The notes below the pieces were generated by a model. It worked only from the letters and a program-made list of their open reading frames with translations. It did no database searches and was not told the DNA's origin. The translations under genes and the position numbers were made by a program. This document shows, piece after piece, positions 1-64,000 of a stretch of 64,000 nt of DNA. The stretch is taken from contig CAZZBB010000012.1 in assembly GCA_964652195.1 (NCBI GenBank), positions 36,537 through 100,536 of the forward strand. The letters run 5' to 3'. Source of the stretch: an uncultured bacterium. GTDB lineage: Bacteria; Poribacteria; WGA-4E; WGA-3G. Numbering within the stretch: position 1 is the stretch's first letter; each line of letters starts with the position of its first letter.

Positions 1-228
1 ATCAAATATATCATTAACAGTAATGTAAATAAGTACAAGGTTATCGAAGTCTTCACTCTTATCTATTTCAAATAAATGTCCCTCAATTCCTTTTTTTGAT
101 TGTGGGTCTGCAATATATAGTTCGTCAACGAGTGGTGTGATTTTCCAATCGAAAACAGATCTATAAAATGCTATTAACTTATCTATATCTTTTCCACCTA
201 TCTCAAAATGAGGAACAGGATTTGACAT
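1..228 (-). CDS. VOC (glyoxalase/bleomycin-resistance/dioxygenase) family protein, partial (C-terminus cut by window edge)
   Basis: Not in the ORF track. The reverse complement of 1-228 translates from an ATG at 228 as MSNPVPHFEIGGKDIDKLIAFYRSVFDWKITPLVDELYIADPQSKKGIEGHLFEIDKSEDFDNLVLIYITVNDIFD. This is co-linear with the two downstream VOC paralogs, sharing the PV..FEI and GxxGH motifs. Confidence 0.6.
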   Translation of the reverse strand, partial: MSNPVPHFEIGGKDIDKLIAFYRSVFDWKITPLVDELYIADPQSKKGIEGHLFEIDKSEDFDNLVLIYITVNDIFD

Positions 229-264
229 ATAAATGACTCCTATGAAGAAAATAGTAATGACTTT

Positions 265-621
265 TTAGGATTGGAATAAACCGAGACAATTACCACATGG
301 GTCAAGAAACATTGCGAATGTACCTTCCCCTTGAGGAACTGACATAGGTCCCATAATCACTTGTCCACCATTGCTTTCTACCTTTTTGGCATATTCATGG
401 ATATCATCTACCTGAATGTAAAAAGTCACATGGTTTCTTATAGGCATTTCATCTGTAGTTTGAACTATATGTCCTTTAATTCCCTGTTCTGATCCTGTGT
501 CAATATCATTGCCACAGTCATCATCTTGGTTTATGTTCCAATCAAATAATGTACCATAAAAATCTGTCAGTGAATCTTCTTTTTTACCAGCTATTTCAAA
601 GATAGTTACTGGATTAGGCAT
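265..621 (-). CDS. VOC/glyoxalase family protein
   Basis: 118 aa. Shows PVTIFEI, GIKGHIV, HVTFYIQVDDI, AMFLDPCGN. This pattern is typical of small glyoxalase-I-like VOC proteins. Confidence 0.8.
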   Translation of the reverse strand: MPNPVTIFEIAGKKEDSLTDFYGTLFDWNINQDDDCGNDIDTGSEQGIKGHIVQTTDEMPIRNHVTFYIQVDDIHEYAKKVESNGGQVIMGPMSVPQGEGTFAMFLDPCGNCLGLFQS

Positions 622-653
622 AGTTACGTCTCCTTCTATAGTTTTGTTCTATT

Positions 654-1031
654 CTAATTATTCATTGTATCTGGTTGTTTATATAAACCGATATAATTTC
701 CACTTGGATCAAGAAAGACCGCAAAAGCACCATTATCTCCGGGGATTTCTTGTGGGGGAATCATAGTCTTTCCGCCTAAATTTTCTGCTTGATCAAGCGA
801 TGACTGCAAATTATCAACTTCTACATAAATCGTAACATGATTGTTAAAACCCATTTCCTCACTTACTGGAAAGATATGTCCATGAATTCCATCGTCAGCT
901 TGTACCATATAAGTTCCACCGTATGGATTTACATCGGTTTTCCATCCAAAGACGTTGGTATAAAATTCATTTAACTTCTCACCTTCTCTTCCAGCAATTT
1001 CAAAATAGGTGACAGGATTTCCCATTAGCAT
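654..1031 (-). CDS. VOC/glyoxalase family protein (paralog)
   Basis: 125 aa. Shows PVTYFEIAG, GIHGHIF, HVTIYVEVDNL, AVFLDPSGN. It is a paralog of 265-621. Confidence 0.8.
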   Translation of the reverse strand: MLMGNPVTYFEIAGREGEKLNEFYTNVFGWKTDVNPYGGTYMVQADDGIHGHIFPVSEEMGFNNHVTIYVEVDNLQSSLDQAENLGGKTMIPPQEIPGDNGAFAVFLDPSGNYIGLYKQPDTMNN

Positions 1032-1512
1032 GACTCCTTAATAACTTTAATAGTCCTAAAAAATGATGTTTCTTTCATCATTTATATAATCATCTTGATT
1101 AGAAAATGTAATATATATTGATTTTACAACACATATAAAACGATAGTGATTCTGATTTAGTTGCATTTTCAGTCCAAGAATTATAGATTAATTAATGATT
1201 CTGAACCTATTCAGTTCGATATAAATATAATTATGACTTATAAAGCTATGAAAACTCCGTATTACAAATTTTATGCGAATTATGATTTATTGAATAGTAT
1301 GGTTATGGTATAATCTCAATGTTTAAATGGTTGTATGTATTCATAAGCAAAATAACTATGTATGCAACGATTGAGAATTAATAGAATTAAACTTAATTAA
1401 CGAATACAGGTCAAAACTATTAACTTCATAATAGCATATTACCAATAGGGGTATATTTTATATGTTTAATTTATATATCAATCGAGGAGATAATAGGGGA
1501 ATTGGTATATGT

Positions 1513-2733
1513 ATGCAAATTATAATCTTTTGCTTTTTATTATTTGTAGTTATACCTATTAGTGCTGATACTGAATCTGAAAAAAGTCCTATAAAGATTG
1601 GTGGTGCAATGCGGGTTAATTACGTATACGGTACATACGGTGATGAAGATAATCCACATCGCAGAGGAGATAAAATCGGAGATGTGGATCTTGAACTATT
1701 TAGGTTAAATTCTGATCTTGACTATCACAATTTAATTAGTAGAATTGAATACCGATGGTATGATAACTATAGTTTTTTTCACACTGCATGGTTAGGGTAT
1801 AATTTGGACAAGTTAGGAACCCTGAAGGCTGGAATTGTGCGAGTACCGTTCGGACCGACTGCTTACGGAGTATCAACAAGTTGGTTTTTTGACCAACATT
1901 TTTATGTTGGACTTGCTGATGACCCGGATATAGGAATCAGATGGAGTAATACTTATGATAAGTTAAGCTTGGATTTAGGTTACTTTTATGGTAGTGAATT
2001 CCAGACGGATGGTGATAGCCTTAATAGTTCACGATATGGTTATGACATAGTTAAATGGAAAGAAAAAGTTGATAGTAATGGAAAGGTTGAATGGGGTGCC
2101 GGTGAAAATGGATATGATGAAAGGCATCAACTTAACCTACGCACAATCTATAGTATTGATAATATTGGAGATATAGGTTTATCTTTTCAATACGGAATGT
2201 TGATTGGGACGGATGTAGGAGAGGATGATAGTGGGAATCACTATGCTGTCTCCGGTCATATGAAAAATACTATCTCTGATATTACACTCTTTTCTCAATT
2301 CTCTTATTATACACATAATATCTCTGATGAAACTCCGTGGAGTACCGGTGATCTAATTCCTATGGGGGCATACGATTTTGCATGGCCCGTTGCATCTACA
2401 GGATTGATACCAGCATTATCTTTGAGATATGGTGGTATAGACACCTCAAGTATCTCATGGATGGACAGTGTTACACCTTATATTGAATGGAGTACCATCC
2501 TAAAAACTGTAGAGGATTATAATAGCAGTACTTTGGTAACTCTTGGTGCAAGTTGGACATTATTTACTGCTTTATATGTCTATAGTGATTTTGGTCTTAC
2601 AGACGGAAACTTCTTCGTTGGGAATACAGATGATGATTATAATAATATACTGACTGGATTAAATCATGTTGGTGCCAATGGAAATAACAGTTGGCATTGG
2701 CGTCTAAATTTCAATTTTGGATATTATTTCTAA
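1513..2733 (+). CDS. Putative outer-membrane beta-barrel porin
   Basis: A signal-like N-terminus (MQIIIFCFLLFVVIPISA|D) follows internal Met 1513; the ORF track starts at 1462. Amphipathic beta-strand character runs throughout, and the C-terminus is aromatic (NFNFGYYF). It lies directly upstream of the BCCT transporter. Confidence 0.5.
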   Translation: MQIIIFCFLLFVVIPISADTESEKSPIKIGGAMRVNYVYGTYGDEDNPHRRGDKIGDVDLELFRLNSDLDYHNLISRIEYRWYDNYSFFHTAWLGYNLDKLGTLKAGIVRVPFGPTAYGVSTSWFFDQHFYVGLADDPDIGIRWSNTYDKLSLDLGYFYGSEFQTDGDSLNSSRYGYDIVKWKEKVDSNGKVEWGAGENGYDERHQLNLRTIYSIDNIGDIGLSFQYGMLIGTDVGEDDSGNHYAVSGHMKNTISDITLFSQFSYYTHNISDETPWSTGDLIPMGAYDFAWPVASTGLIPALSLRYGGIDTSSISWMDSVTPYIEWSTILKTVEDYNSSTLVTLGASWTLFTALYVYSDFGLTDGNFFVGNTDDDYNNILTGLNHVGANGNNSWHWRLNFNFGYYF

Positions 2734-2801
2734 ATGTCTTATTCCTTCCAATTATATATGCTCTTTACGGATAAGTTCAATTCTAAAAGGAGAATTTTGT
2801 A

Positions 2802-4445
2802 ATGCACGAAGAAGAAAAACAGCCACAGCAGATGCCACACCAAATTGATGTAGGCAATTACAAGAAATTATTCGGATTAGAGATCTACCTTACACCTGTG
2901 TTTGTAATTTCCAGTATTTCCATTGTACTTTTTATCATTGGTTCACTTATCTTTCAAGAAAGTGCAACAAAATTATTTGGAAATCTCAGAGTCTGGCTTA
3001 CGACCAACCTTGATTGGTTGTTTATGGGAACAGCGAATATCGTCTTTCTACTTTGTTTGTTTGTTGCCATATCACCCCTTGGAAAGATTAGGTTAGGTGG
3101 TAAAGATGCTAAACCTGAGTATTCTAAGATTACTTGGCTGGCAATGCTCTTTGCAGCTGGAATTGGAATTGGTCTTCTATTTTTTGGTGTGTTAGAACCG
3201 GTCACCTACTATCAAAGTCCTCCACTTGGTGAAAGTACTGTCTATGATACAGATACTGTCTATACTACTGAAAATGCCCCTGATATCTCAGATCCGATCG
3301 TACAAAAAGCAAGTTCATTGGGTTTGGCTGCAACAGTCTTTCACTGGGGTCTACAAGGTTGGGCAATTTATGGTGTGGTAGGACTGGCATTAGGGTTTTA
3401 TGCCTATAATCGAGGATTACCGCTCCTAATTCGTTCTGCATTTTATCCTATATTTGGTGATCGTATATGGGGTTGGACAGGACATATCATTGATACTCTC
3501 GCCATATTTGCTGGTATTTTCGGTCTGGCAACCTCTCTCGGTTTGGGAGTTCAACAAGTAACCTCTGGACTTAACTACCTATTTGATATTCCTGCAAATA
3601 CACTCTCAATGGTGTTATTAATTGTAGTAATAACATCTATCGCACTTGTATCTGTGATGACAGGTATTAATGTAGGAATCAAGAGGTTGAGCCAGTTCAA
3701 TATAATACTTGCTTTTATCTTATTATCAGTAGTATTCATTCTGGGTCCAACAAGTTATATATTCAGAAGCGTATTCGCAAGTCTTGGAACTTATATAATG
3801 AAGATTGTTCCACTGAGTAACTGGATTGGTCGTGAGGACACTGGTTTTCTACATGGATGGACTACATTCTATTGGGCATGGTGGATTGCATGGGCACCTT
3901 TCATAGGGACATTCATCGCAAGAATCTCAAAAGGGCGTACAGTTCGTCAATTCGTTATCTTTGTTCTCCTTTTACCAACATTATTATGTTTAATCTGGTT
4001 TAGTACTTTTGGTGGAACTGCTTTTCATCAATTCTTCACAGAAGGATACACCGAAGTAACAGAGATTGTTGAGGCATATAAACCGGAACTTGCACTGTAT
4101 GCAATGTTTAAAGGACTGCCTTGGCCGACACTGCTATCCTGTATAGGTATGTTGTTAACCATTATCTTTTTTGTCACCTCATCCGACTCTGGATCACTGA
4201 TAATTGATATCATAGCTGCCGGTGGAAAGGTTGATGCTCCGATACCACAACGTGTATTTTGGTGTACAGTTGAAGGGTTAATTGCTATCTCACTATTACT
4301 GGGTGGTGGATTAACTGCACTACAAGCAGCGTCACTTGTAAGTGGCTTCCCATTTGCGATTGTCCTGTTAGGAATGGGAGCGTGTGTCTTGTATGGATTA
4401 ATTCAAGAATTGCAGAAATTAAAGAATGAGGAAAGAGAATTATAA
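2802..4445 (+). CDS. BCCT family transporter (betaine/carnitine/choline type)
   Basis: 547 aa polytopic. Contains the BCCT signature region WGLQGWAIYGVVGLALGFYAYNRGLPLLIRSAF and a Trp-rich TM8 region. An AGGAG RBS sits at 2783. Confidence 0.85.
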   Translation: MHEEEKQPQQMPHQIDVGNYKKLFGLEIYLTPVFVISSISIVLFIIGSLIFQESATKLFGNLRVWLTTNLDWLFMGTANIVFLLCLFVAISPLGKIRLGGKDAKPEYSKITWLAMLFAAGIGIGLLFFGVLEPVTYYQSPPLGESTVYDTDTVYTTENAPDISDPIVQKASSLGLAATVFHWGLQGWAIYGVVGLALGFYAYNRGLPLLIRSAFYPIFGDRIWGWTGHIIDTLAIFAGIFGLATSLGLGVQQVTSGLNYLFDIPANTLSMVLLIVVITSIALVSVMTGINVGIKRLSQFNIILAFILLSVVFILGPTSYIFRSVFASLGTYIMKIVPLSNWIGREDTGFLHGWTTFYWAWWIAWAPFIGTFIARISKGRTVRQFVIFVLLLPTLLCLIWFSTFGGTAFHQFFTEGYTEVTEIVEAYKPELALYAMFKGLPWPTLLSCIGMLLTIIFFVTSSDSGSLIIDIIAAGGKVDAPIPQRVFWCTVEGLIAISLLLGGGLTALQAASLVSGFPFAIVLLGMGACVLYGLIQELQKLKNEEREL

Positions 4446-4543
4446 TCTCAATACTCTGAACAGTAAGTTGGAAATGTTGCAACTTCAGTTCAATTACGGT
4501 TCTACTTCTATTGAATGTAGTTGACCAGTTATTATAAGAATAT

Positions 4544-4582
4544 ATATATAGGCATGGTTTCATACCGTGCCTATATATTTTA
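4544..4582 (+). terminator. Rho-independent terminator downstream of the BCCT gene
   Basis: ATATATAGGCATGG / CCGTGCCTATATAT forms a 14-bp stem with one G.U pair and a 7-nt loop, followed by TTTT. Confidence 0.6.
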
Positions 4583-4618
4583 ATTCTTAATTTCCAAACT
4601 TACTGAAAGAGAATAATA

Positions 4619-5629
4619 ATGAAAATACTTGGAATTGATACATCTTGTGATGAAACAGCAGCAGCAGTAGTTGAAAATGGTAGGGAAGTCTTATCAAATA
4701 TTATTGCTTCACAGATCAAAGACCATCAAGAATATGGTGGTGTTGTTCCAGAATTGGCATCGCGTAAACACATTGAAGCAATCAACTATATTGTAAACAG
4801 ATCATTAGATGATGCCAACCTTACTTTCGATGATATAGATGCAATAGCAGTTACAAATCGTCCAGGATTAATCGGGGCATTACTTGTTGGGGTTGCTGCT
4901 GCAAAAAGTCTCGCTTACTCACACAATCTTCCCTTACTCGGGATAAATCATATTGAAGGTCATATTTATGCGAATTATATGGTTCATGAGACCATATCAT
5001 TTCCACATATATGTTTGACTGTCTCTGGAGGACATACGTTGCTGGTCGAGGTGTATGAAGGATGGAAATATAAGGTTTTGGGAACAACACAGGATGATGC
5101 AGCTGGAGAGGTATATGATAAAGTCGCTAAATATCTTGGACTCGGTTTCCCCGGAGGAAGGATAATAGATGAACTTGCTCAGGAAGGGGATCCAAATGCG
5201 ATTGACTTTCCTCGACCTATGTTACATAGTGGAAATTACCAATTTAGTTTTAGTGGGATTAAGACCTCAGTAAAGTATTATATTGAAAAAACAAAAAAGA
5301 ACGGCATGAATACAAGGATTGAAGATATTGCAGCCAGTTTTCAAGCCGCTGTTGTTGATGTCCTTGTTGCAAAAACCATTGAAGCTGCAAAAACAAACAA
5401 CTCCCGTTCAATTACTTTAACAGGTGGTGTTGCCGCGAATAGTCATCTGCGTTCTTCACTCACTGTAGTTGCTGATGATATTGATGTTAAAGTCTACTAT
5501 CCCTCTATAAGATTATGTACAGATAACGGTGCTATGATCGCCGGTATTGCCTACGAAAAATATACACAAGGACTTCAAGATGACCTATCTTTAAACGCTG
5601 CTGCAAATGGGTCATTAGTTGACGTATAA
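4619..5629 (+). CDS. tsaD: tRNA N6-adenosine threonylcarbamoyltransferase
   Basis: Shows MKILGIDTSCDETAAAVV, the Kae1/TsaD family HIEGH motif, and GGVAAN. Confidence 0.9.
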   Translation: MKILGIDTSCDETAAAVVENGREVLSNIIASQIKDHQEYGGVVPELASRKHIEAINYIVNRSLDDANLTFDDIDAIAVTNRPGLIGALLVGVAAAKSLAYSHNLPLLGINHIEGHIYANYMVHETISFPHICLTVSGGHTLLVEVYEGWKYKVLGTTQDDAAGEVYDKVAKYLGLGFPGGRIIDELAQEGDPNAIDFPRPMLHSGNYQFSFSGIKTSVKYYIEKTKKNGMNTRIEDIAASFQAAVVDVLVAKTIEAAKTNNSRSITLTGGVAANSHLRSSLTVVADDIDVKVYYPSIRLCTDNGAMIAGIAYEKYTQGLQDDLSLNAAANGSLVDV

Positions 5630-5643
5630 AAGGCAGAACAATT

Positions 5644-6267
5644 ATGTCTAATTTACGTATTCAAAAGGCAGTATCTGCTTTAAGAACTGGCGGTATCATT
5701 GCAATTCCTACGGATACTGTTTATGGTTTGGGGGTAGATGCATTTAATGCTGATGCAATCCAAAAGTTATATACCATAAAAGGTAGACCAGAAGAAAAAC
5801 CGATACCTTTAGTTCTTGGGTCAGTTGATGATGTTACTAAAGTTGCACAGAATATCCCTGGTTTCTTTTATCATCTAATAAAAAAATATTGGCCAGGTGG
5901 TTTAACAATTATTGTTGAATCTAAAAATCTATTACCCCAACTAACTGCCGGTGGGAATACCGTTGGAATACGTATCCCAAATCATGGCCTCTTATTAGAA
6001 ATACTCCATGAATTTGGTGGACCGATGGCTATCACAAGTGCCAATTTATCAGGAGATGCTGCCTCTACCTCACCTCAGGAATTGGGTCTTGAATTGACCA
6101 ATAAACTTGATTATATTGTCGATGATGGTAAGACTCCAGGACCTATCCCGTCCACTGTCTACGATATCTCAATTTCTCCTCCATTAATACGTCGTGAAGG
6201 AATTATATCAGAAGAAACACTCAATATGGAATACGCGTGTTACAACAGACTTTTAAAGAAATCTTAA
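5644..6267 (+). CDS. tsaC: L-threonylcarbamoyladenylate synthase (YrdC/Sua5 family)
   Basis: Shows PTDTVYGLGVDAFNADAIQKLYTIKGRPEEKPIPLVL and a YrdC fold of about 200 aa. It lies adjacent to tsaD. Confidence 0.8.
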   Translation: MSNLRIQKAVSALRTGGIIAIPTDTVYGLGVDAFNADAIQKLYTIKGRPEEKPIPLVLGSVDDVTKVAQNIPGFFYHLIKKYWPGGLTIIVESKNLLPQLTAGGNTVGIRIPNHGLLLEILHEFGGPMAITSANLSGDAASTSPQELGLELTNKLDYIVDDGKTPGPIPSTVYDISISPPLIRREGIISEETLNMEYACYNRLLKKS

Positions 6268-6821
6268 AATTCCTTGCATCACCAAATGGAATTTGGTTTA
6301 TGCTTAGTTTAGGATGTGTTATAGCTTTATTATACCTATACTATAGATGGAAACAAATACCTGGTCTGACAGTGGAATTAATTAAGGATGATACATGGTT
6401 TATCAATCGAGATGACAATAACAAACTGGCAATCATTATATCACTACATTTGACAAATAAGTCAAGTTCACCAATTCAAATGCATAGATGTAAATTAAGT
6501 GGATATACCCCAAAAATGCCTCCTGAACAGATGTTTTTAGAAGGATATGATAAAACAGTCGAATTAGTTCTACCTAAATATGATTCATATTCTGAGATAG
6601 TCGGTAAATCTGAAAATATTACTTCATCCTATGTTCTTAATCCATATACCGAGCAAAGAATGTGGGTTTATTATGAATCTGGTATTGTAACCTTGACAAA
6701 CATATTACGTGCTCCAATTGTGATTAAAGATCTAAATGGAAAACGTAAATCTCTTCAAGTGGCTGTACCTCGAAATATGGAACAGATTCAACTTTATCGT
6801 GAAGCGGCAATGCGATGGTAA
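6237..6821 (+). CDS. Hypothetical protein with N-terminal TM helix
   Basis: 194-aa ORF overlapping the tsaC 3' end. One hydrophobic segment (IWFMLSLGCVIALLYLYY). No recognisable motif. Confidence 0.4.
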   Translation: MLQQTFKEILKFLASPNGIWFMLSLGCVIALLYLYYRWKQIPGLTVELIKDDTWFINRDDNNKLAIIISLHLTNKSSSPIQMHRCKLSGYTPKMPPEQMFLEGYDKTVELVLPKYDSYSEIVGKSENITSSYVLNPYTEQRMWVYYESGIVTLTNILRAPIVIKDLNGKRKSLQVAVPRNMEQIQLYREAAMRW

Positions 6822-6947
6822 CACGGAAATTTAAATCCTTCAAGAAAATCCTTATTCGTACATACTAAACTCCAATTATAACCCAAATTATTTGCCATTT
6901 TATCAGGTGTATGGTATCCTATATCTTCAAGGAGGAGTACCAAACCT

Positions 6948-7706
6948 GTGGAATCAATAAGTGGTATCTCGAATGAATTTATTCGAGAAGAAATTGAAGA
7001 ATATCTTGAGCGTCCTGAAGAAAAAGACAGATTTGTTGATATGTTTTCGGCTGCCTCTTCAAAGATGCAAGATATTGCAGCTGCATTAATAGATGGGGAT
7101 CATCATACAGTTGATGAGTTAACCGAGCAAGCACTTGATGATGGAATTGAAGCATTGGAGGTAATGGATGATGGTCTTATCTTAGGTATGGGTATAGTTG
7201 GTATAAAATTCAGAGAGAATGTTATATTTGTTCCTGAAGTTCTTGCCTGTGCACGCGCAATGAAGGCTGGAATGAACCACATTGAACCAATTCTATCAGA
7301 TTCTGGGATAGACCCTATAGGCACTGTTATAATGGGAACAGTGAAAGGGGATTTACATGATATTGGTAAAAACCTGTGTATTATGATGCTAAGAGGAGCA
7401 GGATTCGTGGTTCATGATTTGGGAGTGGATACATCTGTAGATGAATTTTTGGATGCAGTTGAGGAATTTGAAGCACCTATATTAGGAATGTCTGCATTGC
7501 TAACAACAACCATGCCAAACATGGGGAAGACTATTGATGCATTTATTGATGAGGATTTACGCGAAGAGGTAAAGATCATGGTTGGTGGGGCACCAGTAAC
7601 ACAGACATTCGCTGATGATATGGGTGCTGATGGTTATGGTAAAGATGCATTAGAATGTGTTGCCTTAGCAAAAGAATTTCTTCAAGAAACAGATGATGAC
7701 TGGTAG
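6948..7706 (+). CDS. Corrinoid (B12)-binding protein of the MtbC/MttC/MtgC type
   Basis: The N-terminal helical B12-binding_2-like region is followed by a Rossmann B12 domain. That domain carries DxHxxG (GDLHDIGKN) and MLRGAGF...LGVD...SALLTTT. Confidence 0.8.
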   Translation: MESISGISNEFIREEIEEYLERPEEKDRFVDMFSAASSKMQDIAAALIDGDHHTVDELTEQALDDGIEALEVMDDGLILGMGIVGIKFRENVIFVPEVLACARAMKAGMNHIEPILSDSGIDPIGTVIMGTVKGDLHDIGKNLCIMMLRGAGFVVHDLGVDTSVDEFLDAVEEFEAPILGMSALLTTTMPNMGKTIDAFIDEDLREEVKIMVGGAPVTQTFADDMGADGYGKDALECVALAKEFLQETDDDW

Positions 7707-7721
7707 TTTCTATCTTAGTAT

Positions 7722-9626
7722 ATGAAAAAAGTTGATAAAAAAGAGTATGAAAAAAGACTCAACAAAATCACTGAGATTTTTGAAGAGCTTGTAGTTCATG
7801 CCGATGAACAAGCGACCTATCGCTGTCCATACAAGGACAGAAATGACCATTGTACCGCTAAATTTGGATGTCGAAATCAACGAAAAATTGATAAAGGTAC
7901 AGGGTTAAAATGTGTTGGTGACGATAAATTAGACTACCGTACAGCATGGGAAACAGAAAAATCTGCAATCACGGAAACATTAATCGAGAAGACTAACGCT
8001 ACTATTTCCTGCGACGGTAAATTTTATCAACTAACACCAGGAAAAACTGTCTTCGATTATGCTGATGATTTAGCAGTTCAAGTTCCTACATCCTGTTTCC
8101 GTACAGGACAATGTCATGAGTGTATTGTGGAAATTAAAAGCGGTATGGATAGTTTGCGACCCCCTAACGAGGTGGAAGCTTTCCTCCGAGAAAACTATCG
8201 TTTAGCCTGCCAATCTGTTGTTCTTGATGTTGATCAAGATATAGAATTTGCTCCACTCCGTCGTTCCCCCCGCATACTTACCCAAACTACATCAGAACAA
8301 GATAAATTAGAACACATCAACCCATTTGTTACCCACCAAGATGGGACAGTATACTATAAAAATGAACCCGTAGATAAATTTCGAGGACATATCTATGGTT
8401 TAGCTATAGATATTGGTACAACAACTGTCGTGGCTAGTCTTGTTGATTTAGAAAATGGTAAGGACGTTTCTGTGAGTTCATTTGAAAATCCACAGCGTTT
8501 TGGTGGTAGTGACATAATGCACCGTATTTCATACGATGCAGAGTTTGAAGGGGAATTGAGAAAATCCTTATTGGCTGCATTAAATAGTGAAATTATGGAG
8601 ATGTGTGAGAGATTAGATATTGTTCGACAGGAGATTTATGAAATTGTGGTTGCTGGCAATACTACAATGAGAGACATCTTCTTTAGACAGGATGTTCAGA
8701 GTATAGGTCAAAAACCGTATAAATCCATTATTGAACATGAGCTTAATGATGGGTTGCGTATGAGTACTTCACTAACTGAAAAATCTCGTCGTCTTGGGAT
8801 AAGATCTAATCCGAAGGCAATGGTTTATAGTTTACCATTAATAGCGAGTCACGTTGGTGCTGATGTAGCAGCAGATCTGATTGCAATGGATATGCTAAAT
8901 CAAGATGATATTGTCATGTTAGTAGATGTAGGAACAAATACTGAAGTAATTGTTGGTAATAAAGACCGAATGGTGGCGGCCTCGTGTCCTGCTGGTCCTG
9001 CGTTTGAGGGTGGTGGCATAGAATATGGAATGCCAGCTTATCCTGGAGCAATCGAATCAATTAGATTGAATAATGAAGAAATTGATTATCGAACAGTAGA
9101 TGATGAAAAACCTGAAGGATTTTGTGGGTCAGGATTAATTTCATTACTTGCTGAGTTATTACGTACTAATCAGATGAATCCAAAAGGGGTCTTTGCAGAT
9201 AAAAAGCAAAAGATATTATCTATTTTACCTGAATATGGGATTACTTTCTCACGTGAGGATGCAAGTAATTTAGCCCAAGCTAAGGCCGCGAATTATTGTG
9301 GTCAGTATATCGTACTAAGACAGTTCGGTGTATCCCCAAAAGAAATCAGCAGACTGTATTTAGCTGGTGGATTCGCAAATTTTGTAGATTCTGGTGAGGC
9401 AATTGATATCGGGTTTCTGGCACCAGTTCCTGAAGAACGAATAGAAAAAATTGGTAATGCAGCCTTAGCAGGAGCAAAGTCAGTGTTACTATCTAAGGAA
9501 AAACGTCAAGAAATAGAGGCATTAGTCAAAAACATAGAGCATATTGAACTTGAAACAACATCTGACTTTTTTGATGTTTTTGTTGAGGGTTGTCAATTTA
9601 AACCTATGCCTAAGGATATAAGTTAG
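7722..9626 (+). CDS. RamA/RACo-like reductive activase of corrinoid proteins (2Fe-2S ferredoxin + ASKHA ATPase, DUF4445)
   Basis: The N-terminal Cys cluster is CRNQRK...C...CFRTGQCHEC...LACQ. An ASKHA/actin-fold region follows (GLAIDIGTTTV, VDVGTNTEV). It sits immediately after the corrinoid protein. Confidence 0.7.
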   Translation: MKKVDKKEYEKRLNKITEIFEELVVHADEQATYRCPYKDRNDHCTAKFGCRNQRKIDKGTGLKCVGDDKLDYRTAWETEKSAITETLIEKTNATISCDGKFYQLTPGKTVFDYADDLAVQVPTSCFRTGQCHECIVEIKSGMDSLRPPNEVEAFLRENYRLACQSVVLDVDQDIEFAPLRRSPRILTQTTSEQDKLEHINPFVTHQDGTVYYKNEPVDKFRGHIYGLAIDIGTTTVVASLVDLENGKDVSVSSFENPQRFGGSDIMHRISYDAEFEGELRKSLLAALNSEIMEMCERLDIVRQEIYEIVVAGNTTMRDIFFRQDVQSIGQKPYKSIIEHELNDGLRMSTSLTEKSRRLGIRSNPKAMVYSLPLIASHVGADVAADLIAMDMLNQDDIVMLVDVGTNTEVIVGNKDRMVAASCPAGPAFEGGGIEYGMPAYPGAIESIRLNNEEIDYRTVDDEKPEGFCGSGLISLLAELLRTNQMNPKGVFADKKQKILSILPEYGITFSREDASNLAQAKAANYCGQYIVLRQFGVSPKEISRLYLAGGFANFVDSGEAIDIGFLAPVPEERIEKIGNAALAGAKSVLLSKEKRQEIEALVKNIEHIELETTSDFFDVFVEGCQFKPMPKDIS

Positions 9627-9644
9627 AGGAAAGAGTTATAATAA

Positions 9645-10640
9645 GTGTTAGATTTTCGTGAACGTTTAAATCTTGATATTCCTATTTTATATGATGGTGG
9701 TTTCGGTTCACAGTTATTTGCCCGGAATATTCAACTTGCTAATAGTGCGATAGCAAATGAATCACATCCTAACGATGTAGTTGGTATTCATTCTGATTAT
9801 ATTATTGCTGGTGCGGAAGCGATTGGAACAAATACTTTTGTCGTTTCTCCGCTTCACCTTGAAATAACAGATCAAGATGAATCTGAGGCTGAACGTCTAA
9901 CTCGACTTGCAGTGCAGCATGCAAAGTCTGCAGTAGAAAAACACGAAAAACATGTATATATCTCAGGTTCGGTAGGTCCATCCCCTGGCGCAATAGAGGC
10001 AGATAGCGGAGATACGACATTTGGTATTGCAAATGATAAAGTTCGTGAAGCTCATAAACTTGTTATCAATACGCTTGTAGATGAAGGGGTTGATTTTCTA
10101 TGTTTAGAAACAATGTTTTCTGCTAAAGAAGCTGCAATTGCTGTTGATATAGCAAGAGAAACAGGTCTACCAATAGCTGTAAATTTAACATATAAATGGA
10201 CAAAAGAACGTCGAACTGGGCAGGAAATATATAAGACAGACTGGGGACATAGTGCTCTTAACCTACTCGAAATTCTATCAAGTGGGGAGTTTTCCAATGG
10301 CGACTCACTTGTGGATTATGTTGATATAATAGGCTTAAATTGTGGTGCTGAATCTAAACTTGACGAACATACTGGCATGCCTTATGCAATCAAGGGTACA
10401 GAACAACTTAGAGATGCCATGATAAGTATGGGTATTAAGGGTAAAAAGATGATGGCATATCCCAACGCTGGAATGCCTATTCTTGATAAGGACTATAAAA
10501 CTGTATATACGCAAACACCAGCGGACATGGCAAAATATGTACCTGAATTAGTAGATGTTGGTGCATACTTTATTGGTGGATGCTGTGGGACAACTTCCAG
10601 TCACATTGCTGCATTCAGAAAAAGTATGGATTCACTATAG
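9645..10640 (+). CDS. Homocysteine S-methyltransferase (Pfam S-methyl_trans) domain protein, putative methylcorrinoid:thiol methyltransferase
   Basis: GTG start. ILYDGGFGSQL parallels MetH/BHMT ILDGxMGTxL. HSDYIIAGAEAIGTNTF parallels MetH HxxYxxAGADIIETNTF. The Zn-ligand motifs GLNCG and GGCCGTT are present. Confidence 0.7.
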   Translation: MLDFRERLNLDIPILYDGGFGSQLFARNIQLANSAIANESHPNDVVGIHSDYIIAGAEAIGTNTFVVSPLHLEITDQDESEAERLTRLAVQHAKSAVEKHEKHVYISGSVGPSPGAIEADSGDTTFGIANDKVREAHKLVINTLVDEGVDFLCLETMFSAKEAAIAVDIARETGLPIAVNLTYKWTKERRTGQEIYKTDWGHSALNLLEILSSGEFSNGDSLVDYVDIIGLNCGAESKLDEHTGMPYAIKGTEQLRDAMISMGIKGKKMMAYPNAGMPILDKDYKTVYTQTPADMAKYVPELVDVGAYFIGGCCGTTSSHIAAFRKSMDSL

Positions 10641-10799
10641 TCTCTCAAATTTTTTCTATATACGATATAACTAAATACTGGTTGTACCTATCTTTACTAC
10701 TATTTGGGTAAATAAACACAGAGTTACAATTTCACATTTAATCTTGTTAATCCAACAACCATAGTTATATGTCCTGATTATTAATTTACGATACATAAC

Positions 10800-11414
10800 A
10801 TGTATACCCGTATAAAAATCTGTGGAATTACTAACCTAAAAGATGCCATCGGTGCAGTTGAAGCTGGAACAGATGCTCTCGGTTTTATTTTCGTTCCTGA
10901 AACTCCACGTTATATTGAACCTTTAGATGCTTTTGAGATTATCCAGTCCATTCCACCATTTATATCAACTGTAGGTATTTTTAAAGATGAAGAAAAACCA
11001 TTTATTCATAGAATTGTTAGTGAAACAGGTATTACTTATATTCAACTACACGGATCCGAAACACCAGAATTTTGTGAGGATTTCAGTCTACCAGTTATTA
11101 AGGTTTTTGAATTTAATGAGAAATCTAACCTTAAGATATTAGATACATATAATGTCAACGCACATCTTCTGGATAAACCAAAATCTACTAAAGGAATAGT
11201 AAACTGGAGTATAGCTTTGTCTGCTAAACGATATTCCAATAGGTTGATACTTGCAGGAGGACTAACACCAGAGAATGTATCTGAAGCAATCCAATATGTT
11301 AAACCCTATGCTGTTGATGTTGCAAGTGGGGTAGAACACGAAATAGGTATAAAAGATCATTGTAAAATGATTAGATTCATTCAGGAAATCAGAAAAGCTG
11401 AAATACATATTTGA
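10800..11414 (+). CDS. trpF: Phosphoribosylanthranilate isomerase
   Basis: Shows KICGIT, AGTDALGFIFVPETPRYI, VGIF, IQLHGSE, VDVASGVE..GIKD. Confidence 0.7.
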   Translation: MYTRIKICGITNLKDAIGAVEAGTDALGFIFVPETPRYIEPLDAFEIIQSIPPFISTVGIFKDEEKPFIHRIVSETGITYIQLHGSETPEFCEDFSLPVIKVFEFNEKSNLKILDTYNVNAHLLDKPKSTKGIVNWSIALSAKRYSNRLILAGGLTPENVSEAIQYVKPYAVDVASGVEHEIGIKDHCKMIRFIQEIRKAEIHI

Positions 11415-11435
11415 GTAGTAGATACGGAGAAAACA

Positions 11436-11942
11436 GTGTCTGAAAAAATTACACTAACTTATAAGAGATTACCTGATCGAATTAATTACTTTGAACAGAT
11501 ACTACTGTATGAAAATGATGATATTATAATAACAACACAGAAAATCTGTCCATCTTCTCCAATTATATTTAATGGTCAGGAGGTATTAGCAGATAATTTT
11601 ACTGCTATTTGGTTTGTATTCACAGGGTTATGGTATGATATTGGAAAAATCTACAATCTTGATAGTGAATGGACAGGATATTATTGTGATATAATATTGC
11701 CAGTCACCAGAAGTAAAACTAAATTTGAGATTGTAGATTTATTCTTAGATTTGTGGATATCTCCTGACGGTGGTTATGCCATTCAAGATGAAGACGAATT
11801 CGAGGAAGCGGTAAAGAATGGAGTCATATCTGATGAAGTTGCCGATAAAGCAAGAAGTACTTTGGATTTTCTGATTGAGGAAGTCACTGAGGAAAACTTT
11901 CCTCCAAAAGTTGTAAAAGACTATATAATTCAAATATCATAA
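11436..11942 (+). CDS. DUF402 (FomD-like nucleoside phosphatase fold) family protein
   Basis: Shows YCDIILP....DLFLDLWISPDGGYAIQDEDEFEEAV, which matches the DUF402 pattern. Confidence 0.55.
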   Translation: MSEKITLTYKRLPDRINYFEQILLYENDDIIITTQKICPSSPIIFNGQEVLADNFTAIWFVFTGLWYDIGKIYNLDSEWTGYYCDIILPVTRSKTKFEIVDLFLDLWISPDGGYAIQDEDEFEEAVKNGVISDEVADKARSTLDFLIEEVTEENFPPKVVKDYIIQIS

Positions 11943-12042
11943 TTTTGATTTTCTACCACATATTATACTGATGTTTTATATAATATTCATACAATTAAAC
12001 TATTTCTAACCATATAATTTAGAGTTAACACTGGAGTTAATT

Positions 12043-13251
12043 ATGTCCATTTTAGCAATAAATGGTGGTGAACCAGTAAGAGATAAATCTTTTCCATCTT
12101 GGCCTACTCTTAATCCTAAGGATTTAGAAGTATTCGAGAGTATTTATAATAGTAAAGTTTGGGGAGTTGGAGGTAAGCAAGTTCCTGAGTTTTCTAATAG
12201 TTTCGCCGAATTCCAGGGTGCAAAATATGGCGTTTGTGTTAATAGTGGCACAACAGCTCTCTATCTTGCTTTAAAGGCTGCAGATGTTGGACGGGGTGAT
12301 GAAGTAATTACAACTGCATACACCTTTCAGGCTACAATCGTAGCTATTTTAATGACGCATGCAATCCCTGTTTTTGTGGATACTTCACCAGATAGTTTTT
12401 TGATTGATGCGTCAAAAGTGGAAGACGCAGTTAATGATAGAACAAAGGCAATCCTCCCAGTACATATTGCTGGATATCCTGCAGATATGGATTCAATTAT
12501 TGAAATTGCAGCAAAACATAATGTACGAGTAATTGAAGATTGCGCACAGGCACATGGTGCTGAATGGCGTGGAAAAGGAGTAGGTAGCTGGGGAGATTTT
12601 GGGTGTTTTAGTTTTCAATCATCAAAAAACCTCTGTGCCGGTGAAGGAGGAATTGTCCTGATGAATGATCGGGAGTTGTATGAACGAGTGTATTCTCTAC
12701 ACAACTGTGGACGTACAACTCCTAATGCTGAATATGGTAATATCGAACCTTTTGGTGCGAATTTCAGAATGACAGAATGGCAAGCAGGAATTCTAATTTC
12801 CAGATTAACAAGACTTGAAAGTGAAACAAACCACAGACACATGAATATGCGTTGGTTAGATGGTTGGTTTGGTGAAATTCCTGGTATTAAAGTAACACCT
12901 CTTGATCCACGGGCGACTCGAGGTGGTTCACACGGATACAAAGCTATTTTTGATTCAGAGGAATTTGAGGATATATCTCGAGCTACATTCATTAATGCTA
13001 TGCGTGCTGAAGGTATTCCTATCGGGTATTGGTATAGTACTCCTATGTATCGTTCTACTTTTCTTGATACAAATACATTTGGTGACAAACTGGATTTTTC
13101 TAACACAAACTGTCCTGAGACAGAAAGAATATGTCAATCTGGTCTTGCTTTAGGTCAGAATGTATTAATGGGAACAGAAGAGGATATGGAAGATATTGTA
13201 AAAGCAGCAATAAAAATAAGGCGGAATGCTGGGGAATTAAAGGAAGGATAA
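12043..13251 (+). CDS. DegT/DnrJ/EryC1/StrS family PLP-dependent aminotransferase
   Basis: Shows GDEVITTAYTFQAT, PVHIAGYPADMD and the SxK Lys region FQSSKNL, with a fold of about 400 aa. Confidence 0.8.
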   Translation: MSILAINGGEPVRDKSFPSWPTLNPKDLEVFESIYNSKVWGVGGKQVPEFSNSFAEFQGAKYGVCVNSGTTALYLALKAADVGRGDEVITTAYTFQATIVAILMTHAIPVFVDTSPDSFLIDASKVEDAVNDRTKAILPVHIAGYPADMDSIIEIAAKHNVRVIEDCAQAHGAEWRGKGVGSWGDFGCFSFQSSKNLCAGEGGIVLMNDRELYERVYSLHNCGRTTPNAEYGNIEPFGANFRMTEWQAGILISRLTRLESETNHRHMNMRWLDGWFGEIPGIKVTPLDPRATRGGSHGYKAIFDSEEFEDISRATFINAMRAEGIPIGYWYSTPMYRSTFLDTNTFGDKLDFSNTNCPETERICQSGLALGQNVLMGTEEDMEDIVKAAIKIRRNAGELKEG

Positions 13252-13384
13252 GATTAATTCATCACATGGTGTTAATCGTGACAATATCAGGTCATTAAAA
13301 ATTATTTTAACTTTTTACTATCCTTTTATTTTATAGGTGACTCTATATTTTCAAAGTGCCTATAAAATATTGAGGAGATTAATC

Positions 13385-13945
13385 ATGAGTATTGACCGTG
13401 AAATTAGAACAGAAATACGTAAAATAGTAAGGATGTTAGAAGCAACTACACGATTTCTTGAAAAACCTTCTGTGACAGACAATTTTTCTGATGGTGAAAA
13501 TCGATGCATTCTACAGTTTAATAACGCCTTAAATCGTCTTTATGAATTAGAAGCATTACCGGAAGGATTTTTCCAACCTTTAGATAGCAATGCCTCTGTT
13601 GGTGACATTGGTTATGCATATCATCAAGTTGCAATCTATCTAAAAGAAGGAACGGGGATTGAATTCGACTTTGATATTCAAGAGGCAAAAAGAACAATTG
13701 GAGATGAGATGAAGAATTTAGGGGATATTTTCACTCGTTCCTTTTTTAGCGATAAAGAAAGGGGTTCATCCGAAACTGATGGTCCTGAAAATGTTGAAAT
13801 AGTGGACGATGATGATATAACTGTAGAATCAGTAGAACCACGACTGGACAAGCTGGAAGAACAGATGGAAACTGTCGTAGAGATCCTTCAAGAACTTCGA
13901 TCCAAAAAGGAAAAGAAGGAAGAGAAGAAGGATGATAAAAAGTAG
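13385..13945 (+). CDS. Hypothetical protein with acidic/Lys-rich C-terminus
   Basis: An internal ATG at 13385 is preceded by GAGGAG; the ORF track starts at 13337. The C-terminus is KKEKKEEKKDDKK. No recognisable domain. Confidence 0.45.
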   Translation: MSIDREIRTEIRKIVRMLEATTRFLEKPSVTDNFSDGENRCILQFNNALNRLYELEALPEGFFQPLDSNASVGDIGYAYHQVAIYLKEGTGIEFDFDIQEAKRTIGDEMKNLGDIFTRSFFSDKERGSSETDGPENVEIVDDDDITVESVEPRLDKLEEQMETVVEILQELRSKKEKKEEKKDDKK

Positions 13946-13959
13946 TAGTTTGTTACGGA

Positions 13960-14010
13960 TTGATGAAGATTTATACGGGTAACCACACTGCCAATCTTCA
14001 TCAATTTTAA
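13960..14010 (+). terminator. Hairpin terminator candidate
   Basis: TTGATGAAGATT ...21 nt... AATCTTCATCAA forms a 12-bp stem followed by TTTTAA. It lies just downstream of the 13385-13945 CDS. Confidence 0.45.
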
Positions 14011-14147
14011 CCTCTTATCATATTGACCAGTTTTCATCAAGATTGACATCATTGTTCTTGTTTTTGTTGAAAGTAATATTTACACCTATTTTTTTGATAC
14101 ATCCCCATTTAGATGTATAAGAAATGACAGAATTCTAATTTGTAGAT

Positions 14148-16055
14148 CTACCAATGTTTAAATGAATACATTCGCTCACCTAAAGATAAACCTAAGATCG
14201 CCCATATAGTTCCCATTACAAATTCACCCAACATTGCTCCTAAGAAGAGAGGTAGTGTTTTTCTATATGCACCGATTCCTCCGTGACGAACAATTATTGT
14301 CTTGATAGTCCAAGCAAGGAAGACTGGAAACCACAGTCTTCCAAAGTTCCAATTTCCGGCAAGTGGATAAGCGAGTGGGTGTAGTTGCCACCAAAGAAAC
14401 TTAATTCTCATCAATAATGTGCATATTGTTAATATGACACCAAATCCAAAGAAACCGAGATGTCTCCATTCCGTTTCACTTGGAATAGTTAACCAACGTT
14501 GTAGATCATTAAATGCTTCTTGTCCCCGCCAGGTTCCTATACTGCCATGAAGATAACCCGCATGAAGAAATGCAACGAATCCAATTAACAAACCGATCAC
14601 TGACGATCCCCACATCACCCACAGAAGTTGTTTATTATTTATGGAACCTTTTTCGGCTAATTTGAAGCCTTCAAGTTGATTTGGCATAGGTTGTGAACGG
14701 TAATTTCGAGTGAATCCGTATAAGAATGAAAATCCTGTTAGTGTTTGTGCTCCAATTTTTCGGGACCCGAAAATGGATGTTAGGAAGAAACTTGGTCCAG
14801 CACGATAAAAGTCTTGGGTAGGTGTACCAAGTTCAGCTCTCATTCGTGTAAATGCCAAAACTAATATAAAGTGAATACTAAAGAAACCAAGAATCCCCCA
14901 CCATGACATTCCCGCTTTGAGACAAAAACCAAACACTATAGCAATACTCATAAGAAACCCTATGAATGCACCTCTGTATCCTATTGGTTCGTGGGACATG
15001 TCAAGATCGTTTCTTAATCCGATAATTTTCTTGAATACTTTCCATAAATGTTTGTGAGTAACCCATAATGCAAAAAAGCATAAGGCAAAATAAGCACCGA
15101 GTGATTGCATATCAATGTGAGGATATCCTGGGGTTTGATTTAATCCCGTAATTGAACCAAATATGAGCTGTACTTTCCAAAACAGATAAAAAACCCAACA
15201 TGATAATGATAAACCAAGCGGCATCAAGAAACCTATTCCTATCGCATAAGGATTAAGGTGTATAGGGGTTGAGCCGATAGCATTAAACGGTTTTTCAGTA
15301 AACATTCTTCCAATATCATGTCTAATTGGTATTCCCGGTATCACTGGAAATAGAAAATTGAGTCCATTCAATAGGTCAAGTCCCAGTCCAATGCCAATAC
15401 CTATCCATAATAATCGGCTTCGATAGAAACCGCTCCCTGTTGTCATCTCATAAGGAAGTAGGATAATAGGATAACTGAGTTTTTCATGTTCAATCCACTG
15501 CTTCCGGAGAATTACACTCAGCATTATCATAGAAAATGCTAATGCTGAAAAGAATACTAACCAGTGTATTATAGGTGTAATCCATGCTTGAATATGATCT
15601 ATCTCAAAGAAATTGGATGTTCCTTCATAATAACCAGTAAGAGCATTTCGATCCATAACGGCAATCCAGTCCGGTATGTATCGAAAAAACAGTGATTGCC
15701 ATTCATTTTCGGGGGTTGCAAACCAACTTGCGTGACCCAGAATGCACATAGTTGCTTGCAATAAATCGTGTCCACTGACAACACATGCTAAGGTTACCAT
15801 TAGGTAAACAGTGAGCATTTCTGCCTGTGAGAACTTCCATTTTGGCAGGTATTTAATTAGAAACAGATTTAGGATTGTTAGGATGAAGAGCGTGAAGACG
15901 GCGTTGAAGAAGATCGCCATCGTAGTAGGGTATTGTGTTGTCCAGACAGTCTCTGTTTGAACAACCAGATAGATATTAAGTGGAAGTGAAAGTAGTCCAA
16001 TTAGAATAGAACGTAATGTGATATTTTCTGTTGATAAGACAGATGATTTTAACAT
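14148..16055 (-). CDS. Large polytopic integral membrane protein, unknown function
   Basis: 635 aa with more than 14 hydrophobic segments and many Trp/Gly-rich loops. It is the last gene of a minus-strand envelope cluster. Confidence 0.6.
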   Translation of the reverse strand: MLKSSVLSTENITLRSILIGLLSLPLNIYLVVQTETVWTTQYPTTMAIFFNAVFTLFILTILNLFLIKYLPKWKFSQAEMLTVYLMVTLACVVSGHDLLQATMCILGHASWFATPENEWQSLFFRYIPDWIAVMDRNALTGYYEGTSNFFEIDHIQAWITPIIHWLVFFSALAFSMIMLSVILRKQWIEHEKLSYPIILLPYEMTTGSGFYRSRLLWIGIGIGLGLDLLNGLNFLFPVIPGIPIRHDIGRMFTEKPFNAIGSTPIHLNPYAIGIGFLMPLGLSLSCWVFYLFWKVQLIFGSITGLNQTPGYPHIDMQSLGAYFALCFFALWVTHKHLWKVFKKIIGLRNDLDMSHEPIGYRGAFIGFLMSIAIVFGFCLKAGMSWWGILGFFSIHFILVLAFTRMRAELGTPTQDFYRAGPSFFLTSIFGSRKIGAQTLTGFSFLYGFTRNYRSQPMPNQLEGFKLAEKGSINNKQLLWVMWGSSVIGLLIGFVAFLHAGYLHGSIGTWRGQEAFNDLQRWLTIPSETEWRHLGFFGFGVILTICTLLMRIKFLWWQLHPLAYPLAGNWNFGRLWFPVFLAWTIKTIIVRHGGIGAYRKTLPLFLGAMLGEFVMGTIWAILGLSLGERMYSFKHW

Positions 16056-16079
16056 ACATCATTATCTATATAATTACAT

Positions 16080-18002
16080 TTAAAATGCACGTTCAATTCC
16101 ATAAAATAGGTGAGGTCTAATTGAGTTAGGGGGTGTTGGATCAAGTGGAAATGCCACTTCAATTCTGAATATACCTGCATCACTAACCTTAGCAAAACTT
16201 CCACGTAAGCCAAATCCTATGCCACGTTTTACATCCTGAATATCAAATGCATTCTCACTATCCCATATATAACCAAAATCTACAAAGGAGGTTAAACTCA
16301 TAATTAAGCCAAGATCTATGATGCGGTTCTTAACAAATGGTTTAGCAATATATGTAGCAGCCTTGGTTAGACCGTTATTTATACTATTAAAAATTGATCC
16401 TCCACATAACGTTCGACTTTCTAAACTAAAAACCATCATTTTCTCACCGCTAAACTCCCTGAAAGCATATCCTCGTAAACCATTATCTGCACCCAATAGA
16501 ACTTGACTTTCACCTCCCCAGCCATACTGCATTTCAGATTTAAACTGGAATACAATTGTCTGATGAAAATCGATTAATCCGTTCTTTCGAAATCCCTTAT
16601 CAACTCTATAAATATCACCAGTATTGAAGATATCTCGAAAATAAAATGTACAATGGGATTGTATATCAGAATGTTCAATCCGGTCTGTAAAACCGGTAGA
16701 AAATCCTATCAATCCAATGGCAAATAATCTATCTATACTTTCCCATCCTGAGTTAAACACGAGGGATGTGAATGTCTTGTTTCTCTCAGATCCATATATA
16801 GGTGATGAATAACCAACTGATAAATTATATAATGACCCTGTAACAAAATCTTCATCTCCACCCATCGCCCTTAGAAACCGTGTCTGATGGAATCCAATGT
16901 TTCTTCTACCAAGAGTAATACCTACCCGTTTTATATCATGATCTGATGGAGATGCTCTGGATTGGCCTACAGATTCTAAAGACTGAAAATTCGTTTGTAT
17001 GGAATCGAACCAAACCCCTATATAATTCTGATGATGTCGATCTCCAAAATATCGTATTATGTTCCCCGATGCCTTATTACGTGTTTCTTCAAAGGTATCA
17101 GTTCTTATCCCTTGTTCATACCATCGAACTTGATTGATTAGTTCAGAAATCCCAAATCTGGCACTCCAGCGACTCATTAGTGAGTATTGAGGACGTTCTA
17201 ACAACACACTCCAGGAATCCCCTTCTCGACTCTGAATATATTGTCCATCAAAGTCTAAATAAGAATCGAAAAGTCGAGGTATTCTATATTTCATTGTTAC
17301 AAAACCTCGTGTTTTTTCTCCAACTTCACTGATTCTTTCATATCTAATTTGACTACCTTGTCCCGATCCGAATAAATTGGTTTCTTTCATCTGTAAAAGA
17401 AAATACCCAGTTTGATTGTTAATTCCTGGGTCAAATGCACCTGTCAATGAAAAAAACTCAATAACTGTGACATCAATTACAACACCTTGTAAATCTTCAT
17501 TCCATTCAGACTCAATCTTTGCTGCCCCAATATAAGGTTTTTGTCTTAATATTCTTTCGCTTTCTTTCCTATCTGCTTCTACATAGACTTTATCTTTCTT
17601 GAGAAGTAGTTCTCTCAAAATTACATTTTCTTTAGTCTTTGTGTTTCCCGTTACAGTAAATGAACGAATTTTCCCTTCATCTATTATTAATCTTATGAAT
17701 ACTTCATCATTAATGATATTGGGTGACTCTACTACTCTAACATATAGGTAACCCTTATTACGGTAAAATTTCGTTATTCTATCAGTATCATTTTTTATTG
17801 AATCCTCATCATAGATTTCGCCAATTTCCACATCCATTAATTGCAGAATCTGTTCTTGATTGAAGGATTGATTTCCAGATAAAACAATACTTTTTATCCT
17901 AATGTGGTGATTTGCTAAAACAGGTTGTTTTAGTAAGTAGAATACTCCAAGGATCATAATACTCGAAAAAGTAAGTTTAGAGATATATTTAAATGTATTC
18001 AC
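16080..18002 (-). CDS. Omp85/BamA-TamA family outer-membrane protein (POTRA + beta-barrel)
   Basis: Signal peptide, POTRA-like repeats (IKSIVLSGNQSF...; FTVTGNTKTKENVILREL) and a C-terminal barrel ending in the aromatic residue ...FYGIERAF. Confidence 0.75.
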   Translation of the reverse strand: MNTFKYISKLTFSSIMILGVFYLLKQPVLANHHIRIKSIVLSGNQSFNQEQILQLMDVEIGEIYDEDSIKNDTDRITKFYRNKGYLYVRVVESPNIINDEVFIRLIIDEGKIRSFTVTGNTKTKENVILRELLLKKDKVYVEADRKESERILRQKPYIGAAKIESEWNEDLQGVVIDVTVIEFFSLTGAFDPGINNQTGYFLLQMKETNLFGSGQGSQIRYERISEVGEKTRGFVTMKYRIPRLFDSYLDFDGQYIQSREGDSWSVLLERPQYSLMSRWSARFGISELINQVRWYEQGIRTDTFEETRNKASGNIIRYFGDRHHQNYIGVWFDSIQTNFQSLESVGQSRASPSDHDIKRVGITLGRRNIGFHQTRFLRAMGGDEDFVTGSLYNLSVGYSSPIYGSERNKTFTSLVFNSGWESIDRLFAIGLIGFSTGFTDRIEHSDIQSHCTFYFRDIFNTGDIYRVDKGFRKNGLIDFHQTIVFQFKSEMQYGWGGESQVLLGADNGLRGYAFREFSGEKMMVFSLESRTLCGGSIFNSINNGLTKAATYIAKPFVKNRIIDLGLIMSLTSFVDFGYIWDSENAFDIQDVKRGIGFGLRGSFAKVSDAGIFRIEVAFPLDPTPPNSIRPHLFYGIERAF

Positions 18003-18050
18003 GATTTCTACCTACAAAACATTAGTGGTGATAAATTATGATACAGTCTT

Positions 18051-20114
18051 CTATGAGATAACATTTACACGATTAGAGAGAAACCCTTCAACTAACAAAA
18101 GACATACTGTCAAAAGTAACAACTCACCCCAGATTTCTCGACCATGTCTATACAAATCTAAGGATTTAGAATCAAATTCCTCATCTTCTAAGGAATGTGT
18201 TTGGGCATTAATCTTTTGTGAGGCTTCTTTTAAACTAATATGTTCTAAATTTGATTCAGATGGATGTGTATTTACTGCGAAGAATTCTCTATAAAGATTT
18301 CCATGTGATGATAAGTCTACTTGATATATCCCTGGCTGTTCAGTTGAATTATAATTCAATGAGCCATCTTCTTGGATAATAACAGCAGTTCCTTCATTCT
18401 CATCTATTGAATCCACACGTTTAATCCAAACAGGAGTTCCTATTAGGTTATTATTTTTTTTAGTATAAGGTTCACCTACTAAAATATTCCTTTGTGTTTC
18501 ATCGTAGCTGGCATATAAGACTGTATTTTGTAACAAAGGCAGAAAATATGGATTAAGTAAAAGCTCATTTCTTCTTGAATCACTATCAAGAGAAACATTA
18601 AAGAAGATAATCCTACTGTTCTTCTCTTGCTTCTCAATTAGGAAAGGTGTATCGTCATCAAAACTTGCAATTATATTTGAGTCATTAGATAAATCTGTTG
18701 TCATTCCACGATAGAATTGTGGGGCATATTGTCCAGACAAGACACCTTCGTCGAAAATCTCAAAAATGGGATGTGTTTTATCATATTGGATAATTTTCCT
18801 GGGTCTATCCCATTCTTCAACTTGATTAAATTCTGCTGGTGCCCATGTTAAGTTACTTTTTTTAGATACAAATGCAATTATATCTTTACCTTGTCGGATA
18901 AATTCCTTAATCTTTAAATCAGATTTCTCTGATATAGATGAGACATCAGTCAAGAGTAGAATATCAATATTATCAAGAGGATATTCATCGAATTCAGATA
19001 TGTAACATGCTATAGGTTGGATCATAGAATTTTTATTTTGTCCTACACTTTCAGATGAATTGAATAAAGGGTTCAAAGACAAGATTAGAAACTCATTATT
19101 ATCGCTTACACAAAGCACACGAATATCACCCAATACCTTAAAAACGAAATATCGTTTATTATCAATATTTAGCCGGTCTGAGGTTAACTCAAATGATCCT
19201 ATATGGAATCCTGGAGTTGGAAAGTTATGACTAATCGACTTAGTAATCAATTCATTTGGATGTGCTGAAAAGGATTGTTCTATTTGTTTTTTATTTTCTG
19301 TATACATTGAAAGTGTTGTTTGGGTTAATGGTGTATCTGAATGATTATTGGTTTTGATATTTAAGTATAATGGTAAATCTACACCTATTAGTTGATGGGA
19401 TGGAGATATTTCTTCAATATCTGTATTATGAGAATTGTTACTACTTACTGTAATAAGTAAAATCCGTGAACCTGAGATATTGGGTATTTGTCCCCAATTC
19501 TCCCATCCTTTTTTTGTAAAATCAGAGATTATATAAAGTTCCTTGTTTGTTTGATTTGACTTCAATAGAATCTTGTGAGCCATTTCAATACTGGATTGAA
19601 CATTAGTTCCTCGATTTGAAACTTGTGTGTCATTTAAGGTTGAAATTACACCATTAATATCAGGAGTGAGTTCTCTATAGATTGGCTTCGGAATGTCTGA
19701 CATTAATATTACGGAAGCAGAATCTCCATTTCTTAATGAACTTAGGATTTCATTCGCTTTTTTCTTTGCTTTATCATACCAAACCCCGTCTACATCTTGA
19801 TAAGCCATACTGAATGAATTATCTAAAACAATTACGACATCGGTCTTTGCTCGGACTGCCGCAAGAGGTAAACCAAGGGTGAGGAAAGGACGGGCAAGAG
19901 CGAGTGCAATAAATGCAATAATTAACATTCGCAAAAGGAGTATTAGAAATTGTTTTAATTGGAGACGTTTTACGTTTTGTCGATGAGCAGTAACAAGGAA
20001 CATTAGGCTGCTAAAATCAATGGTAACTGCTTGACGTCGATTCCAAAGATGAATTATAAGAGGTATTCCAGCAGCTAATAGGCCAAACAAAAATAGAGGA
20101 TTTAAAAATGCCAA
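18051..20114 (-). CDS. BatA-like protein: N-terminal double-TM domain + von Willebrand factor A domain
   Basis: MAFLNPLFLFGLLAAGIPLIIHLWNRR matches the TIGR02226-type N-terminal domain. The vWA MIDAS motif is VVIVLDNSFSM. Confidence 0.75.
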   Translation of the reverse strand: MAFLNPLFLFGLLAAGIPLIIHLWNRRQAVTIDFSSLMFLVTAHRQNVKRLQLKQFLILLLRMLIIAFIALALARPFLTLGLPLAAVRAKTDVVIVLDNSFSMAYQDVDGVWYDKAKKKANEILSSLRNGDSASVILMSDIPKPIYRELTPDINGVISTLNDTQVSNRGTNVQSSIEMAHKILLKSNQTNKELYIISDFTKKGWENWGQIPNISGSRILLITVSSNNSHNTDIEEISPSHQLIGVDLPLYLNIKTNNHSDTPLTQTTLSMYTENKKQIEQSFSAHPNELITKSISHNFPTPGFHIGSFELTSDRLNIDNKRYFVFKVLGDIRVLCVSDNNEFLILSLNPLFNSSESVGQNKNSMIQPIACYISEFDEYPLDNIDILLLTDVSSISEKSDLKIKEFIRQGKDIIAFVSKKSNLTWAPAEFNQVEEWDRPRKIIQYDKTHPIFEIFDEGVLSGQYAPQFYRGMTTDLSNDSNIIASFDDDTPFLIEKQEKNSRIIFFNVSLDSDSRRNELLLNPYFLPLLQNTVLYASYDETQRNILVGEPYTKKNNNLIGTPVWIKRVDSIDENEGTAVIIQEDGSLNYNSTEQPGIYQVDLSSHGNLYREFFAVNTHPSESNLEHISLKEASQKINAQTHSLEDEEFDSKSLDLYRHGREIWGELLLLTVCLLLVEGFLSNRVNVIS

Positions 20115-20201
20115 TAGAGATTTACTCCGTAATGTCCTTGATAATTTAGATGTCTAAGATTATTATCATGAAGATTTAAATTATCTATCCTGATAAACAG
20201 T

Positions 20202-21695
20202 TTACTCTCGGATATTAATTTCAAGTTGATTCATTGTTCGAAAACTACCTTCAGTAAATTCTATCATTGTATTTGATTCAAGGACACTACCCCCAAGCTG
20301 GATATGGTTAGCATCTGCAATATCCTGACCAATAGAAGGATCCATCTGTACCCATCTTCCAACATATACCTCTGGCCAGAAATGGTAATAGAATCCACCC
20401 CCAGTAAGGATTAATCCGGTACATATTCTTGATGGAATCCCGACAGAACGAGCTAATGCAATGAATAAGACCGTATGTTCTGTACAATCGCCGGATTGTG
20501 TTTTAAGTGTTGCCAGTGAAGTACTATATCCACCACTTAGATTCTTATCAATAATAGTCTTGTAAACCCAATCAGATAATTTTTTTGCTGCCTTCCAGGA
20601 GTTTACATCGCCATTAATTACTAATTCAGCTTTTTTCTTGATTTCTTCACTATCTGATTCTATATATGTACTTGGAGAAAGAAATACATCGAATTCTGTA
20701 TTCTGTATTGGTAAATCTAAACAATTTGTTTCATCTATATCTGACACATGTATACTTAATACACCGGAACGCTCATCATTCAATTCGAGACTTTGTCTAT
20801 GATTATCTACAACAGTCTCAATTAAATTGCCTCTTGTAAGCTTTAGTTCAGCCACAAGACGAGATGTACCGGGTTTAGATTTTTTACCTGTAGGTATAAT
20901 CCTACTTTTCAACATGATATCTATTTCATCGGTTTTACCAATAGCAGTAGTTCTGTCAGTTTTTGTTGTCACCATTGCAAAACCCATCATATCAGTTGAA
21001 TTCTTGAATGTAATTCCATCTTCAGTGATCCAGATACGGCTATTAATTCCTCCAAGAATATCCAGTTTTGTTTCAATAAGAAATACTTCCAAGTCTTCAG
21101 ATTGGTAAGTCAGATTATCTTTGCCTATCACATTCAGTTTAGCTTCAACTGGCTTAAGTAAATCAAAGCTGAATGTATGAATGTTTAGTTTTTCACCGGC
21201 TCTTAGTTTATTATTTGTTATTAGATGTTCTACAGCGGCTGATTCTGAAATTGTATCATTAGGGATTTCCACTTCGACTTTTGTAGTTTTGCCATTCAGT
21301 GTTGTTGAAATGTAGGCAATGTTATCTATAATTTTTCCTTCAGTATGTTTCTCACCTGATTCATTTGAAGTAGAGAAAAAATAGCGGGGTTTTAATTCTG
21401 AATCTAAGTATTCAATTCGGTTCGTCTCAATAGTGAATTTCTTTCCTAAACCAGATAGTTCCATATTAATATCTGTTTTAATTCGCAACATTTCTTCATT
21501 ATTGTATATAGTTTTTTCCAAAAAAGTATGGACAAATCCGATCTTCTTGTTCATCATCTGTAAATTGTACCAATGTTCTTGAGACTTTTCGAACATCATA
21601 TCAAAATCCACTTTATCCTTATCCACAGAACTGACATTTTGTATTAGCATCATGAAGCAAAATATAGATAACCCTATGATTGTATACAATTTCAT
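20202..21695 (-). CDS. Transglutaminase-like cysteine-protease-fold protein, secreted
   Basis: Signal peptide. Cys-His-Asp core: GDCTEHTVLFIALARSVGIPSR, YHFWPEVY, WVQMDPS. Confidence 0.75.
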   Translation of the reverse strand: MKLYTIIGLSIFCFMMLIQNVSSVDKDKVDFDMMFEKSQEHWYNLQMMNKKIGFVHTFLEKTIYNNEEMLRIKTDINMELSGLGKKFTIETNRIEYLDSELKPRYFFSTSNESGEKHTEGKIIDNIAYISTTLNGKTTKVEVEIPNDTISESAAVEHLITNNKLRAGEKLNIHTFSFDLLKPVEAKLNVIGKDNLTYQSEDLEVFLIETKLDILGGINSRIWITEDGITFKNSTDMMGFAMVTTKTDRTTAIGKTDEIDIMLKSRIIPTGKKSKPGTSRLVAELKLTRGNLIETVVDNHRQSLELNDERSGVLSIHVSDIDETNCLDLPIQNTEFDVFLSPSTYIESDSEEIKKKAELVINGDVNSWKAAKKLSDWVYKTIIDKNLSGGYSTSLATLKTQSGDCTEHTVLFIALARSVGIPSRICTGLILTGGGFYYHFWPEVYVGRWVQMDPSIGQDIADANHIQLGGSVLESNTMIEFTEGSFRTMNQLEINIRE

Positions 21696-22027
21696 ATTTA
21701 CACCTCTAAAGTGTGCAATTTTATTTTTTTGGATTTGTTATTATCTTGTTATACCATTTCTGATAATTAAAGTCACTTTAATGTAGCATAAACTTTCAGT
21801 TTATACCGTATTTCAATATCTGCATTACTACTATTCAAAGGTTGTTTGATACTGCCTAACCTAAAAGTTATGGATAAAAAAGAGACAGTTTCATTCAGAA
21901 ATAAGATTAGAACTCATAGTCGTAAATTGAACATTTAATCCTAAATTCTTAGATGATAAATCGTGAAAATGTTGTGTTTTTCCCGGTGGCGAAAAAGTGA
22001 CGAAAAAGGGGAAAAGTTACACTTTTT

Positions 22028-22044
22028 GACACATTGTGTGTCAT
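22028..22044. promoter_or_regulatory. Perfect palindrome TGACACA-N3-TGTGTCA (operator-like)
   Basis: Seen directly. It lies in the 860-bp non-coding region upstream of the minus-strand envelope cluster. It is flanked by repeated AAAAAGTG/CACTTTTT and TTGACA motifs. Confidence 0.3.
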
Positions 22045-22318
22045 TGAAATTGGTGTAAATTACCCCTCTAACCTCTGTCATAGACTGACTTTATCCCACT
22101 TTGAATTGACTATATAAGAATTTCCAAAAAGTGTGATTTTGTGTTTTTGTTGTCCTTACGGATTTTGTATTTTTCAAACTGCATATTAAAGCTGATTTTT
22201 TGACATAAAGTATATTTTGTATTTAGGACGTTTTTATAGATAGTCATCATTAATTCTCTTATTATTTACTTCCCATTAAGGTGGCGAATTCCATACTCGG
22301 ATTCGGCGTTGATTTGGT

Positions 22319-22336
22319 GAATGCTAAACAGCATTC
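22319..22336. repeat. GAATGC-loop-GCATTC hairpin repeat (family member)
   Basis: GAATGCTAAACAGCATTC. Related copies lie at 34358-34375 (GAATGCCTTAGGGCATTC) and 37922-37939 (degenerate). Confidence 0.45.
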
Positions 22337-22557
22337 ATACCGCTGATTCATTGATTTCACTCTTAGTTTGCGTGAAAAAGATGTACAAACTGGATGTTTG
22401 TGCTAAAAAGTAGCTTTTGGTAATGTTAGTTGTTAGCTATAGATATATTCTTCATTTTATTTTCAATTTTTTAGAAAAATGTGTAAAATCATCATTTGGT
22501 AGGGTTAACACTAATAGCAATTATTTTACTGTCTTTACAAGATGATACCATGAGAAA

Positions 22558-23259
22558 TTATGATAGAAGGGAATCAGGGATAATATTGCAGAGTTCTGAG
22601 ATTTCATTGATAGTGGTACCGTTCCAATTTTCAACATCTGATCGATGTGGGTCATAGGCATCTGATAAGTTTGTGCGTATGAGAATTGGTTGCATACCAA
22701 CAGTTGATGCACCGGTAAGTTCTTCGCTACTCCCATCCCCGACATAGATACATTCTTCTGGTTTGACATTTAGTCTTTCACAAGCTATTTCGTATATGCG
22801 AGGGGATGGTTTCTTGATGTGTTCTTCACAAGAAAATATGGGGGTATCAATGTATTGTGCTAAGGGAGAATTCGGATAGAGCATTGGAACGGTATTGTTG
22901 CAATTAGTGATTAACCCGAGAAGATACCCTTTACATTTTAGTCGATTTAACCCTTGTAGCACTTCAGTTTTGGGGATTAGGGAATTCCTTGTAAATTCAT
23001 TATTGATTGCAGATATTTTTTCCATTTGGGTTTTATTGACTGAAACATTTAGACGACGTCCTATTTCTTTGATGTGTTCTTCCGCAGAAAGTTTTCCTAA
23101 AGATCTATCATTGATGGTTTCTGCCTTTATCTTCCAAAATTTCTGATACGAAACATTAAGTATTTTTGCCATTTTAACCAATACGGGGTCATATACTTTT
23201 CTGCTGAAGATTGGGACTAAAGTGCCGTATAGGTCGAATATGATGGCTTTATATTGCAT
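22558..23259 (-). CDS. HAD superfamily hydrolase
   Basis: Motif I is IIFDLYGTL. A C-terminal VGDGSSEE...G motif is present. Confidence 0.7.
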   Translation of the reverse strand: MQYKAIIFDLYGTLVPIFSRKVYDPVLVKMAKILNVSYQKFWKIKAETINDRSLGKLSAEEHIKEIGRRLNVSVNKTQMEKISAINNEFTRNSLIPKTEVLQGLNRLKCKGYLLGLITNCNNTVPMLYPNSPLAQYIDTPIFSCEEHIKKPSPRIYEIACERLNVKPEECIYVGDGSSEELTGASTVGMQPILIRTNLSDAYDPHRSDVENWNGTTINEISELCNIIPDSLLS

Positions 23260-23325
23260 TCTTCTTTTTGATTATATTTCATAAGTCGAATATATTACGT
23301 ATCTTTGTTTTTGCATTGCCCTATA

Positions 23326-24081
23326 TTATTTTGAAACAATTGAAGTCGGGAAAGCATCGTAAGTTTTTCCGTTTATTTTTCTACCCCGTTTTGATTTTTG
23401 GACCCCACCCCATTGTTTAAAGAAGAAATGTACCTTTTCCTTTTCGCATAGATCTCGGATATCAATAACCCATTTCTCTTCCATTTTACGTGCCCCTGGA
23501 CCTGATTCTCCTCCAACAATAACCCAATTAATCTTAGTTAGATCTAAATCTGGTAAAGGACCGATAAGCGGTTCAAGTGATAAGAATTTTACTTTTGCAT
23601 TGGTTTCTCGTAGAGCCTCAATTCTATGTATGACACGACTATCTTCAACACTTACACCCATCCAGACGTTTGGGGGCCATGACAATTCCGAATTATATCT
23701 TAATAATTGTTCTGCACGTTTAGTCAAAATCTGGAATTGGTGCCAATATGCTTTTTCCATAACATAGAACACTTCTTTGATATATGATAATTCAATCTTT
23801 TCATGAAAGAGATCGCTCATAGAATTTACAAAGATCCGTCGAGGTTTTTTCCATTTTAGCGGTTGATTAAGGAGTGAACGAACTGGTTGTACTTTCTGTG
23901 TCCATTGAGGCCCGGCTTTTGTGTTTTTTGCAAAACCTTCATACGCTAATCCTTTACCAGAAAACCGTGCTGCTATGCGTTCGGCATAACAGAACCGACA
24001 TCCTTCAGAGACACGTGTGCAACCCCGTACTGGATTCCAAGTAGATTCTGTCCATTCGATGCTTGATGATATGGTAGCCAT
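23326..24081 (-). CDS. Phage Gp37/Gp68 family (DUF5131) three-Cys-motif protein
   Basis: The N-terminus WNPVRGCTRVSEGCRFCYAE carries a C-x6-C-x2-C motif. Size is 251 aa. Gene pairing matches this family. Confidence 0.65.
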   Translation of the reverse strand: MATISSSIEWTESTWNPVRGCTRVSEGCRFCYAERIAARFSGKGLAYEGFAKNTKAGPQWTQKVQPVRSLLNQPLKWKKPRRIFVNSMSDLFHEKIELSYIKEVFYVMEKAYWHQFQILTKRAEQLLRYNSELSWPPNVWMGVSVEDSRVIHRIEALRETNAKVKFLSLEPLIGPLPDLDLTKINWVIVGGESGPGARKMEEKWVIDIRDLCEKEKVHFFFKQWGGVQKSKRGRKINGKTYDAFPTSIVSK

Positions 24082-24112
24082 TTTTTATCTCCAACGAAAT
24101 TTCTAATGATTA

Positions 24113-25030
24113 TTAATTAGAATGTTGAGCTAATTCTTTTAGAAGAATGTCTTGTGCAATGTTCACTGCTGTAGGAGCCCCTTTTGGGTTACCTGCAGCA
24201 AAACATAATAGGTATAAGGGGACATTTTTTGAATTACGAAGTGGTAAGGGTTTTTCGGCAACACCACTAAATATTTCTTTTAACCTTTTCACGAAATACC
24301 GTTCAATTTCTATAAATATATCACCAGTCTTTACCCACTGATTTTGAACTTCAAACATTGGAATCTGTTGAGCAATTTTGTAGAAAACGTCATACCAAGT
24401 CTCATTACCAAAAAACAGATTCAATTTTTCTTGAATCGAAGGACGAATATCACCATTCCTTTTTAGTAATCGATTTACGGTGCCAATTGGAAATAATAAC
24501 CAAAGATCAATAGCCTTAGTTTTAGCAATAGATTGAATAGTCTTCCATTCAACCTGCATTCCAAAAGGATCAAGAAACACTAATGCTCGATGCATTCCCC
24601 ATTCTTTATTGCAAAAATCATCCAAGAATGTATTCGCATCAGATTGAAGACATTCTATATCATCTGGTAAGAAGTCTTGTTTTTGTACAAATTCATCTTT
24701 AAGTTTCTTTAATTCTGAGAAATTGTGTTCGTCTTGTTCTATAAAGAAGTATTTTTGGAATCTTGGTTTTACTTCTAACGCATTTCGAACAGATCCTTGT
24801 CGAAAATTCAGTATTTCCTGAGAAATGAGTTCAGGAAATAAAATCTCTTTTTGATCTTCATCAAGTTTTAGTTCTCTATAACCAGTTCCGGCAAAAGCAT
24901 CTACATAAGCGAATTTGAAATTTTGCTTGTTCATTATTGTTGTATAGGCACTTAAATATTTGCTTACACAATTCAACTTTTGCTCTGTCCAGCTTCCACC
25001 GAAAACCTGACCAAAGCTTTTCATCTGCAC
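24113..25030 (-). CDS. Partner protein of the Gp37/Gp68 family (TcmP-like); methyltransferase-fold-like
   Basis: Encoded 32 bp upstream on the same strand. Contains VDAFAGTG, which is like MTase motif I, and FLDPFG, which is like the DPPY motif. Identity as TIGR04474 TcmP is recalled, not computed. Confidence 0.5.
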   Translation of the reverse strand: MQMKSFGQVFGGSWTEQKLNCVSKYLSAYTTIMNKQNFKFAYVDAFAGTGYRELKLDEDQKEILFPELISQEILNFRQGSVRNALEVKPRFQKYFFIEQDEHNFSELKKLKDEFVQKQDFLPDDIECLQSDANTFLDDFCNKEWGMHRALVFLDPFGMQVEWKTIQSIAKTKAIDLWLLFPIGTVNRLLKRNGDIRPSIQEKLNLFFGNETWYDVFYKIAQQIPMFEVQNQWVKTGDIFIEIERYFVKRLKEIFSGVAEKPLPLRNSKNVPLYLLCFAAGNPKGAPTAVNIAQDILLKELAQHSN

Positions 25031-25283
25031 CTCTAAAAAATAGACTTATTGAACTAAGAGTATATAATATATTATTACGAACTGTCAATTAAAATTATCA
25101 TGTTGTTTATTATTTGAGGGTGTTTTTGTGGAATTATGGAATCGAACCGATGGTATTAGGTATAGACATAGCACCAGTGGCATGGAATGTGTATAGTTAG
25201 TTCGTGGATTCCTGAGTCTAAGACAGAAGGGCAGCATGCGCGTTTGGCATGCTGCATGAGGTTTTGTAAGTATGCTTAGTGAT

Positions 25284-25306
25284 ACACCTTTCGCACCTCT
25301 GGTGCT
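25284..25306. repeat. 23-bp repeat ACACCTTTCGCACC(T)CTGGTGCT, copy 1
   Basis: Contains the GCACC-N3-GGTGC hairpin. Copies 2 and 3 lie at 30076 and 30127, and an inverted degenerate copy at 59207. Copy 1 sits at the left edge of the GC-rich island. Confidence 0.7.
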
Positions 25307-25606
25307 GAAGATACATGAAGTAGTATTATTTTTCTAAATTGATGCCATTAGATATAACATTACTGATAGTGGTGGCAAAAAGCACACGCTTGTAATTGGT
25401 CGCAGTATATATGCAAGGGTTAATGGTAAATGGAAGTATCAGACAGGTTAGTGGTTAGAAGCTAAAAAAATTAAAAAATGGTTTGACAAGCATAGCAGCA
25501 ATTAACTACACTATATTAGGTTTTGATACAATTACGGAGCAAAATAAGCGTAGGTTCAGCAAGAACCTACGCTTATTATAGTGCTTTGCAAAACCAGAGG
25601 TTTCAC

Positions 25607-26107
25607 ATGAAATATCAATTGGTAATCCAAGACCTTAGTATACCGGTGCCAGGTGTACCTTCGTGGAGTATACCCTTATGTTCTAACCATAACGTTTACT
25701 TTGGTTGCTTAGGGCATATAGCCGAGGAGGATATAAAAACAAACCGTATAGATAGCCAATTTTATAATGGAGAAGATACAGCTATCGTCTTAGATATTGA
25801 TATAGATGCCAAAGTCGTGAGACACACCTGTTTGGCCCGTAAAAAAGAGACGACTGTGCAGTCAACAGTGGCGTTGGGTATAGGTGATGATATAGTGGAT
25901 GCGGGGGCTAAATTCACAGTAGGTCAGACGACGTATATAGCGATAACCGAGAGTGTAAAAGAGACGGTTAATACCCCTGTGGTTTCGCTAAGAGATAGTG
26001 TATATGCCGGCGTAGATTTTGATCGTCGTGCGCTATGCTCTGCCCACGCGGATTTTGATTTTGAGGGCAATGATTTTGACGAAGGTTCGGTCTGGTATCA
26101 GCCTTGA
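25607..26107 (+). CDS. Hypothetical protein
   Basis: An internal ATG at 25607 follows an AGAGG RBS; the ORF track starts at 25523, but a strong hairpin at 25544-25575 falls inside that longer ORF. No recognisable domain. It is the first gene of the GC-richer island. Confidence 0.4.
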   Translation: MKYQLVIQDLSIPVPGVPSWSIPLCSNHNVYFGCLGHIAEEDIKTNRIDSQFYNGEDTAIVLDIDIDAKVVRHTCLARKKETTVQSTVALGIGDDIVDAGAKFTVGQTTYIAITESVKETVNTPVVSLRDSVYAGVDFDRRALCSAHADFDFEGNDFDEGSVWYQP

Positions 26108-26172
26108 ATAACTTTTAGATGCGACTTGGCACCCCGGTTTATACTGTCGGGGTACCCTAAAGTAGAATTCCC

Positions 26173-27792
26173 ATGAGAATAAAACATGCTTTTACAATAC
26201 TTTTTGTTATCCTCTTTGGCATTAGTGTTTTTATCTTTTTACGAAGTTCTAATGTCCTTCCCAATGGTGATAAACTTGTCTTTCTCAATGGTGATAAACT
26301 GAAACCGAGAACTCCGGATGGTCCTGTCTCCACGTTAGAAAAAGCGGCGCGTGTGGCGTTGCATCCACTCGCAGCAGATTGGAAAACAGTTGAAGCAGCA
26401 ATGAAGCAGCGTGTTTTATCTTGGGAGGATTGGGCTCGGAAAACAGTTGAAATCGGGTGTGCGATGGACGTGCTGTATGGACATATAAACACCCCTGAAG
26501 AGGTTGCAGCGGCACGCGAAAAACAGTTAGCGATACAACTGAAATGGGCTGCCGACTGTGAATCTAGAGGGTCTATTCTTCCTAACTATCCTTTTGAGAT
26601 TCCGAAGGTTTCCCCTAAGAAGCGGTTTGACTACGAAGGACCTCAGACGAGCGAAGCACTGCTGGCAGCGTTTGATCGGAAGTGGATGGAACGTTATCCG
26701 CAATCGGTGGATTGGGACGCACATTATCCCAAAGCCGCCTGGATTGACCGAATTGTGAGTCTGGGCGGTGAAGTCCAAAGTTACGGCGATTATAGTTTTT
26801 ACCTTAAATTGCGCAGAGACCTTATCAAACACAAAGAGTCCCCGCACAAATGGCATAGTGGGGCGTTCGGTATCCCTCCAACAACGAACTTTGAGGAATA
26901 CGAAACAGGCTATATCAATAGAAAGATTTGGGAAAATGATATACGCAAAGAGGTTCGCTCTAACTACCCTGACGAGCCCAAGATTACAACCTATTTCCCC
27001 AGTGATCAACCTGATAAATACCTTCCTGTAGTAGGTAACATGACGTATGTCTACAGAAAGCCGAATAGCAGTGCAGTGAGAACCTATGGTAAATTGCTGA
27101 CTGATGAAGAGGTAAAGGACCTGAGAAATAAAGGCATAGAACCGAAGGATGTTGAAATTGTCTACATTGATGACGAATACAATGTCCTTACCGAAAAACC
27201 GAAACCCTATAACCATCAAGAGTGGTTAGAAAAAAACTCTTATGACATTGTCCCCGAAGGACTCCGTGCGCCGGATGGCACCATCGTGTCCCCTGAGCGT
27301 TATCAGGAAATAAGAGGTCAAGAGATGCCTTATGAGACGCGGCAAAGGTATGATGAATATATCGGTGATTCCCCTGCTGCTGTGGATCCTGCTGCTGCTG
27401 AGGCGGAACGCCGAGCCGTATTAACCCGCGAAGCTGCCCGTGCGGAATTTGAACGATTTAAAGAGGATATGCGCCAAATAGAAAAGTTTCAGTCTATGGC
27501 AGCAAACGAGGTATCCCGTAAGTTTGCGTTGGAGTTTCTGTCTCAATACACGCCGAAGTCCGCCACGGATAAACGGCTCCAAACGGCACTGCAAACGATG
27601 TTTCAACGTGGGTTTGATGACGGGCTGCACAGCCTGCGAAAAGACGACCCTGCCCTGGCAGCAGAGTTAGAACGGCAGCTTGCCGAAACATACAGACCAC
27701 CACAACCGCAGTTGCGACGACTAAAGACCGTGCCCCAAAAGACCGTGCCCCCTAATCCAGCGGAGACACCTCCCGCAGGGGATACGGACTAA
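26173..27792 (+). CDS. Hypothetical 539-aa protein with N-terminal membrane anchor
   Basis: Long ORF with about 50% GC and a hydrophobic N-terminus (AFTILFVILFGISVFIFL). The antisense strand also carries long ORFs, as expected for GC-rich DNA. No motif recognised. Confidence 0.5.
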   Translation: MRIKHAFTILFVILFGISVFIFLRSSNVLPNGDKLVFLNGDKLKPRTPDGPVSTLEKAARVALHPLAADWKTVEAAMKQRVLSWEDWARKTVEIGCAMDVLYGHINTPEEVAAAREKQLAIQLKWAADCESRGSILPNYPFEIPKVSPKKRFDYEGPQTSEALLAAFDRKWMERYPQSVDWDAHYPKAAWIDRIVSLGGEVQSYGDYSFYLKLRRDLIKHKESPHKWHSGAFGIPPTTNFEEYETGYINRKIWENDIRKEVRSNYPDEPKITTYFPSDQPDKYLPVVGNMTYVYRKPNSSAVRTYGKLLTDEEVKDLRNKGIEPKDVEIVYIDDEYNVLTEKPKPYNHQEWLEKNSYDIVPEGLRAPDGTIVSPERYQEIRGQEMPYETRQRYDEYIGDSPAAVDPAAAEAERRAVLTREAARAEFERFKEDMRQIEKFQSMAANEVSRKFALEFLSQYTPKSATDKRLQTALQTMFQRGFDDGLHSLRKDDPALAAELERQLAETYRPPQPQLRRLKTVPQKTVPPNPAETPPAGDTD

Positions 27793-27982
27793 ATGAAGCA
27801 TCTGATACATTGGAGCAGCCTCGTGCTGCTCCTTATCGGGGTGCGGACTACTTCTATAGCCGGACCACTACAGACGTAGCTTCTCTGTGAGTACGTCACT
27901 GGGATGAGATAGACGTGGCGGCTATCCAAAGAGACTATCAACCTTAGAGACAGAAGAACAGATATCAGAGTATCTGCTGTGG

Positions 27983-28845
27983 GTGCTTCTCTTTGTACCG
28001 ACACTTTACCTCTTTTCACCGCCCTATCGTAGTGGCGGGGGATGGACAACCCATGCCACCGCTTTTTTACTCGCCTCCCCTATCGTCATGCTACTGCTAC
28101 GCACCGGACGGTATTTTCTGACACGCACACAGCACCCCTTTGCAAAGGTTGTCACAGAAAAGATGTCCGCACGCGGTATCTCACTGGTTCTCTGTGCCAT
28201 ATGCATCCTCAGCGGAATTGCTTATATCGTGCTTGTGCGGGATACATTTTGCACAGGATACACCAATATCAAGAACACGTATCTAACGCGACGACAGAAC
28301 AAAAACCATTAGATTTTCTAAAAACATACAACGTGACACACATACTTCTCAGTGAAGAAGATGTGCTGAACATCGCTTCTCTGCACACGGATGAACAAGA
28401 CGAATACCTAACTTCTATGGTGAGACTACTGCCACGCTCTTATACCGGCAGTACACATGCCAGATTGATACCGGCACACAAAAAAACGTTGCTCAGTTTT
28501 GTGGAGATCGATTTCTATCACAAACCAACTACCGCCACAGCAAAACTAAAAAACGGTAAAACAGTAAATATCGGATACGTCAAGTCCGATAGCACAGCAG
28601 AGAAAAAAAATGAAAAATACGGGGGAATGCTACATCTATTCGATCCAAAAACACACCAAGAAGCCATATACTACCTATCCCCGCAGATTTGGAATAGTTT
28701 CGCTATCAAACTATTTTTCCGAAACCAATATAGCAAAGCGTTTGTGCCCGTATATCCACAACAAACAGGAAACGCAAAAGTCAAAATATGGGAGATACAG
28801 TATCCGACAGATATAAATGAAAATCTGAAATATCTCGAAAGGTAA
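27983..28845 (+). pseudogene. Probable frameshifted gene (hypothetical membrane protein)
   Basis: ORF 27983-28312 reads as a membrane N-terminus. ORF 28042-28845 is protein-like only after about 28300 (KPLDFLKTYNVTHILLSEEDV...). Its first 80 codons are His/Arg/Cys-rich out-of-frame noise. A +1/-1 shift near 28290-28315 would join the two halves. Confidence 0.35.
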
Positions 28846-29358
28846 ATGAAAATGATACGCATCTTGAAACAATGCTGCATATATGGCGGGATCCTTTTCT
28901 TTGGACTTGTCATTACAAATGCGACACTACAACGATTGGTAAAACCAACACCGATAAAAGTGTACGTGATACCGAAAACAGAAAAGAAAGAATATATAAA
29001 AAGAAATACAAAACTCTATGAACACCTAAAACCGAAACCGATTGACCGGCAGAAAGTATTTGATAACACAATCATTGAGAATAACATCTTCGCACCCCTC
29101 GGATACAAACCGCCCAAAAAAACACACACTTATAGACTCGTCGGAACACAGATACCAATCGGGAGAGAAACAGAGGCAATAGCGATATTACAAGAGACCA
29201 CCGGCGAGAAAAATATGCTGAGCGTTTCCATCGGAACAAAAATAGCACAGGACACAGTGGTCATGGACATAAAACCCAAGCAGATAATCATCAAAAAAGG
29301 GAATAGACGGACCCTCCTGAGGTTAGAGACATGGCTACTCCTAAATAACAGAAGGTAG
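28846..29358 (+). CDS. Hypothetical single-TM protein (weak GspC/PilP-like pattern)
   Basis: N-terminal TM (CCIYGGILFFGLVI). The C-terminal region RLVGTQIPIGRETEAIAIL...IIIKKGNRRTLL is reminiscent of GspC/PilP beta-domains. Low confidence. Confidence 0.4.
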   Translation: MKMIRILKQCCIYGGILFFGLVITNATLQRLVKPTPIKVYVIPKTEKKEYIKRNTKLYEHLKPKPIDRQKVFDNTIIENNIFAPLGYKPPKKTHTYRLVGTQIPIGRETEAIAILQETTGEKNMLSVSIGTKIAQDTVVMDIKPKQIIIKKGNRRTLLRLETWLLLNNRR

Positions 29359-29367
29359 GCACACAGC

Positions 29368-29989
29368 ATGAAAGCAAACGCAATTACGAGCACACGCATC
29401 GTTCTCACATTTATGCTCATCGCAATGTTCGGGGAAAATATATATAGATATGGCAGCCACAGCAACAATTCCACTGATCTTCATACTCGATGCCATTGAC
29501 GGATATGTCGCACGAAAGTATAAACAGGAAAACGCCTCCGGCGCCGTCTTAGACATTGCAGCAGATAGAATTATTGAAAATGTATTTTGGATTTACTTCA
29601 CCGCAAATCAGGTGATCCATTTCTGGATGCCGGTCGCAGTACTCACACGCGGATTCGTTACGGACGCAATACGCAGCTTCGCACTCAAAGACGGAAAGAT
29701 CCCTTTTGAAATGAACACAAAATATTGGACACACGCAATGACAAGCTCACGCATCTCACGCGCATGCTCAGGAACATCAAAAATGAGCGCATTCTTCGCA
29801 ATGGCAGCATTACTCGCTATCAAAAATCAGCAGATACACACCCAGCAGCTCGAGAAACTTCAGACAACAACTCTTATACTCGCAATCACCGCTGTCGCAA
29901 TCTGTATACTACGAGGGATACCTGTCATAATTGAGGGGCGACATCAAAAAAGCATTCAAACAATAATCTGGGTTATACTATTCATGTAA
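29368..29989 (+). pseudogene. CDP-alcohol phosphatidyltransferase family gene, apparently frameshifted
   Basis: From 29368 frame 1 gives MKANAITSTRIVLTFMLIAMF, a typical N-terminus, then a stop. From 29450 frame 2 carries D(x)2DG(x)2AR(x)8G(x)3D(x)3D (LDAIDGYVARK...GAVLDIAADRI). The shift falls in AAAATATATATAGATATGG. Confidence 0.5.
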
Positions 29990-30075
29990 TACCATTTCTA
30001 ATTAATTTTTGTTCCATTACCTAATGTTACTATAGTTTGGACAATTTTCGTAATTTCTTGAACAACTGTATACAT

Positions 30076-30098
30076 ACACCTTTCGCACCGCTGGTGCT
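30076..30098. repeat. 23-bp repeat ACACCTTTCGCACCGCTGGTGCT, copy 2
   Basis: Identical to copy 3 and 22 of 23 identical to copy 1. Confidence 0.7.
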
Positions 30099-30126
30099 CG
30101 GTTACTTGTGGCATTTACGTTTCTAC

Positions 30127-30149
30127 ACACCTTTCGCACCGCTGGTGCT
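30127..30149. repeat. 23-bp repeat ACACCTTTCGCACCGCTGGTGCT, copy 3
   Basis: Tandem with copy 2 at a 51-bp period. Confidence 0.7.
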
Positions 30150-30426
30150 ACGGATTTAGTCAATAGTATTCTTTTTCGGAAAGTTTCATGTTGTGGTTTA
30201 ACTCATCAATTAATAAGTTCTTATCAAACAACAGTCTGGGGAATGGTATCAAACATTAACACCCAAGCACCCGTAGTTAGGGATGTGTCTAAACATAAAG
30301 AATAGACTTACAAGTCTTTGTTTAATTCTTAAAACTGTCCAAACTATAGTATAAATTAGAACATGTCTTATAAATCATACATTTGGGATTTTTTGATCTT
30401 GTCCATGTACTCCAGATTGAAACAAC

Positions 30427-30445
30427 GGACGGGGAGACCCCGTCC
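30427..30445. repeat. GC-rich hairpin repeat GGACGGGG-AGA-CCCCGTCC followed by CTACGA
   Basis: Perfect 8-bp stem. A second copy lies at 37836-37854 (GGACGGGGAAACCCCGTCCCTACGA). Confidence 0.6.
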
Positions 30446-30601
30446 CTACGAAGAGGAATTGAATTTGTATGGTCATTTCGTATTAGTGAGATACACTGTA
30501 GTTATATCTTATTGCTGAAGTTGGATATACGTATGATGGGTTCAACGCATCCAACTGTAAGCGGAGAAACATTCGAATATCTGATTAAAACTATAGACGA
30601 T

Positions 30602-31183
30602 TTATCGATTTTCAAAGGCAGTAATGTCTGCTTCGTATTGAAGTGTCCAACCAATTTCATCGAGTCCGTTTAGTAGACAGTACTTTTCAAAGTCGCCTAT
30701 CTCAAATGTGTGGGTAGTTCCATCAGGACAAATTACCGATTGTACTTCGAGGTCAATCATCAATTGATAGCCTTCTGTGTCTTGTGCTGCTTTGCTAAGT
30801 TCTGTGATGATATCTGCTGGTAATGAGACCGGTAGGATTCCATTCTTATAGCAATTGTTGCGGAAGATGTCTGCAAAGGAGGGTGCGAGAACGGCTTTAA
30901 ATCCGTATTGCTGAAGTGCCCAGGGGGCATGTTCACGAGAACTACCGCAACCGAAGTTTATTCCAGCGATGAGAATACTGGCGTCAGCATACTTGGGTTG
31001 GTTCAATATAAAATCTGGATTTGGATCACCGTTTTCAAGATACCGCCAATCGTTAAAGAGAAATTCACCGAATCCAGTACGTTCAATTCGTTTTAGGAAT
31101 TGTTTCGGGATAATCTGATCGGTATCAACATTAATTCGGTCAAGAGGTACGACGAATCCAACATGTTCTTTAAATGCTTCCAT
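30602..31183 (-). CDS. leuD: 3-isopropylmalate dehydratase small subunit
   Basis: Shows [17 protein letters not shown] and [12 protein letters not shown]. Confidence 0.9.
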
Positions 31184-31575
31184 TATAACACCTCAATGGG
31201 TTCTTTTCGTTTCCTTTCAGTTTGATCGAAGTCTGTATCGAAACTAATGAGTTGCATCTCATATTTCGCAGCGACAGCGTATTGGTATGCATCGTCAAAG
31301 TCAAGATTGAATTTATCTGCTATGCGTTCCAACGTTTTAAGATCTTCTGGGGATAATGATAGGATGCCAACTCCGTCAACAATTATGTCCTCAAGAAACG
31401 AATTAAAAAGCGTAAAATATTTCAATCGAAACAGAATAATCCCTATAGAATGTAGGGACAGATCCGTTATGTAGATTGTGCTCAAGTCGTTAATTTGTAA
31501 GAATGATTGGACATCATCCTTTTTGTCTTGTCCCAACAAAGCTTCAAGGAAGATGTTAGTATCTGCGAGGTACAC
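31183..31575 (-). CDS. PIN-domain toxin (VapC-like)
   Basis: [12 protein letters not shown] fits the PIN N-terminal Asp motif. A GTG start at 31575 follows GGAGG and overlaps the antitoxin stop as TAGTG; the ORF track extends to 31656. Its stop overlaps the leuD start. Confidence 0.6.
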
Positions 31576-31778
31576 TATTCCCTCCAATCTGACGCTTTTT
31601 TCTGAAGTTCGAGGGCTGTAAACTGGTCTCGAAACGCTTTTAATCCACCAATCCATTCTAAGTTTGGTTTTTTCTTCCGTTTTGAACTTTTTTTTGTATG
31701 TAAGAAATCAATGAAGTGAATGACTTCTTCTTGGAGTTCCGGAGGAAGTTCCCTAATTTTTTCAATGATAGATTCCAT
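31575..31778 (-). CDS. DUF2281-like antitoxin
   Basis: 67 aa. MESIIEKIRELPPELQEEVIHFIDFLHTKK matches the DUF2281 pattern. It is translationally coupled to the downstream PIN gene. Confidence 0.55.
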   Translation of the reverse strand: MESIIEKIRELPPELQEEVIHFIDFLHTKKSSKRKKKPNLEWIGGLKAFRDQFTALELQKKASDWRE

Positions 31779-31817
31779 TGTTGTCTCCGTATTTTTCAGG
31801 GTAGAGTGGACACAGGT

Positions 31818-31845
31818 ATTTTAAGCAAGCCTTTGACTTATCCAA
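31818..31845 (-). promoter_or_regulatory. Candidate sigma70-type promoter for the toxin-antitoxin pair
   Basis: Minus strand reads TTGGAT, 16 bp, TAAAAT, with GGAG 8 nt before the antitoxin ATG. The -35 box overlaps the leuC stop. Confidence 0.3.
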
Positions 31846-33238
31846 ACGTTCGTATGTCCACAAAATGTCCTGTTACAGCAGTTGCTGCAGCCATTTGTGG
31901 ACTAACAAGGTGTGTCCTTCCACCTTTACCTTGTCTACCCTCAAAGTTTCTGTTAGATGTGCTTGCACACCTTTGTCCTGGTGTCAGCGTGTCTGGATTC
32001 ATTCCAAGGCACATACTGCATCCTGCTTCTCTCCATTCGAAACCTGCTGATTGGAAGATCTCATCAAGTCCTTCTGCTTCAGCTTGCCGTTTGACGGCTT
32101 GTGAACCAGGCACAACCATTGCACTGACGGTGTCTGCGACCTTTCTACCTTTTGCCACCTCTGCGGCTGCCCGTAAATCACTAATACGAGAGTTGGTACA
32201 ACTACCAATAAAAACTCGATCAACTGGGATGTTGGTTATCGGTGTACCCGGTTTTAAATCCATATATTCTAATGCGTGTTCAGCTGCCCGTTTTTCATCT
32301 TGTGATTCCATTTTATCAGGATCTGGTACCTGTCCAGTAACATCGGTGACCATACCAGGATTTGTACCCCAAGTAATTTGGGGTGCTATATCGGCAGCAT
32401 CAAGAATAAGGGTTTTATCATAGGTTGCCCCGTCATCTGTTGGGAGTTGTTTCCAACGTTCAACTGCAGCATCAAATGCTTCGTCTTTAGGAGCGAAACG
32501 TTTTCCGGCAAGGTATTCATAGGTCGTGTCATCTGGTGCAATCATCCCTGCGCGAGCACCTGCTTCAATTGACATATTACATACAGTCATCCGTTCTTCA
32601 ATGCTAAGGGATCGTATAGTGGAACCTGTGTATTCAACTACAGCGCCATTTCCTCCATCAATACCGATATGTCCGATAATAGAGAGGATGATGTCTTTTG
32701 CTGTTACCCCATAAGGGAGTGTGCCGTCAACCCGGATTTCAAAGGTTTCTGATTTTTGTTGTAGTAAGCATTGTGTCGCAAGGACATGTTCAATTTCACT
32801 TGTTCCGATACCGAAAGCGAGTGCTCCTAAGGCACCATGTGTTGAGGTGTGGCTATCACCGCATACAATTGTCATGCCGGGTTGAGTGATGCCGAGTTCT
32901 GGACCAATGACGTGGACGATTCCTTGATCGGGACTGTTGATGTCGTAGAGAGGAATGTCAAACTCTTTACAGTTTTGTGATAGAGTCTCCATCTGCTTGG
33001 CAGCGATCAGGTCAGTAATAGGCAGCGACCTATCCGTCGTCGGTACGTTGTGATCCATAGTTGCGAAGGTTAACTCTGGTCTGCGTACTTTTCTGTTGTT
33101 GATTCGTAACCCTTCAAATGCTTGTGGGGATGTGACCTCGTGTACAAGGTGTGTGTCAATATATAGTATGGGAACTTCGTCTTCGGATGCTCGGACGAGA
33201 TGTGTGTCCCATATTTTTTCGTACATTGTTTTTTTCAT
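31838..33238 (-). CDS. leuC: 3-isopropylmalate dehydratase large subunit
   Basis: 466 aa with an aconitase-family Fe-S ligand region ([18 protein letters not shown]). Confidence 0.9.
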
Positions 33239-33957
33239 AATTTTTCTTTACCTTTAAATAACGAGCAGATCTCCCCTGACAACGGATAATTTCAAACCCT
33301 CTTGCTTCTAAATAGGGATAAACATGGCGATTTCGATAGTCGTAGGAGGCTTTTGTGATTTGATCGTAACTGGAATCAATAGCAAGGATTTTCAAGTCAA
33401 TGCGTCGTTTTATAGCGGGTTAGCGTTTTCATTTCTGGTGTTATAACTCTCTTTCATTAGCACGTTCAATCAAACGTTCAATCATTCGCTGCTCGACCTC
33501 AATTAGTGTGCATCCTATAGGTGTTCGGGCTTGCACTTCGTTAATTGCGCGTTTTTTGTCCAGTATCCCTAAGCCAAGAATACCCATATCATACTCGGGA
33601 CGTTGTCGAATACGCTCCGCAACCAACTCTGACTGTTGTTCAGGTGTCAATTGAATGAACGAAAACCGTGCGGGTTGGTTTTCCACCACTTCCCGTAAAG
33701 AGAGCCATTGCCCGTTGGGTGCCATTGCCACTGGACGGCTCCAATGGTCTTCGCGAGGTATCGGTGTGTCATTCGTCATAAATATTTCCTCAATACTGTG
33801 TGTTCAGAATCAAGATTATGCTGTCCACTACTTCATCGAGAGCAAATAATAGTAGTATCATACTATAAAAACACCCGAAAATCAACAAAAACGCATTCTT
33901 CAGAATTATTTAGTGTTGAGAATTTTCAGTGCTTTAGCATGGGTGTAAAGTCAATAT

Positions 33958-34266
33958 CTATAAATCCATTTTTAGTTGCTTTAGCATCTCAATTACTTCA
34001 TCTGCTACAAGGATATACAAACTCTTAGGATCAAACAGATAGTTTTTGAACAACAACCAACATATCTTTGACCAAGGGAGATCTGTGCTAAAGAAGCGTT
34101 GTATCGTGCGATAGCTACCTCCTTTTGATGTCCCCCGTGAGATATTTAACATGGTGACTTGACCAGTCATCGCAAGCAGTGCAAATACAACTTGGCATAA
34201 CTGGTGGATCATAGTAGTGGATAGACATGGATTAAGTACAGTAATTAATGCTATAATTCCTGGCAT
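33958..34266 (-). pseudogene. Possible DDE transposase N-terminal fragment (IS4/IS701-like)
   Basis: 102 aa. RGTSKGGSYRTIQRFFS...YILVADEVIE resembles the N-terminal region and first catalytic D stretch of IS4/IS701-type transposases. It is truncated. Recall-based. Confidence 0.3.
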
Positions 34267-34357
34267 GGGTGTGTGTCCTTTCTAAGTTACGATAAAGTTT
34301 TATGAAGATTAATTTTTTAATTCGGTAATTTTAGAGAAATATCCAAATCAACGGTAT

Positions 34358-34375
34358 GAATGCCTTAGGGCATTC
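34358..34375. repeat. GAATGCC-TTAG-GGCATTC hairpin repeat
   Basis: Perfect 7-bp stem. Part of a larger repeated intergenic module shared with 37790-37990. Confidence 0.5.
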
Positions 34376-34532
34376 CCCGCCTACCGGGTTTGGTAAATTA
34401 GAATTGCCGAAATATTTTCTTTATCTTCATAAAACTTTAGGACAGACACCCTTTTATTCAAGTATTTTTGGCGAAGGTATTGAAACAAAACTAATATTAA
34501 ATATGATTTAGAATTTACTAACAAGGAGTCAG

Positions 34533-36365
34533 ATGAAACGTTATTTTACCAGTATCGGCATTGCGATAATGTTCTTTACCTATTTCGGTTGTTCTTCAGA
34601 CGAAGAACCGGGAGATATGGATTCTATGATAGTGCCAGATCCAACCGAAGAAACAGTTGAAGTCGTAGAGGTAGAGGATGTTGTCCTACTTTCGGATGAT
34701 GTTGTGTTAGAAAATATGTCTGTGTCTGAGATCGCAGCCCTTGAAGATAAAACGCCTGTTCAGATTGTGACAGTGCTTGAAGGCACGCAGCGTGTTAGCA
34801 TTGCGGCCCGATTTCGGGGTGTACGCGATTTCGGGTATGAATTTCCGGTGTATGAGTGCGAGTTGATGTCCGAAGACATTGAGGATATGGGTGGTATTGC
34901 TGCCGGTATGTCAGGGAGTCCTGTTGGTGTACCTGGCAAAATTATGGGTGCGCTTGCTTACGGTAACAACTTCTCTGCGGCACCGACCCGTTTTTGGGTG
35001 ACACCGATTGACGCGATGGAGTCTGCGCGTGATCATCAAACATTTGGTGATGAGTTAGCGGAGCATCTTGCTGCGGCACCGTCTGGTGGGATAAACGCTG
35101 TGTACGCCCCCGTCAAAACCCCGCTTATGATTACGGGTTTAAAACCGAGTAGGCTTCGGCATCTTGAATCGCGTCTGAAAGGAACACGATTTGAGTATGT
35201 AGAAATTTTTGCTGATGTTGGTGGGGCGCCTGCGGCCCCTTCTGTTGATAGAGATCTATTGGCAGGTGATATGATCGGTGTTGCGATTGTGATAGGCGAT
35301 GTTGTCAATGCGATCGGTTTTGGCACAGTGACGCAAGTTTATGACGATGACACGTTCGTTGCGTTTGGGCATCCGTTTTCTGCGTTTGGCGATGGTAAAA
35401 CGTCAATGCCGGTCTATAGAGCGACTGTCAATGGGCTTGTGCCGAACTTACAAAACACCTATAAATCTGTGTCGGCTTATGGCGAACCGATTGGCACTGT
35501 TACCAAAGACCTTATCCCTGGGATTGTGGGTGAATTTGGTGATCCGCCCGAGATGATACCTGTCAATATCGAGTATAAGAGAAATAAGGACATCATCAAA
35601 AAATCGCATGAAGTTTCCTATGGCAACGAACTCTTTATACCGATCATCGCTGCTGTTACACAAGACGCCATCCGGTTAGAAACAAGTCCAACCACTATAG
35701 AGGCAACGATAGAACTGAGTTTCAAAGAGTCGCAGCAGCGTTATACAGAAACCTTTTTAAGTGCATCCCAAGACACTTGGTTTGACACACTGCAAAATAC
35801 CGAGAGGATTATTGGGGCTTTTACCGATCCGTTTTTAAACAAATCTGAAAAAGCTACGTTGACGTTGGTTGACATAACGATTGTTGAGAAACCGCAGATT
35901 ATGACAGCGACGATTCAGGAAGTGATTGCGCCTGACCAAATTGTGCGTGGCACGACGGCTACGATAACTGTTGTCCTGTTACCACACTGGAGTGCTGTAA
36001 TAGATGGTGATCGGAAGATAGAGAAGCAGGTAACGCTTTCGGTGCCTTCGGATTATCCGTTAGGTGATGCGTGGATCAGTGTTTTCTCTGAAGATACGGA
36101 TAACTTCTTTTTTGATTTTGATTTTGATTTTGACCTTGACCTTGATGTTGACTCCGATTTTGGACCTTTCCCAGAGGACCTTGACGAACTGATTGAACAG
36201 ATGGAAGAGAACCAGAAAGGATCTGCTGGACTCATCACCGTTGTTTTGTCAGAAGATATTGTTTTCCCTGACGATTTTATTTTTGATGAACCGCAAAACG
36301 AAGTGACACTTGATGATTTTATTGTCACGGGTTCTGAACATGATTTGGTTGAGATTACAGAGTAA
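34533..36365 (+). CDS. Lipoprotein with peptidase S55 (SpoIVB-like) serine-protease motif and C-terminal acidic (FD)n repeat
   Basis: Lipobox: signal then FGCSS. GIAAGMSGSPVGVPGKIMGALAYG matches the SpoIVB active-site Ser region (recall-based). The C-terminus is FDFDFDFDLDLDVDSDF. Confidence 0.5.
   Translation: MKRYFTSIGIAIMFFTYFGCSSDEEPGDMDSMIVPDPTEETVEVVEVEDVVLLSDDVVLENMSVSEIAALEDKTPVQIVTVLEGTQRVSIAARFRGVRDFGYEFPVYECELMSEDIEDMGGIAAGMSGSPVGVPGKIMGALAYGNNFSAAPTRFWVTPIDAMESARDHQTFGDELAEHLAAAPSGGINAVYAPVKTPLMITGLKPSRLRHLESRLKGTRFEYVEIFADVGGAPAAPSVDRDLLAGDMIGVAIVIGDVVNAIGFGTVTQVYDDDTFVAFGHPFSAFGDGKTSMPVYRATVNGLVPNLQNTYKSVSAYGEPIGTVTKDLIPGIVGEFGDPPEMIPVNIEYKRNKDIIKKSHEVSYGNELFIPIIAAVTQDAIRLETSPTTIEATIELSFKESQQRYTETFLSASQDTWFDTLQNTERIIGAFTDPFLNKSEKATLTLVDITIVEKPQIMTATIQEVIAPDQIVRGTTATITVVLLPHWSAVIDGDRKIEKQVTLSVPSDYPLGDAWISVFSEDTDNFFFDFDFDFDLDLDVDSDFGPFPEDLDELIEQMEENQKGSAGLITVVLSEDIVFPDDFIFDEPQNEVTLDDFIVTGSEHDLVEITE
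36109..36160 (+). repeat. Hexanucleotide tandem repeat (TTTGAT/CCTTGA)n inside the CDS
   Basis: tttgattttgattttgattttgaccttgaccttgatgttgac, encoding FDFDFDFDLDLDVD. Confidence 0.8.
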
Positions 36366-36420
36366 TCTGTATCTGGGACGAAACCACATCAAAGAGCGGA
36401 GAATTGAATATCTGACCAAG

Positions 36421-37599
36421 TCACTCAAAAGGTTGCAACATACCATCTTTTACAATCAGTGCTTTCTGTTCATACACAGCATCTCCATCAGCATTAAATG
36501 AGAATTTTCCAAAAATCGTGTCTAAGTTGCTGGTATTTGCTAAAGCGTCTCTGATTGAGATTGAGTCTATTACTTCGGCATTCTTAATTGCTTCTGTCAA
36601 AATGTGGACGGACGTATAAGATGCTGCTGCAAAGACATCTGGAATCATGCCAAAGGTTGTGTGATACTTATCAACAAATGCCTGATTCCCCGGTGTGTCA
36701 TCTGTGGGAAGCCAACCAATAAAGGTTATTACACCTTCAGCAGCAGGACCTGCAGCTGTTACATCAGTATTGGTTAATGAACTCATGATCATGGGAACGG
36801 ATATGCCGAGTGTTTGTGCTTGGATTAGGATTGGTGCTTTTTCTGGTGGCAGAGCAGAGATGAAGATAGCATCGGGTTCCAACTCATTTATCCGATTTAA
36901 TTGTGCTGTGAAATCTGTATCACCACCCTTGAAAATTTCCGTGGTTATTACCTCAATATTGATGTCACTTAATGCTTCGCGTAATGCATCGTTTCGGTCC
37001 GTAGAGAATACATCAGTTTCATCATACATTGTAGCTACGCGTTCATAAGCGAGTTTCGCGTGTGTGGTTTTAACACCATTAAGTGCTAAGACATTCGAGG
37101 CGAGAGGAATTCGAAAGAGGAAATCTCCTAATGCACTTAAACCCCTTGACCCCGACGTTGGGCTAATCGCGACAGTTTGATTCTCTTGTGCGACTGGGAA
37201 TGCCAACTTAGTAGCACTTGAGGTTGCGGGACCGAGAATAACAAATACACCGTCTTCGTGAATTAGTTTATTGAAAGCATCAACTGCAGCAGGTGGCGAA
37301 CTCATACTGTCTTCAAGGATTGGTTTGAGTATGGTGTTATTGAGTTGAGTACTGTTAATTTCATCAAATGCTAGTTCAAATCCCTGCCTCATGCGTTCAC
37401 CGGAAGCAGTTAAGTGTCCTGTTAGCGGTAAAACAACTCCGATAGTAATTTCGGTACTCTTATCATCTGCTTGTTGGGTTGGAGGTTGAGTAATTTGTGT
37501 TATTCGTTCGCATGCTGAAAAACATATCAACAAGGCTGCAATTGTCGTTAAAATAAAAATAGATTTCAAATTATTGATCCTTTTAATGTGTTTTTTCAT
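36421..37599 (-). CDS. ABC transporter substrate-binding lipoprotein, branched-chain amino acid (LivJ/K, Peripla_BP_6) family
   Basis: Lipobox ICFSAC. ITIGVVLPLTGHLTASGERMRQGFELA and GVFVILGPATSSAT match the family. No permease or ATPase genes are adjacent. Confidence 0.75.
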   Translation of the reverse strand: MKKHIKRINNLKSIFILTTIAALLICFSACERITQITQPPTQQADDKSTEITIGVVLPLTGHLTASGERMRQGFELAFDEINSTQLNNTILKPILEDSMSSPPAAVDAFNKLIHEDGVFVILGPATSSATKLAFPVAQENQTVAISPTSGSRGLSALGDFLFRIPLASNVLALNGVKTTHAKLAYERVATMYDETDVFSTDRNDALREALSDINIEVITTEIFKGGDTDFTAQLNRINELEPDAIFISALPPEKAPILIQAQTLGISVPMIMSSLTNTDVTAAGPAAEGVITFIGWLPTDDTPGNQAFVDKYHTTFGMIPDVFAAASYTSVHILTEAIKNAEVIDSISIRDALANTSNLDTIFGKFSFNADGDAVYEQKALIVKDGMLQPFE

Positions 37600-37635
37600 T
37601 TATTATGTCTTGTGGGATGGTGATATAATCCGATG

Positions 37636-37742
37636 TAATGCAGATTAAATATACCAAAATAATTCAGGTATGTCAAATTCAAAGTATGGATTATTCAAAT
37701 GCTTTTGCTACAGTTGAATGGGATGAACTATAATCTGCATTA
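37636..37742. promoter_or_regulatory. 12-bp perfect inverted repeat TAATGCAGATTA ... TAATCTGCATTA enclosing about 83 nt, in the 5' region of the SBP gene
   Basis: Seen directly, at 37636-37647 and 37731-37742. Confidence 0.25.
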
Positions 37743-37835
37743 ATGACTTAATACAAATGGGTTTTTTGATGGTGTTATTATACGGTATGAATGACATATA
37801 TAGATTATAGATTAATTTTTAACTCGGTCATATAC

Positions 37836-37854
37836 GGACGGGGAAACCCCGTCC
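37836..37854. repeat. GC-rich hairpin repeat GGACGGGG-AAA-CCCCGTCC followed by CTACGA (second copy)
   Basis: Matches 30427-30445. It is embedded in a composite intergenic repeat that also has a degenerate GAACGC..GCATTC module at 37922-37939. Confidence 0.6.
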
Positions 37855-38082
37855 CTACGATAATTTTATAGGCTGGATTACCGAAATATTTTCTTAAACT
37901 CTATAAGTCATTCCCGGGTATGAACGCTATTTAGCATTCACCGTGTTAGAAACCGCACTTACCGGGGCTATAAGAGTATTAATTTTGAAAGATAGAAGTT
38001 CATATAACTATTATCATACTCCGGTTAATGTACTGATATCAAAGTTGTCAGGTCTATAGGTTATTTACCTTAGATCATAAAT

Positions 38083-39225
38083 TTATTTCACACAACGAAA
38101 TCCATCATTTGGATTTGTAGCATTAGGTAGTCTTGAGGTGCGTTCAGAAACCCGCAATTTTTCTGGTATATTCAACCATGAACCCCCTCGTAACACACGA
38201 TTTTTCTTTACATTCAAAAAATCTGATATAGCTATTTCAATGTTTTCAAAACCCGCAATTGGATTCTCTTTGGGAGAATTAACATAGAAAGTGGCTTCAT
38301 ATACATCAAGACACCATTCTCTTACATTTCCTGACATATCGTACAGACCAAATTCGTTTGCAGGAAAACTACCTACTTGTAATGTTCCACTGCCTTCTGT
38401 ATCCTTATAATAATTCGCTTTTGTACCATCAATTGTATTCCCCCAAGGGTATATCATATCTTCTAACTTTCCCCGTGCAGCTATTTCCCATTCTGCTTCT
38501 GTAGGTAACCGTTTACCTGCCCATTTTGCATAAGCCATTGCTGCGTACCAACTCACATAAACAACAGGATGGTTCTCTTTTCCCGCTGGATAGTCGTTCC
38601 CAATCCAATGAATTAGATAATATCCATCATGATATGCAGGTGGAATTCGATCTTTGCCCCACTCAGGATTAGCATCAACAAATGCTTTATATTGTGCATT
38701 GGTGACTTCATACTTGTCGATATAGAATGCATCAACGTAAACGGTATGGATAGGTTTTTCATCTGTATCTCCGGTGTTGCTACCCATCTGGAACTCTCCT
38801 GCGGGGATTAACACCATATCGGTATCATCATATGTAAGCTTAAACTCATACGGAATTCTGACTTTAAAACTAACCGGTTTGCCATTTGAAGTGGCGGGAT
38901 AGAAAACACTATTTTTTAAAGATTCAATAGCTGCTTCCTCTAACCCAAAACCGAGTTCTGTTAGAGCTTTAATATCTTTAGCTATACCATCTACATTAAT
39001 GGTTGCTTGTAGAAGAACTTTACCCTCTTTACCTGCTCTCTTCGCTTCAACTGGATATTCAGGTTTCATTAAGTTCTTCACCTTAGGGGGTACAATCTTA
39101 GAATTCTCTGGAGGAATGTGATTATCAACATCAAAAGAATCCGAACTGCTTTTTTCAGCAATTAGGAGTCCAGAAATGATGATACAGACAGAAATAAAGA
39201 GAGTTATACCTTTCACAGATTTCAT
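38083..39225 (-). CDS. Fusion protein: TonB C-terminal domain + formylglycine-generating-enzyme (FGE-sulfatase/SUMF1) family domain
   Basis: Signal peptide. KPEYPVEAKRAGKEGKVLLQATINVDG...GKPVSF is TonB_C-like. The FGE domain follows: MVLIPAGEFQMGS, HPVVYVSWYAAMAYAKWAGKRLPTEAEWE, RVLRGGSW. Confidence 0.65.
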   Translation of the reverse strand: MKSVKGITLFISVCIIISGLLIAEKSSSDSFDVDNHIPPENSKIVPPKVKNLMKPEYPVEAKRAGKEGKVLLQATINVDGIAKDIKALTELGFGLEEAAIESLKNSVFYPATSNGKPVSFKVRIPYEFKLTYDDTDMVLIPAGEFQMGSNTGDTDEKPIHTVYVDAFYIDKYEVTNAQYKAFVDANPEWGKDRIPPAYHDGYYLIHWIGNDYPAGKENHPVVYVSWYAAMAYAKWAGKRLPTEAEWEIAARGKLEDMIYPWGNTIDGTKANYYKDTEGSGTLQVGSFPANEFGLYDMSGNVREWCLDVYEATFYVNSPKENPIAGFENIEIAISDFLNVKKNRVLRGGSWLNIPEKLRVSERTSRLPNATNPNDGFRCVK

Positions 39226-39340
39226 ATTCCCTTACTATATATGTATAGAGGATTAAGGACAATAGGCGTACTCTATACATTGAGCACGCCTATTAAGTAC
39301 AAGAATTGATTTGTATCCAGAGATTGAGTTATAAAGAAGA

Positions 39341-41455
39341 CTATGCTTCCTCTTCTTCTTCCTCACCTTCTTTTGATATCGCTATAACCTTCTGTGCAAC
39401 ATCATCTGGGACAATCTCATAATTTGAGAATTCCATAGTAAACTGCCCGCGTGCACTTGTCATAGATTTCAAATCAATGGAATAACGAAACATTTCTGAA
39501 AGTGGCACTAAGGCATTTATTTCTTGTCGTTTACCAACTTGTTCAACCCCCATTACCTGTCCACGTCGTCCATTAAGATCACCTATGATACTTCCCATAT
39601 ATTGGTCGGGAACTGAGATTGAGACGTTCATGATAGGTTCAAGTAAGCACGGATCAGCTTGTTGTACCGCAGTAGCAAATGCCATGGAACCAGCAATTTG
39701 GAAAGCCATATCAGATGAATCAACATCATGATATTTCCCATCGTATAGGTCTATCTGAATGTCAACTAATGGATAACCGGCAATTAGTCCACGATCCATT
39801 CTGTCGCGTATACCTTTTTCTACGGCTGGAATGTAATTGCTTGGTATCACACCACCTTTAATGTTGTTAATAAATTCAAATCCTTCACCGCGTTGAAGCG
39901 GTCCTAAATTTATTGTAACATCCCCAAATTGTCCTTTTCCACCCGATTGTTTTTTGTGTCTTTCTTGTACACCTTTAACACTTCGTCGCACAGTTTCCCG
40001 ATAGGGAACTTTGGGAGGGAATAATTCTGTTTCAACACTGAATTTCTCTACAATTCTCTGACGATTCACATTGATGTGAAGTTCCCCTAAACCTGAAACT
40101 AACAACTGTTTGGTCACATCATTCCTTTCAATTTTGAATGATGGATCTTCTTCTGAAATCCGATTAAGGGCGGTGATAAGTTTTTCGTCGTCTCCCTCAC
40201 GTGTAGGTGAAATAGCAAAAGAGATTACAGCCTGAGGAAATTCAATTCCGGGAAGTATAATTGAATTATCTCTATCGCAAAGAGTATCCCCAGTCTGGGT
40301 GAGAGATAGTTTTGTCAATGCGCCAATATCACCAGCAGGTATACTGGTGGTGTTTATTGATTGGTTACCATTCATGTATGCTGGTTTTCCAATTCTTTCC
40401 AACTCACCACGATTAGGATTATTTGCTTGTATATCACCCGTTAAAGATCCGGAATACACGCGGAATAAACTGAGTTGTCCTGAAAATGGGTCTGCGATTG
40501 TTTTGAATACAAGGGCAGACATCGGTGCTTCTGTTGATGGTTCTCGAGTATTGGATTCGTCATCTGCATCATGGACAGCACCTACCTGTTCAGGTGAAGG
40601 ACAACAATTTACAAGCGTATCCATTAACTGTTGTACACCAATGTTTTTTAAGGCGGATCCGCATAGAACTGGTACAAACTGACTTTCAAGGATTCCCGTC
40701 TGAATTCCTTGCTGAATTTCTTCATCAGATAGTTCACCTTCAAAAAACTTCTCAATTAATGCGTCATCACTTTCAGCGGCGACTTCAACGAGTGCTTCTC
40801 TTGTTTCTTCAGCTGCAGTTGTTAGGTCGTCAGGAATATCAGATTTTGCGATAGGAGCGTTACTACCTGGTTCAAGAAATGCTCCATTCTGTACAACATC
40901 AACCACCCCTGTGAACTGGTCTTCTTTTCCTATCGGTAGTTGAATCGGTACAGCACGTGTTTCTAATATTTCGGATATACTTGCAAGCGCATTTTCAAAG
41001 CTTGCATTTTCTTTATCCATTTTATTTATAAATAGTAGTCTTGGCAGATTATATTTATCCGCAATTTCCCATACTTTTTCGGTTCCACCCTCTACACCTG
41101 TAGTAGCATCTACAACCACGATAACCGCATCTACAACTCGAAGCACACCGTATAGGTCTCCGTAAAAATCCTCTGCTCCGGGTGTATCAATTAGATTTAG
41201 TTTATGTTCGTCCCATTCCGCGATACACACTGAACAATTTAGTGACGTTTTCCGTTCAATCTCATCAGAGGCATAATCAGCTACCGTGTTTCCATCATCC
41301 ACAGATCCCATCCGCTCTATGGCACCACCGTTGTATAGCATAGCTTCAATTAGGGATGTTTTGCCAGCCCCTGAATGAGAAATAATACCGATATTCCGAA
41401 TTTCTTCTGTTCTGTATTGTCTCATCTTCTTAGAAAGTTCTCCTTTTGTAACCAC
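39341..41455 (-). CDS. Elongation factor G family translational GTPase paralogue (non-canonical G1 and switch-II)
   Basis: Five-domain EF-G architecture of 704 aa. G1 is ISHSGAGKTS and G4 is NKMD. Switch II is DTPGAEDF, so the catalytic His of DTPGH is replaced by Ala. The C-terminus is an acidic tail, EGEEEEEEA. Confidence 0.8.
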   Translation of the reverse strand: MVTKGELSKKMRQYRTEEIRNIGIISHSGAGKTSLIEAMLYNGGAIERMGSVDDGNTVADYASDEIERKTSLNCSVCIAEWDEHKLNLIDTPGAEDFYGDLYGVLRVVDAVIVVVDATTGVEGGTEKVWEIADKYNLPRLLFINKMDKENASFENALASISEILETRAVPIQLPIGKEDQFTGVVDVVQNGAFLEPGSNAPIAKSDIPDDLTTAAEETREALVEVAAESDDALIEKFFEGELSDEEIQQGIQTGILESQFVPVLCGSALKNIGVQQLMDTLVNCCPSPEQVGAVHDADDESNTREPSTEAPMSALVFKTIADPFSGQLSLFRVYSGSLTGDIQANNPNRGELERIGKPAYMNGNQSINTTSIPAGDIGALTKLSLTQTGDTLCDRDNSIILPGIEFPQAVISFAISPTREGDDEKLITALNRISEEDPSFKIERNDVTKQLLVSGLGELHINVNRQRIVEKFSVETELFPPKVPYRETVRRSVKGVQERHKKQSGGKGQFGDVTINLGPLQRGEGFEFINNIKGGVIPSNYIPAVEKGIRDRMDRGLIAGYPLVDIQIDLYDGKYHDVDSSDMAFQIAGSMAFATAVQQADPCLLEPIMNVSISVPDQYMGSIIGDLNGRRGQVMGVEQVGKRQEINALVPLSEMFRYSIDLKSMTSARGQFTMEFSNYEIVPDDVAQKVIAISKEGEEEEEEA

Positions 41456-41624
41456 ACGGAATAGGTCAAACTATGCCGTTATTAAGATATATAATTTTAG
41501 CACATGTGATAGAAAATAGCAACTTAAACGATTTGAAATAGTGTGAATCTGTAAGACATCATAGGAAATATTAGTATTTTTCACCAAATAGGATATAATT
41601 GTAGATACAAATTGAATTGAATAG

Positions 41625-42002
41625 GTGATTAGAATGAAAGGATTTTTCTTTATAATAGGTTCAGCATTTTGCTTACTGAGTGTGTTCATGGGTGCGTTCG
41701 GTGCCCATACTCTTAAAACTAAAATATCAAAAGAGATGTTAGACATCTTTGAAGTGGCTGTACGATATCAAGTATATCACGGTATAGGTCTAATAATTGT
41801 GTCCTGGGCAATATCACAATGGCAGAATTCCTTTACAACCGCAGCTGGATGGTGTTTCATCGGTGGAATAGCTATCTTTTCTGGCAGTTTATACATTCTC
41901 AGTATGACTGGTATCCGTTGGCTTGGTGCCTTGACTCCGATTGGTGGGTTAGCTTTCATTGCAGGATGGGCATGCTTGATATTGGCTGTTTTCCGGAAGT
42001 GA
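41625..42002 (+). CDS. DUF423 (YgdD/TMEM256) small membrane protein
   Basis: Four TM helices in 125 aa. GAFGAH and HGIGLII are characteristic. Confidence 0.7.
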   Translation: MIRMKGFFFIIGSAFCLLSVFMGAFGAHTLKTKISKEMLDIFEVAVRYQVYHGIGLIIVSWAISQWQNSFTTAAGWCFIGGIAIFSGSLYILSMTGIRWLGALTPIGGLAFIAGWACLILAVFRK

Positions 42003-42163
42003 TAGCGTTAAGGTTTAATTTTGCTCAGATCATGAATGGTTGTTATCCGTGGCTTGAAATACTGCACAAACTAAACAGTTTATGCTACATTTAAGAGACC
42101 TAAATCATCAGAAATGGTATAATAAAGATTCTGGCATGAATGCCTATTCGGTAAGGTTTGTTT

Positions 42164-44569
42164 CTACTGAACAATTGTAAGAGATAGACTTGTAGATCTA
42201 CCTGCCCCATCAATACAGGTCAATTGATGGTTGCCAACAACGGGTATAAGAAATGCTGGTTCTACTGCTTCGCCTTTTGATATAAGCTCACCATTTAAAA
42301 ACCAGTAGAGATTCTGTGTGTCGCCTGAAACTGATGCTGATAGTCGTATTTTTTGATATTCAGGTGGAACTCCCGAACGGATGTGATATACAGTTTTGCG
42401 GGTTGGGGATAGGATAATTGGTGGTGTGCCTGTAAGTAGGCGTGTGCAGTCAGCATTATGTGTAGGTAGTACTGGAACAGCATACCCGGAAGCATTTAGC
42501 CATGTAGCAACTTCTGATGGCCACACAACAATTGTTTTATCTATATATTTCCTTCCAGTCCTGCATGACGAACATAGCCTCTCACCTGTCAATATATCAA
42601 TTTGTATATTCTTATGAATGTGGCATTTCTCCACAGGTGAGATATTTGGGATATACATATCAGTTGTAGATGTAGGACAATGTGGTGTGAGGAGTCTTCC
42701 ACTTAATGAGCAAACACGATATTCTTTTACTTTCTCTGGTTTGCTAAACCATTGGCTTGTCTTTTCTCCGGAAAGGACAGTAAAAAGTGAAAAAAGTATT
42801 GGAGCTGCGGTGTCAGAACCACTTAAAATGGGTGAACCGGTCCCATTAAAATTTCCAATCCATACACCTATTGTAAAATCAGGTGAATAGCCTATGCTCC
42901 ACGCATCTCTATGACCATAGGATGTGCCTGTTTTCCATGCAACTTTAGGCATGGTTCCAGTTAATTCAAAGGCTTCTGGGAAATCGGGACGTTTGAGAGT
43001 TGTTAACATCTCTGTCACTATCCAACTGGTCTCAGGTGTTAATAATTTATAATCTGATGTAGTAGGTGAAACCGCTTGCTCAAGTTCAGTTTTATGTCTC
43101 TTTTGTTTACCTATTTCATTTTCATCTTTCTTTAGGATTTTATAGGGAGAAAATATCCCCATATTTGCTAATCCTGCATATAGGTTTGTTAACTCCAATA
43201 GATTAACACCACATCCCCCGAGTACAAGTGATAGACCGTATTTATTTTCGTTAGCGAATGTGGAAATACCGGCACGACGTAGAAATGTATATAGTTGATC
43301 CTTTCCGATTTTGGCATAGAGATTTACCGCTGGAACATTGAGTGAATTTGCTAAGGCATCTCGTGCCGTAACATATCCAGTGAATTTCCCATCAAAATTT
43401 ACGGGACTATATCCGAGATAGTCAACTGGAACATCATATAGTAATGTCTGTGGTGTAATTAAACCTTTGTCAATAGCAAGAGCATAAATAAAAGGTTTCA
43501 GCGTTGAACCCGGTGATCGTATGGCAAGTGTTCCGTTTACTTGACCTGAATAATCTGCATCGAAAAAATCGTGTGACCCCACCATAGCCAAAACATCCTT
43601 GCTTTTTGTATCCATTACGATTACTGCTCCAGTAGAAACACCTTGTGCTTGTAAAGGTCGTAGCCGTTCGCGGAGGATTCGTTCGGCAATATCTTGATAT
43701 CGATGGTCAATAGTTGTGTGTATCCACGGTTTATTAGAATTACCAGACAAATATGAAGTGCGTTTTTTAGCCAGTAAACGAGAAAGGTGTGGAGCTTTAA
43801 ATGGAAGTGCGTAACGTTTTGTAGGTATATGCTCCTGTAAAGCTTCTGCCATCTGCTGTTCGGTTATTTTCCCAGCATTCCTCAAGCGTTGTAGTACTTT
43901 TTTCCTTGCCTTCAACGCCCGTTTTGGGTATCGGTCTGGTCGTAATCTTTCTGGTGAGTTCGGTATTGCAGCTAATAATGCGGCTTCCCCAAGACTAAGA
44001 GCATTTTGTGGTTTATTGAAATAAATGCGTGAGGCAGCAGCAGAACCAACAATGTTTCCACCATAGGGTAGCATATTGAAATAGTATGTCAATATCTCCG
44101 ATTTCTTATACGTCAATTCCAACTGTACTGCGCGGAACATCTCTATCATTTTATTGGGTATAGTTCGTTCCTTTGGCTCCATTAGTCTTGCTAATTGCAT
44201 AGTAATTGTGGAACCGCCGCGTACCACCTTACCTGTTTTTAAGTTATCATACATTGCACCAAAAAGCGCCACTGGATTAATACCCCAATGATGATAAAAC
44301 CATCTATCTTCGTATGTTAACATGGCAGTTTGGAATTGAGGGGATACGTTCTCAAGTGTGGTCTCTGTAATTCGCCACATATCATCTGCTGAAGTAAACG
44401 CACGAAGCCATTCACCATTCCTATCAAGTACAACTGTAGATGGAGGTTGGTGTAGTTTTTCTTTAGGCAGTGGGAAACACAAATGTAAGATTAAGAAAAG
44501 CAAGAGGGGAAATGCAGGGATTGCCAGAAAATATAGAGATTTTCTATGTGTATTTATATATCTAAACAT
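42164..44569 (-). CDS. pbpC: Penicillin-binding protein 1C (bifunctional transglycosylase/transpeptidase)
   Basis: GT51 motifs (EDRWFYHHWGINP, RGGSTITMQLARL), the transpeptidase motif SPGSTLKPF, and a PBP1C C-terminal domain. It lies downstream of the alpha-2-macroglobulin gene. Confidence 0.8.
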   Translation of the reverse strand: MFRYINTHRKSLYFLAIPAFPLLLFLILHLCFPLPKEKLHQPPSTVVLDRNGEWLRAFTSADDMWRITETTLENVSPQFQTAMLTYEDRWFYHHWGINPVALFGAMYDNLKTGKVVRGGSTITMQLARLMEPKERTIPNKMIEMFRAVQLELTYKKSEILTYYFNMLPYGGNIVGSAAASRIYFNKPQNALSLGEAALLAAIPNSPERLRPDRYPKRALKARKKVLQRLRNAGKITEQQMAEALQEHIPTKRYALPFKAPHLSRLLAKKRTSYLSGNSNKPWIHTTIDHRYQDIAERILRERLRPLQAQGVSTGAVIVMDTKSKDVLAMVGSHDFFDADYSGQVNGTLAIRSPGSTLKPFIYALAIDKGLITPQTLLYDVPVDYLGYSPVNFDGKFTGYVTARDALANSLNVPAVNLYAKIGKDQLYTFLRRAGISTFANENKYGLSLVLGGCGVNLLELTNLYAGLANMGIFSPYKILKKDENEIGKQKRHKTELEQAVSPTTSDYKLLTPETSWIVTEMLTTLKRPDFPEAFELTGTMPKVAWKTGTSYGHRDAWSIGYSPDFTIGVWIGNFNGTGSPILSGSDTAAPILFSLFTVLSGEKTSQWFSKPEKVKEYRVCSLSGRLLTPHCPTSTTDMYIPNISPVEKCHIHKNIQIDILTGERLCSSCRTGRKYIDKTIVVWPSEVATWLNASGYAVPVLPTHNADCTRLLTGTPPIILSPTRKTVYHIRSGVPPEYQKIRLSASVSGDTQNLYWFLNGELISKGEAVEPAFLIPVVGNHQLTCIDGAGRSTSLSLTIVQ

Positions 44570-44712
44570 GGGAGATGACCTTCGATTAAGGAACTGTGGA
44601 ATAAGAAACTTAAATTGATTATTAATGAAAGAGATGGGGAAGAGGATAAACCCTTATCTCTTTCGTGGGTTGCCCTATAAATTTGGGCATCGAAAAAACT
44701 TAAAGTAGTCGG

Positions 44713-47700
44713 TTAATCAATAATTGTGATCTTACCACTACTTGCGATAGAGGAATTGGCTGGGTCATACATTGCCTCTGCAGATACAGGTGGCAGATTA
44801 AATTCCCCTCGTGTTACGGCTCTTAAAGCGTAGTGGAACTTGCGTTCTCTCTGACGTGGGAATGTACCGAAAAATATCATACGATCATCCCGTATGTCAA
44901 CATAATCAGGTTTAAAGTCATCAGTTTTCAGCCAGGGAATACTTGCCCGAGATGCTAATCTGGCATTCTCTATTTCAAAACCGGCTGGTAACATGTCTAC
45001 AACGACGACGTTTTCAAGGTTAAAGTTAAGTGCTTTTACAGTGATTTCTGCTATCACCATATCCCCATGTTTGAATTCGTTTTCGTATGGAGTTCCATCT
45101 TGGTTAAGGTACCGACGTCGCACCTGTAAATCTCGATCATATTCCTCAATAGAGGAATCACGTCGTATGCCAAATGCAGACCAATGATAATAACAATTAC
45201 CTTCTCCTTCAATAGAGATTTGAATCTGTGCACCATCCCATTCTTTATTTGCGAATCGAACTGATGGGTTTTCTGAATCAAAATCAGCCAAATGTGTACC
45301 ATTGACAGTAATTGTTCCAGTATAATTACCATCCATTTGTTTCCTCAATATCTTACCCAATGCAAGAAAAGCAAATGCATTTTCTTGTGTTGTTCCCCAA
45401 CGATTCTTTTTCGATGCAGATTGACTGAGATTATTAACCAACATTGGAATTGATGGATGATTTTCATTCACTTCAGCAAGTACGTCGAGCATTATAGCTT
45501 GGGATCGAATAGGTGAATTGAAGTTGTTGCCAGACTGTCTTTTACCACCGTTTGATGTTGGAATCGAAATAGGTAGCATTGAAAGAGCAGTTTCCAGGTC
45601 ACCACTAAGTCCAAATGCACCTGCTAATTGAAAACGACTAAATCCAGTAAGACCACTGAGCAGATTATTCTTAAAGTAGTGCATCACACCTTTCTCAGGA
45701 TGTCCAGCTGCAGCCAAAACATAACAAGAATAGACTGCCCGTTCAGCATTATATCTATTGTTATTATCAATTGTTCTTTGGTTACTTGAAATTTGTTTTG
45801 CTTGGTTTCTTAATCCCTCAAGCATGGCAGTGTAAACACGGTCAGATACCTCATATCCCGATTTTCGAGCTTCAACCAAAAAGTGTGTTGCATATATACT
45901 ACTCCAATGATTAATATAACCTCCACCGGGCCAATACGAGAAATGATTTTGGGATGAAAGCATACTTTCAAGTTTATTTATTCCTTGGGTAATGTAATAA
46001 TCTATACGTTCATCTGTGGCAAGGTCAGGATCAATTGTACGAGCAACATCACTAAAATAGAGTAAAGGGAATACCTTGCTTGTTGTTTGCTCAAGACACC
46101 CGTAGGGATATCTTAACAGATAACGAATGCCATCGGCAAATTTGACTGCGGGAAAGGGAGAAACAGTTAGACCAAATTCGGATGACTCCGGTATAAAGTT
46201 TGATGGGAATATGAAATCTTCGGGTTCATCAGCATTCACAATTCCATTTCCAGTATCAGTTACAGGTGGTGCAGCTGATCGCAGGGGGAGTTGGACGGTC
46301 ATTTCTGATCGTTCGTTGTTCCCAAAAGCAGATACTGTGAAGGTCGCTTTGCCTATTGAATCGTGTGTGAGTAGCTCAAATAAGAGTTGCTCTTCAACAT
46401 CAGACCCGATATATATCTGTTTTTGAATTTTACGATTGTCAGTTGTAGCTTCATCCGCTTCGGCATCTGATAGGAATTGAACATCTCCTTGTGCTTGGAT
46501 CTCAACATTGAACTCTCCATCTACACCTGTTCCGTTATGCACGTTTATTGGAAATTGAATACGATCTCCACCAGAGAGGAAACGTGGGAAAGTCGGTGTG
46601 ATTACCACAGGTTCCCGTACTATTATTGGTTTTTCAGCGGCCCCAAAGTTTGTATTAGCATACGCAACAGCCATTATTCTTAATGTTCCGTTAAACTGGG
46701 GTACATGAAAGTCTACTGTTCCTTTTCCATTCCGATCTGTTTTCAATATACCTGACCAGAGGGAGACCGGTTTGACACGCATAATGCTTGCTGTATTTAG
46801 CCGTTTTGCCCGACCAGCTGCTAAACTTCCATCACCACCTGTACTTGATTCTGTTTGTGCCGATTCGATTTCCGGTAAAACAGCAGAATATAGATCATGG
46901 ACAACTGTCTTTAACCCTCTTTGCCTATAGAAGTATTTATGTGCATCAGGGGTTTTGAAATCGGTTAACTGGAGAATCCCTTCATCAATTGCAGCAATTG
47001 TGATATGGGAGAAACCGCTATTTTTACCCTTCACAGTATACTTGACTGTTACATCAGTATTAGGTCTTATCTCTTCAGGAGCATCAAGATCAATTGTAAA
47101 CCGGTTTGATGTGTCATCAATCTTCAATGGGATAATACCGAAAGCTCGGGCGGAACCGTGTTCTTTGAGTGATTCCGTTGACCGGATTATTGTTCCAGAT
47201 AGATATATGTTCGGTTTATAGGCATATTGAACAGGTATATTCAAACTTGCAGTATTACCTCTAAGGTTTACAATCTTATAACTTAGGATTTTTTCCCGTT
47301 CAATTGTCAATAATAATTTACCTGGAAACGGAGCTTTAACATGTAGTTTTGCTATCTCTCCTGGATTGTAGGCTGTTTTATCTAAGTTCATCTCAAGTAA
47401 ACTTGGATTTTCCATAGATACAGGTACGTATCCCCATCCAGAAGTTTCCATCTTGATTTCTGATTTAGCACCTGAGGCTGTATCCTCTATGTGTACGCGA
47501 TACTCACCATATTCAGTAGGTGTGAATGTAAAGGTTCCTATATCTGAGGTCGAGATTAAAGGGTGAGATTCTAATGTCGTTTTTTGAGGATTAGAGACGT
47601 ATTGAGACTGCCCTCGTGAATTTCTTCTAAGAATAGTATTCCAGCGAACTTTGTAAACAGTAAGTAAAAGATCTCTTCCAGCCACGGAATTACCATTTTT

Positions 47701-50151
47701 GTCCACTGCGATATAGTCTATTGTCACCTCTTGGTTGCGGTTTATTGCTCCATCATTAGGACGTTTAATACCAACATAATGTGAATAAGGATGAATAATA
47801 GCCCTTTGGGAAGCCGTAACAGCTCTACCACCGGGTTCATTAACACTCGCTGTAAATATACCATTTAATAGAGAAGGGGCTTTGACTTTTTCAGGTAGCA
47901 TTACCTGATATATGACTTTACCTTCATTATTAGTCTTAGTTTCTTTCAAATTCATCCTTTGTTTTTCAAATCGAGCAGTACTTGAGAAATGAAATGAACG
48001 CCATTTCTCAGCTGGTACATAAGGAACTGCTTCAAGCATATAGTATGCAGTGACTTTTCGGTTTGTAGCAGGAGGCCCGAACAAGTTGACAGCAGTTACC
48101 TCCATACCTACCTCAGCTCCTATGTCATATTCAGGTTTATCTGTAGAGACAATCACCTTCATACGGTCAGGCATAAACTCTTCAACTTGGAATCGACCAC
48201 GACCAATTTCTTTATTAGCCACTTTTATCTTGGCGATATAACCACCAGTTTGTGCATAGGGAGGTAAAGTCAATTCAACTTCACATCCGCCGTGTTTGTC
48301 TGTATTTTTCTGGAATTCTCTTATGGTTCTTCCATCTGGAGCGGTAACTTCAATATGGGTCGGAAGAATAGGGGGTGTTAAATTATCTTTTCCCCGTACT
48401 ATTCCTGCGATATTTACCCTTTCTCCAGGACGATACACACCCCTACTTGTATATAGAAATGCGTCATATCCAGTTTCTAAGTATGCTGTACCACCAACAT
48501 TAAAATCGCCTGTAGAAAGTTGGTGTCGGTTAAGTTGGATGAAAGATATATCTTCACCTTTTTCTGCAGTCAGCATAAAAGGGGTAAACCCTTCGGTTTT
48601 TTGATCCACTGATGAGAATTTTACAAAACCTTGCCAATTTGTTTTTCCTGTCAGTAATGTTTGGTTGTTATCACTGATAAGTTTAATTGTTGCTTGAGAT
48701 ACAGGTTTTAGATTGGAAAGGGAATTGACCCATACCCATAACTCATCTCCTGCCCTTTTTGATATAATCCCAAGGTCAGTTAGCATTACCCATTGTGTTG
48801 CACGAGGTCTATAGTTATGAGGGTGTCTGGCAGTGACTTTAAAGATACCTATATACTTATCATCAAGATATTGCCCCAAATCAATAGGAGTTTTTACCTC
48901 TTCATTCAGTTTTGATTTAATTGATAGACTACCCGAATGGATTGGTTTACCTAAACCGCTTGTATATGTACTCCAATTTCTTAGTTTAGAAGCATATATA
49001 AGGTTATTAGCAAAAACCTTTTCAATTTGAATGTTGACATTCTCTATATTTGTTGTTGCTAATCCGAGATTCATGTTTTGATTTCGAGTTAAGAAAAACC
49101 CACTTCCGGCAAAACGAATCTGCGGAGGTACATCCGGTATGGTAAGTGTTACTGAATAAGATTTCTTTAATATGGATCCATCAGGGGCAGTTAATCCTTC
49201 CTGAATGCTGACTTTATATTTACTACGCCGTTGAAAATCACCATATATATCAACCCCATCATAACGTTGGATTATCTGCGTATCTAATTCGGGTTCAATT
49301 TGAATGTACGGTTGTATGGTATCAACAGGTACATTAGAACTGAATCGAAGCCGTATATGAGGACTACCAGAATATTCATCTACATTGGCATATGTAACTC
49401 TAAGTCTATCTCTGCCAGCCAAGGTTAATGTTCTAATACTTGCCTGCTTCAATCCAATTTTTCCACCGATACAATTAAATCCTTTATCAATTTGTACCTT
49501 TAGAGATTGATTTCCAAGAAGTCGTGGAATTTCTTCTGTCTCAATTGATATCTCTTTTGCAATTCCACTTTCTGGTTGAAGTGTATAGGGTAATATAACA
49601 TTATCTTGAAGCTTCAGAGATAGATTTGAACGTAAATCGGCAATATTCACAGGATAGTTAAAAGCTAACTTCCCTTTGACTTTGGCATGGGTCTTGGTAT
49701 ATTTAAATTCCAGATTCTTCCTTTCAATACGAAATGGTTCTGTTAAAAAAGTGAATTTTCTGTTACCAGTAATGACAAAACCCAGTGAACTTTGATGCAA
49801 TTTCGGTGAGAGTACGACGGTGTAACTTGCGGAGGGAGATAAAGGACTATCTAAAAAGTAACGAATTGTATCACGTTTGACCCAACGGCTGACTCCTTCA
49901 ACTGTAGGAGTAAATTGAACTGCCTGACTTGGCAATTCGGTGTTAACCAGTGAATTATCTATGACAGGTTCTGAAAATGTAAATGTAAAGTCTACCCATT
50001 GAAGGACTTTCTCACCCTTTGGTGTGAATGATTTTACATGGACACGAGTTTTTGAACCTGTGGATAGATTGTGAATATATAGAGAACCTATTATCAATAA
50101 AAGCAAAGAGAGTATTCCTACAACGCCTATATACAATTGTTTATTTTTCAT
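44713..50151 (-). CDS. Bacterial alpha-2-macroglobulin family protein (YfhM-like) with thioester motif
   Basis: 1812 aa with an N-terminal anchor, MG domains and the thioester CLEQ (RYPYGCLEQTT). Confidence 0.85.
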   Translation of the reverse strand: MKNKQLYIGVVGILSLLLLIIGSLYIHNLSTGSKTRVHVKSFTPKGEKVLQWVDFTFTFSEPVIDNSLVNTELPSQAVQFTPTVEGVSRWVKRDTIRYFLDSPLSPSASYTVVLSPKLHQSSLGFVITGNRKFTFLTEPFRIERKNLEFKYTKTHAKVKGKLAFNYPVNIADLRSNLSLKLQDNVILPYTLQPESGIAKEISIETEEIPRLLGNQSLKVQIDKGFNCIGGKIGLKQASIRTLTLAGRDRLRVTYANVDEYSGSPHIRLRFSSNVPVDTIQPYIQIEPELDTQIIQRYDGVDIYGDFQRRSKYKVSIQEGLTAPDGSILKKSYSVTLTIPDVPPQIRFAGSGFFLTRNQNMNLGLATTNIENVNIQIEKVFANNLIYASKLRNWSTYTSGLGKPIHSGSLSIKSKLNEEVKTPIDLGQYLDDKYIGIFKVTARHPHNYRPRATQWVMLTDLGIISKRAGDELWVWVNSLSNLKPVSQATIKLISDNNQTLLTGKTNWQGFVKFSSVDQKTEGFTPFMLTAEKGEDISFIQLNRHQLSTGDFNVGGTAYLETGYDAFLYTSRGVYRPGERVNIAGIVRGKDNLTPPILPTHIEVTAPDGRTIREFQKNTDKHGGCEVELTLPPYAQTGGYIAKIKVANKEIGRGRFQVEEFMPDRMKVIVSTDKPEYDIGAEVGMEVTAVNLFGPPATNRKVTAYYMLEAVPYVPAEKWRSFHFSSTARFEKQRMNLKETKTNNEGKVIYQVMLPEKVKAPSLLNGIFTASVNEPGGRAVTASQRAIIHPYSHYVGIKRPNDGAINRNQEVTIDYIAVDKNGNSVAGRDLLLTVYKVRWNTILRRNSRGQSQYVSNPQKTTLESHPLISTSDIGTFTFTPTEYGEYRVHIEDTASGAKSEIKMETSGWGYVPVSMENPSLLEMNLDKTAYNPGEIAKLHVKAPFPGKLLLTIEREKILSYKIVNLRGNTASLNIPVQYAYKPNIYLSGTIIRSTESLKEHGSARAFGIIPLKIDDTSNRFTIDLDAPEEIRPNTDVTVKYTVKGKNSGFSHITIAAIDEGILQLTDFKTPDAHKYFYRQRGLKTVVHDLYSAVLPEIESAQTESSTGGDGSLAAGRAKRLNTASIMRVKPVSLWSGILKTDRNGKGTVDFHVPQFNGTLRIMAVAYANTNFGAAEKPIIVREPVVITPTFPRFLSGGDRIQFPINVHNGTGVDGEFNVEIQAQGDVQFLSDAEADEATTDNRKIQKQIYIGSDVEEQLLFELLTHDSIGKATFTVSAFGNNERSEMTVQLPLRSAAPPVTDTGNGIVNADEPEDFIFPSNFIPESSEFGLTVSPFPAVKFADGIRYLLRYPYGCLEQTTSKVFPLLYFSDVARTIDPDLATDERIDYYITQGINKLESMLSSQNHFSYWPGGGYINHWSSIYATHFLVEARKSGYEVSDRVYTAMLEGLRNQAKQISSNQRTIDNNNRYNAERAVYSCYVLAAAGHPEKGVMHYFKNNLLSGLTGFSRFQLAGAFGLSGDLETALSMLPISIPTSNGGKRQSGNNFNSPIRSQAIMLDVLAEVNENHPSIPMLVNNLSQSASKKNRWGTTQENAFAFLALGKILRKQMDGNYTGTITVNGTHLADFDSENPSVRFANKEWDGAQIQISIEGEGNCYYHWSAFGIRRDSSIEEYDRDLQVRRRYLNQDGTPYENEFKHGDMVIAEITVKALNFNLENVVVVDMLPAGFEIENARLASRASIPWLKTDDFKPDYVDIRDDRMIFFGTFPRQRERKFHYALRAVTRGEFNLPPVSAEAMYDPANSSIASSGKITIID

Positions 50152-50529
50152 CGTAAAGTCTCCTAAGCGTCCAATTAAACTGAAACTTGAAGTCTATTAA
50201 TTTTTAGTGCAATAAATTTGTCCACATTGTCCTATGATTCTGTCAATATGAACATAATATTTATTGATATGAAAATCCGTTCTTCTATTATCTATGATAC
50301 TTAAAATTAAGATGATATCCATTTGAGATCTTGTTATCAATCAAGTTAATTCTTTATTTATTATGTACAGAGCAAATTCTGTGCCAATATTTAGTACTTC
50401 CAATATGATTTCCATAATATTGCTACTAAATTCTGTATATTTTAGAAACATCATTATTTATTACACTCAGTTTAAATCAAACAAACAATTAGAGTGTGTA
50501 TGGCAACGGGGGTAATTATAACAGAAGGA

Positions 50530-50563
50530 CAATCTCGCTTAAAGCAACCTTTAAGCGAGATTG
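50530..50563. promoter_or_regulatory. Perfect 15-bp-stem palindrome CAATCTCGCTTAAAG-CAAC-CTTTAAGCGAGATTG
   Basis: Seen directly. It lies between the alpha-2-macroglobulin operon start and the Cyc2-like gene end. No T-tract follows on either strand. Confidence 0.3.
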
Positions 50564-50791
50564 TTTGGTGGAATGTCAGGTAGTTAGTATATTACTAAAA
50601 TCGGGTAGATTTGTAAGAAAATGCTATCATGTGTAAAAAATAACACACTCAACTATTTTCTTACTTACATGAATGTGTAAGGTGTATTCTACAATTGTGC
50701 TTAAGGGAGCACCTACAGAGGTTATATAAGAAAAAACATAGATTTCAAACATCATTTCTTATATTCAACTTCCGATACATTTATTTATGAA

Positions 50792-52009
50792 TTAAAACCA
50801 GAAATGAGACATTAGAATGAGTTGATTTGTCCCTTTGAGTTGTCGTAATTCACTTTTACTTGAGATCTTCTCATCTGGCAAGCGATCATTGTTTGGTAGG
50901 TTTGCCCAGTAAAATAGTGAAATAGCCCCGTTTTCCATAAAATTGTATTTGGCAGTAAATGTAATTCGCTTACCTGCATCCCCTAATACCATTCTATCAG
51001 GATCAAATAAACCGTAACGACCAGATAGTGATAACTGGGGAAAGAGTCGATATTTGGCACCAAAATAATACCCTTTAGAATCGACAGTATCGTCTGCAAA
51101 AGACAGTACTTCACCACTATTACCAAAATTGAATTCACCTTCCAAACTGAGATCACCGAATGAGGCAGTCAAGAAAGCACCAAGTACTCGTTCCCACTCT
51201 TCATTAGGTTTTTCTAACATACATGAAATACCTGCACGGATTGGACCGAGTTGTCCACCGAATGTTCCAAGAGATCCATTGGCGGTGTTATTCCTCGCAT
51301 TGAAAAAAGCTGCATTGTAGAAAATTTTTCCATAACTACCCCCTGCTTCGAGGCCGACATCACGTTTATTTGAACCTAAATCGTAACCTTCTCTCACGAG
51401 TATATTATGATCTTTTTGTTTAATGCCGAATGGTAGTCGAAATTGTCCAACTCTAACGTAAAGATGTTTAGGAATCGCATCAACAGTTGCAAAGGCATTT
51501 AATGTAGTACCAACATTATTCGATACGGTTAACCGGATGTTTTCTGAGGCTTGCGCGTTAAATGTAACTTCTGCTTGCATGAGAAAAAATCTATCAACAG
51601 AAGAATGGCATGAGGTACAGCCTGCTCTTGTTCCTTCTTCTTCATCAACATGGGTGGTTTTGATAAATGCTGTCTGGAGATCGAGTGAAGTGGTTATTTG
51701 TTTGATTAACTCCTTTGTTTCTTCTGTCACAGCCTCTATATCAAAGTCTTCAGGGAATTCAAAATAGTTTTCTTCGAAAATCTCACCAATGCGATTTCGA
51801 GGTCCACCACCCGCAGGATCTATATGACAGAAAGTGCAATCCTTATTTAATTCGGCTGCAAATTCTGGTCTGGCTTCGGCAGAGTTAATCATGAATATGC
51901 TAATCAATACAATTGATAGAAATGTCAATATTAACAATTTTGGAATATTGAATTGCTTCATATTTTTTCGAGGAAAAAGCATATTCAATTTGGTAGAATA
52001 AAATTCCAT
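50792..52009 (-). CDS. Cyc2-like fused c-type cytochrome / outer-membrane beta-barrel protein with two CXXCH motifs
   Basis: AAGGAG lies 6 nt before ATG 52009. A signal peptide is followed immediately by CTFCH, with a second CTSCH about 90 aa later. The rest is beta-strand-patterned (RITFTAKYNF, YYFGAKYRLF) and ends in the aromatic residue ...HFWF. Confidence 0.55.
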   Translation of the reverse strand: MEFYSTKLNMLFPRKNMKQFNIPKLLILTFLSIVLISIFMINSAEARPEFAAELNKDCTFCHIDPAGGGPRNRIGEIFEENYFEFPEDFDIEAVTEETKELIKQITTSLDLQTAFIKTTHVDEEEGTRAGCTSCHSSVDRFFLMQAEVTFNAQASENIRLTVSNNVGTTLNAFATVDAIPKHLYVRVGQFRLPFGIKQKDHNILVREGYDLGSNKRDVGLEAGGSYGKIFYNAAFFNARNNTANGSLGTFGGQLGPIRAGISCMLEKPNEEWERVLGAFLTASFGDLSLEGEFNFGNSGEVLSFADDTVDSKGYYFGAKYRLFPQLSLSGRYGLFDPDRMVLGDAGKRITFTAKYNFMENGAISLFYWANLPNNDRLPDEKISSKSELRQLKGTNQLILMSHFWF

Positions 52010-52066
52010 AGGCTTACTCCTTATACTGTCAATTAGGCAAGGTTTTATTGCAATCTATAGTTGACA

Positions 52067-52654
52067 TCAATCAAGTGCAGTAAAAACATAGTCCATATCT
52101 TTAACTCTGGCATGGCAACCCCAACATACACGGTCTCGGGCTAAGATTGTAAAATCATCATCAGGAGCACCTCTTGTGTATTCAATAAACTCCCAATCAT
52201 TATGATCAGGATCGCTACCAGCAACTTTACGCATAATTGCAATCAAACCGATGTAGTCTTTATTAGGTCTGGAAGCTTCTTTTACAACAATACTTCCATC
52301 TGGGTATGGAAATGTCTGTTCTCCATCTGGTGCAATTACTTCTCGGTCTTGATTAACATATACGTTTTTTGTACCATTATGCGGGTCACCACCAGGAACA
52401 GGGGGTATAGGTTCTGCATTCAATTTAAGCCATTTCTCATAGCCTGCAGTATAATCAGGTAGTCCCGGTAGTGCAACAATTGTTTCTTCAGGTTGTTGAA
52501 CTTCTTGGTTATTCACTCCATTGTCAGTTTCCTGGACAAGTTCCTCTATCTGGTGTTCTTCCACACAGGAAGTGAACAGTAGACCAGCAATTAGAACTGA
52601 TACAATACATTGTATTGTATTTAGGAAATGGGGAGTATGTTTTCGGTTATTCAT
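52067..52654 (-). CDS. Monoheme c-type cytochrome lipoprotein with C-terminal CXXCH (cytochrome P460 / c'-beta-like arrangement)
   Basis: Signal then lipobox LFTSC. A single CWGCH lies 15 aa from the C-terminus, as in the P460/c'-beta family (recall-based). Size is 195 aa. Confidence 0.45.
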   Translation of the reverse strand: MNNRKHTPHFLNTIQCIVSVLIAGLLFTSCVEEHQIEELVQETDNGVNNQEVQQPEETIVALPGLPDYTAGYEKWLKLNAEPIPPVPGGDPHNGTKNVYVNQDREVIAPDGEQTFPYPDGSIVVKEASRPNKDYIGLIAIMRKVAGSDPDHNDWEFIEYTRGAPDDDFTILARDRVCWGCHARVKDMDYVFTALD

Positions 52655-53004
52655 AACTTTCTCCTTAGATGAATATGATTTTAGTATATATTAAACTTGT
52701 AAGCTATACAATACATTAATTCGTTTGTCGATAGTAAAATATAGAAAAACTTAATACCTACGGGGAATAATCTCCGGTTTTATAGATAGAATTGGAACCT
52801 ATAAAACCGCAATACTTATGTGACACCTAACGACAAAAAGGACTTATCATATTACATTTATTTTTTTATACCAAAATGATTTAAATTGTTGTAATATTAT
52901 CATCTGTTATTTAGTAAAGTCAGTATACGAATTGAATCAAAGACTAAACGAAACATTAATTATCATATATGAAACGAACTAACATGTGAATAAAGGAGAA
53001 TTGG

Positions 53005-54021
53005 ATGCTTAGAAAATTGTTTAAAGGTGGTGATAAAAAAGCTGATGAACTAAAGAACACAGTACAGGATGAACCACTGGAGACAAATGGGAAAGATAAT
53101 TGGTTTAATCGTCTGAAATCCAGTTTGGCTAAAACTCGAAATAATTTAATGTCTCAACTTTCTGGATTACTTCGAGTCGGTAGGAAGATTGACGAAGATC
53201 TAATGGATGAAATTGAAGAGATTCTAATCCAAGCTGACGTAGGTGTTGATACAACTCTGAAATTGATGGATAATGTTCGGGAGACAGTAAAATCCCAAGG
53301 ATTGGGCGACTCCTCTGAGTTAGAAATAGTTATTAAAGATGAAATTCGAAATCTGCTCGGGGAAGATACTCCATTAAAACTTGAAGGAGAAGGACCTTAT
53401 ACGATTTTGGTTCTTGGCGTGAACGGTGCAGGAAAAACGACAACTATTGGGAAACTTGCCAGCAGGTTTAACACTGATGGATACCGTGTTCTCGTTGCAG
53501 CAGGAGACACTTTTCGGGCAGCTGCTGAAGATCAATTAGAAGTCTGGTGTGAACGAGCAGGGGTCGACTTGATTCGGGGTGGAGAAAATGCTGAACCTGC
53601 CTCTGTGGTTTTTGATGCTATACACGCAGCAAATCATCGTGAAGCAGATGTTTTAATAGTAGACACAGCAGGAAGATTACATACGAAAAAACCTTTGATG
53701 GATGAGTTGTCAAAAATCGGACGGGTTATGGCACAAGCCCATGCTGGAGCTCCCCATGAAGTACTACTTGTTATTGATGGTACCGTGGGACAAAATGCCT
53801 TAATGCAGGCGAAGATTTTCAATGAAGCTGTTCCTATTACGGGTGTGGCAGTCACTAAACTTGACGGTACCGCAAAGGGCGGAATAATACTTGGAGTGAA
53901 ATCCGAATTGGGAGCACCCGTAAAACTAATTGGAATTGGAGAGAAACTTGACGACCTAAGAGATTTTGTAGGTACCGAATTTGTTGAAGCTCTTTTTGTT
54001 TCTGAAGAGACATCAGAGTAA
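53005..54021 (+). CDS. ftsY: Signal recognition particle receptor
   Basis: NG domain with GVNGAGKTTTIGKLA, DTAGR and TKLDGTAKGG. Confidence 0.9.
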   Translation: MLRKLFKGGDKKADELKNTVQDEPLETNGKDNWFNRLKSSLAKTRNNLMSQLSGLLRVGRKIDEDLMDEIEEILIQADVGVDTTLKLMDNVRETVKSQGLGDSSELEIVIKDEIRNLLGEDTPLKLEGEGPYTILVLGVNGAGKTTTIGKLASRFNTDGYRVLVAAGDTFRAAAEDQLEVWCERAGVDLIRGGENAEPASVVFDAIHAANHREADVLIVDTAGRLHTKKPLMDELSKIGRVMAQAHAGAPHEVLLVIDGTVGQNALMQAKIFNEAVPITGVAVTKLDGTAKGGIILGVKSELGAPVKLIGIGEKLDDLRDFVGTEFVEALFVSEETSE

Positions 54022-54122
54022 CATACTACAGCCTAACCCTACAACATATTATATAGGGTTAGGCTGTAGTATGTAAGCAGGTAATGTAGAGGACAATCTT
54101 AATCTACCTTGTAGAACTTGTC

Positions 54123-54740
54123 TTATAGGGCATCTCCATCTTTAAGGTAGGACTGTAAGTGTTTGCGTAGATTGCGATGGGCATGGAATAGGTGAGCCTT
54201 GACAGTTCCATCCGATCTACCAACCGCAGTAGCGATATCTTTTAGTGATAGACCATCCCAGTGGCGTAAGATGAAAATCTTACGTTGTTTCGGTGGCAGC
54301 TGACGAATCGCCTTTCGGATCTGAAGTCTAAGCTCCTTATTCTCCACTGCTTTGGCAGGTGAATCTAACCGTAGGTCTGGGAAATTCGCCATCGGTAATT
54401 CCTCGGATTCATCGGAATCATATACCATTACTTCCGAACGCGATTTTTTTCGTAAAAAATCTATACACAGGTTGACAGTGATTTTATAAAGCCAACTATA
54501 GAACTGGCATTGACTCTTGAAGTTACCCAATCCTTGGTAAGCACGGATAAATGCATCTTGTGTAATATCAAGGGCATCTTCATGATTAGGAACAAAACGC
54601 AGCACTAACCGATAAGTTCGTTTTTGATAGCGAGTAAATAGCGTATCAAATACTGCGGTATCACCACTTTGAAATTGTTCTATCAGTTGAGCATCATCAT
54701 TACAACTTGGAGGAATACTTTCGGGGCTTGGGGACTGCAT
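54123..54740 (-). CDS. ECF-type RNA polymerase sigma-70 factor
   Basis: Region 2 is DITQDAFIRAYQ...FYSWLYKITVN. Region 4 has an HTH (LSLKDIATAVGRSDGTVK). Confidence 0.8.
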   Translation of the reverse strand: MQSPSPESIPPSCNDDAQLIEQFQSGDTAVFDTLFTRYQKRTYRLVLRFVPNHEDALDITQDAFIRAYQGLGNFKSQCQFYSWLYKITVNLCIDFLRKKSRSEVMVYDSDESEELPMANFPDLRLDSPAKAVENKELRLQIRKAIRQLPPKQRKIFILRHWDGLSLKDIATAVGRSDGTVKAHLFHAHRNLRKHLQSYLKDGDAL

Positions 54741-54800
54741 GTTCTCCTCTTATATGTCATTGGCTGAATAGTAATTCAGTCGTTAGTTATAGAATAGAAG

Positions 54801-55679
54801 TCACCGATCTGTCTGTTTTTGTACACAATGAAACCATTCTCTGTATCTGCGGCTATCTTTAACCATCTGTTGAAGCAGGGATAATTCCTCATCTTCTTCG
54901 GCACAAGGTGCATCAGCCAGCAATGCTAACAACTCCTCATACACGATCTTATCTTCATCTACCAATGCTGAAAGAAGACTATCAAAGTTCTCTCCCATTC
55001 CGAGTAGTGAAAATAATTGATTCGTGTGCCGTAATTCTTCTGAGGCAGCCTGGTTTAGGTACGCAGCAAGTTCATGTTCATTTCGTTTCTCTGCGATTCG
55101 AGCGAGAATTAACCGCATTCCGACGAGTTTGAGTTTGGCTTGCGCAAGTTCGTCAAGTCCCGTCTCAAATTTCTCACGTAAATGATCAGCATCACGCGGG
55201 TGCAACTGGGAATAACTCGGCCAAACGGGTTTCGCCATCACCTGTTTCAATCTCTTTAGACTTTCTATAAGGTTATCTTGTTCTTCTGGGGACAATTGAC
55301 CAAAAGTGTGTTCCCAAAAGTCTTCTGCCTGTTTTACACCTTCACTAAAAAGTTCTTGAGATTGTGGTGTTAGTTGAATGCGAGCTCTTCTTCTATCTTC
55401 ATCACACTTACGACGGACAACCCAACCTTGACGTTCTAATCTGTTGACTAAACCAGAAACTGTATTGTGAGCAAGACCGAGATGTTCACCCAATTCACTT
55501 ACATACATGCCGGATTCACGACCATACCAATGTAAGTGTTGTAAGGCGTTAAATTGGACAATTGTTAGGCGATTCGGAACTAAATCCTGAATAAACCGGG
55601 ATTTGGTTGATGCTTGGGCATGTCGCATCACACGCATAACAACATCAATTTCTTGGTTGAATTCACGGTTTTTAGACAT
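54801..55679 (-). CDS. MarR-family HTH regulator fused to a C-terminal helical, possibly ferritin-like domain
   Basis: MarR wHTH (LTIVQFNALQHL...VSELGEHLGLAHNTVSGLVNRLERQGWV). The approximately 150-aa C-terminus carries E..H pairs (NEHE, EELRH). It lies immediately upstream of the ECF sigma factor. Confidence 0.55.
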   Translation of the reverse strand: MSKNREFNQEIDVVMRVMRHAQASTKSRFIQDLVPNRLTIVQFNALQHLHWYGRESGMYVSELGEHLGLAHNTVSGLVNRLERQGWVVRRKCDEDRRRARIQLTPQSQELFSEGVKQAEDFWEHTFGQLSPEEQDNLIESLKRLKQVMAKPVWPSYSQLHPRDADHLREKFETGLDELAQAKLKLVGMRLILARIAEKRNEHELAAYLNQAASEELRHTNQLFSLLGMGENFDSLLSALVDEDKIVYEELLALLADAPCAEEDEELSLLQQMVKDSRRYREWFHCVQKQTDR

Positions 55680-55803
55680 ATTTCTAAATTGCGTCCTATA
55701 TAAGAGGTAAATCCGTCGTATACGACATAATTATAGAGGTAAATTCAGGCTATGTCAAATTAAAATGGGTTTAAATACAGAATTAGTAAGAATTTAGAAG
55801 GGT

Positions 55804-57579
55804 TTAATTGCTACCAACCAAACGTTGTGCCTTCATTTTTCGCTTAGACTTGGTCTTTGTGCGTTTATTATTTATAGGTTTTTCTACTATTTTCTCTGGT
55901 TCAATCTCTTCGGATTGAGCAATCATTTCTTGTTGTTCTGCTTCATATTCAGCATAAGTTCCATCAAAAAATCGGGTGGTGATTCCCTCTTTAGTACTCT
56001 CAAAAATCAACATTTTAGTGGCTAAACTATTTAACAAATACCGGTCATGTGAAATGATGAAAAGCGTGGCAGGATAATTCGAAAGTGCATTTTCAAGTGC
56101 TTCACGTGCGGGGATATCCAAATGGTTTGTTGGCTCATCAAGGAGAAGTACATTTGCCTTTTCCAATAGTAGCTTTGCCAGTTGAACACGACTTTGTTCC
56201 CCTCCGCTCAAGTTTCGGATCTGTTTAAACACATCATCACCAGAAAATAGAAATCTTGCTAAAAAGCCACGAACTTGTGTCTGTGTGTAGTCAGGACAAA
56301 GTTCCCAAATTTCTTCAAGGATCTCTTTGTCAAGATTGAGTCCTTCTAATTCTTGTGTATAATACCCAAATTTAAGTGTAGGTCCAACCCAGAGTTCCCC
56401 CTGTGTTGGCTGTTCTTCTCCTAACATCATACGGAAGAATGTAGTCTTTCCAACACCATTTGGACCGAGAATACCAACCACATCTCCACGAGATACCTCA
56501 AAGGTTAGATCTGTGAACAAGACTTTTTCATCAAACTGTTTGCTAACTTTATGGCAACGAAGGATATCATCACCGCCACGTGTCTCTGCAGAGAAGTTAA
56601 GGTTCAACGAAGGAGAATCAGTACTCGGTTTTTCGACTTTTTCCATTCTGTCTAATTTTTTTAGACGTCCTTGTGCTTCACGAGTTCGTTGACCGGCTAT
56701 GTTCCGTTCGATAAAATCCGATTCCTTGGTAATAAAGTCCTGTTGAATTTTGAATGTTCTTTCATCGACCAATCTCTCTACACCCTTTATTTCACAATAC
56801 TTGGAGTAATTGCCTCTGTAAATCTTGATTTGATGGTGATTCAAATCCCATACTTTACTGACAACATTATCTAAGAAATACCTATCGTGGGAAACAACAA
56901 GAACTGCCCCTTTATACTCGGTATTAATATAATTTTCCAACCATTCGATTCCATTAATATCGAGATGATTTGTCGGTTCATCCAGAAGTAGTAGGTCAGG
57001 ATCTTCAAGTAACAGTTTGCCAAGTGTGGCACGGCTTTTCTGTCCACCACTAAGAACGCTAACCGGTAGGTTGAAATCCTGTACACTAAAACCTAATCCA
57101 CCTAAAACGCGATTAATCAGATGTTCATAGTCATAACCCCCTAATCGGTCATGTTGATCTTGTAGACGAGAATACCGTTGTAAAAGTTGCGGGGTTTCCT
57201 GAGATTCCATCTGTTCTGCAAGTAGTAGCATCTGATCCTCAAGGGCAAGTCTATCTGCAAAAACCTTAAGCATTTCTTGTCGGAGTGTACAATCATGTTC
57301 TAATTCCGGTTCTTGGCTCAGGTAACCTACACGCATTCCTTTCGCTGGTATAACTTTTCCTTTGAAATCCGTGAGTATACCACACATAATCTTCAGTAAC
57401 GTTGTCTTTCCACACCCATTTCGTCCAATCAAACCTAAGCGATCCCCAGGTGCAATCGAGATTGAAATATCATCCAGTATTATATCCGGATCATACATTT
57501 TCGTTACATTTTGTAATTCTACTAATGACATTATCTTTTGTCCTATAATCCATTTATCAGTGTGGTAATGTAGCCACAA
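55804..57579 (-). CDS. ABC-F family ATPase (tandem ABC domains, Lys-rich C-terminal tail)
   Basis: Two Walker A motifs (GRNGCGKTT, GPNGVGKTT) and two LSGG signatures. A more likely start is the internal Met at 57531 (MSLVELQNV). Confidence 0.8.
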   Translation of the reverse strand: MWLHYHTDKWIIGQKIMSLVELQNVTKMYDPDIILDDISISIAPGDRLGLIGRNGCGKTTLLKIMCGILTDFKGKVIPAKGMRVGYLSQEPELEHDCTLRQEMLKVFADRLALEDQMLLLAEQMESQETPQLLQRYSRLQDQHDRLGGYDYEHLINRVLGGLGFSVQDFNLPVSVLSGGQKSRATLGKLLLEDPDLLLLDEPTNHLDINGIEWLENYINTEYKGAVLVVSHDRYFLDNVVSKVWDLNHHQIKIYRGNYSKYCEIKGVERLVDERTFKIQQDFITKESDFIERNIAGQRTREAQGRLKKLDRMEKVEKPSTDSPSLNLNFSAETRGGDDILRCHKVSKQFDEKVLFTDLTFEVSRGDVVGILGPNGVGKTTFFRMMLGEEQPTQGELWVGPTLKFGYYTQELEGLNLDKEILEEIWELCPDYTQTQVRGFLARFLFSGDDVFKQIRNLSGGEQSRVQLAKLLLEKANVLLLDEPTNHLDIPAREALENALSNYPATLFIISHDRYLLNSLATKMLIFESTKEGITTRFFDGTYAEYEAEQQEMIAQSEEIEPEKIVEKPINNKRTKTKSKRKMKAQRLVGSN

Positions 57580-57608
57580 GTATTGTTCTCAGAATTAATT
57601 ATATGTAT

Positions 57609-58526
57609 TCAAGTCTGCCAATTAGAACTGCGAAGAATCATTTCTTGATACTTATCAGCACTATTCTTATCAGGCCTGCGTATGTTAAATTGTCTAAATC
57701 GCCAGAAAGCTATTGTGAGCGCAGCATAGTGAACATAGGGATCTAAACCTCTAAATTCATCATCAGAAATCGGACGAGTAGCATTATATGCATCCAAGAA
57801 ACTATGCACAAGTTCTTCTTCCAATATATGGTCTTCAGTGTAGCAACACCCGATAATTGTCATAGCGATATCAATTAACAATGTATCCTGACACCCCTCT
57901 TCAAAATCAATAATTGTGACCAACTTTTCACCATCAAAAAGTGTATTATCTAAGAACAGATCTCCGTGTAATAGACCTGAAGGTAGAGGTTTTTCCAATT
58001 CAGGTGTCATCCATTCGAGTTCTGATTTTAACCATAATAAAAATGGGTGTGTCTTAAATTCTGTCTTTTCTATCTCCTTAATAAATGGAACTATTTGCGA
58101 TATTCCCATTGGGAAACGTGGAAGTTCCATAAGCGGTGATATACGATGTAGTTTTGCTAATGCTTCTCCGATTTGCTTCAACACACACTGAGATGGGTGA
58201 GGGGTTGTTCCATTCATAAAAGGGTAAATTATCACACGGAAATCTTGCGATAAATGGAGAAATTCACCATTTCTCTGTGGAATAGGATATGGAGTAGGGT
58301 AATCATGTTGTTGAAGGTGTGTTAACAGAGAGATTTGCAACTGAAGTTCATCTGTAGTCTTCTCATCACATATTTTCAGTAGATAAACCCCATCTGAAGT
58401 AGTGAGTTTAAAGTTGCTATTTCCATACCCACCGGACATCACTTCAAGGTCTGTTGGTGTACCTATTGAGTAATGTGAAACTATGTCGGCAACTTCAGTT
58501 GATGAAAGGGTGGTATACTGTGCCAT
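57609..58526 (-). CDS. Protein-kinase-like phosphotransferase (APH / homoserine kinase type II family)
   Basis: Shows LLHGDLFLDNTLF and IIDFEEG. The start is placed at the internal Met 58526 (MAQYTTLSSTEVADIV...), which matches ThrB2/APH N-termini and removes the overlap with the TPR gene. Confidence 0.6.
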   Translation of the reverse strand: MAQYTTLSSTEVADIVSHYSIGTPTDLEVMSGGYGNSNFKLTTSDGVYLLKICDEKTTDELQLQISLLTHLQQHDYPTPYPIPQRNGEFLHLSQDFRVIIYPFMNGTTPHPSQCVLKQIGEALAKLHRISPLMELPRFPMGISQIVPFIKEIEKTEFKTHPFLLWLKSELEWMTPELEKPLPSGLLHGDLFLDNTLFDGEKLVTIIDFEEGCQDTLLIDIAMTIIGCCYTEDHILEEELVHSFLDAYNATRPISDDEFRGLDPYVHYAALTIAFWRFRQFNIRRPDKNSADKYQEMILRSSNWQT

Positions 58527-58539
58527 GTAATAATGGATA

Positions 58540-59061
58540 CTACTGTTTCGGTTCGGTAGCGTGTATGAATTCTTTGTATTCAGGTAGGTTGCGAAGTCTA
58601 TCAAATGCAGATTCCATTTTAGCAGATTCGAGCATTGCCTTATCTAATCGAACCGCTTCACGGAGAGAAATAATTGCCTTTTCTATAGTTTTTCCACTTG
58701 TTTTCTCTGCTTGAATGGAATAACCGATGGCAAGGTTATAATATGCCTTTGCGAAATTAGGATCTAACTGTGTTGCACGTTCCCAGGCAATGATTGCGTC
58801 ATATAGTTCACCCATATTTCCATATACAGCACCCAGATTGTAGTATGGCAGTGCCCACCCCGGCTCATTTTGAATTGCCAATTTGAACTCAGAAATAGCT
58901 TGTACATGGTCACCGTTCTTCGCGGAAGCAAGTCCCCATTTATAGTGTGATTGCGCAACCTCGTTGGGTTCTTGATCATTCGTCTCGTCGGAATATGGAA
59001 TAGTATTCAGTCCACATCCAATTAATATACAAAATGCACTGAATAATGTAAGTGTTTTCAT
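58540..59061 (-). CDS. TPR-repeat lipoprotein
   Basis: Signal then lipobox LIGCG. Three TPR-like units (AISEFKLAIQNEPGWALPYYNLGAVY...). Confidence 0.65.
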   Translation of the reverse strand: MKTLTLFSAFCILIGCGLNTIPYSDETNDQEPNEVAQSHYKWGLASAKNGDHVQAISEFKLAIQNEPGWALPYYNLGAVYGNMGELYDAIIAWERATQLDPNFAKAYYNLAIGYSIQAEKTSGKTIEKAIISLREAVRLDKAMLESAKMESAFDRLRNLPEYKEFIHATEPKQ

Positions 59062-59206
59062 AGATTAATCCCCAATTTCTCTTACAATACTATACCTGAT
59101 TCTGTGTATTGAGTCAAATAAATAGGAAAATTACAGCTGTAAACATCTTATCAATTCAGGGCTTACGCAATACCTCTTAAAGTCCCCTGATATTGTCCAA
59201 ATCGGC

Positions 59207-59229
59207 AGCACCAGCAGTGCGGAATGTGG
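59207..59229. repeat. Inverted, degenerate copy (19 of 23) of the 23-bp ACACCTTTCGCACCGCTGGTGCT repeat
   Basis: AGCACCAGCAGTGCGGAATGTGG is the reverse-complement orientation. It lies in the 1.1-kb AT-rich non-coding region. Confidence 0.4.
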
Positions 59230-60044
59230 ATAGAAAACTTAAATACAAAAATGAATAAAAATGAAGAATATCTTAATCAATAACAACTAATATATCACAA
59301 TAACACAAAATAAATTAAAAACACTTGTCAAAATAGAAATAAAATTGTAGAATACTGTATTGTTCACCTTTTATATACGAATACTAATTTATTACAATAG
59401 AGTTACGAGAATTTATATATTTAGAAATTAGTGTTCTTTAAGAATAACCCAATACAACACAACTATATAATATCATTTCTATTTGAATAGTTCACATTAT
59501 AGAAAATAAAGAAAATATCTATAGCTAACAACTAAAAACATAGAATGGATTCAAGAAATTTAGATGATGCATTTCACATATTCATATCAAAAATTAGGAG
59601 AAAAAATGATGACTACCTATAAAAACGATCCTAAATACAAAAGTTTAATTACGTCAAAAAAACGACATTATTTGATGGTTGGAAATGTCAAAATCAGCAA
59701 CAACAATAAAAACACAAAATCACACATTTTAGAAATTCTTATAAATGCAATTCAAAGTGGAGTAAAGTCAGTCTATGACAGGGTTTGCAGGGGTAATTTA
59801 CACCAATTTCAATGTCACACGATGTGACAAAAAGTGTAACTTTTTCCTTGTTTCGACACATAGAGGAAAACACCATGAACACGATATTACCATCAGAGAA
59901 TTTAGGATTAAAAGCCTGTTTTTGCACCCTATTATTTGTCTCTATATTAGGATTAAATCGCTGTTTTTTGCCTTTTTAACTGACAGAAATATCATCTTGT
60001 GTAAGGATGTAATACCATTTCTATATGATAATATAACATTATTT

Positions 60045-60117
60045 CGTAGGTCGGGTAGAAGCGATAGCAAAACCCGACTTTTTATTCTATCATCTCGGGT
60101 TTCGTGCCTCAACCCGA
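60045..60117 (+). terminator. Nested inverted repeats with a terminator-like hairpin (GTCGGGT...ACCCGAC + TTTTTATT) and an alternative outer 11-bp pairing
   Basis: GTAGGTCGGGT at 60045-55 pairs either with ACCCGAC at 60073-79 (followed by the T-run) or with ACCCGACCTAC at 60107-17. A CGGGTT...AACCCG hairpin lies in between. Confidence 0.35.
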
Positions 60118-60161
60118 CCTACAATATGTTATGACAATTTGTCAATTAGAAATGGTATAAT

Positions 60162-61406
60162 CTATTCTTTTCGCACAATTGAATTCAGAATTGGTAAAAG
60201 TGCACCTATAGTCGGAACATCACGGAATGTAAACCCATAGTGTGAGAAATAGCTTGATGTCTCTAATGCCTCTGCAATCGTAGCGTTTTTCTCTAATTCC
60301 TTGGATACTCCAATGATGAGCGGTATATCCGTCTTATTCGGTAGTGAATTCACCCGAGTAAGCAGATGTCCTTGATGCCATGGGTGGAATAATTCAATTG
60401 CAACTTCTACACCACTACTGTGGGTTAGTTGATAATCTGGGAAACAGTAGCTATCCCCAGGTAGAGGGAAGAATTGACTACCAGGTTGGATCTGCCACTT
60501 ATCAGTCTTGTTTTGAAGCATTTGCTGAAAGTGCTGAATATCTTCAGGGATATATGCAAGGAACTGTTGTGAAATTGGTTTAATTCCGCAGGAGTCATCA
60601 ATAGACAACTGAGAGGTACGTTTGTTTCTAAACTGAATTTCGGCAGTAAGTTCCCACTTCTGTTGATGTAGAACAGCGACAAAGAAGTTTGCCAAATTCA
60701 TACCGTACCGTTTTGTCTTATAGAATAAGTTCAGAGGACCATCCACAGTAATCTGGAAGATATCTCCTGTATCGGTTTTTTCTTTTCGAATGCTGGATAA
60801 AAGTTGGTGAAATCGAAGATACTTAAACAATTGTCGAAGTTCAGCAGTCATCGAATCTGTAAGTCTTAGTGTAAGTGAATTACAATGCAACAATAAACCT
60901 TGTACTTGGGCAGTATTATAGCGATGCAGTAGGTGTTCCGGAGAAATACTCCTAAATGACAGAATTTGTTGGCAACTCGGTAAATCTGCGTATAGATAAT
61001 CATGTAATTCTGTTTCTGGTAATTCCGAGTCGGCACCCATTAACGCAAGAACTTTTTGGTGGTATTCTGTATAGTCCTGAAATTGTTCTTGTGAGAGAAT
61101 ACGGCTTGTTTCTGTGAAAAGCCTGTTCCGAAAGGCAATCAGTTCTTCATTTGGTGCTGTATCGAATTCTGTACGATCTAACAGCAACTTTTCGAGTCCT
61201 CGTAAAATTATAGGGGACTCAGATGTACCATCAATTATCGTTTTACTATTATCTAATAGTGTTGATCTTTTATCGTCAGTAGCAGCTTCGAATATCGTGA
61301 TTAATTGTTCTGCGACCTTCAGCAATTTGGAATTCGTGGGATCAACAAATTGAGGGTATATTTGTCCCTTTTGTATCTTGTATCGGAGTAAGTCTTTAGT
61401 AAGCAT
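60162..61406 (-). CDS. DUF790 family protein (Bax1-like nuclease partner of XPB)
   Basis: 414 aa, encoded immediately downstream of the XPB-like helicase on the same strand. The DUF790/Bax1 assignment rests on this pairing and on size; it is recall-based. Confidence 0.5.
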   Translation of the reverse strand: MLTKDLLRYKIQKGQIYPQFVDPTNSKLLKVAEQLITIFEAATDDKRSTLLDNSKTIIDGTSESPIILRGLEKLLLDRTEFDTAPNEELIAFRNRLFTETSRILSQEQFQDYTEYHQKVLALMGADSELPETELHDYLYADLPSCQQILSFRSISPEHLLHRYNTAQVQGLLLHCNSLTLRLTDSMTAELRQLFKYLRFHQLLSSIRKEKTDTGDIFQITVDGPLNLFYKTKRYGMNLANFFVAVLHQQKWELTAEIQFRNKRTSQLSIDDSCGIKPISQQFLAYIPEDIQHFQQMLQNKTDKWQIQPGSQFFPLPGDSYCFPDYQLTHSSGVEVAIELFHPWHQGHLLTRVNSLPNKTDIPLIIGVSKELEKNATIAEALETSSYFSHYGFTFRDVPTIGALLPILNSIVRKE

Positions 61407-61421
61407 ACTTAGTTGATAAAG

Positions 61422-62837
61422 CTATTTTCTTTGATACGCGTTATGTTGTCGACGACGTTTATTGACAGAATGTTCACCGGTTTGTTTTGATATGAGTTCG
61501 TAAAGAACAGCTTGTTTACCTTCTTTTTTCCGTAGGATACGTCCTAAACGCTGCACATGTTCTCTGACACTCCCACTTCCAGAAACGATAATTGCAACAT
61601 TCGCTTCTGGGACATCAACCCCTTCATTCAACGCTTTTGAAGTGACTAAGATAGAATAGCTTCCATCACGGAATCCATTTAAAAAGGATGCTCGTTCTTT
61701 CTGTTTTGTCTGATGTGTTAGGACAGGTAAAAAGAATCGAGTCCCAATGTCGTAAGCAGTATCGTTATCTTGTGTAAAGATGATAATCCTATCTCCACGA
61801 TGTCTCTGAATTAGTTTCCACACCCATTCCTGTTTTGCTTTTGATGCAAAACTAAGTTGTTTTTGTGTTAGATACGCTTTGAATGCAGCACGTCCTTCAT
61901 CAGATTGAGAGGATTTCCACAGAAAATTCTTCCATCCACTTGATGTTCCCATATTGATATTTGATTTCCTAAGAAAGTCTAAATATGTTTTTCGTGCATC
62001 AAGATATTGTATCCGTTCTGTGTCTTCCATATCTATAGCCATAGTCACAACACGATAAGGGGCAAGTGTGTCTCCAGATAGATCCTGTACCTTTGCTTCA
62101 TAACAACATTCACCGACAAGTTCATAGAGCCTATTCTCCTTGCCATCCACACGATCAGGTGTTGCCGATAAACCTAAACGAAAAGGCGCAATACTGCTAA
62201 TAGCTGCATACTGATACTGATCGCCTGGAAGATGATGGCATTCATCGTAGATAGCAAAACCGAACCGATTGCCGTAGTGTGGGGCATGCATTACCGCAGA
62301 TTGATATGTTGTAACAGTTAGATCACTCAATTCGTGATGTCCACCCCCATATAAGCCAACTTCTTGGCCAAAATGTTCTTTTAGTACATCATACCACTGA
62401 TGCATTAGATCTATAGTTGGGACATGGACAAGTGCAGGTCGTTGCGTATCTTCAATCAGAAGAATAGCAATGAAGGTTTTACCCGCACCTGTAGGAAGAC
62501 TAATAACTCCACGTTTGTTGTTAGCATGCCAAGCATCAATGGCTTCAGACTGGTACGGATACGGAGTTAAGGATTTCTGACTTTGGAATGTCTGGACAGT
62601 GAATTGACGGGCAGAATCATTATATGGGAAGTTATGAGCACGAAGATGGGTAACTATATGACGATAACGGTATGCAGGGGCACGGTATGTTAGAGTGCGT
62701 TCGTCCCAACGGATATCTGGTAACTGTGCATGGATTTCCTCTGGGACGTTTTGTAGGATAAGGGTGCCTTTATCAAAGTCAATTGTTATCTGTTCCATAA
62801 GGCTGTATGCAAGAATGTCGTTTATAAACTGGTTCAC
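61422..62837 (-). CDS. XPB/ERCC3/Rad25-like SF2 DNA helicase
   Basis: Walker A LPTGAGKTFIA, DECHH box, motif III GLSATPDRVDG (a variant of the RED region), and motif VI QRLGRILR. Confidence 0.75.
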   Translation of the reverse strand: MNQFINDILAYSLMEQITIDFDKGTLILQNVPEEIHAQLPDIRWDERTLTYRAPAYRYRHIVTHLRAHNFPYNDSARQFTVQTFQSQKSLTPYPYQSEAIDAWHANNKRGVISLPTGAGKTFIAILLIEDTQRPALVHVPTIDLMHQWYDVLKEHFGQEVGLYGGGHHELSDLTVTTYQSAVMHAPHYGNRFGFAIYDECHHLPGDQYQYAAISSIAPFRLGLSATPDRVDGKENRLYELVGECCYEAKVQDLSGDTLAPYRVVTMAIDMEDTERIQYLDARKTYLDFLRKSNINMGTSSGWKNFLWKSSQSDEGRAAFKAYLTQKQLSFASKAKQEWVWKLIQRHRGDRIIIFTQDNDTAYDIGTRFFLPVLTHQTKQKERASFLNGFRDGSYSILVTSKALNEGVDVPEANVAIIVSGSGSVREHVQRLGRILRKKEGKQAVLYELISKQTGEHSVNKRRRQHNAYQRK

Positions 62838-63028
62838 ATTTTATAGTATAACGTGAAATCGAAGTAAGAGAATTCAACTATTTTATCACTAAAATTAAAT
62901 TCTCAACCCTTGGTAGGTTCGTTTTGTAACCATGGGAATGCAATCCATTTTCATATCACTTGCTTTCGATGGATTAGCGTGATAAGATTATGCTATCTTG
63001 TAGAATAAATAGAATGAGGTAATAACCA

Positions 63029-63994
63029 GTGCTGAAACTCATGATAATGCCACCACAGAATTCCCAATTACAAACTTGGGCAGAGACTATAAAAAAGGAA
63101 ATACCCGAATATGTTATTCTCTACCCGAAAACAGATGATGAGGTTGATCTACATCTTCCTGATTCAGATGCAGTTTACGGTTGGGTATCTCCAGAAAAGT
63201 TGCCATTAGCGAAAAATATGCGATGGCTACAAAGCCCCGCTGCTGGACCAGATGCCGGTTTCTATTATCCTGAATTGATTGAGCATCCTGTGGTTGTATG
63301 CAATCCACGCGGTATTTACAATGATCATATTGCACAACATATCCTCATGTTTGTACTTGCACTTGCACGGGGTTTACCTTCTTATCTGGACGCGCAGCGT
63401 GCTGGTATTTGGGATAGTAATGCCCGAAAAAGTGAATATATAGATCTTGCTGAAGCAACTGCTTTGATTGTCGGTGTGGGTGGCATCGGTCATGAAACTG
63501 CAAAATTATGTACCACATTTGGTATGAGAGTTATAGGAGTAGATCAGAGATGGGAATATACCATACCTGATATAGAAAAACATGAACCAGAAGAATTGGA
63601 CACACTTTTACCTTTGGCTGACTTTGTAATAGTGACGACTCCTCACACACCAGAAACAGAGGGAATGTGGAATAGAGATCGGTTTGAACTTATGAAAGAA
63701 ACCGCGTATTTCATCAATATTGGACGTGGTAAAACGACGAAACTTGATGATCTTGTTGATGCCCTTGAAAATCGAATTATTGCTGGATGTGGATTAGATG
63801 TATTTGAAGTTGAACCTTTACCTGTCGACAGTCCATTATGGAGAATGTCTAATGTCTTGATAACCCCTCATATTGCTGTTAAGGATGCGAAGCATATATC
63901 TGAACGCCATTTTGAAGTGTTTTTAGAAAATTCGCGTCTATTTGCTGAAGGGAAACCGTTAAAGAATGTAGTGGATAAAGCAATGTGGTATTAA
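63029..63994 (+). CDS. D-isomer-specific 2-hydroxyacid dehydrogenase family (NAD-binding)
   Basis: GVGGIGHETA..G..V.GVD Rossmann motif and a catalytic region ...GRG...D...L. Confidence 0.75.
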   Translation: MLKLMIMPPQNSQLQTWAETIKKEIPEYVILYPKTDDEVDLHLPDSDAVYGWVSPEKLPLAKNMRWLQSPAAGPDAGFYYPELIEHPVVVCNPRGIYNDHIAQHILMFVLALARGLPSYLDAQRAGIWDSNARKSEYIDLAEATALIVGVGGIGHETAKLCTTFGMRVIGVDQRWEYTIPDIEKHEPEELDTLLPLADFVIVTTPHTPETEGMWNRDRFELMKETAYFINIGRGKTTKLDDLVDALENRIIAGCGLDVFEVEPLPVDSPLWRMSNVLITPHIAVKDAKHISERHFEVFLENSRLFAEGKPLKNVVDKAMWY

Positions 63995-64000
63995 GTAATT

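What the first reader, a model, noticed from the sequence alone, without database searches (positions are those of the whole stretch)
39341..41455. EF-G paralogue lacking the catalytic switch-II histidine and with an acidic tail
The sequence is co-linear with EF-G, including the NKMD G4 motif, but G1 is SHSGAGKTS and switch II is DTPGAEDF instead of DTPGH. Loss of the catalytic His predicts impaired ribosome-stimulated GTP hydrolysis. This could be a regulatory or ribosome-rescue paralogue rather than a translocase. It ends in EGEEEEEEA.
Basis: partly seen in the sequence, partly recalled or inferred. Interest (0 to 1): 0.55.

Follow-up and report, generated by a model that had tools for sequence, protein, structure and literature searches.

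The report
EF-G2-type paralogue of Poribacteria
This gene is a well-conserved second copy of the ribosome translocation factor EF-G, of the already described "EFG II / EF-G2" type whose members generally lack the catalytic histidine; here that position is alanine, a local variation and not a new kind of protein.

Summary
The minus-strand ORF 39341..41455 encodes a complete five-domain EF-G homologue. Its real start is probably the ATG at 41425, giving 694 aa. It has P-loop SHSGAGKTS, switch II DTPGAEDF (Ala aligned to the catalytic His of T. thermophilus EF-G), NKMD, and the tail EGEEEEEEA.

This is not a new kind of protein. It carries the published signature of the EFG II (EF-G2) subfamily. 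It groups with T. thermophilus EF-G-2 and about 140 other non-His cluster representatives, apart from canonical EF-G. In that family the His position is mostly Tyr or Phe.

The gene belongs to Candidatus Poribacteria. In 50 species genomes the position is Ala (43), Val (6) or Ser (1), and the next residue is almost always Glu. The nucleotide-binding residues and the tip of domain IV are invariant. The core G domain is the best conserved part.

My best reading is a GTP-binding alternative translocase or stress factor whose canonical, ribosome-triggered GTP hydrolysis is disabled or replaced. That reading is inferred, not shown.

I could not test whether the same genome also has a canonical fusA. 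Nothing canonical lies in the window or within 10 kb of the gene in 81 loci.

The parts
39341..41425 (-). Coding sequence of the EFG II-type EF-G paralogue (694 aa from ATG 41425; stop TAG 39341..39343). The mechanical ORF extends to a GTG at 41455 (704 aa).
41354..41380 (-). G1 / P-loop SHSGAGKTS. Lys and Thr are kept. The canonical Ile is Ser, and the Asp that binds the monovalent cation is Gly. The following residue is Leu, an EFG II signature (position 28 in T. thermophilus EF-G numbering).
   Evidence: PMC4342817; PMC3150367
41237..41257 (-). G2 / switch I ERKTSLN in place of the translational-GTPase consensus ERGITIT. The Mg-binding Thr is replaced by Ser, and the 'gate' Ile by Thr.
   Evidence: PMC3150367
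41165..41188 (-). G3 / switch II DTPGAEDF. Ala (codon GCA, 41174..41176) sits at the catalytic His position. It is followed by a Glu that is specific to the Poribacteria clade.
41015..41026 (-). G4 NKMD (guanine specificity), invariant or nearly so in Poribacteria.
40643..40660 (-). G5 GSALKN.
39923..39958 (-). Domain IV loop I HKKQSGGKGQFG, with the Lys-Lys pair typical of EFG II.
   Evidence: PMC3150367
39713..39733 (-). Domain IV loop II YHDVDSS. Its His, aligned with His573 of T. thermophilus EF-G, is invariant in every homologue examined.
39344..39370 (-). Acidic C-terminal tail EGEEEEEEA, predicted to continue the last helix of domain V.
41440..41444 (-). AGGAG, 14 nt upstream of the ATG at 41425; possible ribosome-binding site.
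   Evidence: read from the sequence; function not shown
41494..41522 (-). Promoter-like site (TTGCTA, 17 nt, TG-TAAAAT) in the 169-nt spacer shared with the divergent DUF423 gene. This is only a consensus match; the number of such sites equals the shuffle expectation.
41625..42002 (+). Divergently transcribed DUF423 membrane-protein gene. This adjacency is conserved in most of the Poribacteria loci (about 39 of 49), but no functional link is shown.

Best explanation
The gene encodes a member of the EFG II (EF-G2) subfamily of EF-G paralogues, in the form found throughout the phylum Candidatus Poribacteria.

Shown:
- The protein has the full five-domain EF-G architecture and is predicted to fold like ribosome-bound EF-G.
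- All residues that bind the guanine nucleotide and Mg2+ are kept.
- The domain IV tip that contacts the decoding centre during translocation is kept.
- Every element of the canonical, ribosome-triggered hydrolysis machinery is replaced: catalytic His to Ala, both hydrophobic-gate Ile residues to Ser and Thr, the monovalent-cation Asp to Gly, and a switch I Arg to Ile.
- These replacements are fixed by purifying selection.

Inferred:
- The protein binds GTP and the ribosomal factor site and can move tRNA-mRNA.
- GTP hydrolysis is either very slow or absent, as in M. smegmatis and B. thetaiotaomicron EF-G2 and the E. coli H92A mutant, or it runs by a non-His route, as T. thermophilus EF-G-2 must.
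- The protein would then act beside a canonical EF-G as a slow, energy-sparing or stress-time elongation factor.

The role of the conserved Glu next to the Ala, and of the acidic tail, is unknown.
For: Family signature. The protein has EFG II states at T. thermophilus EF-G positions 28 (Leu), 64 (Ser), 316 (Thr), 360 (Gly), 379 (Lys), 498/499 (Lys-Lys) and 543 (Glu). The canonical representatives have T, T, I/V, A and G at the first five (against Tables 1-2 of PMC3150367). The P-loop has Gly instead of Asp, as reported for EFGII (PMC4342817).

Tree. In a neighbour-joining tree the 8 canonical EF-G sequences separate from all 146 non-canonical ones. The latter include T. thermophilus EF-G-2 and the Poribacteria clade, whose sister carries DTPGYEDF.

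Nearest relatives. Outside Poribacteria the closest proteins are Nitrospirota proteins with DTPGFINF. Published Nitrospirae genomes carry both EFG and EFGII.

Active site. Nucleotide-binding residues K25, T26, D83, G86, K138 and D140 are invariant in the 120 Poribacteria homologues, and N137 is in 118 of 120. His573 of domain IV is invariant everywhere.

Conservation. The core G domain is 89% identical within Poribacteria, against 84% for domain IV and 71-76% for the G' subdomain, domain II and domain III.

Structure. The AlphaFold model has pLDDT 96.9. It gives TM 0.88-0.93 to ribosome-bound EF-G, 0.91 to B. thetaiotaomicron EF-G2 (8dmf) and 0.85 to 1wdt.

Location. The gene is not in a str operon. 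No rpsL, rpsG or tuf gene and no second EF-G lies within 10 kb in 81 loci or in the window.

Published biochemistry. E. coli EF-G H92A is highly deficient in GTP hydrolysis yet still gives slow multi-turnover translocation (PMC12775393). An H88Y change in M. smegmatis EF-G1 nearly abolishes GTPase, and M. smegmatis EF-G2 (Tyr98) lacks ribosome-dependent GTPase and is described as a stress-specific factor.
Against: - No biochemical or expression data exist for this protein or for any Poribacteria homologue, so the mechanism is entirely by analogy.
- The analogues disagree with each other: T. thermophilus EF-G-2 hydrolyses GTP, while the M. smegmatis and B. thetaiotaomicron proteins do not.
- Signature position 19 is Ser or Ala here, not the Gly found in 86% of EFG II.
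- The protein scores above the curated cut-off of the canonical EF-G model TIGR00484 (741 against 659).
- It, and even a profile of 135 non-His sequences, score higher against canonical EF-G structures than against the three solved EF-G2 proteins. T. thermophilus EF-G-2 itself behaves the same way, so this is weak evidence.
- The tree is neighbour-joining without bootstrap support.
- The presence of a canonical fusA in the same genome was not verified.
- The very high conservation of the protein, above that of all its neighbours, would also fit a more central role than 'back-up factor'.
Confidence: 0.62

Rival explanations
1. It is the only, or the main, translocase of Poribacteria: a whole phylum whose working EF-G has no catalytic histidine.
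For: The protein passes the TIGR00484 EF-G equivalog cut-off, and sources name it 'elongation factor G'. It is present in all 50 Poribacteria species loci recovered. It is more conserved (62-97% identity) than any neighbouring gene. Its G-domain core is its most conserved part. No canonical copy was seen, though only the window and 10 kb either side of each locus could be inspected.
Against: In 305 genomes analysed by Margus et al., a single EFG gene always belonged to EFG I (PMC3150367). The closest relatives (Nitrospirae) co-occur with EFG. The gene is not in a str operon. The E. coli H92A mutant needs tens of seconds per cycle, which is too slow for a sole translocase. The catalytic His is kept in all eight canonical EF-G sequences in my set; from general knowledge it is near-universal in primary translocases.
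Confidence: 0.06
2. It is a ribosome-binding stress or regulatory factor that no longer translocates. It would occupy the factor site of non-rotated or idle ribosomes, as proposed for M. smegmatis EF-G2.
For: It belongs to the same subfamily and has lost the same kind of SRL-contacting and catalytic residues.
Against: Domain IV loops I and II and the EFG II-specific Lys-Lys pair are invariant. That is expected if decoding-centre contacts, and therefore translocation, still matter. The M. smegmatis protein is much more divergent (436 bits against about 620 for canonical EF-G; G1 GPSGG, G4 TKLD).
Confidence: 0.17
3. It is a normal GTPase that hydrolyses GTP efficiently by another residue, for example the clade-specific Glu next to the Ala. 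This would resemble the 'HAS-GTPases', in which a hydrophobic residue replaces the catalytic Gln (from my own knowledge, not tested here).
For: Glu at His+1 is found in 118 of 120 Poribacteria homologues. Other EFG II have A, P, S, L or F there, and canonical EF-G has Val. The G-domain core is under the strongest constraint. T. thermophilus EF-G-2 is GTPase-active without His.
Against: There is no structural or biochemical evidence that this Glu can reach the gamma-phosphate. The P-loop Asp for the monovalent cation and both gate residues are also gone.
Confidence: 0.12
4. It is a tetracycline-type ribosomal protection protein or a recycling-only factor (spdEFG2 / mtEF-G2 type).
For: These are homologous families with the same domain order.
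Against: The tet_protect model scores 322 bits against a cut-off of 775. mtEF-G2 keeps its catalytic His and GTPase (mtEF-G2 His145). The alignment to T. thermophilus EF-G shows no insertion in switch I, so the spdEFG1 'KDG' marker is absent. The tree places the protein with EFG II.
Confidence: 0.03

Closest known systems
EFG II subfamily (Margus, Remm & Tenson 2011, PMC3150367; 'EFGII' of Atkinson 2015, PMC4342817)
   Same: Five of the six type I signature residues and all seven type II residues match. RGITI is relaxed to a motif that keeps only Ser/Thr. The P-loop Asp is Gly. There is no catalytic His. The gene is not in the str operon. The protein groups with T. thermophilus EF-G-2 in the tree.
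   Different: Position 19 is Ser or Ala, not Gly. The His position is a small residue (Ala, Val or Ser) followed by Glu, where most members have Tyr or Phe. The protein is unusually well conserved within its phylum, and its first three domains are not relaxed there.
Thermus thermophilus EF-G-2 (PDB 1WDT / 2DY1)
   Same: Same subfamily. G1 is GHAGSGKTT (Asp to Gly) and switch II is DAPGYGDF (no His). The predicted fold matches at TM 0.85-0.89.
   Different: Only 33% identity. It has Tyr, not Ala. It is shorter (about 658 aa), has G4 TKLD, and has no acidic tail. It is reported to be GTPase-active, which cannot be assumed here.
Mycobacterium smegmatis EF-G2 (PDB 9K0Z / 9K10)
   Same: Catalytic His replaced (Tyr98); SRL-contacting and gate residues lost; accessory, stress-linked role proposed.
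   Different: Much more divergent: G1 GPSGG, G4 with Thr and Leu, G5 not conserved. The Poribacteria protein keeps G1, G4 and G5 intact.
Bacteroides thetaiotaomicron EF-G2 (PDB 8DMF / 7UVP; NCBIfam NF058620)
   Same: An EF-G paralogue that translocates slowly without GTP hydrolysis. The predicted fold matches at TM 0.91.
   Different: The score of 622 bits is far below the NF058620 cut-off of 1000. The Bacteroides protein is about 24 residues longer, and the match breaks after profile position 511. I did not see which residue it has at the His position.
E. coli EF-G H92A mutant
   Same: The same residue change at the same position. It shows what Ala does in a canonical background: hydrolysis and Pi release are crippled, and multi-turnover translocation is slow but real (PMC12775393).
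   Different: It is a laboratory point mutant in an otherwise canonical active site. In the window protein the whole site has co-evolved.

Membership tests
EFG II (EF-G2) subfamily | G2 consensus RGITI relaxed, with Ser (or Thr) kept at the Mg-binding position (T. thermophilus EF-G position 64) | tested here: met
   ERKTSLN, with Ser at position 64. Poribacteria: T 71 / S 49. Non-His representatives: S 106 / T 32.
EFG II (EF-G2) subfamily | Type I position 28: Leu instead of Thr (99% in EFG II) | tested here: met
   Leu in the window protein and in 117 of 120 Poribacteria homologues. Canonical representatives mostly have Thr.
EFG II (EF-G2) subfamily | Type I positions 316 Thr, 360 Gly, 379 Lys/Arg (domain II) | tested here: met
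   T, G and K in the window protein. G and K are invariant in the 120 Poribacteria homologues. Canonical representatives have I/V, A and G.
EFG II (EF-G2) subfamily | Type I position 19: Gly instead of Ala (86% in EFG II) | tested here: not met
   Ser in the window protein, Ala in 116 of 120 Poribacteria homologues. Some deeper Poribacteria lineages do have Gly (GHSSTGKTS).
EFG II (EF-G2) subfamily | Type II positions (224 D, 258 V, 272 L, 498 K, 499 K, 543 E, 633 G) | tested here: met
   All seven match.
EFG II (EF-G2) subfamily | Phylogenetic grouping with known EFG II, apart from EFG I | tested here: met
   In a neighbour-joining tree of 154 sequences, the 8 canonical sequences separate from 146 others that include T. 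thermophilus EF-G-2. There are no support values, and no M. smegmatis or B. thetaiotaomicron sequences were included.
EFG II (EF-G2) subfamily | Occurs beside another EF-G (EFG I, or spdEFG1/2) in the same genome | not testable with these tools
   Only the 64-kb window and 10 kb either side of 81 loci could be read, and no second copy lies there.
Canonical EF-G (EFG I; TIGR00484) | Score above the curated cut-off of the equivalog model | tested here: met
   740.8 bits against a cut-off of 659.4. However, the subfamily model NF009381 scores higher, 918 bits.
Canonical EF-G (EFG I; TIGR00484) | Catalytic His in switch II (DTPGH), P-loop AHIDAGKT, and G2 RGITI | tested here: not met
   DTPGAEDF, SHSGAGKTS and ERKTSLN, aligned residue by residue to T. 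thermophilus EF-G.
Canonical EF-G (EFG I; TIGR00484) | Location in the str operon (rpsL-rpsG-fusA-tuf) | tested here: not met
   The neighbours are DUF423, PBP1C, alpha-2-macroglobulin and a TonB_C/FGE-sulfatase protein. There is no rpsL, rpsG or tuf in the window or in 81 loci.
Bacteroides-type EF-G2 (NCBIfam NF058620) | Score above the model cut-off (1000 bits), with a continuous match | tested here: not met
   621.9 bits, in two stretches; the best stretch stops at profile position 511 of 717. PDB 7uvp is 718 aa against 694 aa here.
Tetracycline ribosomal protection proteins (NF012153) | Score above the model cut-off (775 bits) | tested here: not met
   322.4 bits.
spdEFG1 | Three-residue 'KDG' insertion in switch I | tested here: not met
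   There is no gap or insertion between G1 and G3 in the alignment to T. thermophilus EF-G. The feature is taken from PMC3150367.

The most novel reading that the evidence does not exclude
In Poribacteria the EFG II paralogue may have become a hydrolysis-free, or Glu-catalysed, translocase that carries much or all of elongation in these slow-growing, mostly sponge-associated bacteria. It combines an Ala-Glu switch II with a fully intact nucleotide pocket. Its G domain is its most conserved part, and it is kept at 62-97% identity across the phylum. In the extreme version it is the only EF-G in the cell.
Probability: 0.1. Interest if true: 0.75.

Novelty: new member of a known kind. Interest (0 to 1): 0.27.

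Why it matters
As it stands, this is a correct reading of an ordinary member of a known but poorly understood family. Databases name the protein simply 'elongation factor G', which hides the fact that it cannot work like EF-G.

It has modest value as a natural experiment. A whole phylum has fixed the same His-to-Ala change that is used in the laboratory to cripple EF-G's GTPase, and it has done so with the rest of the nucleotide pocket intact. That makes it a clean candidate for testing whether EF-G2-type factors translocate without GTP hydrolysis.

It would matter much more if Poribacteria turned out to lack a canonical fusA.

Tried and rejected
(1) Finding a canonical fusA in the same genome. 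I tried a tblastn of the paralogue against the window and of T. thermophilus EF-G against 81 fetched loci. I also looked for seed genes near a str operon (rpsL, rpsG, tuf, rpsJ, rplC, rplB, rpoC, rplK, nusG) in the window and all loci. All were negative. No tool reads whole genomes by accession, and a protein-database search cannot be aimed at one phylum, so I ran no further search on it.

(2) Ranking solved structures with a profile of 135 non-His sequences, hoping the EF-G2 structures would come first. Canonical EF-G still ranked first. T. thermophilus EF-G-2 itself shows the same behaviour, so similarity ranking does not discriminate here. I used signature positions and a tree instead.

(3) Literature.
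- Han et al. 2023 (PMC9841332) is not held.
- No paper links Poribacteria and EF-G.
- Atkinson's supplementary tables contain no Poribacteria.
- The consensus-alignment PDF is garbled in the G3 region.
- Phrase searches across commas failed.

(4) Rfam and tRNA scans of the window found nothing.

(5) Readings rejected: decaying duplicate, because of strong conservation and synonymous codon turnover at the Ala; Tet-like protection protein and spdEFG types.
Full report
**The observation**

The window holds a minus-strand ORF at 39341..41455 of 704 codons, starting from a GTG. Pfam finds the complete EF-G domain set: GTP_EFTU, EF-G_D2, EFG_III, EFG_IV and EFG_C. The protein aligns over its whole length to T. 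thermophilus EF-G at E = 1.5e-186.

In that alignment SHSGAGKTS lies on AHIDAGKTT, ERKTSLN on ERGITIT, and DTPGAEDF on DTPGHVDF. Ala94 (codon GCA, 41174..41176) therefore occupies the position of the catalytic histidine. NKMD, GSALKN and the tail EGEEEEEEA are all present.

The only correction concerns the start. Every close homologue and every profile alignment begins at residue 11 (MRQYRT). An AGGAG lies 14 nt upstream of that ATG. The real product is therefore probably 694 aa, from 41425.

**Organism and spread**

The identical protein occurs on an NCBI contig of 137 kb and in a Logan assembly. The 120 best database homologues are at least 75% identical, and those that carry names are from Candidatus Poribacteria. 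Of these, 118 have exactly DTPGAEDF, and all 120 have Ala at the aligned position.

A scan of one genome per species returned 50 loci at 62% identity or more, 49 of them in records titled Poribacteria (62-97% identity). The next hits were at 45-49% identity: Nitrospirota, Mucispirillum, Omnitrophota, Chloroflexota, Bacillota and deltaproteobacteria.

In the 50 Poribacteria genes the position is:
- Ala in 43 (GCA 31, GCT 5, GCG 4, GCC 3),
- Val in 6,
- Ser in 1.

It is never His. The other phyla have Phe, Tyr or Asp. Synonymous turnover with a constant small residue means the state is selected. It is not an error or a decaying gene.

**What family it is**

NCBIfam's best model is NF009381, a subfamily model named 'elongation factor G', at 918 bits. 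The protein also passes the canonical equivalog TIGR00484 (741 against 659). That explains why databases call it plain 'elongation factor G'.

The 150 nearest representatives of clusters at 50% identity tell a different story. At the His position they carry Y 65, F 29, D 12, S 8, A 6, L 5 and N 5. Only about 9 are canonical AHIDAGKTT / DTPGHVDF proteins. The fourth P-loop residue is mostly Gly.

This matches the published EFG II (EF-G2) subfamily. Margus et al. define it by loss of RGITI, with only Ser kept, and by twelve signature positions (PMC3150367). Atkinson notes that EFGII carries Gly in place of the P-loop Asp that binds the monovalent cation (PMC4342817).

I mapped those positions through an alignment to T. 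thermophilus EF-G:

| Position (T. thermophilus EF-G numbering) | Window protein | Canonical representatives |
|---|---|---|
| 28 | Leu | Thr |
| 64 | Ser | Thr |
| 316 | Thr | Ile/Val |
| 360 | Gly | Ala |
| 379 | Lys | Gly |

The window protein also has all seven type II states (D224, V258, L272, K498, K499, E543, G633). Only position 19 fails: it is Ser or Ala, not Gly.

A neighbour-joining tree of 154 sequences separates the 8 canonical EF-G from all 146 others. T. thermophilus EF-G-2 and the Poribacteria clade both fall among the others. The sister of the Poribacteria clade carries DTPGYEDF, and the surrounding lineages carry Tyr or Phe. The Ala therefore most likely replaced an aromatic residue, not a histidine. 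I verified the T. thermophilus EF-G-2 sequence against PDB 1wdt (GHAGSGKTT, DAPGYGDF, TKLD).

Similarity ranking alone is misleading here. The protein, and even a profile of 135 non-His sequences, score higher against canonical EF-G structures than against the three solved EF-G2 proteins. T. thermophilus EF-G-2 does the same. This reflects the long branches of EFG II.

**Anatomy of the active site**

Within the 120 Poribacteria homologues the residues that hold the nucleotide and Mg2+ are invariant or conservatively varied: Lys25, Thr26, Asp83, Gly86, Asn137, Lys138, Asp140, Ser/Ala262 and Ala263 (T. thermophilus EF-G numbering).

Everything that belongs to the canonical, sarcin-ricin-loop-triggered hydrolysis mechanism is replaced (roles as described and PMC4342817):
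- His87 to Ala,
- the two 'hydrophobic gate' residues Ile21 and Ile63 to Ser and Thr,
- the cation-binding Asp22 to Gly,
- switch I Arg59 to Ile.

The residue after the Ala is Glu in 118 of 120. It is Val in canonical EF-G and A, P, S, L or F in other EFG II. This is a trait of the clade.

The domain IV tip is intact. Loop I is HKKQSGGKGQFG, and the His aligned with T. thermophilus His573 is invariant in every sequence examined.

Conservation by region within Poribacteria:
- core G domain: 89%,
- domains IV and V: 84%,
- G' subdomain, domain II and domain III: 71-76%.

So the G domain is constrained, not relaxed.

The AlphaFold model is confident (pLDDT 96.9, pTM 0.92). It superposes best on ribosome-bound EF-G (TM 0.88-0.93), on B. 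thetaiotaomicron EF-G2 (0.91) and on 1wdt (0.85). The acidic tail continues the last helix.

**The acidic tail**

Four or more acidic residues among the last eight occur in 81% of the Poribacteria homologues, in 22% of the other non-His representatives and in none of the 7 canonical ones. The tail is thus a family tendency that is exaggerated in this phylum, and this gene has the longest run. Its function is unknown.

**Genomic context**

The gene stands alone. Upstream lies a 169-nt AT-rich spacer shared with a divergent DUF423 gene. Beyond that are PBP1C and a bacterial alpha-2-macroglobulin. Downstream is a TonB_C/FGE-sulfatase protein.

The DUF423 adjacency is kept in most of the Poribacteria loci (about 39 of 49), and the PBP1C and macroglobulin genes lie further upstream in about 27 and 20 of them. 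The EF-G paralogue is the most conserved gene of the neighbourhood: 75-85% identity, against 54-78% for its neighbours.

There is no str operon and no second EF-G in the window or within 10 kb in any of 81 loci. There is also no rpsL, rpsG, tuf or rpoC. One promoter-like match lies upstream, but such matches occur at the chance rate.

**How it most likely works**

Shown by the sequence: the nucleotide pocket, the ribosome-binding architecture and the decoding-centre tip are preserved, and the canonical catalytic machinery is absent.

From published work:
- E. coli EF-G H92A is highly deficient in hydrolysis and Pi release, yet still translocates in multiple turnovers, taking more than 10-20 s per step (PMC12775393).
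- An H88Y change nearly abolishes the GTPase of M. smegmatis EF-G1.
- M. smegmatis EF-G2 (Tyr98) lacks ribosome-dependent GTPase and is described as stress-specific.
- B. thetaiotaomicron EF-G2 translocates slowly without hydrolysis.
- T. thermophilus EF-G-2, which also has no His, is reported to be GTPase-active and translocation-competent.

My inference is that the protein is a GTP-binding alternative elongation factor, used beside a canonical EF-G. It would translocate slowly, with hydrolysis that is either absent or non-canonical. I put about 0.9 on the family assignment and about 0.45 on that mechanism.

The rivals are: a non-translocating stress factor, a Glu-catalysed GTPase, the sole translocase of the phylum, and a Tet or recycling-type factor. 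They are weighed in their own section.

**What could not be done**

The indirect arguments are:
- Margus et al. found that single EFG genes were always EFG I.
- Nitrospirae, the closest relatives of this protein, have both EFG and EFGII.
- The gene has a non-str location.

I estimate about 0.93 that a canonical copy exists.

**Verdict**

This is a correct observation of an already described kind of protein, and a new, lineage-specific member of it (Ala-Glu switch II, strong acidic tail, unusually high conservation). Interest is low to moderate unless the genome check shows that no canonical EF-G exists.

Noticed in passing
window 41171..41173 (Glu95, the residue after the Ala): The residue after the missing His is Glu in 118 of 120 Poribacteria homologues, and also in the sister lineage (DTPGYEDF). 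It is Val in canonical EF-G and A, P, S, L or F in other EFG II. It could be an alternative catalytic or water-positioning residue; this is pure speculation.
   Followed up: partly
window 41625..42002 (+), and loci L002-L049: A DUF423 membrane-protein gene is divergently adjacent to the EF-G paralogue in about 39 of the 49 other Poribacteria loci. Of those 49, about 27 also have PBP1C and about 20 alpha-2-macroglobulin further upstream. No functional link is known.
   Followed up: partly
window 55804..57579 (-): An ABC-F family ATPase (two ABC_tran domains plus ABC_tran_Xtn) lies 15 kb from the paralogue. ABC-F proteins are another class of ribosome-associated factor.
   Followed up: no
window 25523..29358 (+): Four consecutive ORFs (194, 539, 267 and 170 aa) have no Pfam match. 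They lie in a stretch of raised G+C (0.43-0.48, against about 0.37 in the preceding 26 kb of the window). This may be acquired DNA.
   Followed up: no
window 2802..10640 (+): A BCCT betaine transporter is followed by a corrinoid protein (closest to glycine-betaine MtgC), a corrinoid reductive activase and a homocysteine-S-methyltransferase-like gene. Together they look like a glycine-betaine demethylation cluster. TsaD and TsaC lie between the transporter and the rest.
   Followed up: no
window 30602..33238 (-): Genes for the large and small subunits of an aconitase-family (isopropylmalate-isomerase-like) enzyme are separated by a PIN-domain ORF (31183..31656).
   Followed up: no
window 60162..62837 (-): An XPB-type helicase gene is paired with a DUF790 gene. 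From my own knowledge this resembles the archaeal XPB-Bax1 pair.
   Followed up: no
loci L038, L039, L040, L043, L045 (deeper Poribacteria, 66-67% identity): This sub-lineage has Val at the His position and GHS(S/G)TGKTS in the P-loop. That is the EFG II-typical Gly at position 19, which the main Poribacteria group lacks.
   Followed up: partly
representatives P0199 (1040 aa) and P0269 (1016 aa): Two canonical EF-G representatives carry N-terminal extensions of about 320-345 residues. These could be fusions or gene-calling artefacts.
   Followed up: no

What the first reader, a model, noticed from the sequence alone, without database searches (positions are those of the whole stretch)
50792..52654. 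Cyc2-like diheme cytochrome/porin fusion next to a monoheme cytochrome lipoprotein: candidate outer-membrane electron-transfer module
The 405-aa protein has a signal peptide, a CXXCH immediately after it (as in the Cyc2 iron oxidases) and a second CXXCH about 90 residues later. A beta-barrel-like C-terminus follows and ends in an aromatic residue. Known Cyc2 proteins are monoheme, so a diheme fused cytochrome-porin would be a distinct variant. The adjacent 195-aa lipoprotein has one C-terminal CWGCH, an arrangement that resembles P460 / c'-beta. Together they suggest a periplasm-to-surface redox conduit, for example for Fe(II) oxidation or extracellular electron transfer.
Basis: partly seen in the sequence, partly recalled or inferred. 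Interest (0 to 1): 0.75.

Follow-up and report, generated by a model that had tools for sequence, protein, structure and literature searches.

The report
Two-haem Cyc2-like outer-membrane cytochrome-porin
A Poribacteria genome encodes an outer-membrane pore fused to a cytochrome that carries a second haem site on an outward-facing loop, next to a P460-type haem lipoprotein; it is a two-haem offshoot of an unnamed sister family of the Cyc2 iron oxidase and probably relays electrons across the outer membrane.

Summary
Two co-directional minus-strand genes encode a 195-aa lipoprotein (one C-terminal CWGCH) and a 405-aa secreted protein with CTFCH (58-62) and CTSCH (131-135). The motifs are 73 residues apart, not about 90.

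It belongs instead (227 bits) to a large unnamed sister family with the signature CxxCH-[VI][ND]PxGGGxRN, which is almost entirely monohaem. The second CXXCH is an insertion in the beta1-beta2 loop, extracellular by topology. It marks a single clade and is invariant in Poribacteria.

The 195-aa protein is a cytochrome P460-family member with Lys at the haem cross-link position.

A P460 gene is linked to the dihaem gene in two different gene orders. It occurs in 0 of 120 canonical Cyc2 loci and 0 of 33 monohaem sister loci. Other dihaem relatives sit beside a Rieske/cytochrome b operon or a pentahaem cytochrome.

The electron-relay function and its direction are inferred, not shown. Verdict: a new variant of a known kind.

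The parts
52962..52990 (-). Promoter-like site (TTCACA-17-TATGAT) upstream of the two-gene unit
   Evidence: It matches 10 of 12 positions, but the count of such sites in the region is not above the shuffled expectation, so this is weak evidence.
52067..52654 (-). Gene for the 195-aa cytochrome P460-family lipoprotein
   Evidence: ORF. Pfam PF16694 E 3.4e-12, 47.3 bits against a cut-off of 27. Best PDB sequence matches are McCP-beta (6hih, 7zqz) at E 4e-7 and P460 (6hiu) at E 0.012. Conserved at 64-87% identity in 120 listed homologues, several of them named Poribacteria.
52565..52654 (-). Lipoprotein signal peptide (residues 1-30, lipobox FTSC, Cys30; Val at +2)
   Evidence: Lipobox-like motifs ([LFI][TAI][SA]C) are found in 115 of 120 homologues.
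52280..52282 (-). Lys125 codon, at the position of the haem-lysine cross-link of cytochromes P460
   Evidence: In the alignment, K125 falls on residue 61 of McCP-beta. That residue equals Lys70 (NeP460), Lys78 (McP460) and Lys106 (NsP460) according to Table 2 of PMC11928373. The motif PDGS[IV]V[VI]KE occurs in 100 of 120 homologues.
52112..52126 (-). CWGCH haem c attachment motif of the P460-family protein (residues 177-181)
   Evidence: CW[GNSV]CH in 111 of 120 homologues.
50792..52009 (-). Gene for the 405-aa dihaem cytochrome-porin fusion (Cyc2 sister family)
   Evidence: ORF. Homologues. Family assignment. Structure.
51872..52009 (-). Signal peptide (residues 1-46; cleavage probably AEA|RP)
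   Evidence: Predicted by eye; no dedicated signal-peptide predictor was available.
51698..51871 (-). N-terminal cytochrome region (residues 47-104), with ARPEFA...C58TFCH62-IDPAGGGPRN-RIGEIFEENYF
   Evidence: P48 to D90 is almost entirely invariant in Poribacteria. pLDDT is 79-91. The region aligns with the Cyc2 cytochrome region AxPxFAR..CxxCH..N.FG..F..NGY.
51824..51838 (-). Haem motif 1, CTFCH (residues 58-62)
   Evidence: Invariant in all 104 sequences of alignment A2.
50795..51697 (-). 16-strand beta-barrel (residues 105-405) ending in FWF
51593..51655 (-). Loop L1 between strands 1 and 2 (residues 119-139), carrying the inserted second haem motif; extracellular by standard barrel topology
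   Evidence: loop between strands 105-118 and 140-153; pLDDT below 50 at 129-134; the Cys columns are gaps in all 92 monohaem relatives.
51605..51619 (-). Haem motif 2, CTSCH (residues 131-135)
51365..51436 (-). Loop L3 (residues 192-215), LPFGIKQKDHNILVREGYDLGSNKRD, with the conserved Asp200-His201
   Evidence: Invariant in Poribacteria. His201 is conserved in 69 of 92 monohaem relatives and in all dihaem ones. It is a candidate axial ligand; this is an inference.
50529..50564 (-). Terminator-like hairpin (16-bp stem) downstream of the porin gene
   Evidence: No terminator-like site lies in the 57-nt gap between the two genes; one weak site (52211-52191) lies inside the P460 coding sequence.

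Best explanation
Shown:
- The two genes form a probable bicistronic unit in a Poribacteria genome.
- The downstream product is exported. It consists of a short N-terminal c-type cytochrome region fused to a 16-strand OprP-like outer-membrane barrel, the architecture of the iron oxidase Cyc2, to which it is remotely homologous.
- It belongs to an unnamed, mostly monohaem sister family of Cyc2.
- It differs from nearly all of that family by a CXXCH inserted into the loop between strands 1 and 2.
- The upstream product is a lipoprotein of the cytochrome P460 family with Lys at the cross-link position.

Inferred:
- Both CXXCH motifs carry haem c.
- Haem 1 plugs the periplasmic mouth or lumen, as proposed for Cyc2.
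- Haem 2 sits at the outer mouth on loop L1.
- The single polypeptide is therefore a two-step electron relay across the outer membrane, able to react at the cell surface rather than only with ions that enter the pore.
- The P460-type lipoprotein is its periplasmic redox partner.

Direction of flow is not settled. Known P460 haems lie at -300 to -424 mV and need an external oxidant, whereas Cyc2 lies near +208 mV. If the two products are partners, my preferred reading is that electrons from periplasmic oxidation of hydroxylamine or NO by the P460 protein pass to haem 1, then to haem 2, and out to an extracellular acceptor.

Confidence by layer: architecture and family assignment about 0.9; trans-membrane electron relay about 0.65; P460 partnership with outward flow about 0.35. 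The overall figure given is for the statement as a whole.
For: Architecture:
- AF2 model with pLDDT 85.4, pTM 0.80 and 16 strands.

Homology to Cyc2:
- hhalign gives 97.9% probability, E 3.7e-13.

Sister family:
- 226.6 bits against an HMM of 91 monohaem relatives.
- Family-to-family hhalign gives 99.2%.

Second haem:
- It is an insertion in L1, absent from 92 monohaem relatives.
- It is invariant in Poribacteria.
- All 12 dihaem sequences form one neighbour-joining clade.

Partner:
- Pfam P460 hit. Lys125 falls on the cross-link position.
- A P460 gene lies immediately upstream in every core Poribacteria locus that has upstream flank.
- In L142 a different gene order again places a lipoprotein with two tandem P460 domains, plus a SoxA/TsdA-type cytochrome c and a T9SS-sorted CXXCH protein, next to a dihaem gene of 46% identity.
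- No P460 ORF occurs in 120 canonical Cyc2 loci or 33 monohaem sister loci.

Redox context elsewhere:
- A Rieske plus cytochrome b/c operon directly downstream.
- A pentahaem cytochrome upstream.
- A membrane-anchored cytochrome c directly upstream.

Potentials come from PMC11928373 and PMC8406198.
Against: - There are no functional or expression data.
- Haem attachment, axial ligands and the haem-haem distance were not determined.
- In core Poribacteria the whole neighbourhood (ftsY, ECF sigma factor, alpha-2-macroglobulin) is syntenic. Adjacency there is therefore weak evidence of coupling.
- Many dihaem loci have no haem-protein neighbour.
- The P460 homologue has Gly146 where active P460s have Glu or Asp, and His92 at the cap position, so it may not oxidise hydroxylamine.
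- The only experimentally validated function in the wider family is inward electron flow from Fe(II).
- Transfer of a loop carrying covalently bound haem to the outer face by the barrel-assembly machinery has no precedent known to me.
Confidence: 0.45

Rival explanations
1. Inward flow, as in Cyc2. The protein oxidises extracellular Fe(II) or another external reductant at haem 2 and passes electrons through haem 1 to periplasmic carriers and the respiratory chain. The P460-type protein is either the acceptor (for example reducing bound NO) or unrelated.
For: - Homology and shared architecture with Cyc2, whose Fe(II) oxidase activity is validated (PMC8406198).
- A dihaem relative sits directly upstream of a Rieske/cytochrome b-c operon, as expected for an iron-oxidation chain.
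Against: - Known P460 haems (-300 to -424 mV) could not accept electrons from a Cyc2-like haem near +200 mV.
- Poribacteria are described as aerobic heterotrophs of oxic seawater and sponges, where Fe(II) is scarce (my own knowledge).
- The Cyc2-defining residues around haem 1 differ, so the potential and the substrate may differ.
Confidence: 0.28
2. The two genes are neighbours only by conserved synteny. The P460-type lipoprotein independently binds or detoxifies NO or hydroxylamine. The cytochrome-porin has a separate role.
For: - In core Poribacteria the entire region from the ABC-F gene to PBP1C is collinear.
- Most non-Poribacteria dihaem loci lack a P460 gene.
- Cytochromes c'-beta and P460 act without a dedicated membrane partner in known systems.
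Against: - The genes are co-directional, 57 nt apart, with no terminator-like site in the gap between them.
- In L142, P460 domains recur beside a dihaem gene in a different order.
- No P460 ORF occurs in 153 Cyc2 or monohaem loci.
Confidence: 0.17
3. The second CXXCH does not bind haem. It could be a disulfide or a metal site on an external loop. The protein would then be a monohaem member of its family, or simply a porin.
For: - L1 is modelled with low confidence.
- A haem on an external barrel loop has no precedent known to me.
- One clade member, P0251, has lost the motif.
Against: - The complete C-x-x-C-H, including the histidine, is kept in all 12 clade members at 26-88% identity.
- It is also kept in 17 further metagenomic loci with spacing of 72-77 residues. 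A disulfide would not need the histidine.
Confidence: 0.07

Closest known systems
Cyc2 fused cytochrome-porin Fe(II) oxidase (Acidithiobacillus ferrooxidans Cyc2; Mariprofundus Cyc2PV-1; clusters 1-3 of McAllister 2020 and Keffer 2021)
   Same: - Signal peptide, then a short cytochrome region with CXXCH, then a 16-strand OprO/OprP-like barrel, about 400 aa in all.
- Shared A-x-P-x-F-A, 10 residues from the proline to the first cysteine.
- Shared N-x-[FI]-G-x-x-F-x-x-N-[GY]-[YF] after the haem motif.
- Significant profile homology.
   Different: - Two CXXCH instead of one, the extra one in barrel loop L1.
- R[Q/K][T/Y] is replaced by A-E-L.
- PXL is replaced by D-P-A-G-G-G-P-R-N.
- It scores 45 bits against a Cyc2 HMM but 227 bits against the sister family.
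- The host is a heterotrophic candidate phylum, and the neighbour is a P460-type protein rather than Cyc1 or rusticyanin.
Unnamed monohaem sister family of Cyc2 (signature A-L-P-R-F-A-A-R-T-G-x-x-C-x-x-C-H-[VI]-[ND]-P-x-G-G-G-x-R-N), found here in MAGs labelled Ignavibacteria, Deltaproteobacteria and Pseudomonadota; all members annotated as hypothetical
   Same: The whole length aligns (226.6 bits; hhalign 100%, E 1e-49). The haem-1 signature, the conserved D-H in loop L3 and the x-H-x-F-F type C-terminus are shared.
   Different: 104 of 113 full-length representatives have one CXXCH. The L1 insertion with the second CXXCH defines the clade to which the window protein belongs.
Cytochrome P460 (NeP460, McP460, NsP460) and cytochrome c'-beta (McCP-beta)
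   Same: The 195-aa protein matches Pfam PF16694 and has the C-terminal CXXCH. Lys125 aligns with the cross-linking Lys.
   Different: - It is a lipoprotein with an acidic linker of about 35 residues.
- His92 sits at the capping position (Phe or Arg in known members).
- Gly146 sits where active P460s have Glu96 or Asp102.
- It is encoded beside an outer-membrane cytochrome-porin.
Porin-cytochrome complexes MtrCAB, MtoAB/PioAB and Geobacter Pcc
   Same: Haems are carried through an outer-membrane barrel to move electrons between the periplasm and the outside.

Membership tests
Cyc2 in the strict sense (definition of Keffer et al. 2021, PMC8406198) | N-terminal signal peptide | tested here: met
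   Hydrophobic core at residues 25-39 followed by AEA|RP. Judged by inspection, without a dedicated predictor.
Cyc2 in the strict sense (definition of Keffer et al. 2021, PMC8406198) | A single CXXCH haem motif near the N-terminus | tested here: not met
   There are two motifs, at 58-62 and 131-135. All 120 canonical Cyc2-motif proteins retrieved have exactly one.
Cyc2 in the strict sense (definition of Keffer et al. 2021, PMC8406198) | A-X-P-X-F-A-R-[Q/K]-[T/Y] upstream of CXXCH (used as an inclusion filter) | tested here: not met
   The window protein has A-R-P-E-F-A-A-E-L. Only A-x-P-x-F-A and the spacing to the cysteine are kept. None of 113 full-length relatives has the strict motif.
Cyc2 in the strict sense (definition of Keffer et al. 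2021, PMC8406198) | P-X-L about 4 residues after CXXCH | tested here: not met
   The sequence after His62 is I-D-P-A-G-G-G-P-R-N.
Cyc2 in the strict sense (definition of Keffer et al. 2021, PMC8406198) | 16-strand porin with structural similarity to OprO/OprP; length at least 365 aa | tested here: met
Cyc2 in the strict sense (definition of Keffer et al. 2021, PMC8406198) | Fe(II) oxidase activity; score above the FeGenie Cyc2 HMM cut-offs | not testable with these tools
   No assay was possible and the FeGenie HMMs were not available. Pfam and NCBIfam contain no model even for canonical Cyc2.
Cyc2 superfamily (remote homology) | Significant full-length profile similarity to canonical Cyc2 | tested here: met
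   45.2 bits, against controls of at most 9.7 bits. hhalign 97.9%, E 3.7e-13, 315 aligned columns.
Unnamed Cyc2 sister family (CxxCH-[VI][ND]PxGGGxRN) | Profile match and the signature around haem 1 | tested here: met
   226.6 bits against an HMM built without any dihaem or Poribacteria sequence. The signature CTFCHIDPAGGGPRN is present.
Cytochrome P460 (195-aa protein) | P460/c'-beta fold with a C-terminal CXXCH | tested here: met
   PF16694 at 47.3 bits, above the cut-off of 27. PDB sequence matches.
Cytochrome P460 (195-aa protein) | Lys at the haem cross-link position | tested here: met
   K125 aligns with residue 61 of McCP-beta, which corresponds to Lys70, Lys78 and Lys106 of P460s. It is conserved in 100 of 120 homologues. 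The cross-link itself cannot be tested here.
Cytochrome P460 (195-aa protein) | Distal carboxylate (Glu96 or Asp102) required for hydroxylamine oxidation | tested here: inconclusive
   Gly146 aligns with Gly82 of McCP-beta. However, a 7-residue deletion follows and D148 and D150 lie nearby.
Cytochrome c'-beta (195-aa protein) | A hydrophobic residue (Phe or Met) in place of the cross-linking Lys, and an aromatic cap | tested here: not met
   The protein has Lys125 and His92 at these positions.
MtrAB / PioAB / Pcc porin-cytochrome complexes | A separate 20- to 26-strand porin plus a separate multihaem cytochrome | tested here: not met

The most novel reading that the evidence does not exclude
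Haem 2 is truly exposed on the cell surface on loop L1. This 405-aa protein would then be the smallest self-contained electron conduit across the outer membrane: one polypeptide and two haems. In Poribacteria it would be the physiological oxidant of a lipoprotein P460 enzyme. Detoxification of hydroxylamine or NO, for example leaking from ammonia oxidisers in sponges, would then be coupled to extracellular electron transfer. This would also supply the so far unidentified natural electron acceptor of a cytochrome P460.
Probability: 0.15. Interest if true: 0.85.

Novelty: new variant of a known kind. Interest (0 to 1): 0.65.

Why it matters
**A missed family.** Cyc2 is the main marker gene for microbial iron oxidation, and it is recognised by a strict N-terminal motif and a single haem. 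This locus shows that a large related family is missed by that definition and by Pfam and NCBIfam. The family has 488 clusters at 50% identity and is annotated as hypothetical throughout.

**A new way to build a conduit.** One clade of that family gained a second haem site on an outward-facing barrel loop. A two-haem fused cytochrome-porin could react at the cell surface instead of requiring the substrate to enter a narrow pore. That changes which substrates such proteins might use.

**Biology of the host.** The protein is conserved at 70% identity or more across Poribacteria, a heterotrophic phylum that includes sponge symbionts. It is linked to P460-type proteins. Both facts point to a constitutive redox function unrelated to lithotrophic iron oxidation. 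They also suggest a testable candidate for the unknown redox partner of cytochromes P460.

Tried and rejected
- **Shallow-alignment model.** The first AlphaFold run used only Poribacteria sequences and was too poor to use (33 sequences, pLDDT 44.8). It was replaced by a 104-sequence alignment.
- **AlphaFold database search.** The afdb50 library was unavailable, so no structural comparison with the AlphaFold model of Cyc2 (B7JAQ7) was possible.
- **Model coordinates.** They are not exposed, so haem-haem distances and axial ligands could not be measured.
- **Profile libraries.**
  - Pfam and NCBIfam gave only sub-threshold porin hits for the 405-aa protein.
  - They also fail on canonical Cyc2, so their silence is uninformative.
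- **PDB sequence search** with the 405-aa protein found nothing.
- **Source names** for 20 relatives were all 'hypothetical protein'.
- **Supplements of Keffer 2021** hold no Cyc2 sequences. Canonical Cyc2 sequences were instead retrieved with a degenerate DNA pattern for the published motif.
Alignment A4 worked.
- **Met144 as haem ligand.** This is judged unlikely. It is conserved, but the alternation of polar residues in strand 2 puts it on the lipid-facing side (inference).
- **Literature searches** for a dihaem Cyc2, Cyc2 in Poribacteria, or P460 in Poribacteria found nothing relevant.
- **Other scans.** Rfam and tRNA scans of the window were empty.
- **ORF 28042-28845**, the only other ORF in the window with a CXXCH, has no signal peptide and no family match. 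It was dismissed.
Full report
**Observation**

- On the minus strand, ORF 52067..52654 (195 aa) is followed after 57 nt by ORF 50792..52009 (405 aa).
- Each ORF has AAGGAG 6-7 nt before its ATG.
- The pair is flanked by 350 bp and 640 bp of AT-rich non-coding DNA.
- A promoter-like site lies at 52990-52962. A 16-bp terminator-like hairpin lies at 50564-50529. No terminator-like site lies in the 57-nt gap between the genes. The promoter count is not above chance, so the operon is probable, not proven.
- The 405-aa protein has a signal-peptide-like N-terminus (..NSAEA|RPEF), CTFCH at 58-62, CTSCH at 131-135 (73 residues apart, not about 90), and ends in FWF.
- The 195-aa protein has a lipobox (FTSC30) and CWGCH at 177-181.
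- Only three of 45 long ORFs in the window contain any CXXCH, and two of them are this pair.

**Organism and conservation**

- The closest homologues (98-70% identity, 340 hits) include proteins named Candidatus Poribacteria. The P460-like neighbour shows the same pattern. The window has 38% G+C.
- In an alignment of 33 Poribacteria homologues both CXXCH motifs are invariant. The segment P48-D90 around haem 1 is almost entirely invariant.
- The neighbourhood is collinear in two other Poribacteria genomes. The order is ABC-F, MarR, ECF sigma factor, ftsY | P460, cytochrome-porin | alpha-2-macroglobulin, PBP1C.

**Structure**

- A first model from the shallow alignment was poor (pLDDT 44.8).
- With 104 sequences, including distant representatives, the model reached pLDDT 85.4 and pTM 0.80.
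- It has 16 strands: 105-118, 140-153, 158-165, 171-179, 183-191, 216-226, 229-238, 243-254, 257-267, 271-284, 287-300, 309-323, 326-336, 346-358, 361-371 and 396-404.
- Long and short connections alternate: long (119-139, 192-215, 372-395) and 2-4 residues. This is the usual pattern of external loops and periplasmic turns.

**Relation to Cyc2**

Keffer et al. define Cyc2 by these features:
- a signal peptide;
- one CXXCH;
- an AXPXFAR[Q/K][T/Y] motif upstream of it, used as an inclusion filter;
- PXL downstream;
- a 16-strand barrel;
- length of at least 365 aa.

I retrieved canonical Cyc2 genes from species-representative genomes with a degenerate DNA pattern for that motif. All 120 loci encode proteins of the form AxPxFAR[QK][TY]GxxCxxCH..PxL[NT]xFGxxFKxNGY. 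They include Acidithiobacillus, Sideroxydans and Gallionella, and each has exactly one CXXCH.

An HMM built from the 91 complete proteins scores the window protein at 45.2 bits over its full length (E 4e-10 for a database of one million sequences). Reversed and shuffled controls reach at most 9.7 bits. The barrel alone gives 21 bits. hhalign of the Poribacteria alignment against the Cyc2 alignment gives 97.9% probability, E 3.7e-13, over 315 columns. The homology is therefore real but remote.

The window protein keeps these Cyc2 features:
- A-x-P-x-F-A;
- the 10-residue distance from the proline to the first cysteine;
- the N-x-[FI]-G-x-x-F-x-x-N-[GY]-[YF] element.

It replaces R[QK][TY] with A-E-L, and PXL with D-P-A-G-G-G-P-R-N. 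It therefore fails the published membership filter.

**The family it belongs to**

- A profile search of 1.84 billion representatives found 488 relatives with E at or below 1e-3.
- Of 113 full-length proteins among the best 150, 104 have one CXXCH directly after the signal peptide. None has the strict Cyc2 motif. Their consensus is A-L-P-R-F-A-A-R-T-G-x-x-C-x-x-C-H-V-N-P-T-G-G-G-M-R-N.
- An HMM of 91 of these monohaem proteins, containing no dihaem or Poribacteria sequence, scores the window protein at 226.6 bits.
- The monohaem family and canonical Cyc2 are related at hhalign 99.2%. However, they cross-score only about 26-29 bits, against 313-351 bits within each family.
- Members are annotated as hypothetical, in MAGs labelled Ignavibacteria, Deltaproteobacteria and Pseudomonadota.
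- No Pfam or NCBIfam model covers this family. None covers canonical Cyc2 either.

**The second haem motif**

- In the 104-sequence alignment the CXXCH at 131-135 lies in an insertion in the loop between strands 1 and 2. The corresponding Cys columns are gaps in all 92 monohaem relatives.
- In a barrel with an even number of strands and a C-terminal aromatic signal, both termini are periplasmic and strand 1 runs outward. This loop is therefore external loop L1. This is an inference from standard barrel topology.
- All 12 proteins with the motif at this spacing form one neighbour-joining clade. The only exception inside the clade is one Poribacteria monohaem protein, P0251, which is probably a secondary loss.
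- A metagenome scan added 17 more loci with spacing of 72-77 residues.
- Members occur in loci of 39-49% G+C and also in loci of 63-64% G+C, so the clade is not confined to one lineage.
- Candidate axial ligands:
  - Asp200-His201 in loop L3, conserved in 69 of 92 monohaem relatives and in all dihaem ones;
  - His120 at the start of L1, present in core Poribacteria only.

**The neighbour**

- The 195-aa protein matches Pfam Cytochrome_P460 (47.3 bits, cut-off 27).
- By sequence it matches solved cytochromes c'-beta (E 4e-7) and P460 (E 0.01).
- In the alignment with McCP-beta:
  - Lys125 falls on residue 61;
  - His92 falls on the capping Phe32;
  - Gly146 falls on Gly82.
- According to Table 2 of PMC11928373, residue 61 corresponds to the cross-linking Lys70, Lys78 and Lys106 of P460s. 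Gly82 corresponds to the catalytic Glu96 or Asp102.
- Lys125 and His92 are conserved in 100 and 103 of 120 homologues respectively.
- By the defining lysine the protein is P460-type, not c'-beta-type. The cap residue is unusual, and the catalytic carboxylate is uncertain.

**Gene neighbourhoods as evidence of function**

- A P460 gene lies immediately upstream of the dihaem gene in every core Poribacteria locus that has upstream flank: L001, L002, L145-L147, L179 and the window.
- Because that whole region is syntenic, an independent case matters more.
- In L142 a dihaem gene of 46% identity is followed by three genes:
  - a SoxA/TsdA-type cytochrome c (Pfam E 8e-19);
  - a lipoprotein with two tandem P460 domains, each with the G-T-I-[LI]-V-K-E lysine and MCNSCH (Pfam E 2e-22);
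  - a CXXCH protein with a type IX secretion sorting tail.
- No P460 ORF was found in 120 canonical Cyc2 loci or in 33 monohaem sister loci.
- Other dihaem relatives lie next to other redox proteins:
  - directly upstream of a Rieske protein and a cytochrome b fused to cytochrome c (L003 and L004);
  - downstream of a pentahaem cytochrome and a DUF1573 lipoprotein (L008);
  - directly downstream of a four-helix membrane protein ending in CSRCH (L150).
- Several loci show no haem-protein neighbour.

**Mechanism**

The architecture, the homology, the insertion and the gene linkage are shown. Everything below is inferred.

- Both motifs carry haem c.
- Haem 1 sits in the periplasmic mouth, as proposed for Cyc2.
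- Haem 2 sits at the outer mouth.
- The protein relays electrons across the outer membrane.

Direction of flow is open. Published potentials are -300 to -424 mV for P460 haems, which need an external oxidant, and +208 mV for Cyc2PV-1. If the two products are partners, the downhill direction is from the P460 protein to the porin haems and outward. The rival is inward flow from Fe(II), as in Cyc2. Homology and the Rieske/cytochrome b context favour that rival. I rate the outward, P460-coupled model slightly higher, but the margin is small.

**Novelty**

Searches of the held literature found no dihaem Cyc2, no Cyc2 assigned to Poribacteria, and no P460 in Poribacteria. The finding is a new variant of a known kind. 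It is a two-haem fused cytochrome-porin within a previously undescribed sister family of Cyc2.

Noticed in passing
L142:172-5809: A metagenomic contig carries a cluster in this order: dihaem cytochrome-porin, SoxA/TsdA-type cytochrome c (159 aa), a lipoprotein with two tandem cytochrome P460 domains (339 aa, both with the cross-link lysine), a CXXCH protein with a type IX secretion sorting tail, and a Temptin-like protein. I do not know of a tandem P460 protein having been described.
   Followed up: partly
L003:6001-9163 (same in L004): In a genome of 64% G+C, a dihaem family member (32% identity) lies 62 nt upstream of a Rieske protein and a cytochrome b with a C-terminal cytochrome c domain. 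This looks like an operon joining the outer-membrane cytochrome to a bc-type complex. The organism is unknown.
   Followed up: partly
L130:6001-7083: A Poribacteria monohaem protein (P0251/P0412, 360 aa) nests inside the dihaem clade and lacks the L1 insertion. It is flanked by transposase fragments (DDE_Tnp_4, DUF4096). This is probably a secondary loss in a mobile or decaying copy.
   Followed up: partly
window:52379-52381 (His92 of the 195-aa protein): The P460-family protein has a conserved His (GDPHNG, 103 of 120 homologues) where known P460 and c'-beta proteins have a capping Phe or Arg. It could be a sixth haem ligand, which would make the protein an electron carrier rather than a gas- or hydroxylamine-binding protein.
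   Followed up: no
window:1462-10640: A plus-strand cluster contains an unassigned 423-aa ORF, a BCCT betaine/choline transporter, TsaD and Sua5/YrdC homologues, a corrinoid (B12-binding) protein, a RACo-type reductive activase and a homocysteine S-methyltransferase-like protein. The transporter plus the corrinoid, activase and methyltransferase genes look like a corrinoid-dependent methyl-transfer (for example glycine betaine demethylation) module.
   Followed up: no
window:42164-50151: An 1812-aa bacterial alpha-2-macroglobulin is followed by a PBP1C-type penicillin-binding protein (Transgly, Transpeptidase, BiPBP_C). This is the known A2M-PBP1C pairing, conserved next to the module in other Poribacteria.
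   Followed up: partly
window:30602-33238: A PIN-domain gene (31183-31656) sits between the large and small aconitase-family subunits (LeuC-like 31838-33238; LeuD-like 30602-31183). Its stop overlaps the start of the LeuD-like gene by one base.
   Followed up: no
window:25500-30000: G+C is higher here (0.43-0.48, against 0.38 for the window) and AT skew is strong (+0.23 at 28-30 kb). The ORFs have no Pfam match (194, 539, 267 and 170 aa). This may be a foreign island.
   Followed up: no
window:14148-20114: A minus-strand run encodes a DUF6785/DUF6784 protein (635 aa), a POTRA-domain protein (640 aa) and a BatA/VWA protein (687 aa). These are envelope-related genes of unknown role.
   Followed up: no

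What the first reader, a model, noticed from the sequence alone, without database searches (positions are those of the whole stretch)
60162..62837. Bacterial XPB-like helicase + DUF790 (Bax1-like) gene pair
An ERCC3/XPB-family SF2 helicase (DECHH; motif III GLSATPDRVDG) is followed 15 bp later by a DUF790 protein. In archaea the DUF790 homologue, Bax1, is the XPB-associated nuclease. The function of bacterial pairs is poorly defined and could be repair or defence.
Basis: partly seen in the sequence, partly recalled or inferred. Interest (0 to 1): 0.5.

Follow-up and report, generated by a model that had tools for sequence, protein, structure and literature searches.

The report
Bacterial XPB–Bax1 helicase–nuclease operon
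An uncultured bacterium of the phylum Poribacteria carries, as a stably inherited two-gene operon, the DNA-unwinding helicase (XPB) and DNA-cutting nuclease (Bax1) pair known from archaea; the pair is real and looks functional, but it belongs to an already catalogued family whose cellular role has not been tested in bacteria.

Summary
Two minus-strand genes 15 bp apart encode an archaeal-type XPB helicase (61422-62837; the true start is probably the ATG at 62798) and a DUF790/Bax1 nuclease (60162-61406). The helicase has the XPB damage-recognition domain, all ATPase motifs and a full-length thumb motif. It matches Archaeoglobus XPB end to end (E=3e-103, 41% identity). The nuclease scores 237 bits on PF05626. 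Its confident AlphaFold model (pLDDT 92.7) significantly matches only archaeal Bax1 structures. The acidic triad (D289, D324, E338) and the XPB-contact residues are conserved.

The organism is Candidatus Poribacteria. The pair sits among housekeeping genes at a syntenic position across the phylum and is at least as conserved as its neighbours. XPB lies directly upstream of DUF790 in 27 of 27 reference loci, in 5 of 5 other bacterial lineages examined, and in 61 of 74 metagenomic loci. No phage, viral-contig or PADLOC match exists for the nuclease.

Best reading: a helicase-nuclease complex acting on bubble or fork DNA for genome maintenance, not a mobile defence system. It is a new member of a known kind. 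The in vivo role is unproven even in archaea. Interest is modest.

The parts
61422..62837 (-). XPB-type SF2 helicase gene (ORF as listed, 471 aa from GTG 62837). The probable true CDS is 61422-62798 (458 aa from the ATG at 62798).
   Evidence: Matches A. fulgidus XPB (2fwr/6p66_A) at E=3.1e-103 over residues 19-467, with 40.9% identity.
62610..62780 (-). [quoted passage not shown]
   Evidence: Pfam PF18458 XPB_DRD, 63.7 bits against a cut-off of 26
62475..62489 (-). Walker A / motif I, GAGKT (residues 117-121)
   Evidence: The G-x-G-K-T pattern is invariant in all 36 aligned sequences (window, AfXPB and 34 orthologues).
62232..62246 (-). Motif II, DECHH (residues 198-202)
62142..62174 (-). GLSATPDRVDG: motif III (SAT, residues 224-226) followed by the XPB 'RED' motif position, which reads R229-V230-D231 here
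   Evidence: R and D are invariant in the bacterial clade and the middle residue varies. The archaeal models have RED (Af) and RDD (St).
61869..61994 (-). Thumb (ThM) motif, residues 282-323, full length. R282, W302 and Y322 align with StXPB R258, F278 (the wedge residue) and W298.
   Evidence: ungapped alignment to StXPB and AfXPB; residue roles from PMC7672443
61530..61553 (-). Motif VI, QRLGRILR (residues 429-436)
61407..61421 (-). 15-bp intergenic spacer between the helicase stop codon and the nuclease ATG. There is no terminator. In other lineages the two genes overlap by 14-65 nt.
60162..61406 (-). DUF790 / Bax1-like nuclease gene, 414 aa
   Evidence: PF05626 at 237.3 bits. The clade profile hits PDB Bax1 chains at E=1.6e-41 to 2.6e-47. 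AF2 model pLDDT 92.7; the only significant Foldseek matches are Bax1 chains, E=3e-22 to 7.5e-20.
60915..60992 (-). N-terminal-domain segment carrying YADLP (residues 139-143) and YN (163-164). These are the equivalents of AfBax1 Y131/D133 and Y155/N156 at the XPB-binding surface.
   Evidence: D141 in 136/136, N164 in 134/136, Y163 in 131/136; roles from PMC7293015
60342..60554 (-). Nuclease domain (PD-(D/E)XK / VRR-Nuc-like), residues 285-355. The acidic triad is E288/D289, D324 and E338, followed by the clade-specific ELFHPWH motif (338-344).
   Evidence: Position 289 is E in 124 and D in 5 of 136 sequences; D324 is in 136/136; E338 in 135/136; H341, W343 and H344 each in at least 133/136. 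The AfBax1 triad E275/D305/E318 is from PMC7293015.
60046..60122 (-). Long imperfect hairpin beginning 40 nt after the nuclease stop codon. It is a possible transcript 3' end or stabiliser; its function is not established.
   Evidence: MFE -49.3 kcal/mol, z=-7.5, 0 of 200 shuffles fold as well. It occurs only once in the window.
62838..63028 (.). Divergent intergenic region shared with the 2-hydroxyacid dehydrogenase gene. It presumably holds the operon promoter. No conserved operator was found.

Best explanation
The two genes form an operon encoding a bacterial version of the archaeal XPB-Bax1 helicase-nuclease machine. It is chromosomal and vertically inherited in Poribacteria.

Inferred mechanism, taken from the archaeal structures. 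The N-terminal domain of the Bax1-like protein binds the thumb/HD2 region of XPB to form a 1:1 heterodimer. XPB uses ATP to translocate 3'->5' on duplex DNA at a bubble or fork, wedging the strands apart with its thumb motif (W302). The partner holds the other strand, and its PD-(D/E)XK domain (D289/D324/E338 plus divalent metal) cuts at the ds-ss junction.

The most likely physiological role is genome maintenance: processing distorted, bubble or fork DNA such as bulky lesions, crosslinks or stalled forks. A mobile anti-phage role is less likely.

Shown here: homology, domain and motif integrity, predicted fold, operon linkage, synteny and purifying conservation. Inferred: complex formation, substrate and polarity. 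Not established anywhere: the in vivo role.
For: (1) Helicase. It gives a full-length match to solved archaeal XPB (E=3.1e-103 for Af, 2.6e-88 for St). It has the DRD domain, intact motifs I, II, III and VI, and an ungapped thumb motif with the wedge aromatic and flanking Arg/aromatic conserved.

(2) Nuclease. PF05626 scores 237 bits. The profile of 136 relatives hits only Bax1 chains in the PDB (E=1.6e-41 to 2.6e-47). The AF2 model has pLDDT 92.7, and Foldseek finds only Bax1 structures below E=0.01. The acidic triad and the YAD/YN interface residues are invariant or nearly so.

(3) Linkage. XPB is immediately upstream on the same strand in 27/27 reference-genome loci with upstream DNA, 5/5 other lineages, 61/74 metagenomic loci, and on Deinococcus and haloarchaeal plasmids. 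The gene gap runs from -65 to +343 nt, and overlaps are the rule outside Poribacteria. Identities of the two proteins co-vary (r=0.98, n=29).

(4) Housekeeping character in this lineage. The flanking genes are the same across Poribacteria (2-hydroxyacid dehydrogenase; TPR, APH and ABC-F). The rnpA-yidC-jag-mnmE cluster lies a few kb away. Mean identity over 10 shared loci is 84.5% for XPB and 77.5% for Bax1, against 68.5-78.8% for the neighbours.

(5) No sign of mobility or defence for the nuclease. There is no PADLOC family, no hit in 50,697 phage records and none in IMG/VR contigs.
Against: No experiment exists for any bacterial pair.

Even in archaea, xpb and bax1 deletions give no or only marginal damage sensitivity (PMC4471258; PMC7776575). 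In Halobacterium, UvrABC alone accounts for dark repair of UV lesions (PMC1590041). A 'repair' role is therefore an assumption carried over from biochemistry.

The middle acidic residue of the RED motif is lost (R-V-D). The first catalytic carboxylate is Asp where most relatives have Glu. The C-terminal ~40 residues do not align with the archaeal C-terminal domain.

Both proteins fall far below NCBIfam equivalog cut-offs (206.6 against 610; 94.8 against 500).

13 of 74 metagenomic loci have DUF790 without XPB within 8 kb, so the nuclease does not strictly need an adjacent XPB gene.

In Deinococcus the (distant) pair sits on plasmids near type I R-M genes.

I could not check whether these genomes also have UvrABC.
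Confidence: 0.62

Rival explanations
1. The pair is an anti-phage or anti-plasmid defence module. The XPB-like motor loads on foreign DNA and the DUF790 nuclease degrades it, as in other helicase-nuclease defence systems.
For: The helicase core resembles PbeA (PADLOC PDLC02707, 184.6 bits) and the Dnd-associated restriction enzyme model TIGR04095 (136.6 bits). Distant relatives in Deinococcus and haloarchaea are plasmid-borne and lie near type I R-M genes and a NERD-domain helicase. Archaeal knock-outs lack a repair phenotype, which leaves room for a non-repair role. The family is scattered over unrelated phyla.
Against: The PbeA match covers only the generic helicase core (profile positions 243-635 of 672), and no Pbe or Dnd partner gene is nearby. 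DUF790 matches no PADLOC model. In Poribacteria the locus is syntenic, single-copy in every locus seen, and flanked by housekeeping genes. It evolves as slowly as those genes do, which is unlike typical defence genes. Neighbourhoods in five other lineages are metabolic or housekeeping. No phage or viral copies exist. The only defence-like genes in the window (PDC-M41) lie about 35 kb away.
Confidence: 0.15
2. The pair is a structure-specific helicase-nuclease for non-lesion DNA transactions. Candidates are replication-fork reversal or restart, R-loop or transcription-bubble resolution, and flap processing. In this reading it does not perform excision repair.
For: In vitro, archaeal XPB-Bax1 prefers forks, bubbles and flaps and shows no dependence on a specific lesion (PMC7293015 and PMC7672443). 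Lesion-repair phenotypes are weak in archaea. A DUF790-RecQ-like fusion protein exists (P0141), and RecQ-type helicases act at forks. Solo DUF790 genes exist.
Against: Nothing in the locus points to replication or transcription partners. The helicase retains the damage-recognition domain. This rival overlaps the best explanation mechanistically and differs only in the physiological substrate, which sequence analysis cannot resolve.
Confidence: 0.18
3. The genes are decaying remnants of a horizontal transfer from archaea and have no current function.
For: The closest characterised relatives are archaeal. The RED motif is altered and the first carboxylate is substituted (E to D).
Against: Both reading frames are intact. 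All catalytic motifs are conserved across roughly 30 reference and roughly 80 metagenomic loci. Identity within the phylum equals or exceeds that of housekeeping neighbours. The changes seen are clade-wide and conservative, not random decay.
Confidence: 0.02

Closest known systems
Archaeoglobus fulgidus XPB-Bax1 complex (PDB 6P66; XPB alone 2FWR)
   Same: Same gene order logic: helicase plus partner nuclease. The helicase has the same length and domain order (DRD-HD1-ThM-HD2) and 40.9% identity over 440 residues. The nuclease aligns from residue 1 to about 368, with conserved YAD/YN interface residues and the D...E catalytic residues. The predicted fold matches (E=9.9e-21, TM 0.61).
   Different: The nuclease is only about 21% identical. 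Its C-terminal ~40 residues replace the roughly 70-residue archaeal C-terminal domain. The motif after the catalytic Glu is ELFHPWH where AfBax1 has EIAGFW. AfBax1 E135 corresponds to Pro143. The helicase RED motif is R-V-D. The host is a mesophilic bacterium.
Sulfurisphaera tokodaii XPB2-Bax1 and its forked-DNA complex (PDB 6P4O, 6P4W, 6P4F)
   Same: The helicase matches at E=2.6e-88. The thumb motif aligns without gaps, and R258, F278 and W298 are matched by R282, W302 and Y322. These Bax1 chains are the best structural matches to the model (E=3e-22).
   Different: The same differences as for A. fulgidus. St has RDD at the RED position. Regulation by homodimerisation through the archaeal C-terminal domain cannot be assumed here.
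RefSeq-annotated bacterial pairs 'DEAD/DEAH box helicase family protein' + 'DUF790 family protein' (e.g. Deinococcus wulumuqiensis plasmid NZ_CP049360.1)
   Same: Same two-gene architecture in bacteria, with the genes overlapping by 14 nt. This shows the kind is already catalogued.
   Different: Only 28-30% (nuclease) and 42-43% (helicase) identical to the window proteins. Those pairs are plasmid-borne and sit near R-M genes, not on a syntenic chromosomal site.
Mycobacterium tuberculosis XPB (characterised bacterial XPB helicase, PMC3353954)
   Same: A bacterial XPB-family 3'->5' helicase with demonstrated ATPase and unwinding activity.
   Different: It was studied alone; the authors state that no bacterial XPB-Bax1 complex had been identified. 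I did not compare the sequences or check its neighbourhood here.
PbeA / Dnd-associated restriction helicases (PADLOC PDLC02707; TIGR04095)
   Same: They share the XPB-like SF2 helicase core (184.6 and 136.6 bits).
   Different: The match lacks the N-terminal ~240 positions of the PbeA profile and is far below the TIGR04095 cut-off of 600. There are no Pbe or Dnd partner genes. The partner here is a Bax1 homologue.
Eukaryotic TFIIH XPB with the XPG and XPF-ERCC1 nucleases
   Same: The same helicase family and the same concept of coupling bubble opening to junction incision.
   Different: Human and yeast XPB align only over the C-terminal ~120 residues (70-86 bits). No other TFIIH subunits are present. 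Bax1 is unrelated in sequence to XPG and XPF (PMC7293015).

Membership tests
XPB/Rad25 helicase (short archaeal type) | SF2 ATPase core with motifs I (GxGKT), II (DExH), III (SAT) and VI (QRxGRxxR) | tested here: met
   GAGKT 117-121, DECHH 198-202, SAT 224-226 and QRLGRILR 429-436, conserved in all aligned orthologues
XPB/Rad25 helicase (short archaeal type) | [quoted passage not shown] | tested here: met
   Pfam PF18458, 63.7 bits against a cut-off of 26, residues 20-76
XPB/Rad25 helicase (short archaeal type) | RED motif (Arg plus two acidic residues) after motif III | tested here: inconclusive
   It reads R229-V230-D231. R and D are invariant, and the middle residue is V/T/A/G/S/R/N/E across bacterial orthologues. 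Af has RED and St has RDD.
XPB/Rad25 helicase (short archaeal type) | Thumb (ThM) insertion in HD2 with a wedge aromatic | tested here: met
   Ungapped alignment to St and Af XPB. R282, W302 and Y322 correspond to St R258, F278 and W298.
XPB/Rad25 helicase (short archaeal type) | End-to-end similarity to a solved XPB | tested here: met
   2fwr/6p66_A at E=3.1e-103, query 19-467 against chain 26-466
XPB/Rad25 helicase (short archaeal type) | NCBIfam equivalog threshold (NF045503 repair_heli_XPB) | tested here: not met
   206.6 bits against a cut-off of 610. It is a family member but not a curated equivalog.
XPB/Rad25 helicase (short archaeal type) | DNA-dependent ATPase with 3'->5' translocation | not testable with these tools
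   Requires biochemistry
Bax1 / DUF790 nuclease | PF05626 above the gathering score over the full profile | tested here: met
   237.3 bits against 28.8; protein 1-376 against profile 1-362 of 387
Bax1 / DUF790 nuclease | Bax1 fold (N-terminal helical domain, Cas2-like domain, nuclease domain) | tested here: met
   AF2 pLDDT 92.7 and pTM 0.85. Foldseek against the PDB: eight Bax1 chains at E=3e-22 to 7.5e-20, TM 0.56-0.63; the next hit is at E=0.015.
Bax1 / DUF790 nuclease | Three conserved acidic residues of the nuclease domain (AfBax1 E275, D305, E318) | tested here: met
   D324 (136/136) and E338 (135/136) align directly. The first carboxylate is at position 289 (E in 124/136, D in the window and in the other Poribacteria read), preceded by E288.
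Bax1 / DUF790 nuclease | N-terminal XPB-binding surface (AfBax1 F119, Y131, D133, E135, Y155, N156) | tested here: inconclusive
   Y139, D141, Y163 and N164 are conserved (D141 invariant). The E135 equivalent is P143, and F119 lies in a gapped region. Binding itself was not tested.
Bax1 / DUF790 nuclease | Archaeal C-terminal (dimerisation) domain | tested here: not met
   Alignments to PDB Bax1 stop at about residue 365-374. The window protein has only ~40 further residues, against ~70-130 in Af and St.
Bax1 / DUF790 nuclease | Encoded next to an XPB gene | tested here: met
   A 15-bp gap here. Also 27/27 reference loci, 5/5 other lineages and 61/74 metagenomic loci.
Bax1 / DUF790 nuclease | NCBIfam equivalog thresholds (NF053695, NF053694) | tested here: not met
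   94.8 and 87.8 bits against cut-offs of 500
Bax1 / DUF790 nuclease | Metal-dependent structure-specific endonuclease activity; heterodimer with XPB | not testable with these tools
   Requires biochemistry. A co-fold was not possible with the single-chain predictor.
Known or candidate anti-phage defence systems (PADLOC; Pbe/Dnd type) | Both components match models of one system | tested here: not met
   The helicase hits only the PbeA helicase core. DUF790 hits none of the 5027 models.
Known or candidate anti-phage defence systems (PADLOC; Pbe/Dnd type) | Partner genes of that system adjacent | tested here: not met
   The neighbours are a 2-hydroxyacid dehydrogenase, a TPR lipoprotein, an APH-family kinase, ABC-F, a MarR-domain protein, an ECF-type sigma factor and FtsY.
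Known or candidate anti-phage defence systems (PADLOC; Pbe/Dnd type) | Location in a variable island, patchy distribution, fast evolution | tested here: not met
   The position is syntenic across Poribacteria, and identity is at least that of the housekeeping neighbours. Caveats: the DNA 3' of the pair is variable, distant Deinococcus relatives are on plasmids, and genome-wide enrichment was not computed.

The most novel reading that the evidence does not exclude
The bacterial XPB-Bax1 clade, marked by the ELFHxWH nuclease motif, an R-x-D helicase motif and a short C-terminus, could be a core, vertically inherited second excision- or fork-processing pathway. It would operate in several bacterial phyla (Poribacteria, Calditrichota, SAR324, Desulfobacterota, Verrucomicrobiota, Lentisphaerota) alongside UvrABC or in place of part of it. 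If so, an 'archaeal/eukaryotic-type' bubble-opening repair machine is an ordinary part of bacterial genome maintenance, with a substrate range different from the archaeal one.
Probability: 0.2. Interest if true: 0.55.

Novelty: new member of a known kind. Interest (0 to 1): 0.3.

Why it matters
[quoted passage not shown] Archaeal knock-outs are nearly silent.

This locus is tightly linked, slowly evolving and syntenic in a whole bacterial phylum, with related pairs in at least five other phyla. That pattern argues the module is under strong selection in mesophilic bacteria and is not just a thermophile curiosity or a mobile element.

It offers alternative systems in which to ask what XPB-Bax1 really does, for example the culturable Deinococcus carriers or heterologous expression of the poribacterial pair. 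It also offers clade-specific motif changes (R-x-D; ELFHxWH; loss of the archaeal C-terminal domain) that could be mapped to substrate or regulatory differences.

In itself, the finding adds a well-documented member to an already catalogued family.

Tried and rejected
(1) SOS or other operator upstream. I aligned about 220 bp upstream of XPB from 20 poribacterial loci. Only the closest relatives align, and no conserved palindrome or LexA-like box emerged. Promoter and terminator scans were no better than shuffles.

(2) Phage or viral origin. tblastn against 50,697 phage records and a pattern scan of IMG/VR were both negative. The IMG/VR scan rested on a single degenerate pattern.

(3) Alternative helicase partner in the 13 'solo' loci. 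I tested the RecQ-like half of the fusion protein P0141 against all loci and found no hits next to DUF790. ORF inspection of L096 and L044 showed unrelated neighbours.

(4) Defence-system membership. PADLOC gave only a generic helicase-core match to PbeA and nothing for DUF790.

(5) The variable inserts 3' of the pair in other Poribacteria hold BlaR1/BlaI-like genes, a thioredoxin-TPR protein, WD40 proteins, a STAS protein and a Uma2-like gene. No recognisable defence system is among them (read from translations, not HMM-verified).

(6) A metagenome scan with the 136-sequence alignment failed because no stretch was conserved enough. I repeated it with a 13-sequence alignment.

(7) Literature queries for Poribacteria with Uvr genes, and for Bax1 with defence terms, returned nothing relevant.

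(8) I considered a co-fold of the two proteins but did not run it. The predictor takes one chain and only window-derived or database sequences, so a properly paired alignment could not be built.

(9) Host (sponge) origin of the helicase is rejected. Eukaryotic XPB matches only the C-terminal ~120 residues, whereas archaeal XPB matches end to end.
Full report
OBSERVATION

The window holds two co-oriented minus-strand ORFs: 61422..62837 (471 aa from a GTG) and 60162..61406 (414 aa from an ATG). They are separated by 15 bp and lie in the same frame. DECHH is at residues 198-202 and GLSATPDRVDG at 222-232.

Pfam assigns XPB_DRD (63.7 bits, cut-off 26), ResIII, Helicase_C and ERCC3_RAD25_C to the upstream protein. 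It assigns PF05626 DUF790 (237.3 bits, cut-off 28.8, E=3.1e-70) to the downstream one.

One correction concerns the helicase start. The close relative L004 has an in-frame TAG between the GTG and a conserved ATG. More distant Poribacteria begin at the position of M14, and orthologues in other phyla are 459-470 aa. The real start is therefore most likely the ATG at 62798, giving 458 aa. Residue numbers below use the 471-aa ORF.

THE HELICASE

It matches the solved Archaeoglobus fulgidus XPB end to end (E=3.1e-103; query 19-467 against chain 26-466; 40.9% identity). It also matches Sulfurisphaera tokodaii XPB2 (E=2.6e-88). Yeast and human XPB match only over the last ~120 residues. It is thus the short archaeal type and not a eukaryote-derived gene.

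Motifs I (GAGKT), II (DECHH), III (SAT) and VI (QRLGRILR) are intact and invariant among 34 orthologues.

The thumb motif that wedges the strands apart in the StXPB-Bax1-DNA structure (PMC7672443) aligns without gaps. St R258, F278 and W298 correspond to R282, W302 and Y322.

The XPB-specific RED motif reads R-V-D. Arg and the last Asp are invariant in the bacterial clade, but the middle residue varies freely, whereas it is acidic in both archaeal models (RED in Af, RDD in St).

Against NCBIfam the protein is best matched by the XPB equivalog model, but far below its cut-off (206.6 against 610). This explains why RefSeq calls such proteins merely 'DEAD/DEAH box helicase family protein'.

THE NUCLEASE

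Single-sequence search of the PDB finds only Bax1 chains with significant scores, aligned from residue 1 to about 370 (E=5e-14 to 8e-13).

An exhaustive search of 1.84 billion cluster representatives found 1,597 relatives at E<=0.001, of which 469 are at E<=1e-30. A profile of 136 full-length members hits the same Bax1 chains at E=1.6e-41 to 2.6e-47.

An AlphaFold2 model built on that alignment is confident (pLDDT 92.7, pTM 0.85). Foldseek against the PDB returns eight Bax1 chains (E=3e-22 to 7.5e-20, TM 0.56-0.63) and nothing else below E=0.01.

The literature defines the AfBax1 nuclease triad as E275/D305/E318, and an N-terminal XPB-contact surface as F119, Y131, D133, E135, Y155 and N156 (PMC7293015). 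In the window protein D324 and E338 align with D305 and E318, and they are present in 136/136 and 135/136 relatives. The first carboxylate is at position 289. It is Glu in 124/136 sequences and Asp in the window and in the other Poribacteria I read. It is preceded by E288.

On the contact surface, Y139, D141 (invariant), Y163 and N164 are conserved, and the E135 equivalent is Pro143.

Clade-specific features are the ELFH(x)WH motif after the catalytic Glu (the archaeal proteins have E-I/V-x-G-F-W) and a short C-terminus that does not align with the archaeal dimerisation domain.

NCBIfam Bax1 equivalog models score 94.8 and 87.8 bits against cut-offs of 500. This is family membership, not curated equivalence.

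ORGANISM AND CONTEXT

Close homologues carry the name Candidatus Poribacteria. The identical protein is on a Logan contig. There, upstream of the pair, lie a 2-hydroxyacid dehydrogenase, a sulfatase, an HNH protein and the rnpA-yidC-jag-mnmE cluster.

The rest of the window is mainly housekeeping: FtsY, ABC-F, an ECF-type sigma factor, EF-G, a class A PBP, alpha-2-macroglobulin and an aconitase-family protein.

In 28 reference genomes found with the nuclease (21 labelled Poribacteria, plus Calditrichia, a deltaproteobacterium and unnamed MAGs), XPB lies directly upstream on the same strand in all 27 loci that include upstream DNA. Within Poribacteria the dehydrogenase on one side and the TPR, APH and ABC-F genes on the other are also retained.

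Over ten loci sharing all genes, mean identity to the window is 84.5% for XPB and 77.5% for Bax1. The neighbours give 78.8%, 78.7% and 68.5%. The identities of the two proteins co-vary across 29 loci (Pearson r=0.98). This is descriptive only, because the loci are phylogenetically related.

The only variable part is the DNA between the nuclease stop codon and the TPR gene, which ranges from 0.2 to 7 kb. In other genomes it holds ordinary accessory genes. In the window it is a 1.1-kb AT-rich, ORF-poor spacer beginning with a strong hairpin (60046-60122, -49.3 kcal/mol, z=-7.5).

WIDER DISTRIBUTION

Named members of the same clade (44-54% identity) come from Calditrichota, SAR324, Candidatus Magnetomorum, 'Deltaproteobacteria TL4', Verrucomicrobiales and Victivallaceae.

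In five such lineages the XPB_DRD helicase gene abuts or overlaps the DUF790 gene, while the surrounding genes are unrelated and mostly metabolic.

In 80 metagenomic loci, 74 could be tested and 61 have XPB immediately upstream, usually with overlapping reading frames. The other 13 loci, from about three lineages, have an intact DUF790 gene and no XPB within 8 kb.

One representative (P0141, 981 aa) is a DUF790-RecQ-like fusion.

More distant relatives (24-30% identity) are on Deinococcus plasmids and haloarchaeal megaplasmids, again beside a DEAD/DEAH helicase. In Deinococcus they are near type I R-M genes.

No phage record and no IMG/VR contig encodes a relative.

HOW IT MOST LIKELY WORKS

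Shown here: two intact, co-conserved, translationally close-coupled genes whose products have every sequence and fold feature needed for an XPB ATPase and a Bax1-type metal-dependent nuclease.

Inferred from the archaeal structures and assays: the nuclease N-terminal domain docks on the helicase thumb/HD2. The helicase translocates 3'->5' on duplex DNA at a bubble or fork and pries the strands apart. The nuclease domain then incises at the ds-ss junction.

Physiological role: I favour genome maintenance over defence, with confidence about 0.6. In this phylum the pair behaves like a core gene. It has a fixed position, housekeeping neighbours and slow evolution, and the nuclease has no mobile-element or PADLOC signal.

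The defence reading (about 0.15) rests on three things. The helicase core resembles PbeA and Dnd-associated restriction helicases. The Deinococcus pairs sit in a plasmid and R-M context. Archaeal mutants lack a repair phenotype (PMC4471258; PMC7776575).

A role in fork or R-loop processing without lesion specificity (about 0.18) is mechanistically the same machine acting on a different substrate, and cannot be separated from the best explanation in silico.

In Halobacterium, which has both systems, UvrABC is absolutely required for dark repair of UV lesions (PMC1590041). If Poribacteria also have UvrABC, which I could not check, XPB-Bax1 is probably not the main UV-repair route.

COMPARISON AND NOVELTY

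The pair is a member of the XPB and Bax1/DUF790 families at Pfam level, by fold and by gene linkage. It is not an equivalog by NCBI's curated thresholds, and it differs in the RED motif, the post-catalytic motif and the C-terminal domain. It is not a member of any PADLOC defence system.

Bacterial DUF790-helicase pairs are already visible in RefSeq annotation and in Pfam-based surveys of PD-(D/E)XK nucleases. In the library I could search, none has been characterised. The 2012 M. tuberculosis XPB paper states that no bacterial XPB-Bax1 complex had been identified, and a 2026 review still calls XPB function in archaea and bacteria elusive.

Verdict: real, well supported, and a new member of a known kind. 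Interest is modest (0.3). The most novel reading not excluded is a core archaeal-type excision or fork-processing pathway in several bacterial phyla. I give it about 0.2 probability and about 0.55 interest if true.

LIMITS

There is no experimental evidence. No co-fold of the two proteins was run. Whether the pair is core was judged from the loci retrieved, not from a complete presence/absence census. Defence-island enrichment was not computed genome-wide. The viral-contig scan relied on one degenerate pattern. Annotation of the variable inserts was read from translations only.

Noticed in passing
window 23326-25030 (minus strand): Two adjacent ORFs match both components of the PADLOC candidate defence system PDC-M41. 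ORF 24113-25030 is PDC-M41A (367 bits, E=2e-110, no Pfam family). ORF 23326-24081 is PDC-M41B, also matching PDC-M30B (356 bits; Pfam DUF5131 at 316 bits; phrog_2045). They lie about 35 kb from the XPB-Bax1 pair.
   Followed up: partly
window ~25500-30000 (plus strand): A GC-rich block (GC 0.43-0.48 against about 0.33-0.40 elsewhere). It holds five consecutive ORFs: 25523-26107, 26173-27792, 28042-28845, 28846-29358 and 29450-29989. None has a Pfam or PADLOC family, and only one has a weak PHROG hit. It may be a horizontally acquired island next to the PDC-M41 genes.
   Followed up: partly
window 60046-60122: A long imperfect inverted repeat (GTAGGTCGGGT...ACCCGACCTAC) starts 40 nt after the DUF790 stop codon. 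As RNA it folds at -49.3 kcal/mol with z=-7.5. It occurs only once in the window. It is not followed by a T-run, so the terminator scan did not call it.
   Followed up: partly
window 59062-60161; L002 9246-14842; L014 9300-16227: The interval between the DUF790 gene and the TPR lipoprotein gene is a variable spot in Poribacteria, ranging from 0.2 to 7 kb. In the window it is an AT-rich 1.1-kb stretch without a convincing gene. Elsewhere it holds BlaR1/BlaI-like, thioredoxin-TPR, WD40, STAS and Uma2-like genes and a transposase fragment.
   Followed up: partly
window 62798-62837: The helicase ORF is probably over-extended at its 5' end. The first in-frame start (the GTG at 62837) is also the one used in a public gene call (471 aa). 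However, L004 has an in-frame stop between it and the conserved ATG at 62798.
   Followed up: yes
protein P0141 (981 aa; from the representative library, not in the window): A DUF790/Bax1-like domain (residues 1-404, 42% identical to the window protein) is fused to a RecQ-like helicase (DEAH, '[20 protein letters not shown]'). This suggests the nuclease can be coupled to helicases other than XPB. A gene-call artefact has not been excluded.
   Followed up: partly
L044, L045, L057, L068, L096-L098, L100, L101, L111, L112, L114, L116: These 13 of 74 testable metagenomic loci carry an intact DUF790 gene (with PDF...ELFHxWH conserved in the two loci read, L044 and L096) and no XPB gene within 8 kb. 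The neighbours are unrelated: glutathione peroxidase, an SDR, aconitase, RecJ and a group II intron reverse transcriptase.
   Followed up: partly
L030 1455-2773 and L031 6242-7548 (Deinococcus plasmids): On two different Deinococcus plasmids a DUF3006 gene and an 'excalibur calcium-binding domain' gene lie near the helicase-DUF790 pair. They are directly upstream in D. psychrotolerans and about 5 kb away in D. wulumuqiensis. Type I R-M genes are close by in both.
   Followed up: no
window 54801-55679 and 54123-54740 (minus strand): A 292-aa protein with an N-terminal MarR domain and a long C-terminal extension that has no Pfam family sits directly upstream of an ECF-type sigma factor gene. This is an unusual pairing where an anti-sigma factor would be expected (the sigma factor was identified from its translation only).
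   Followed up: no
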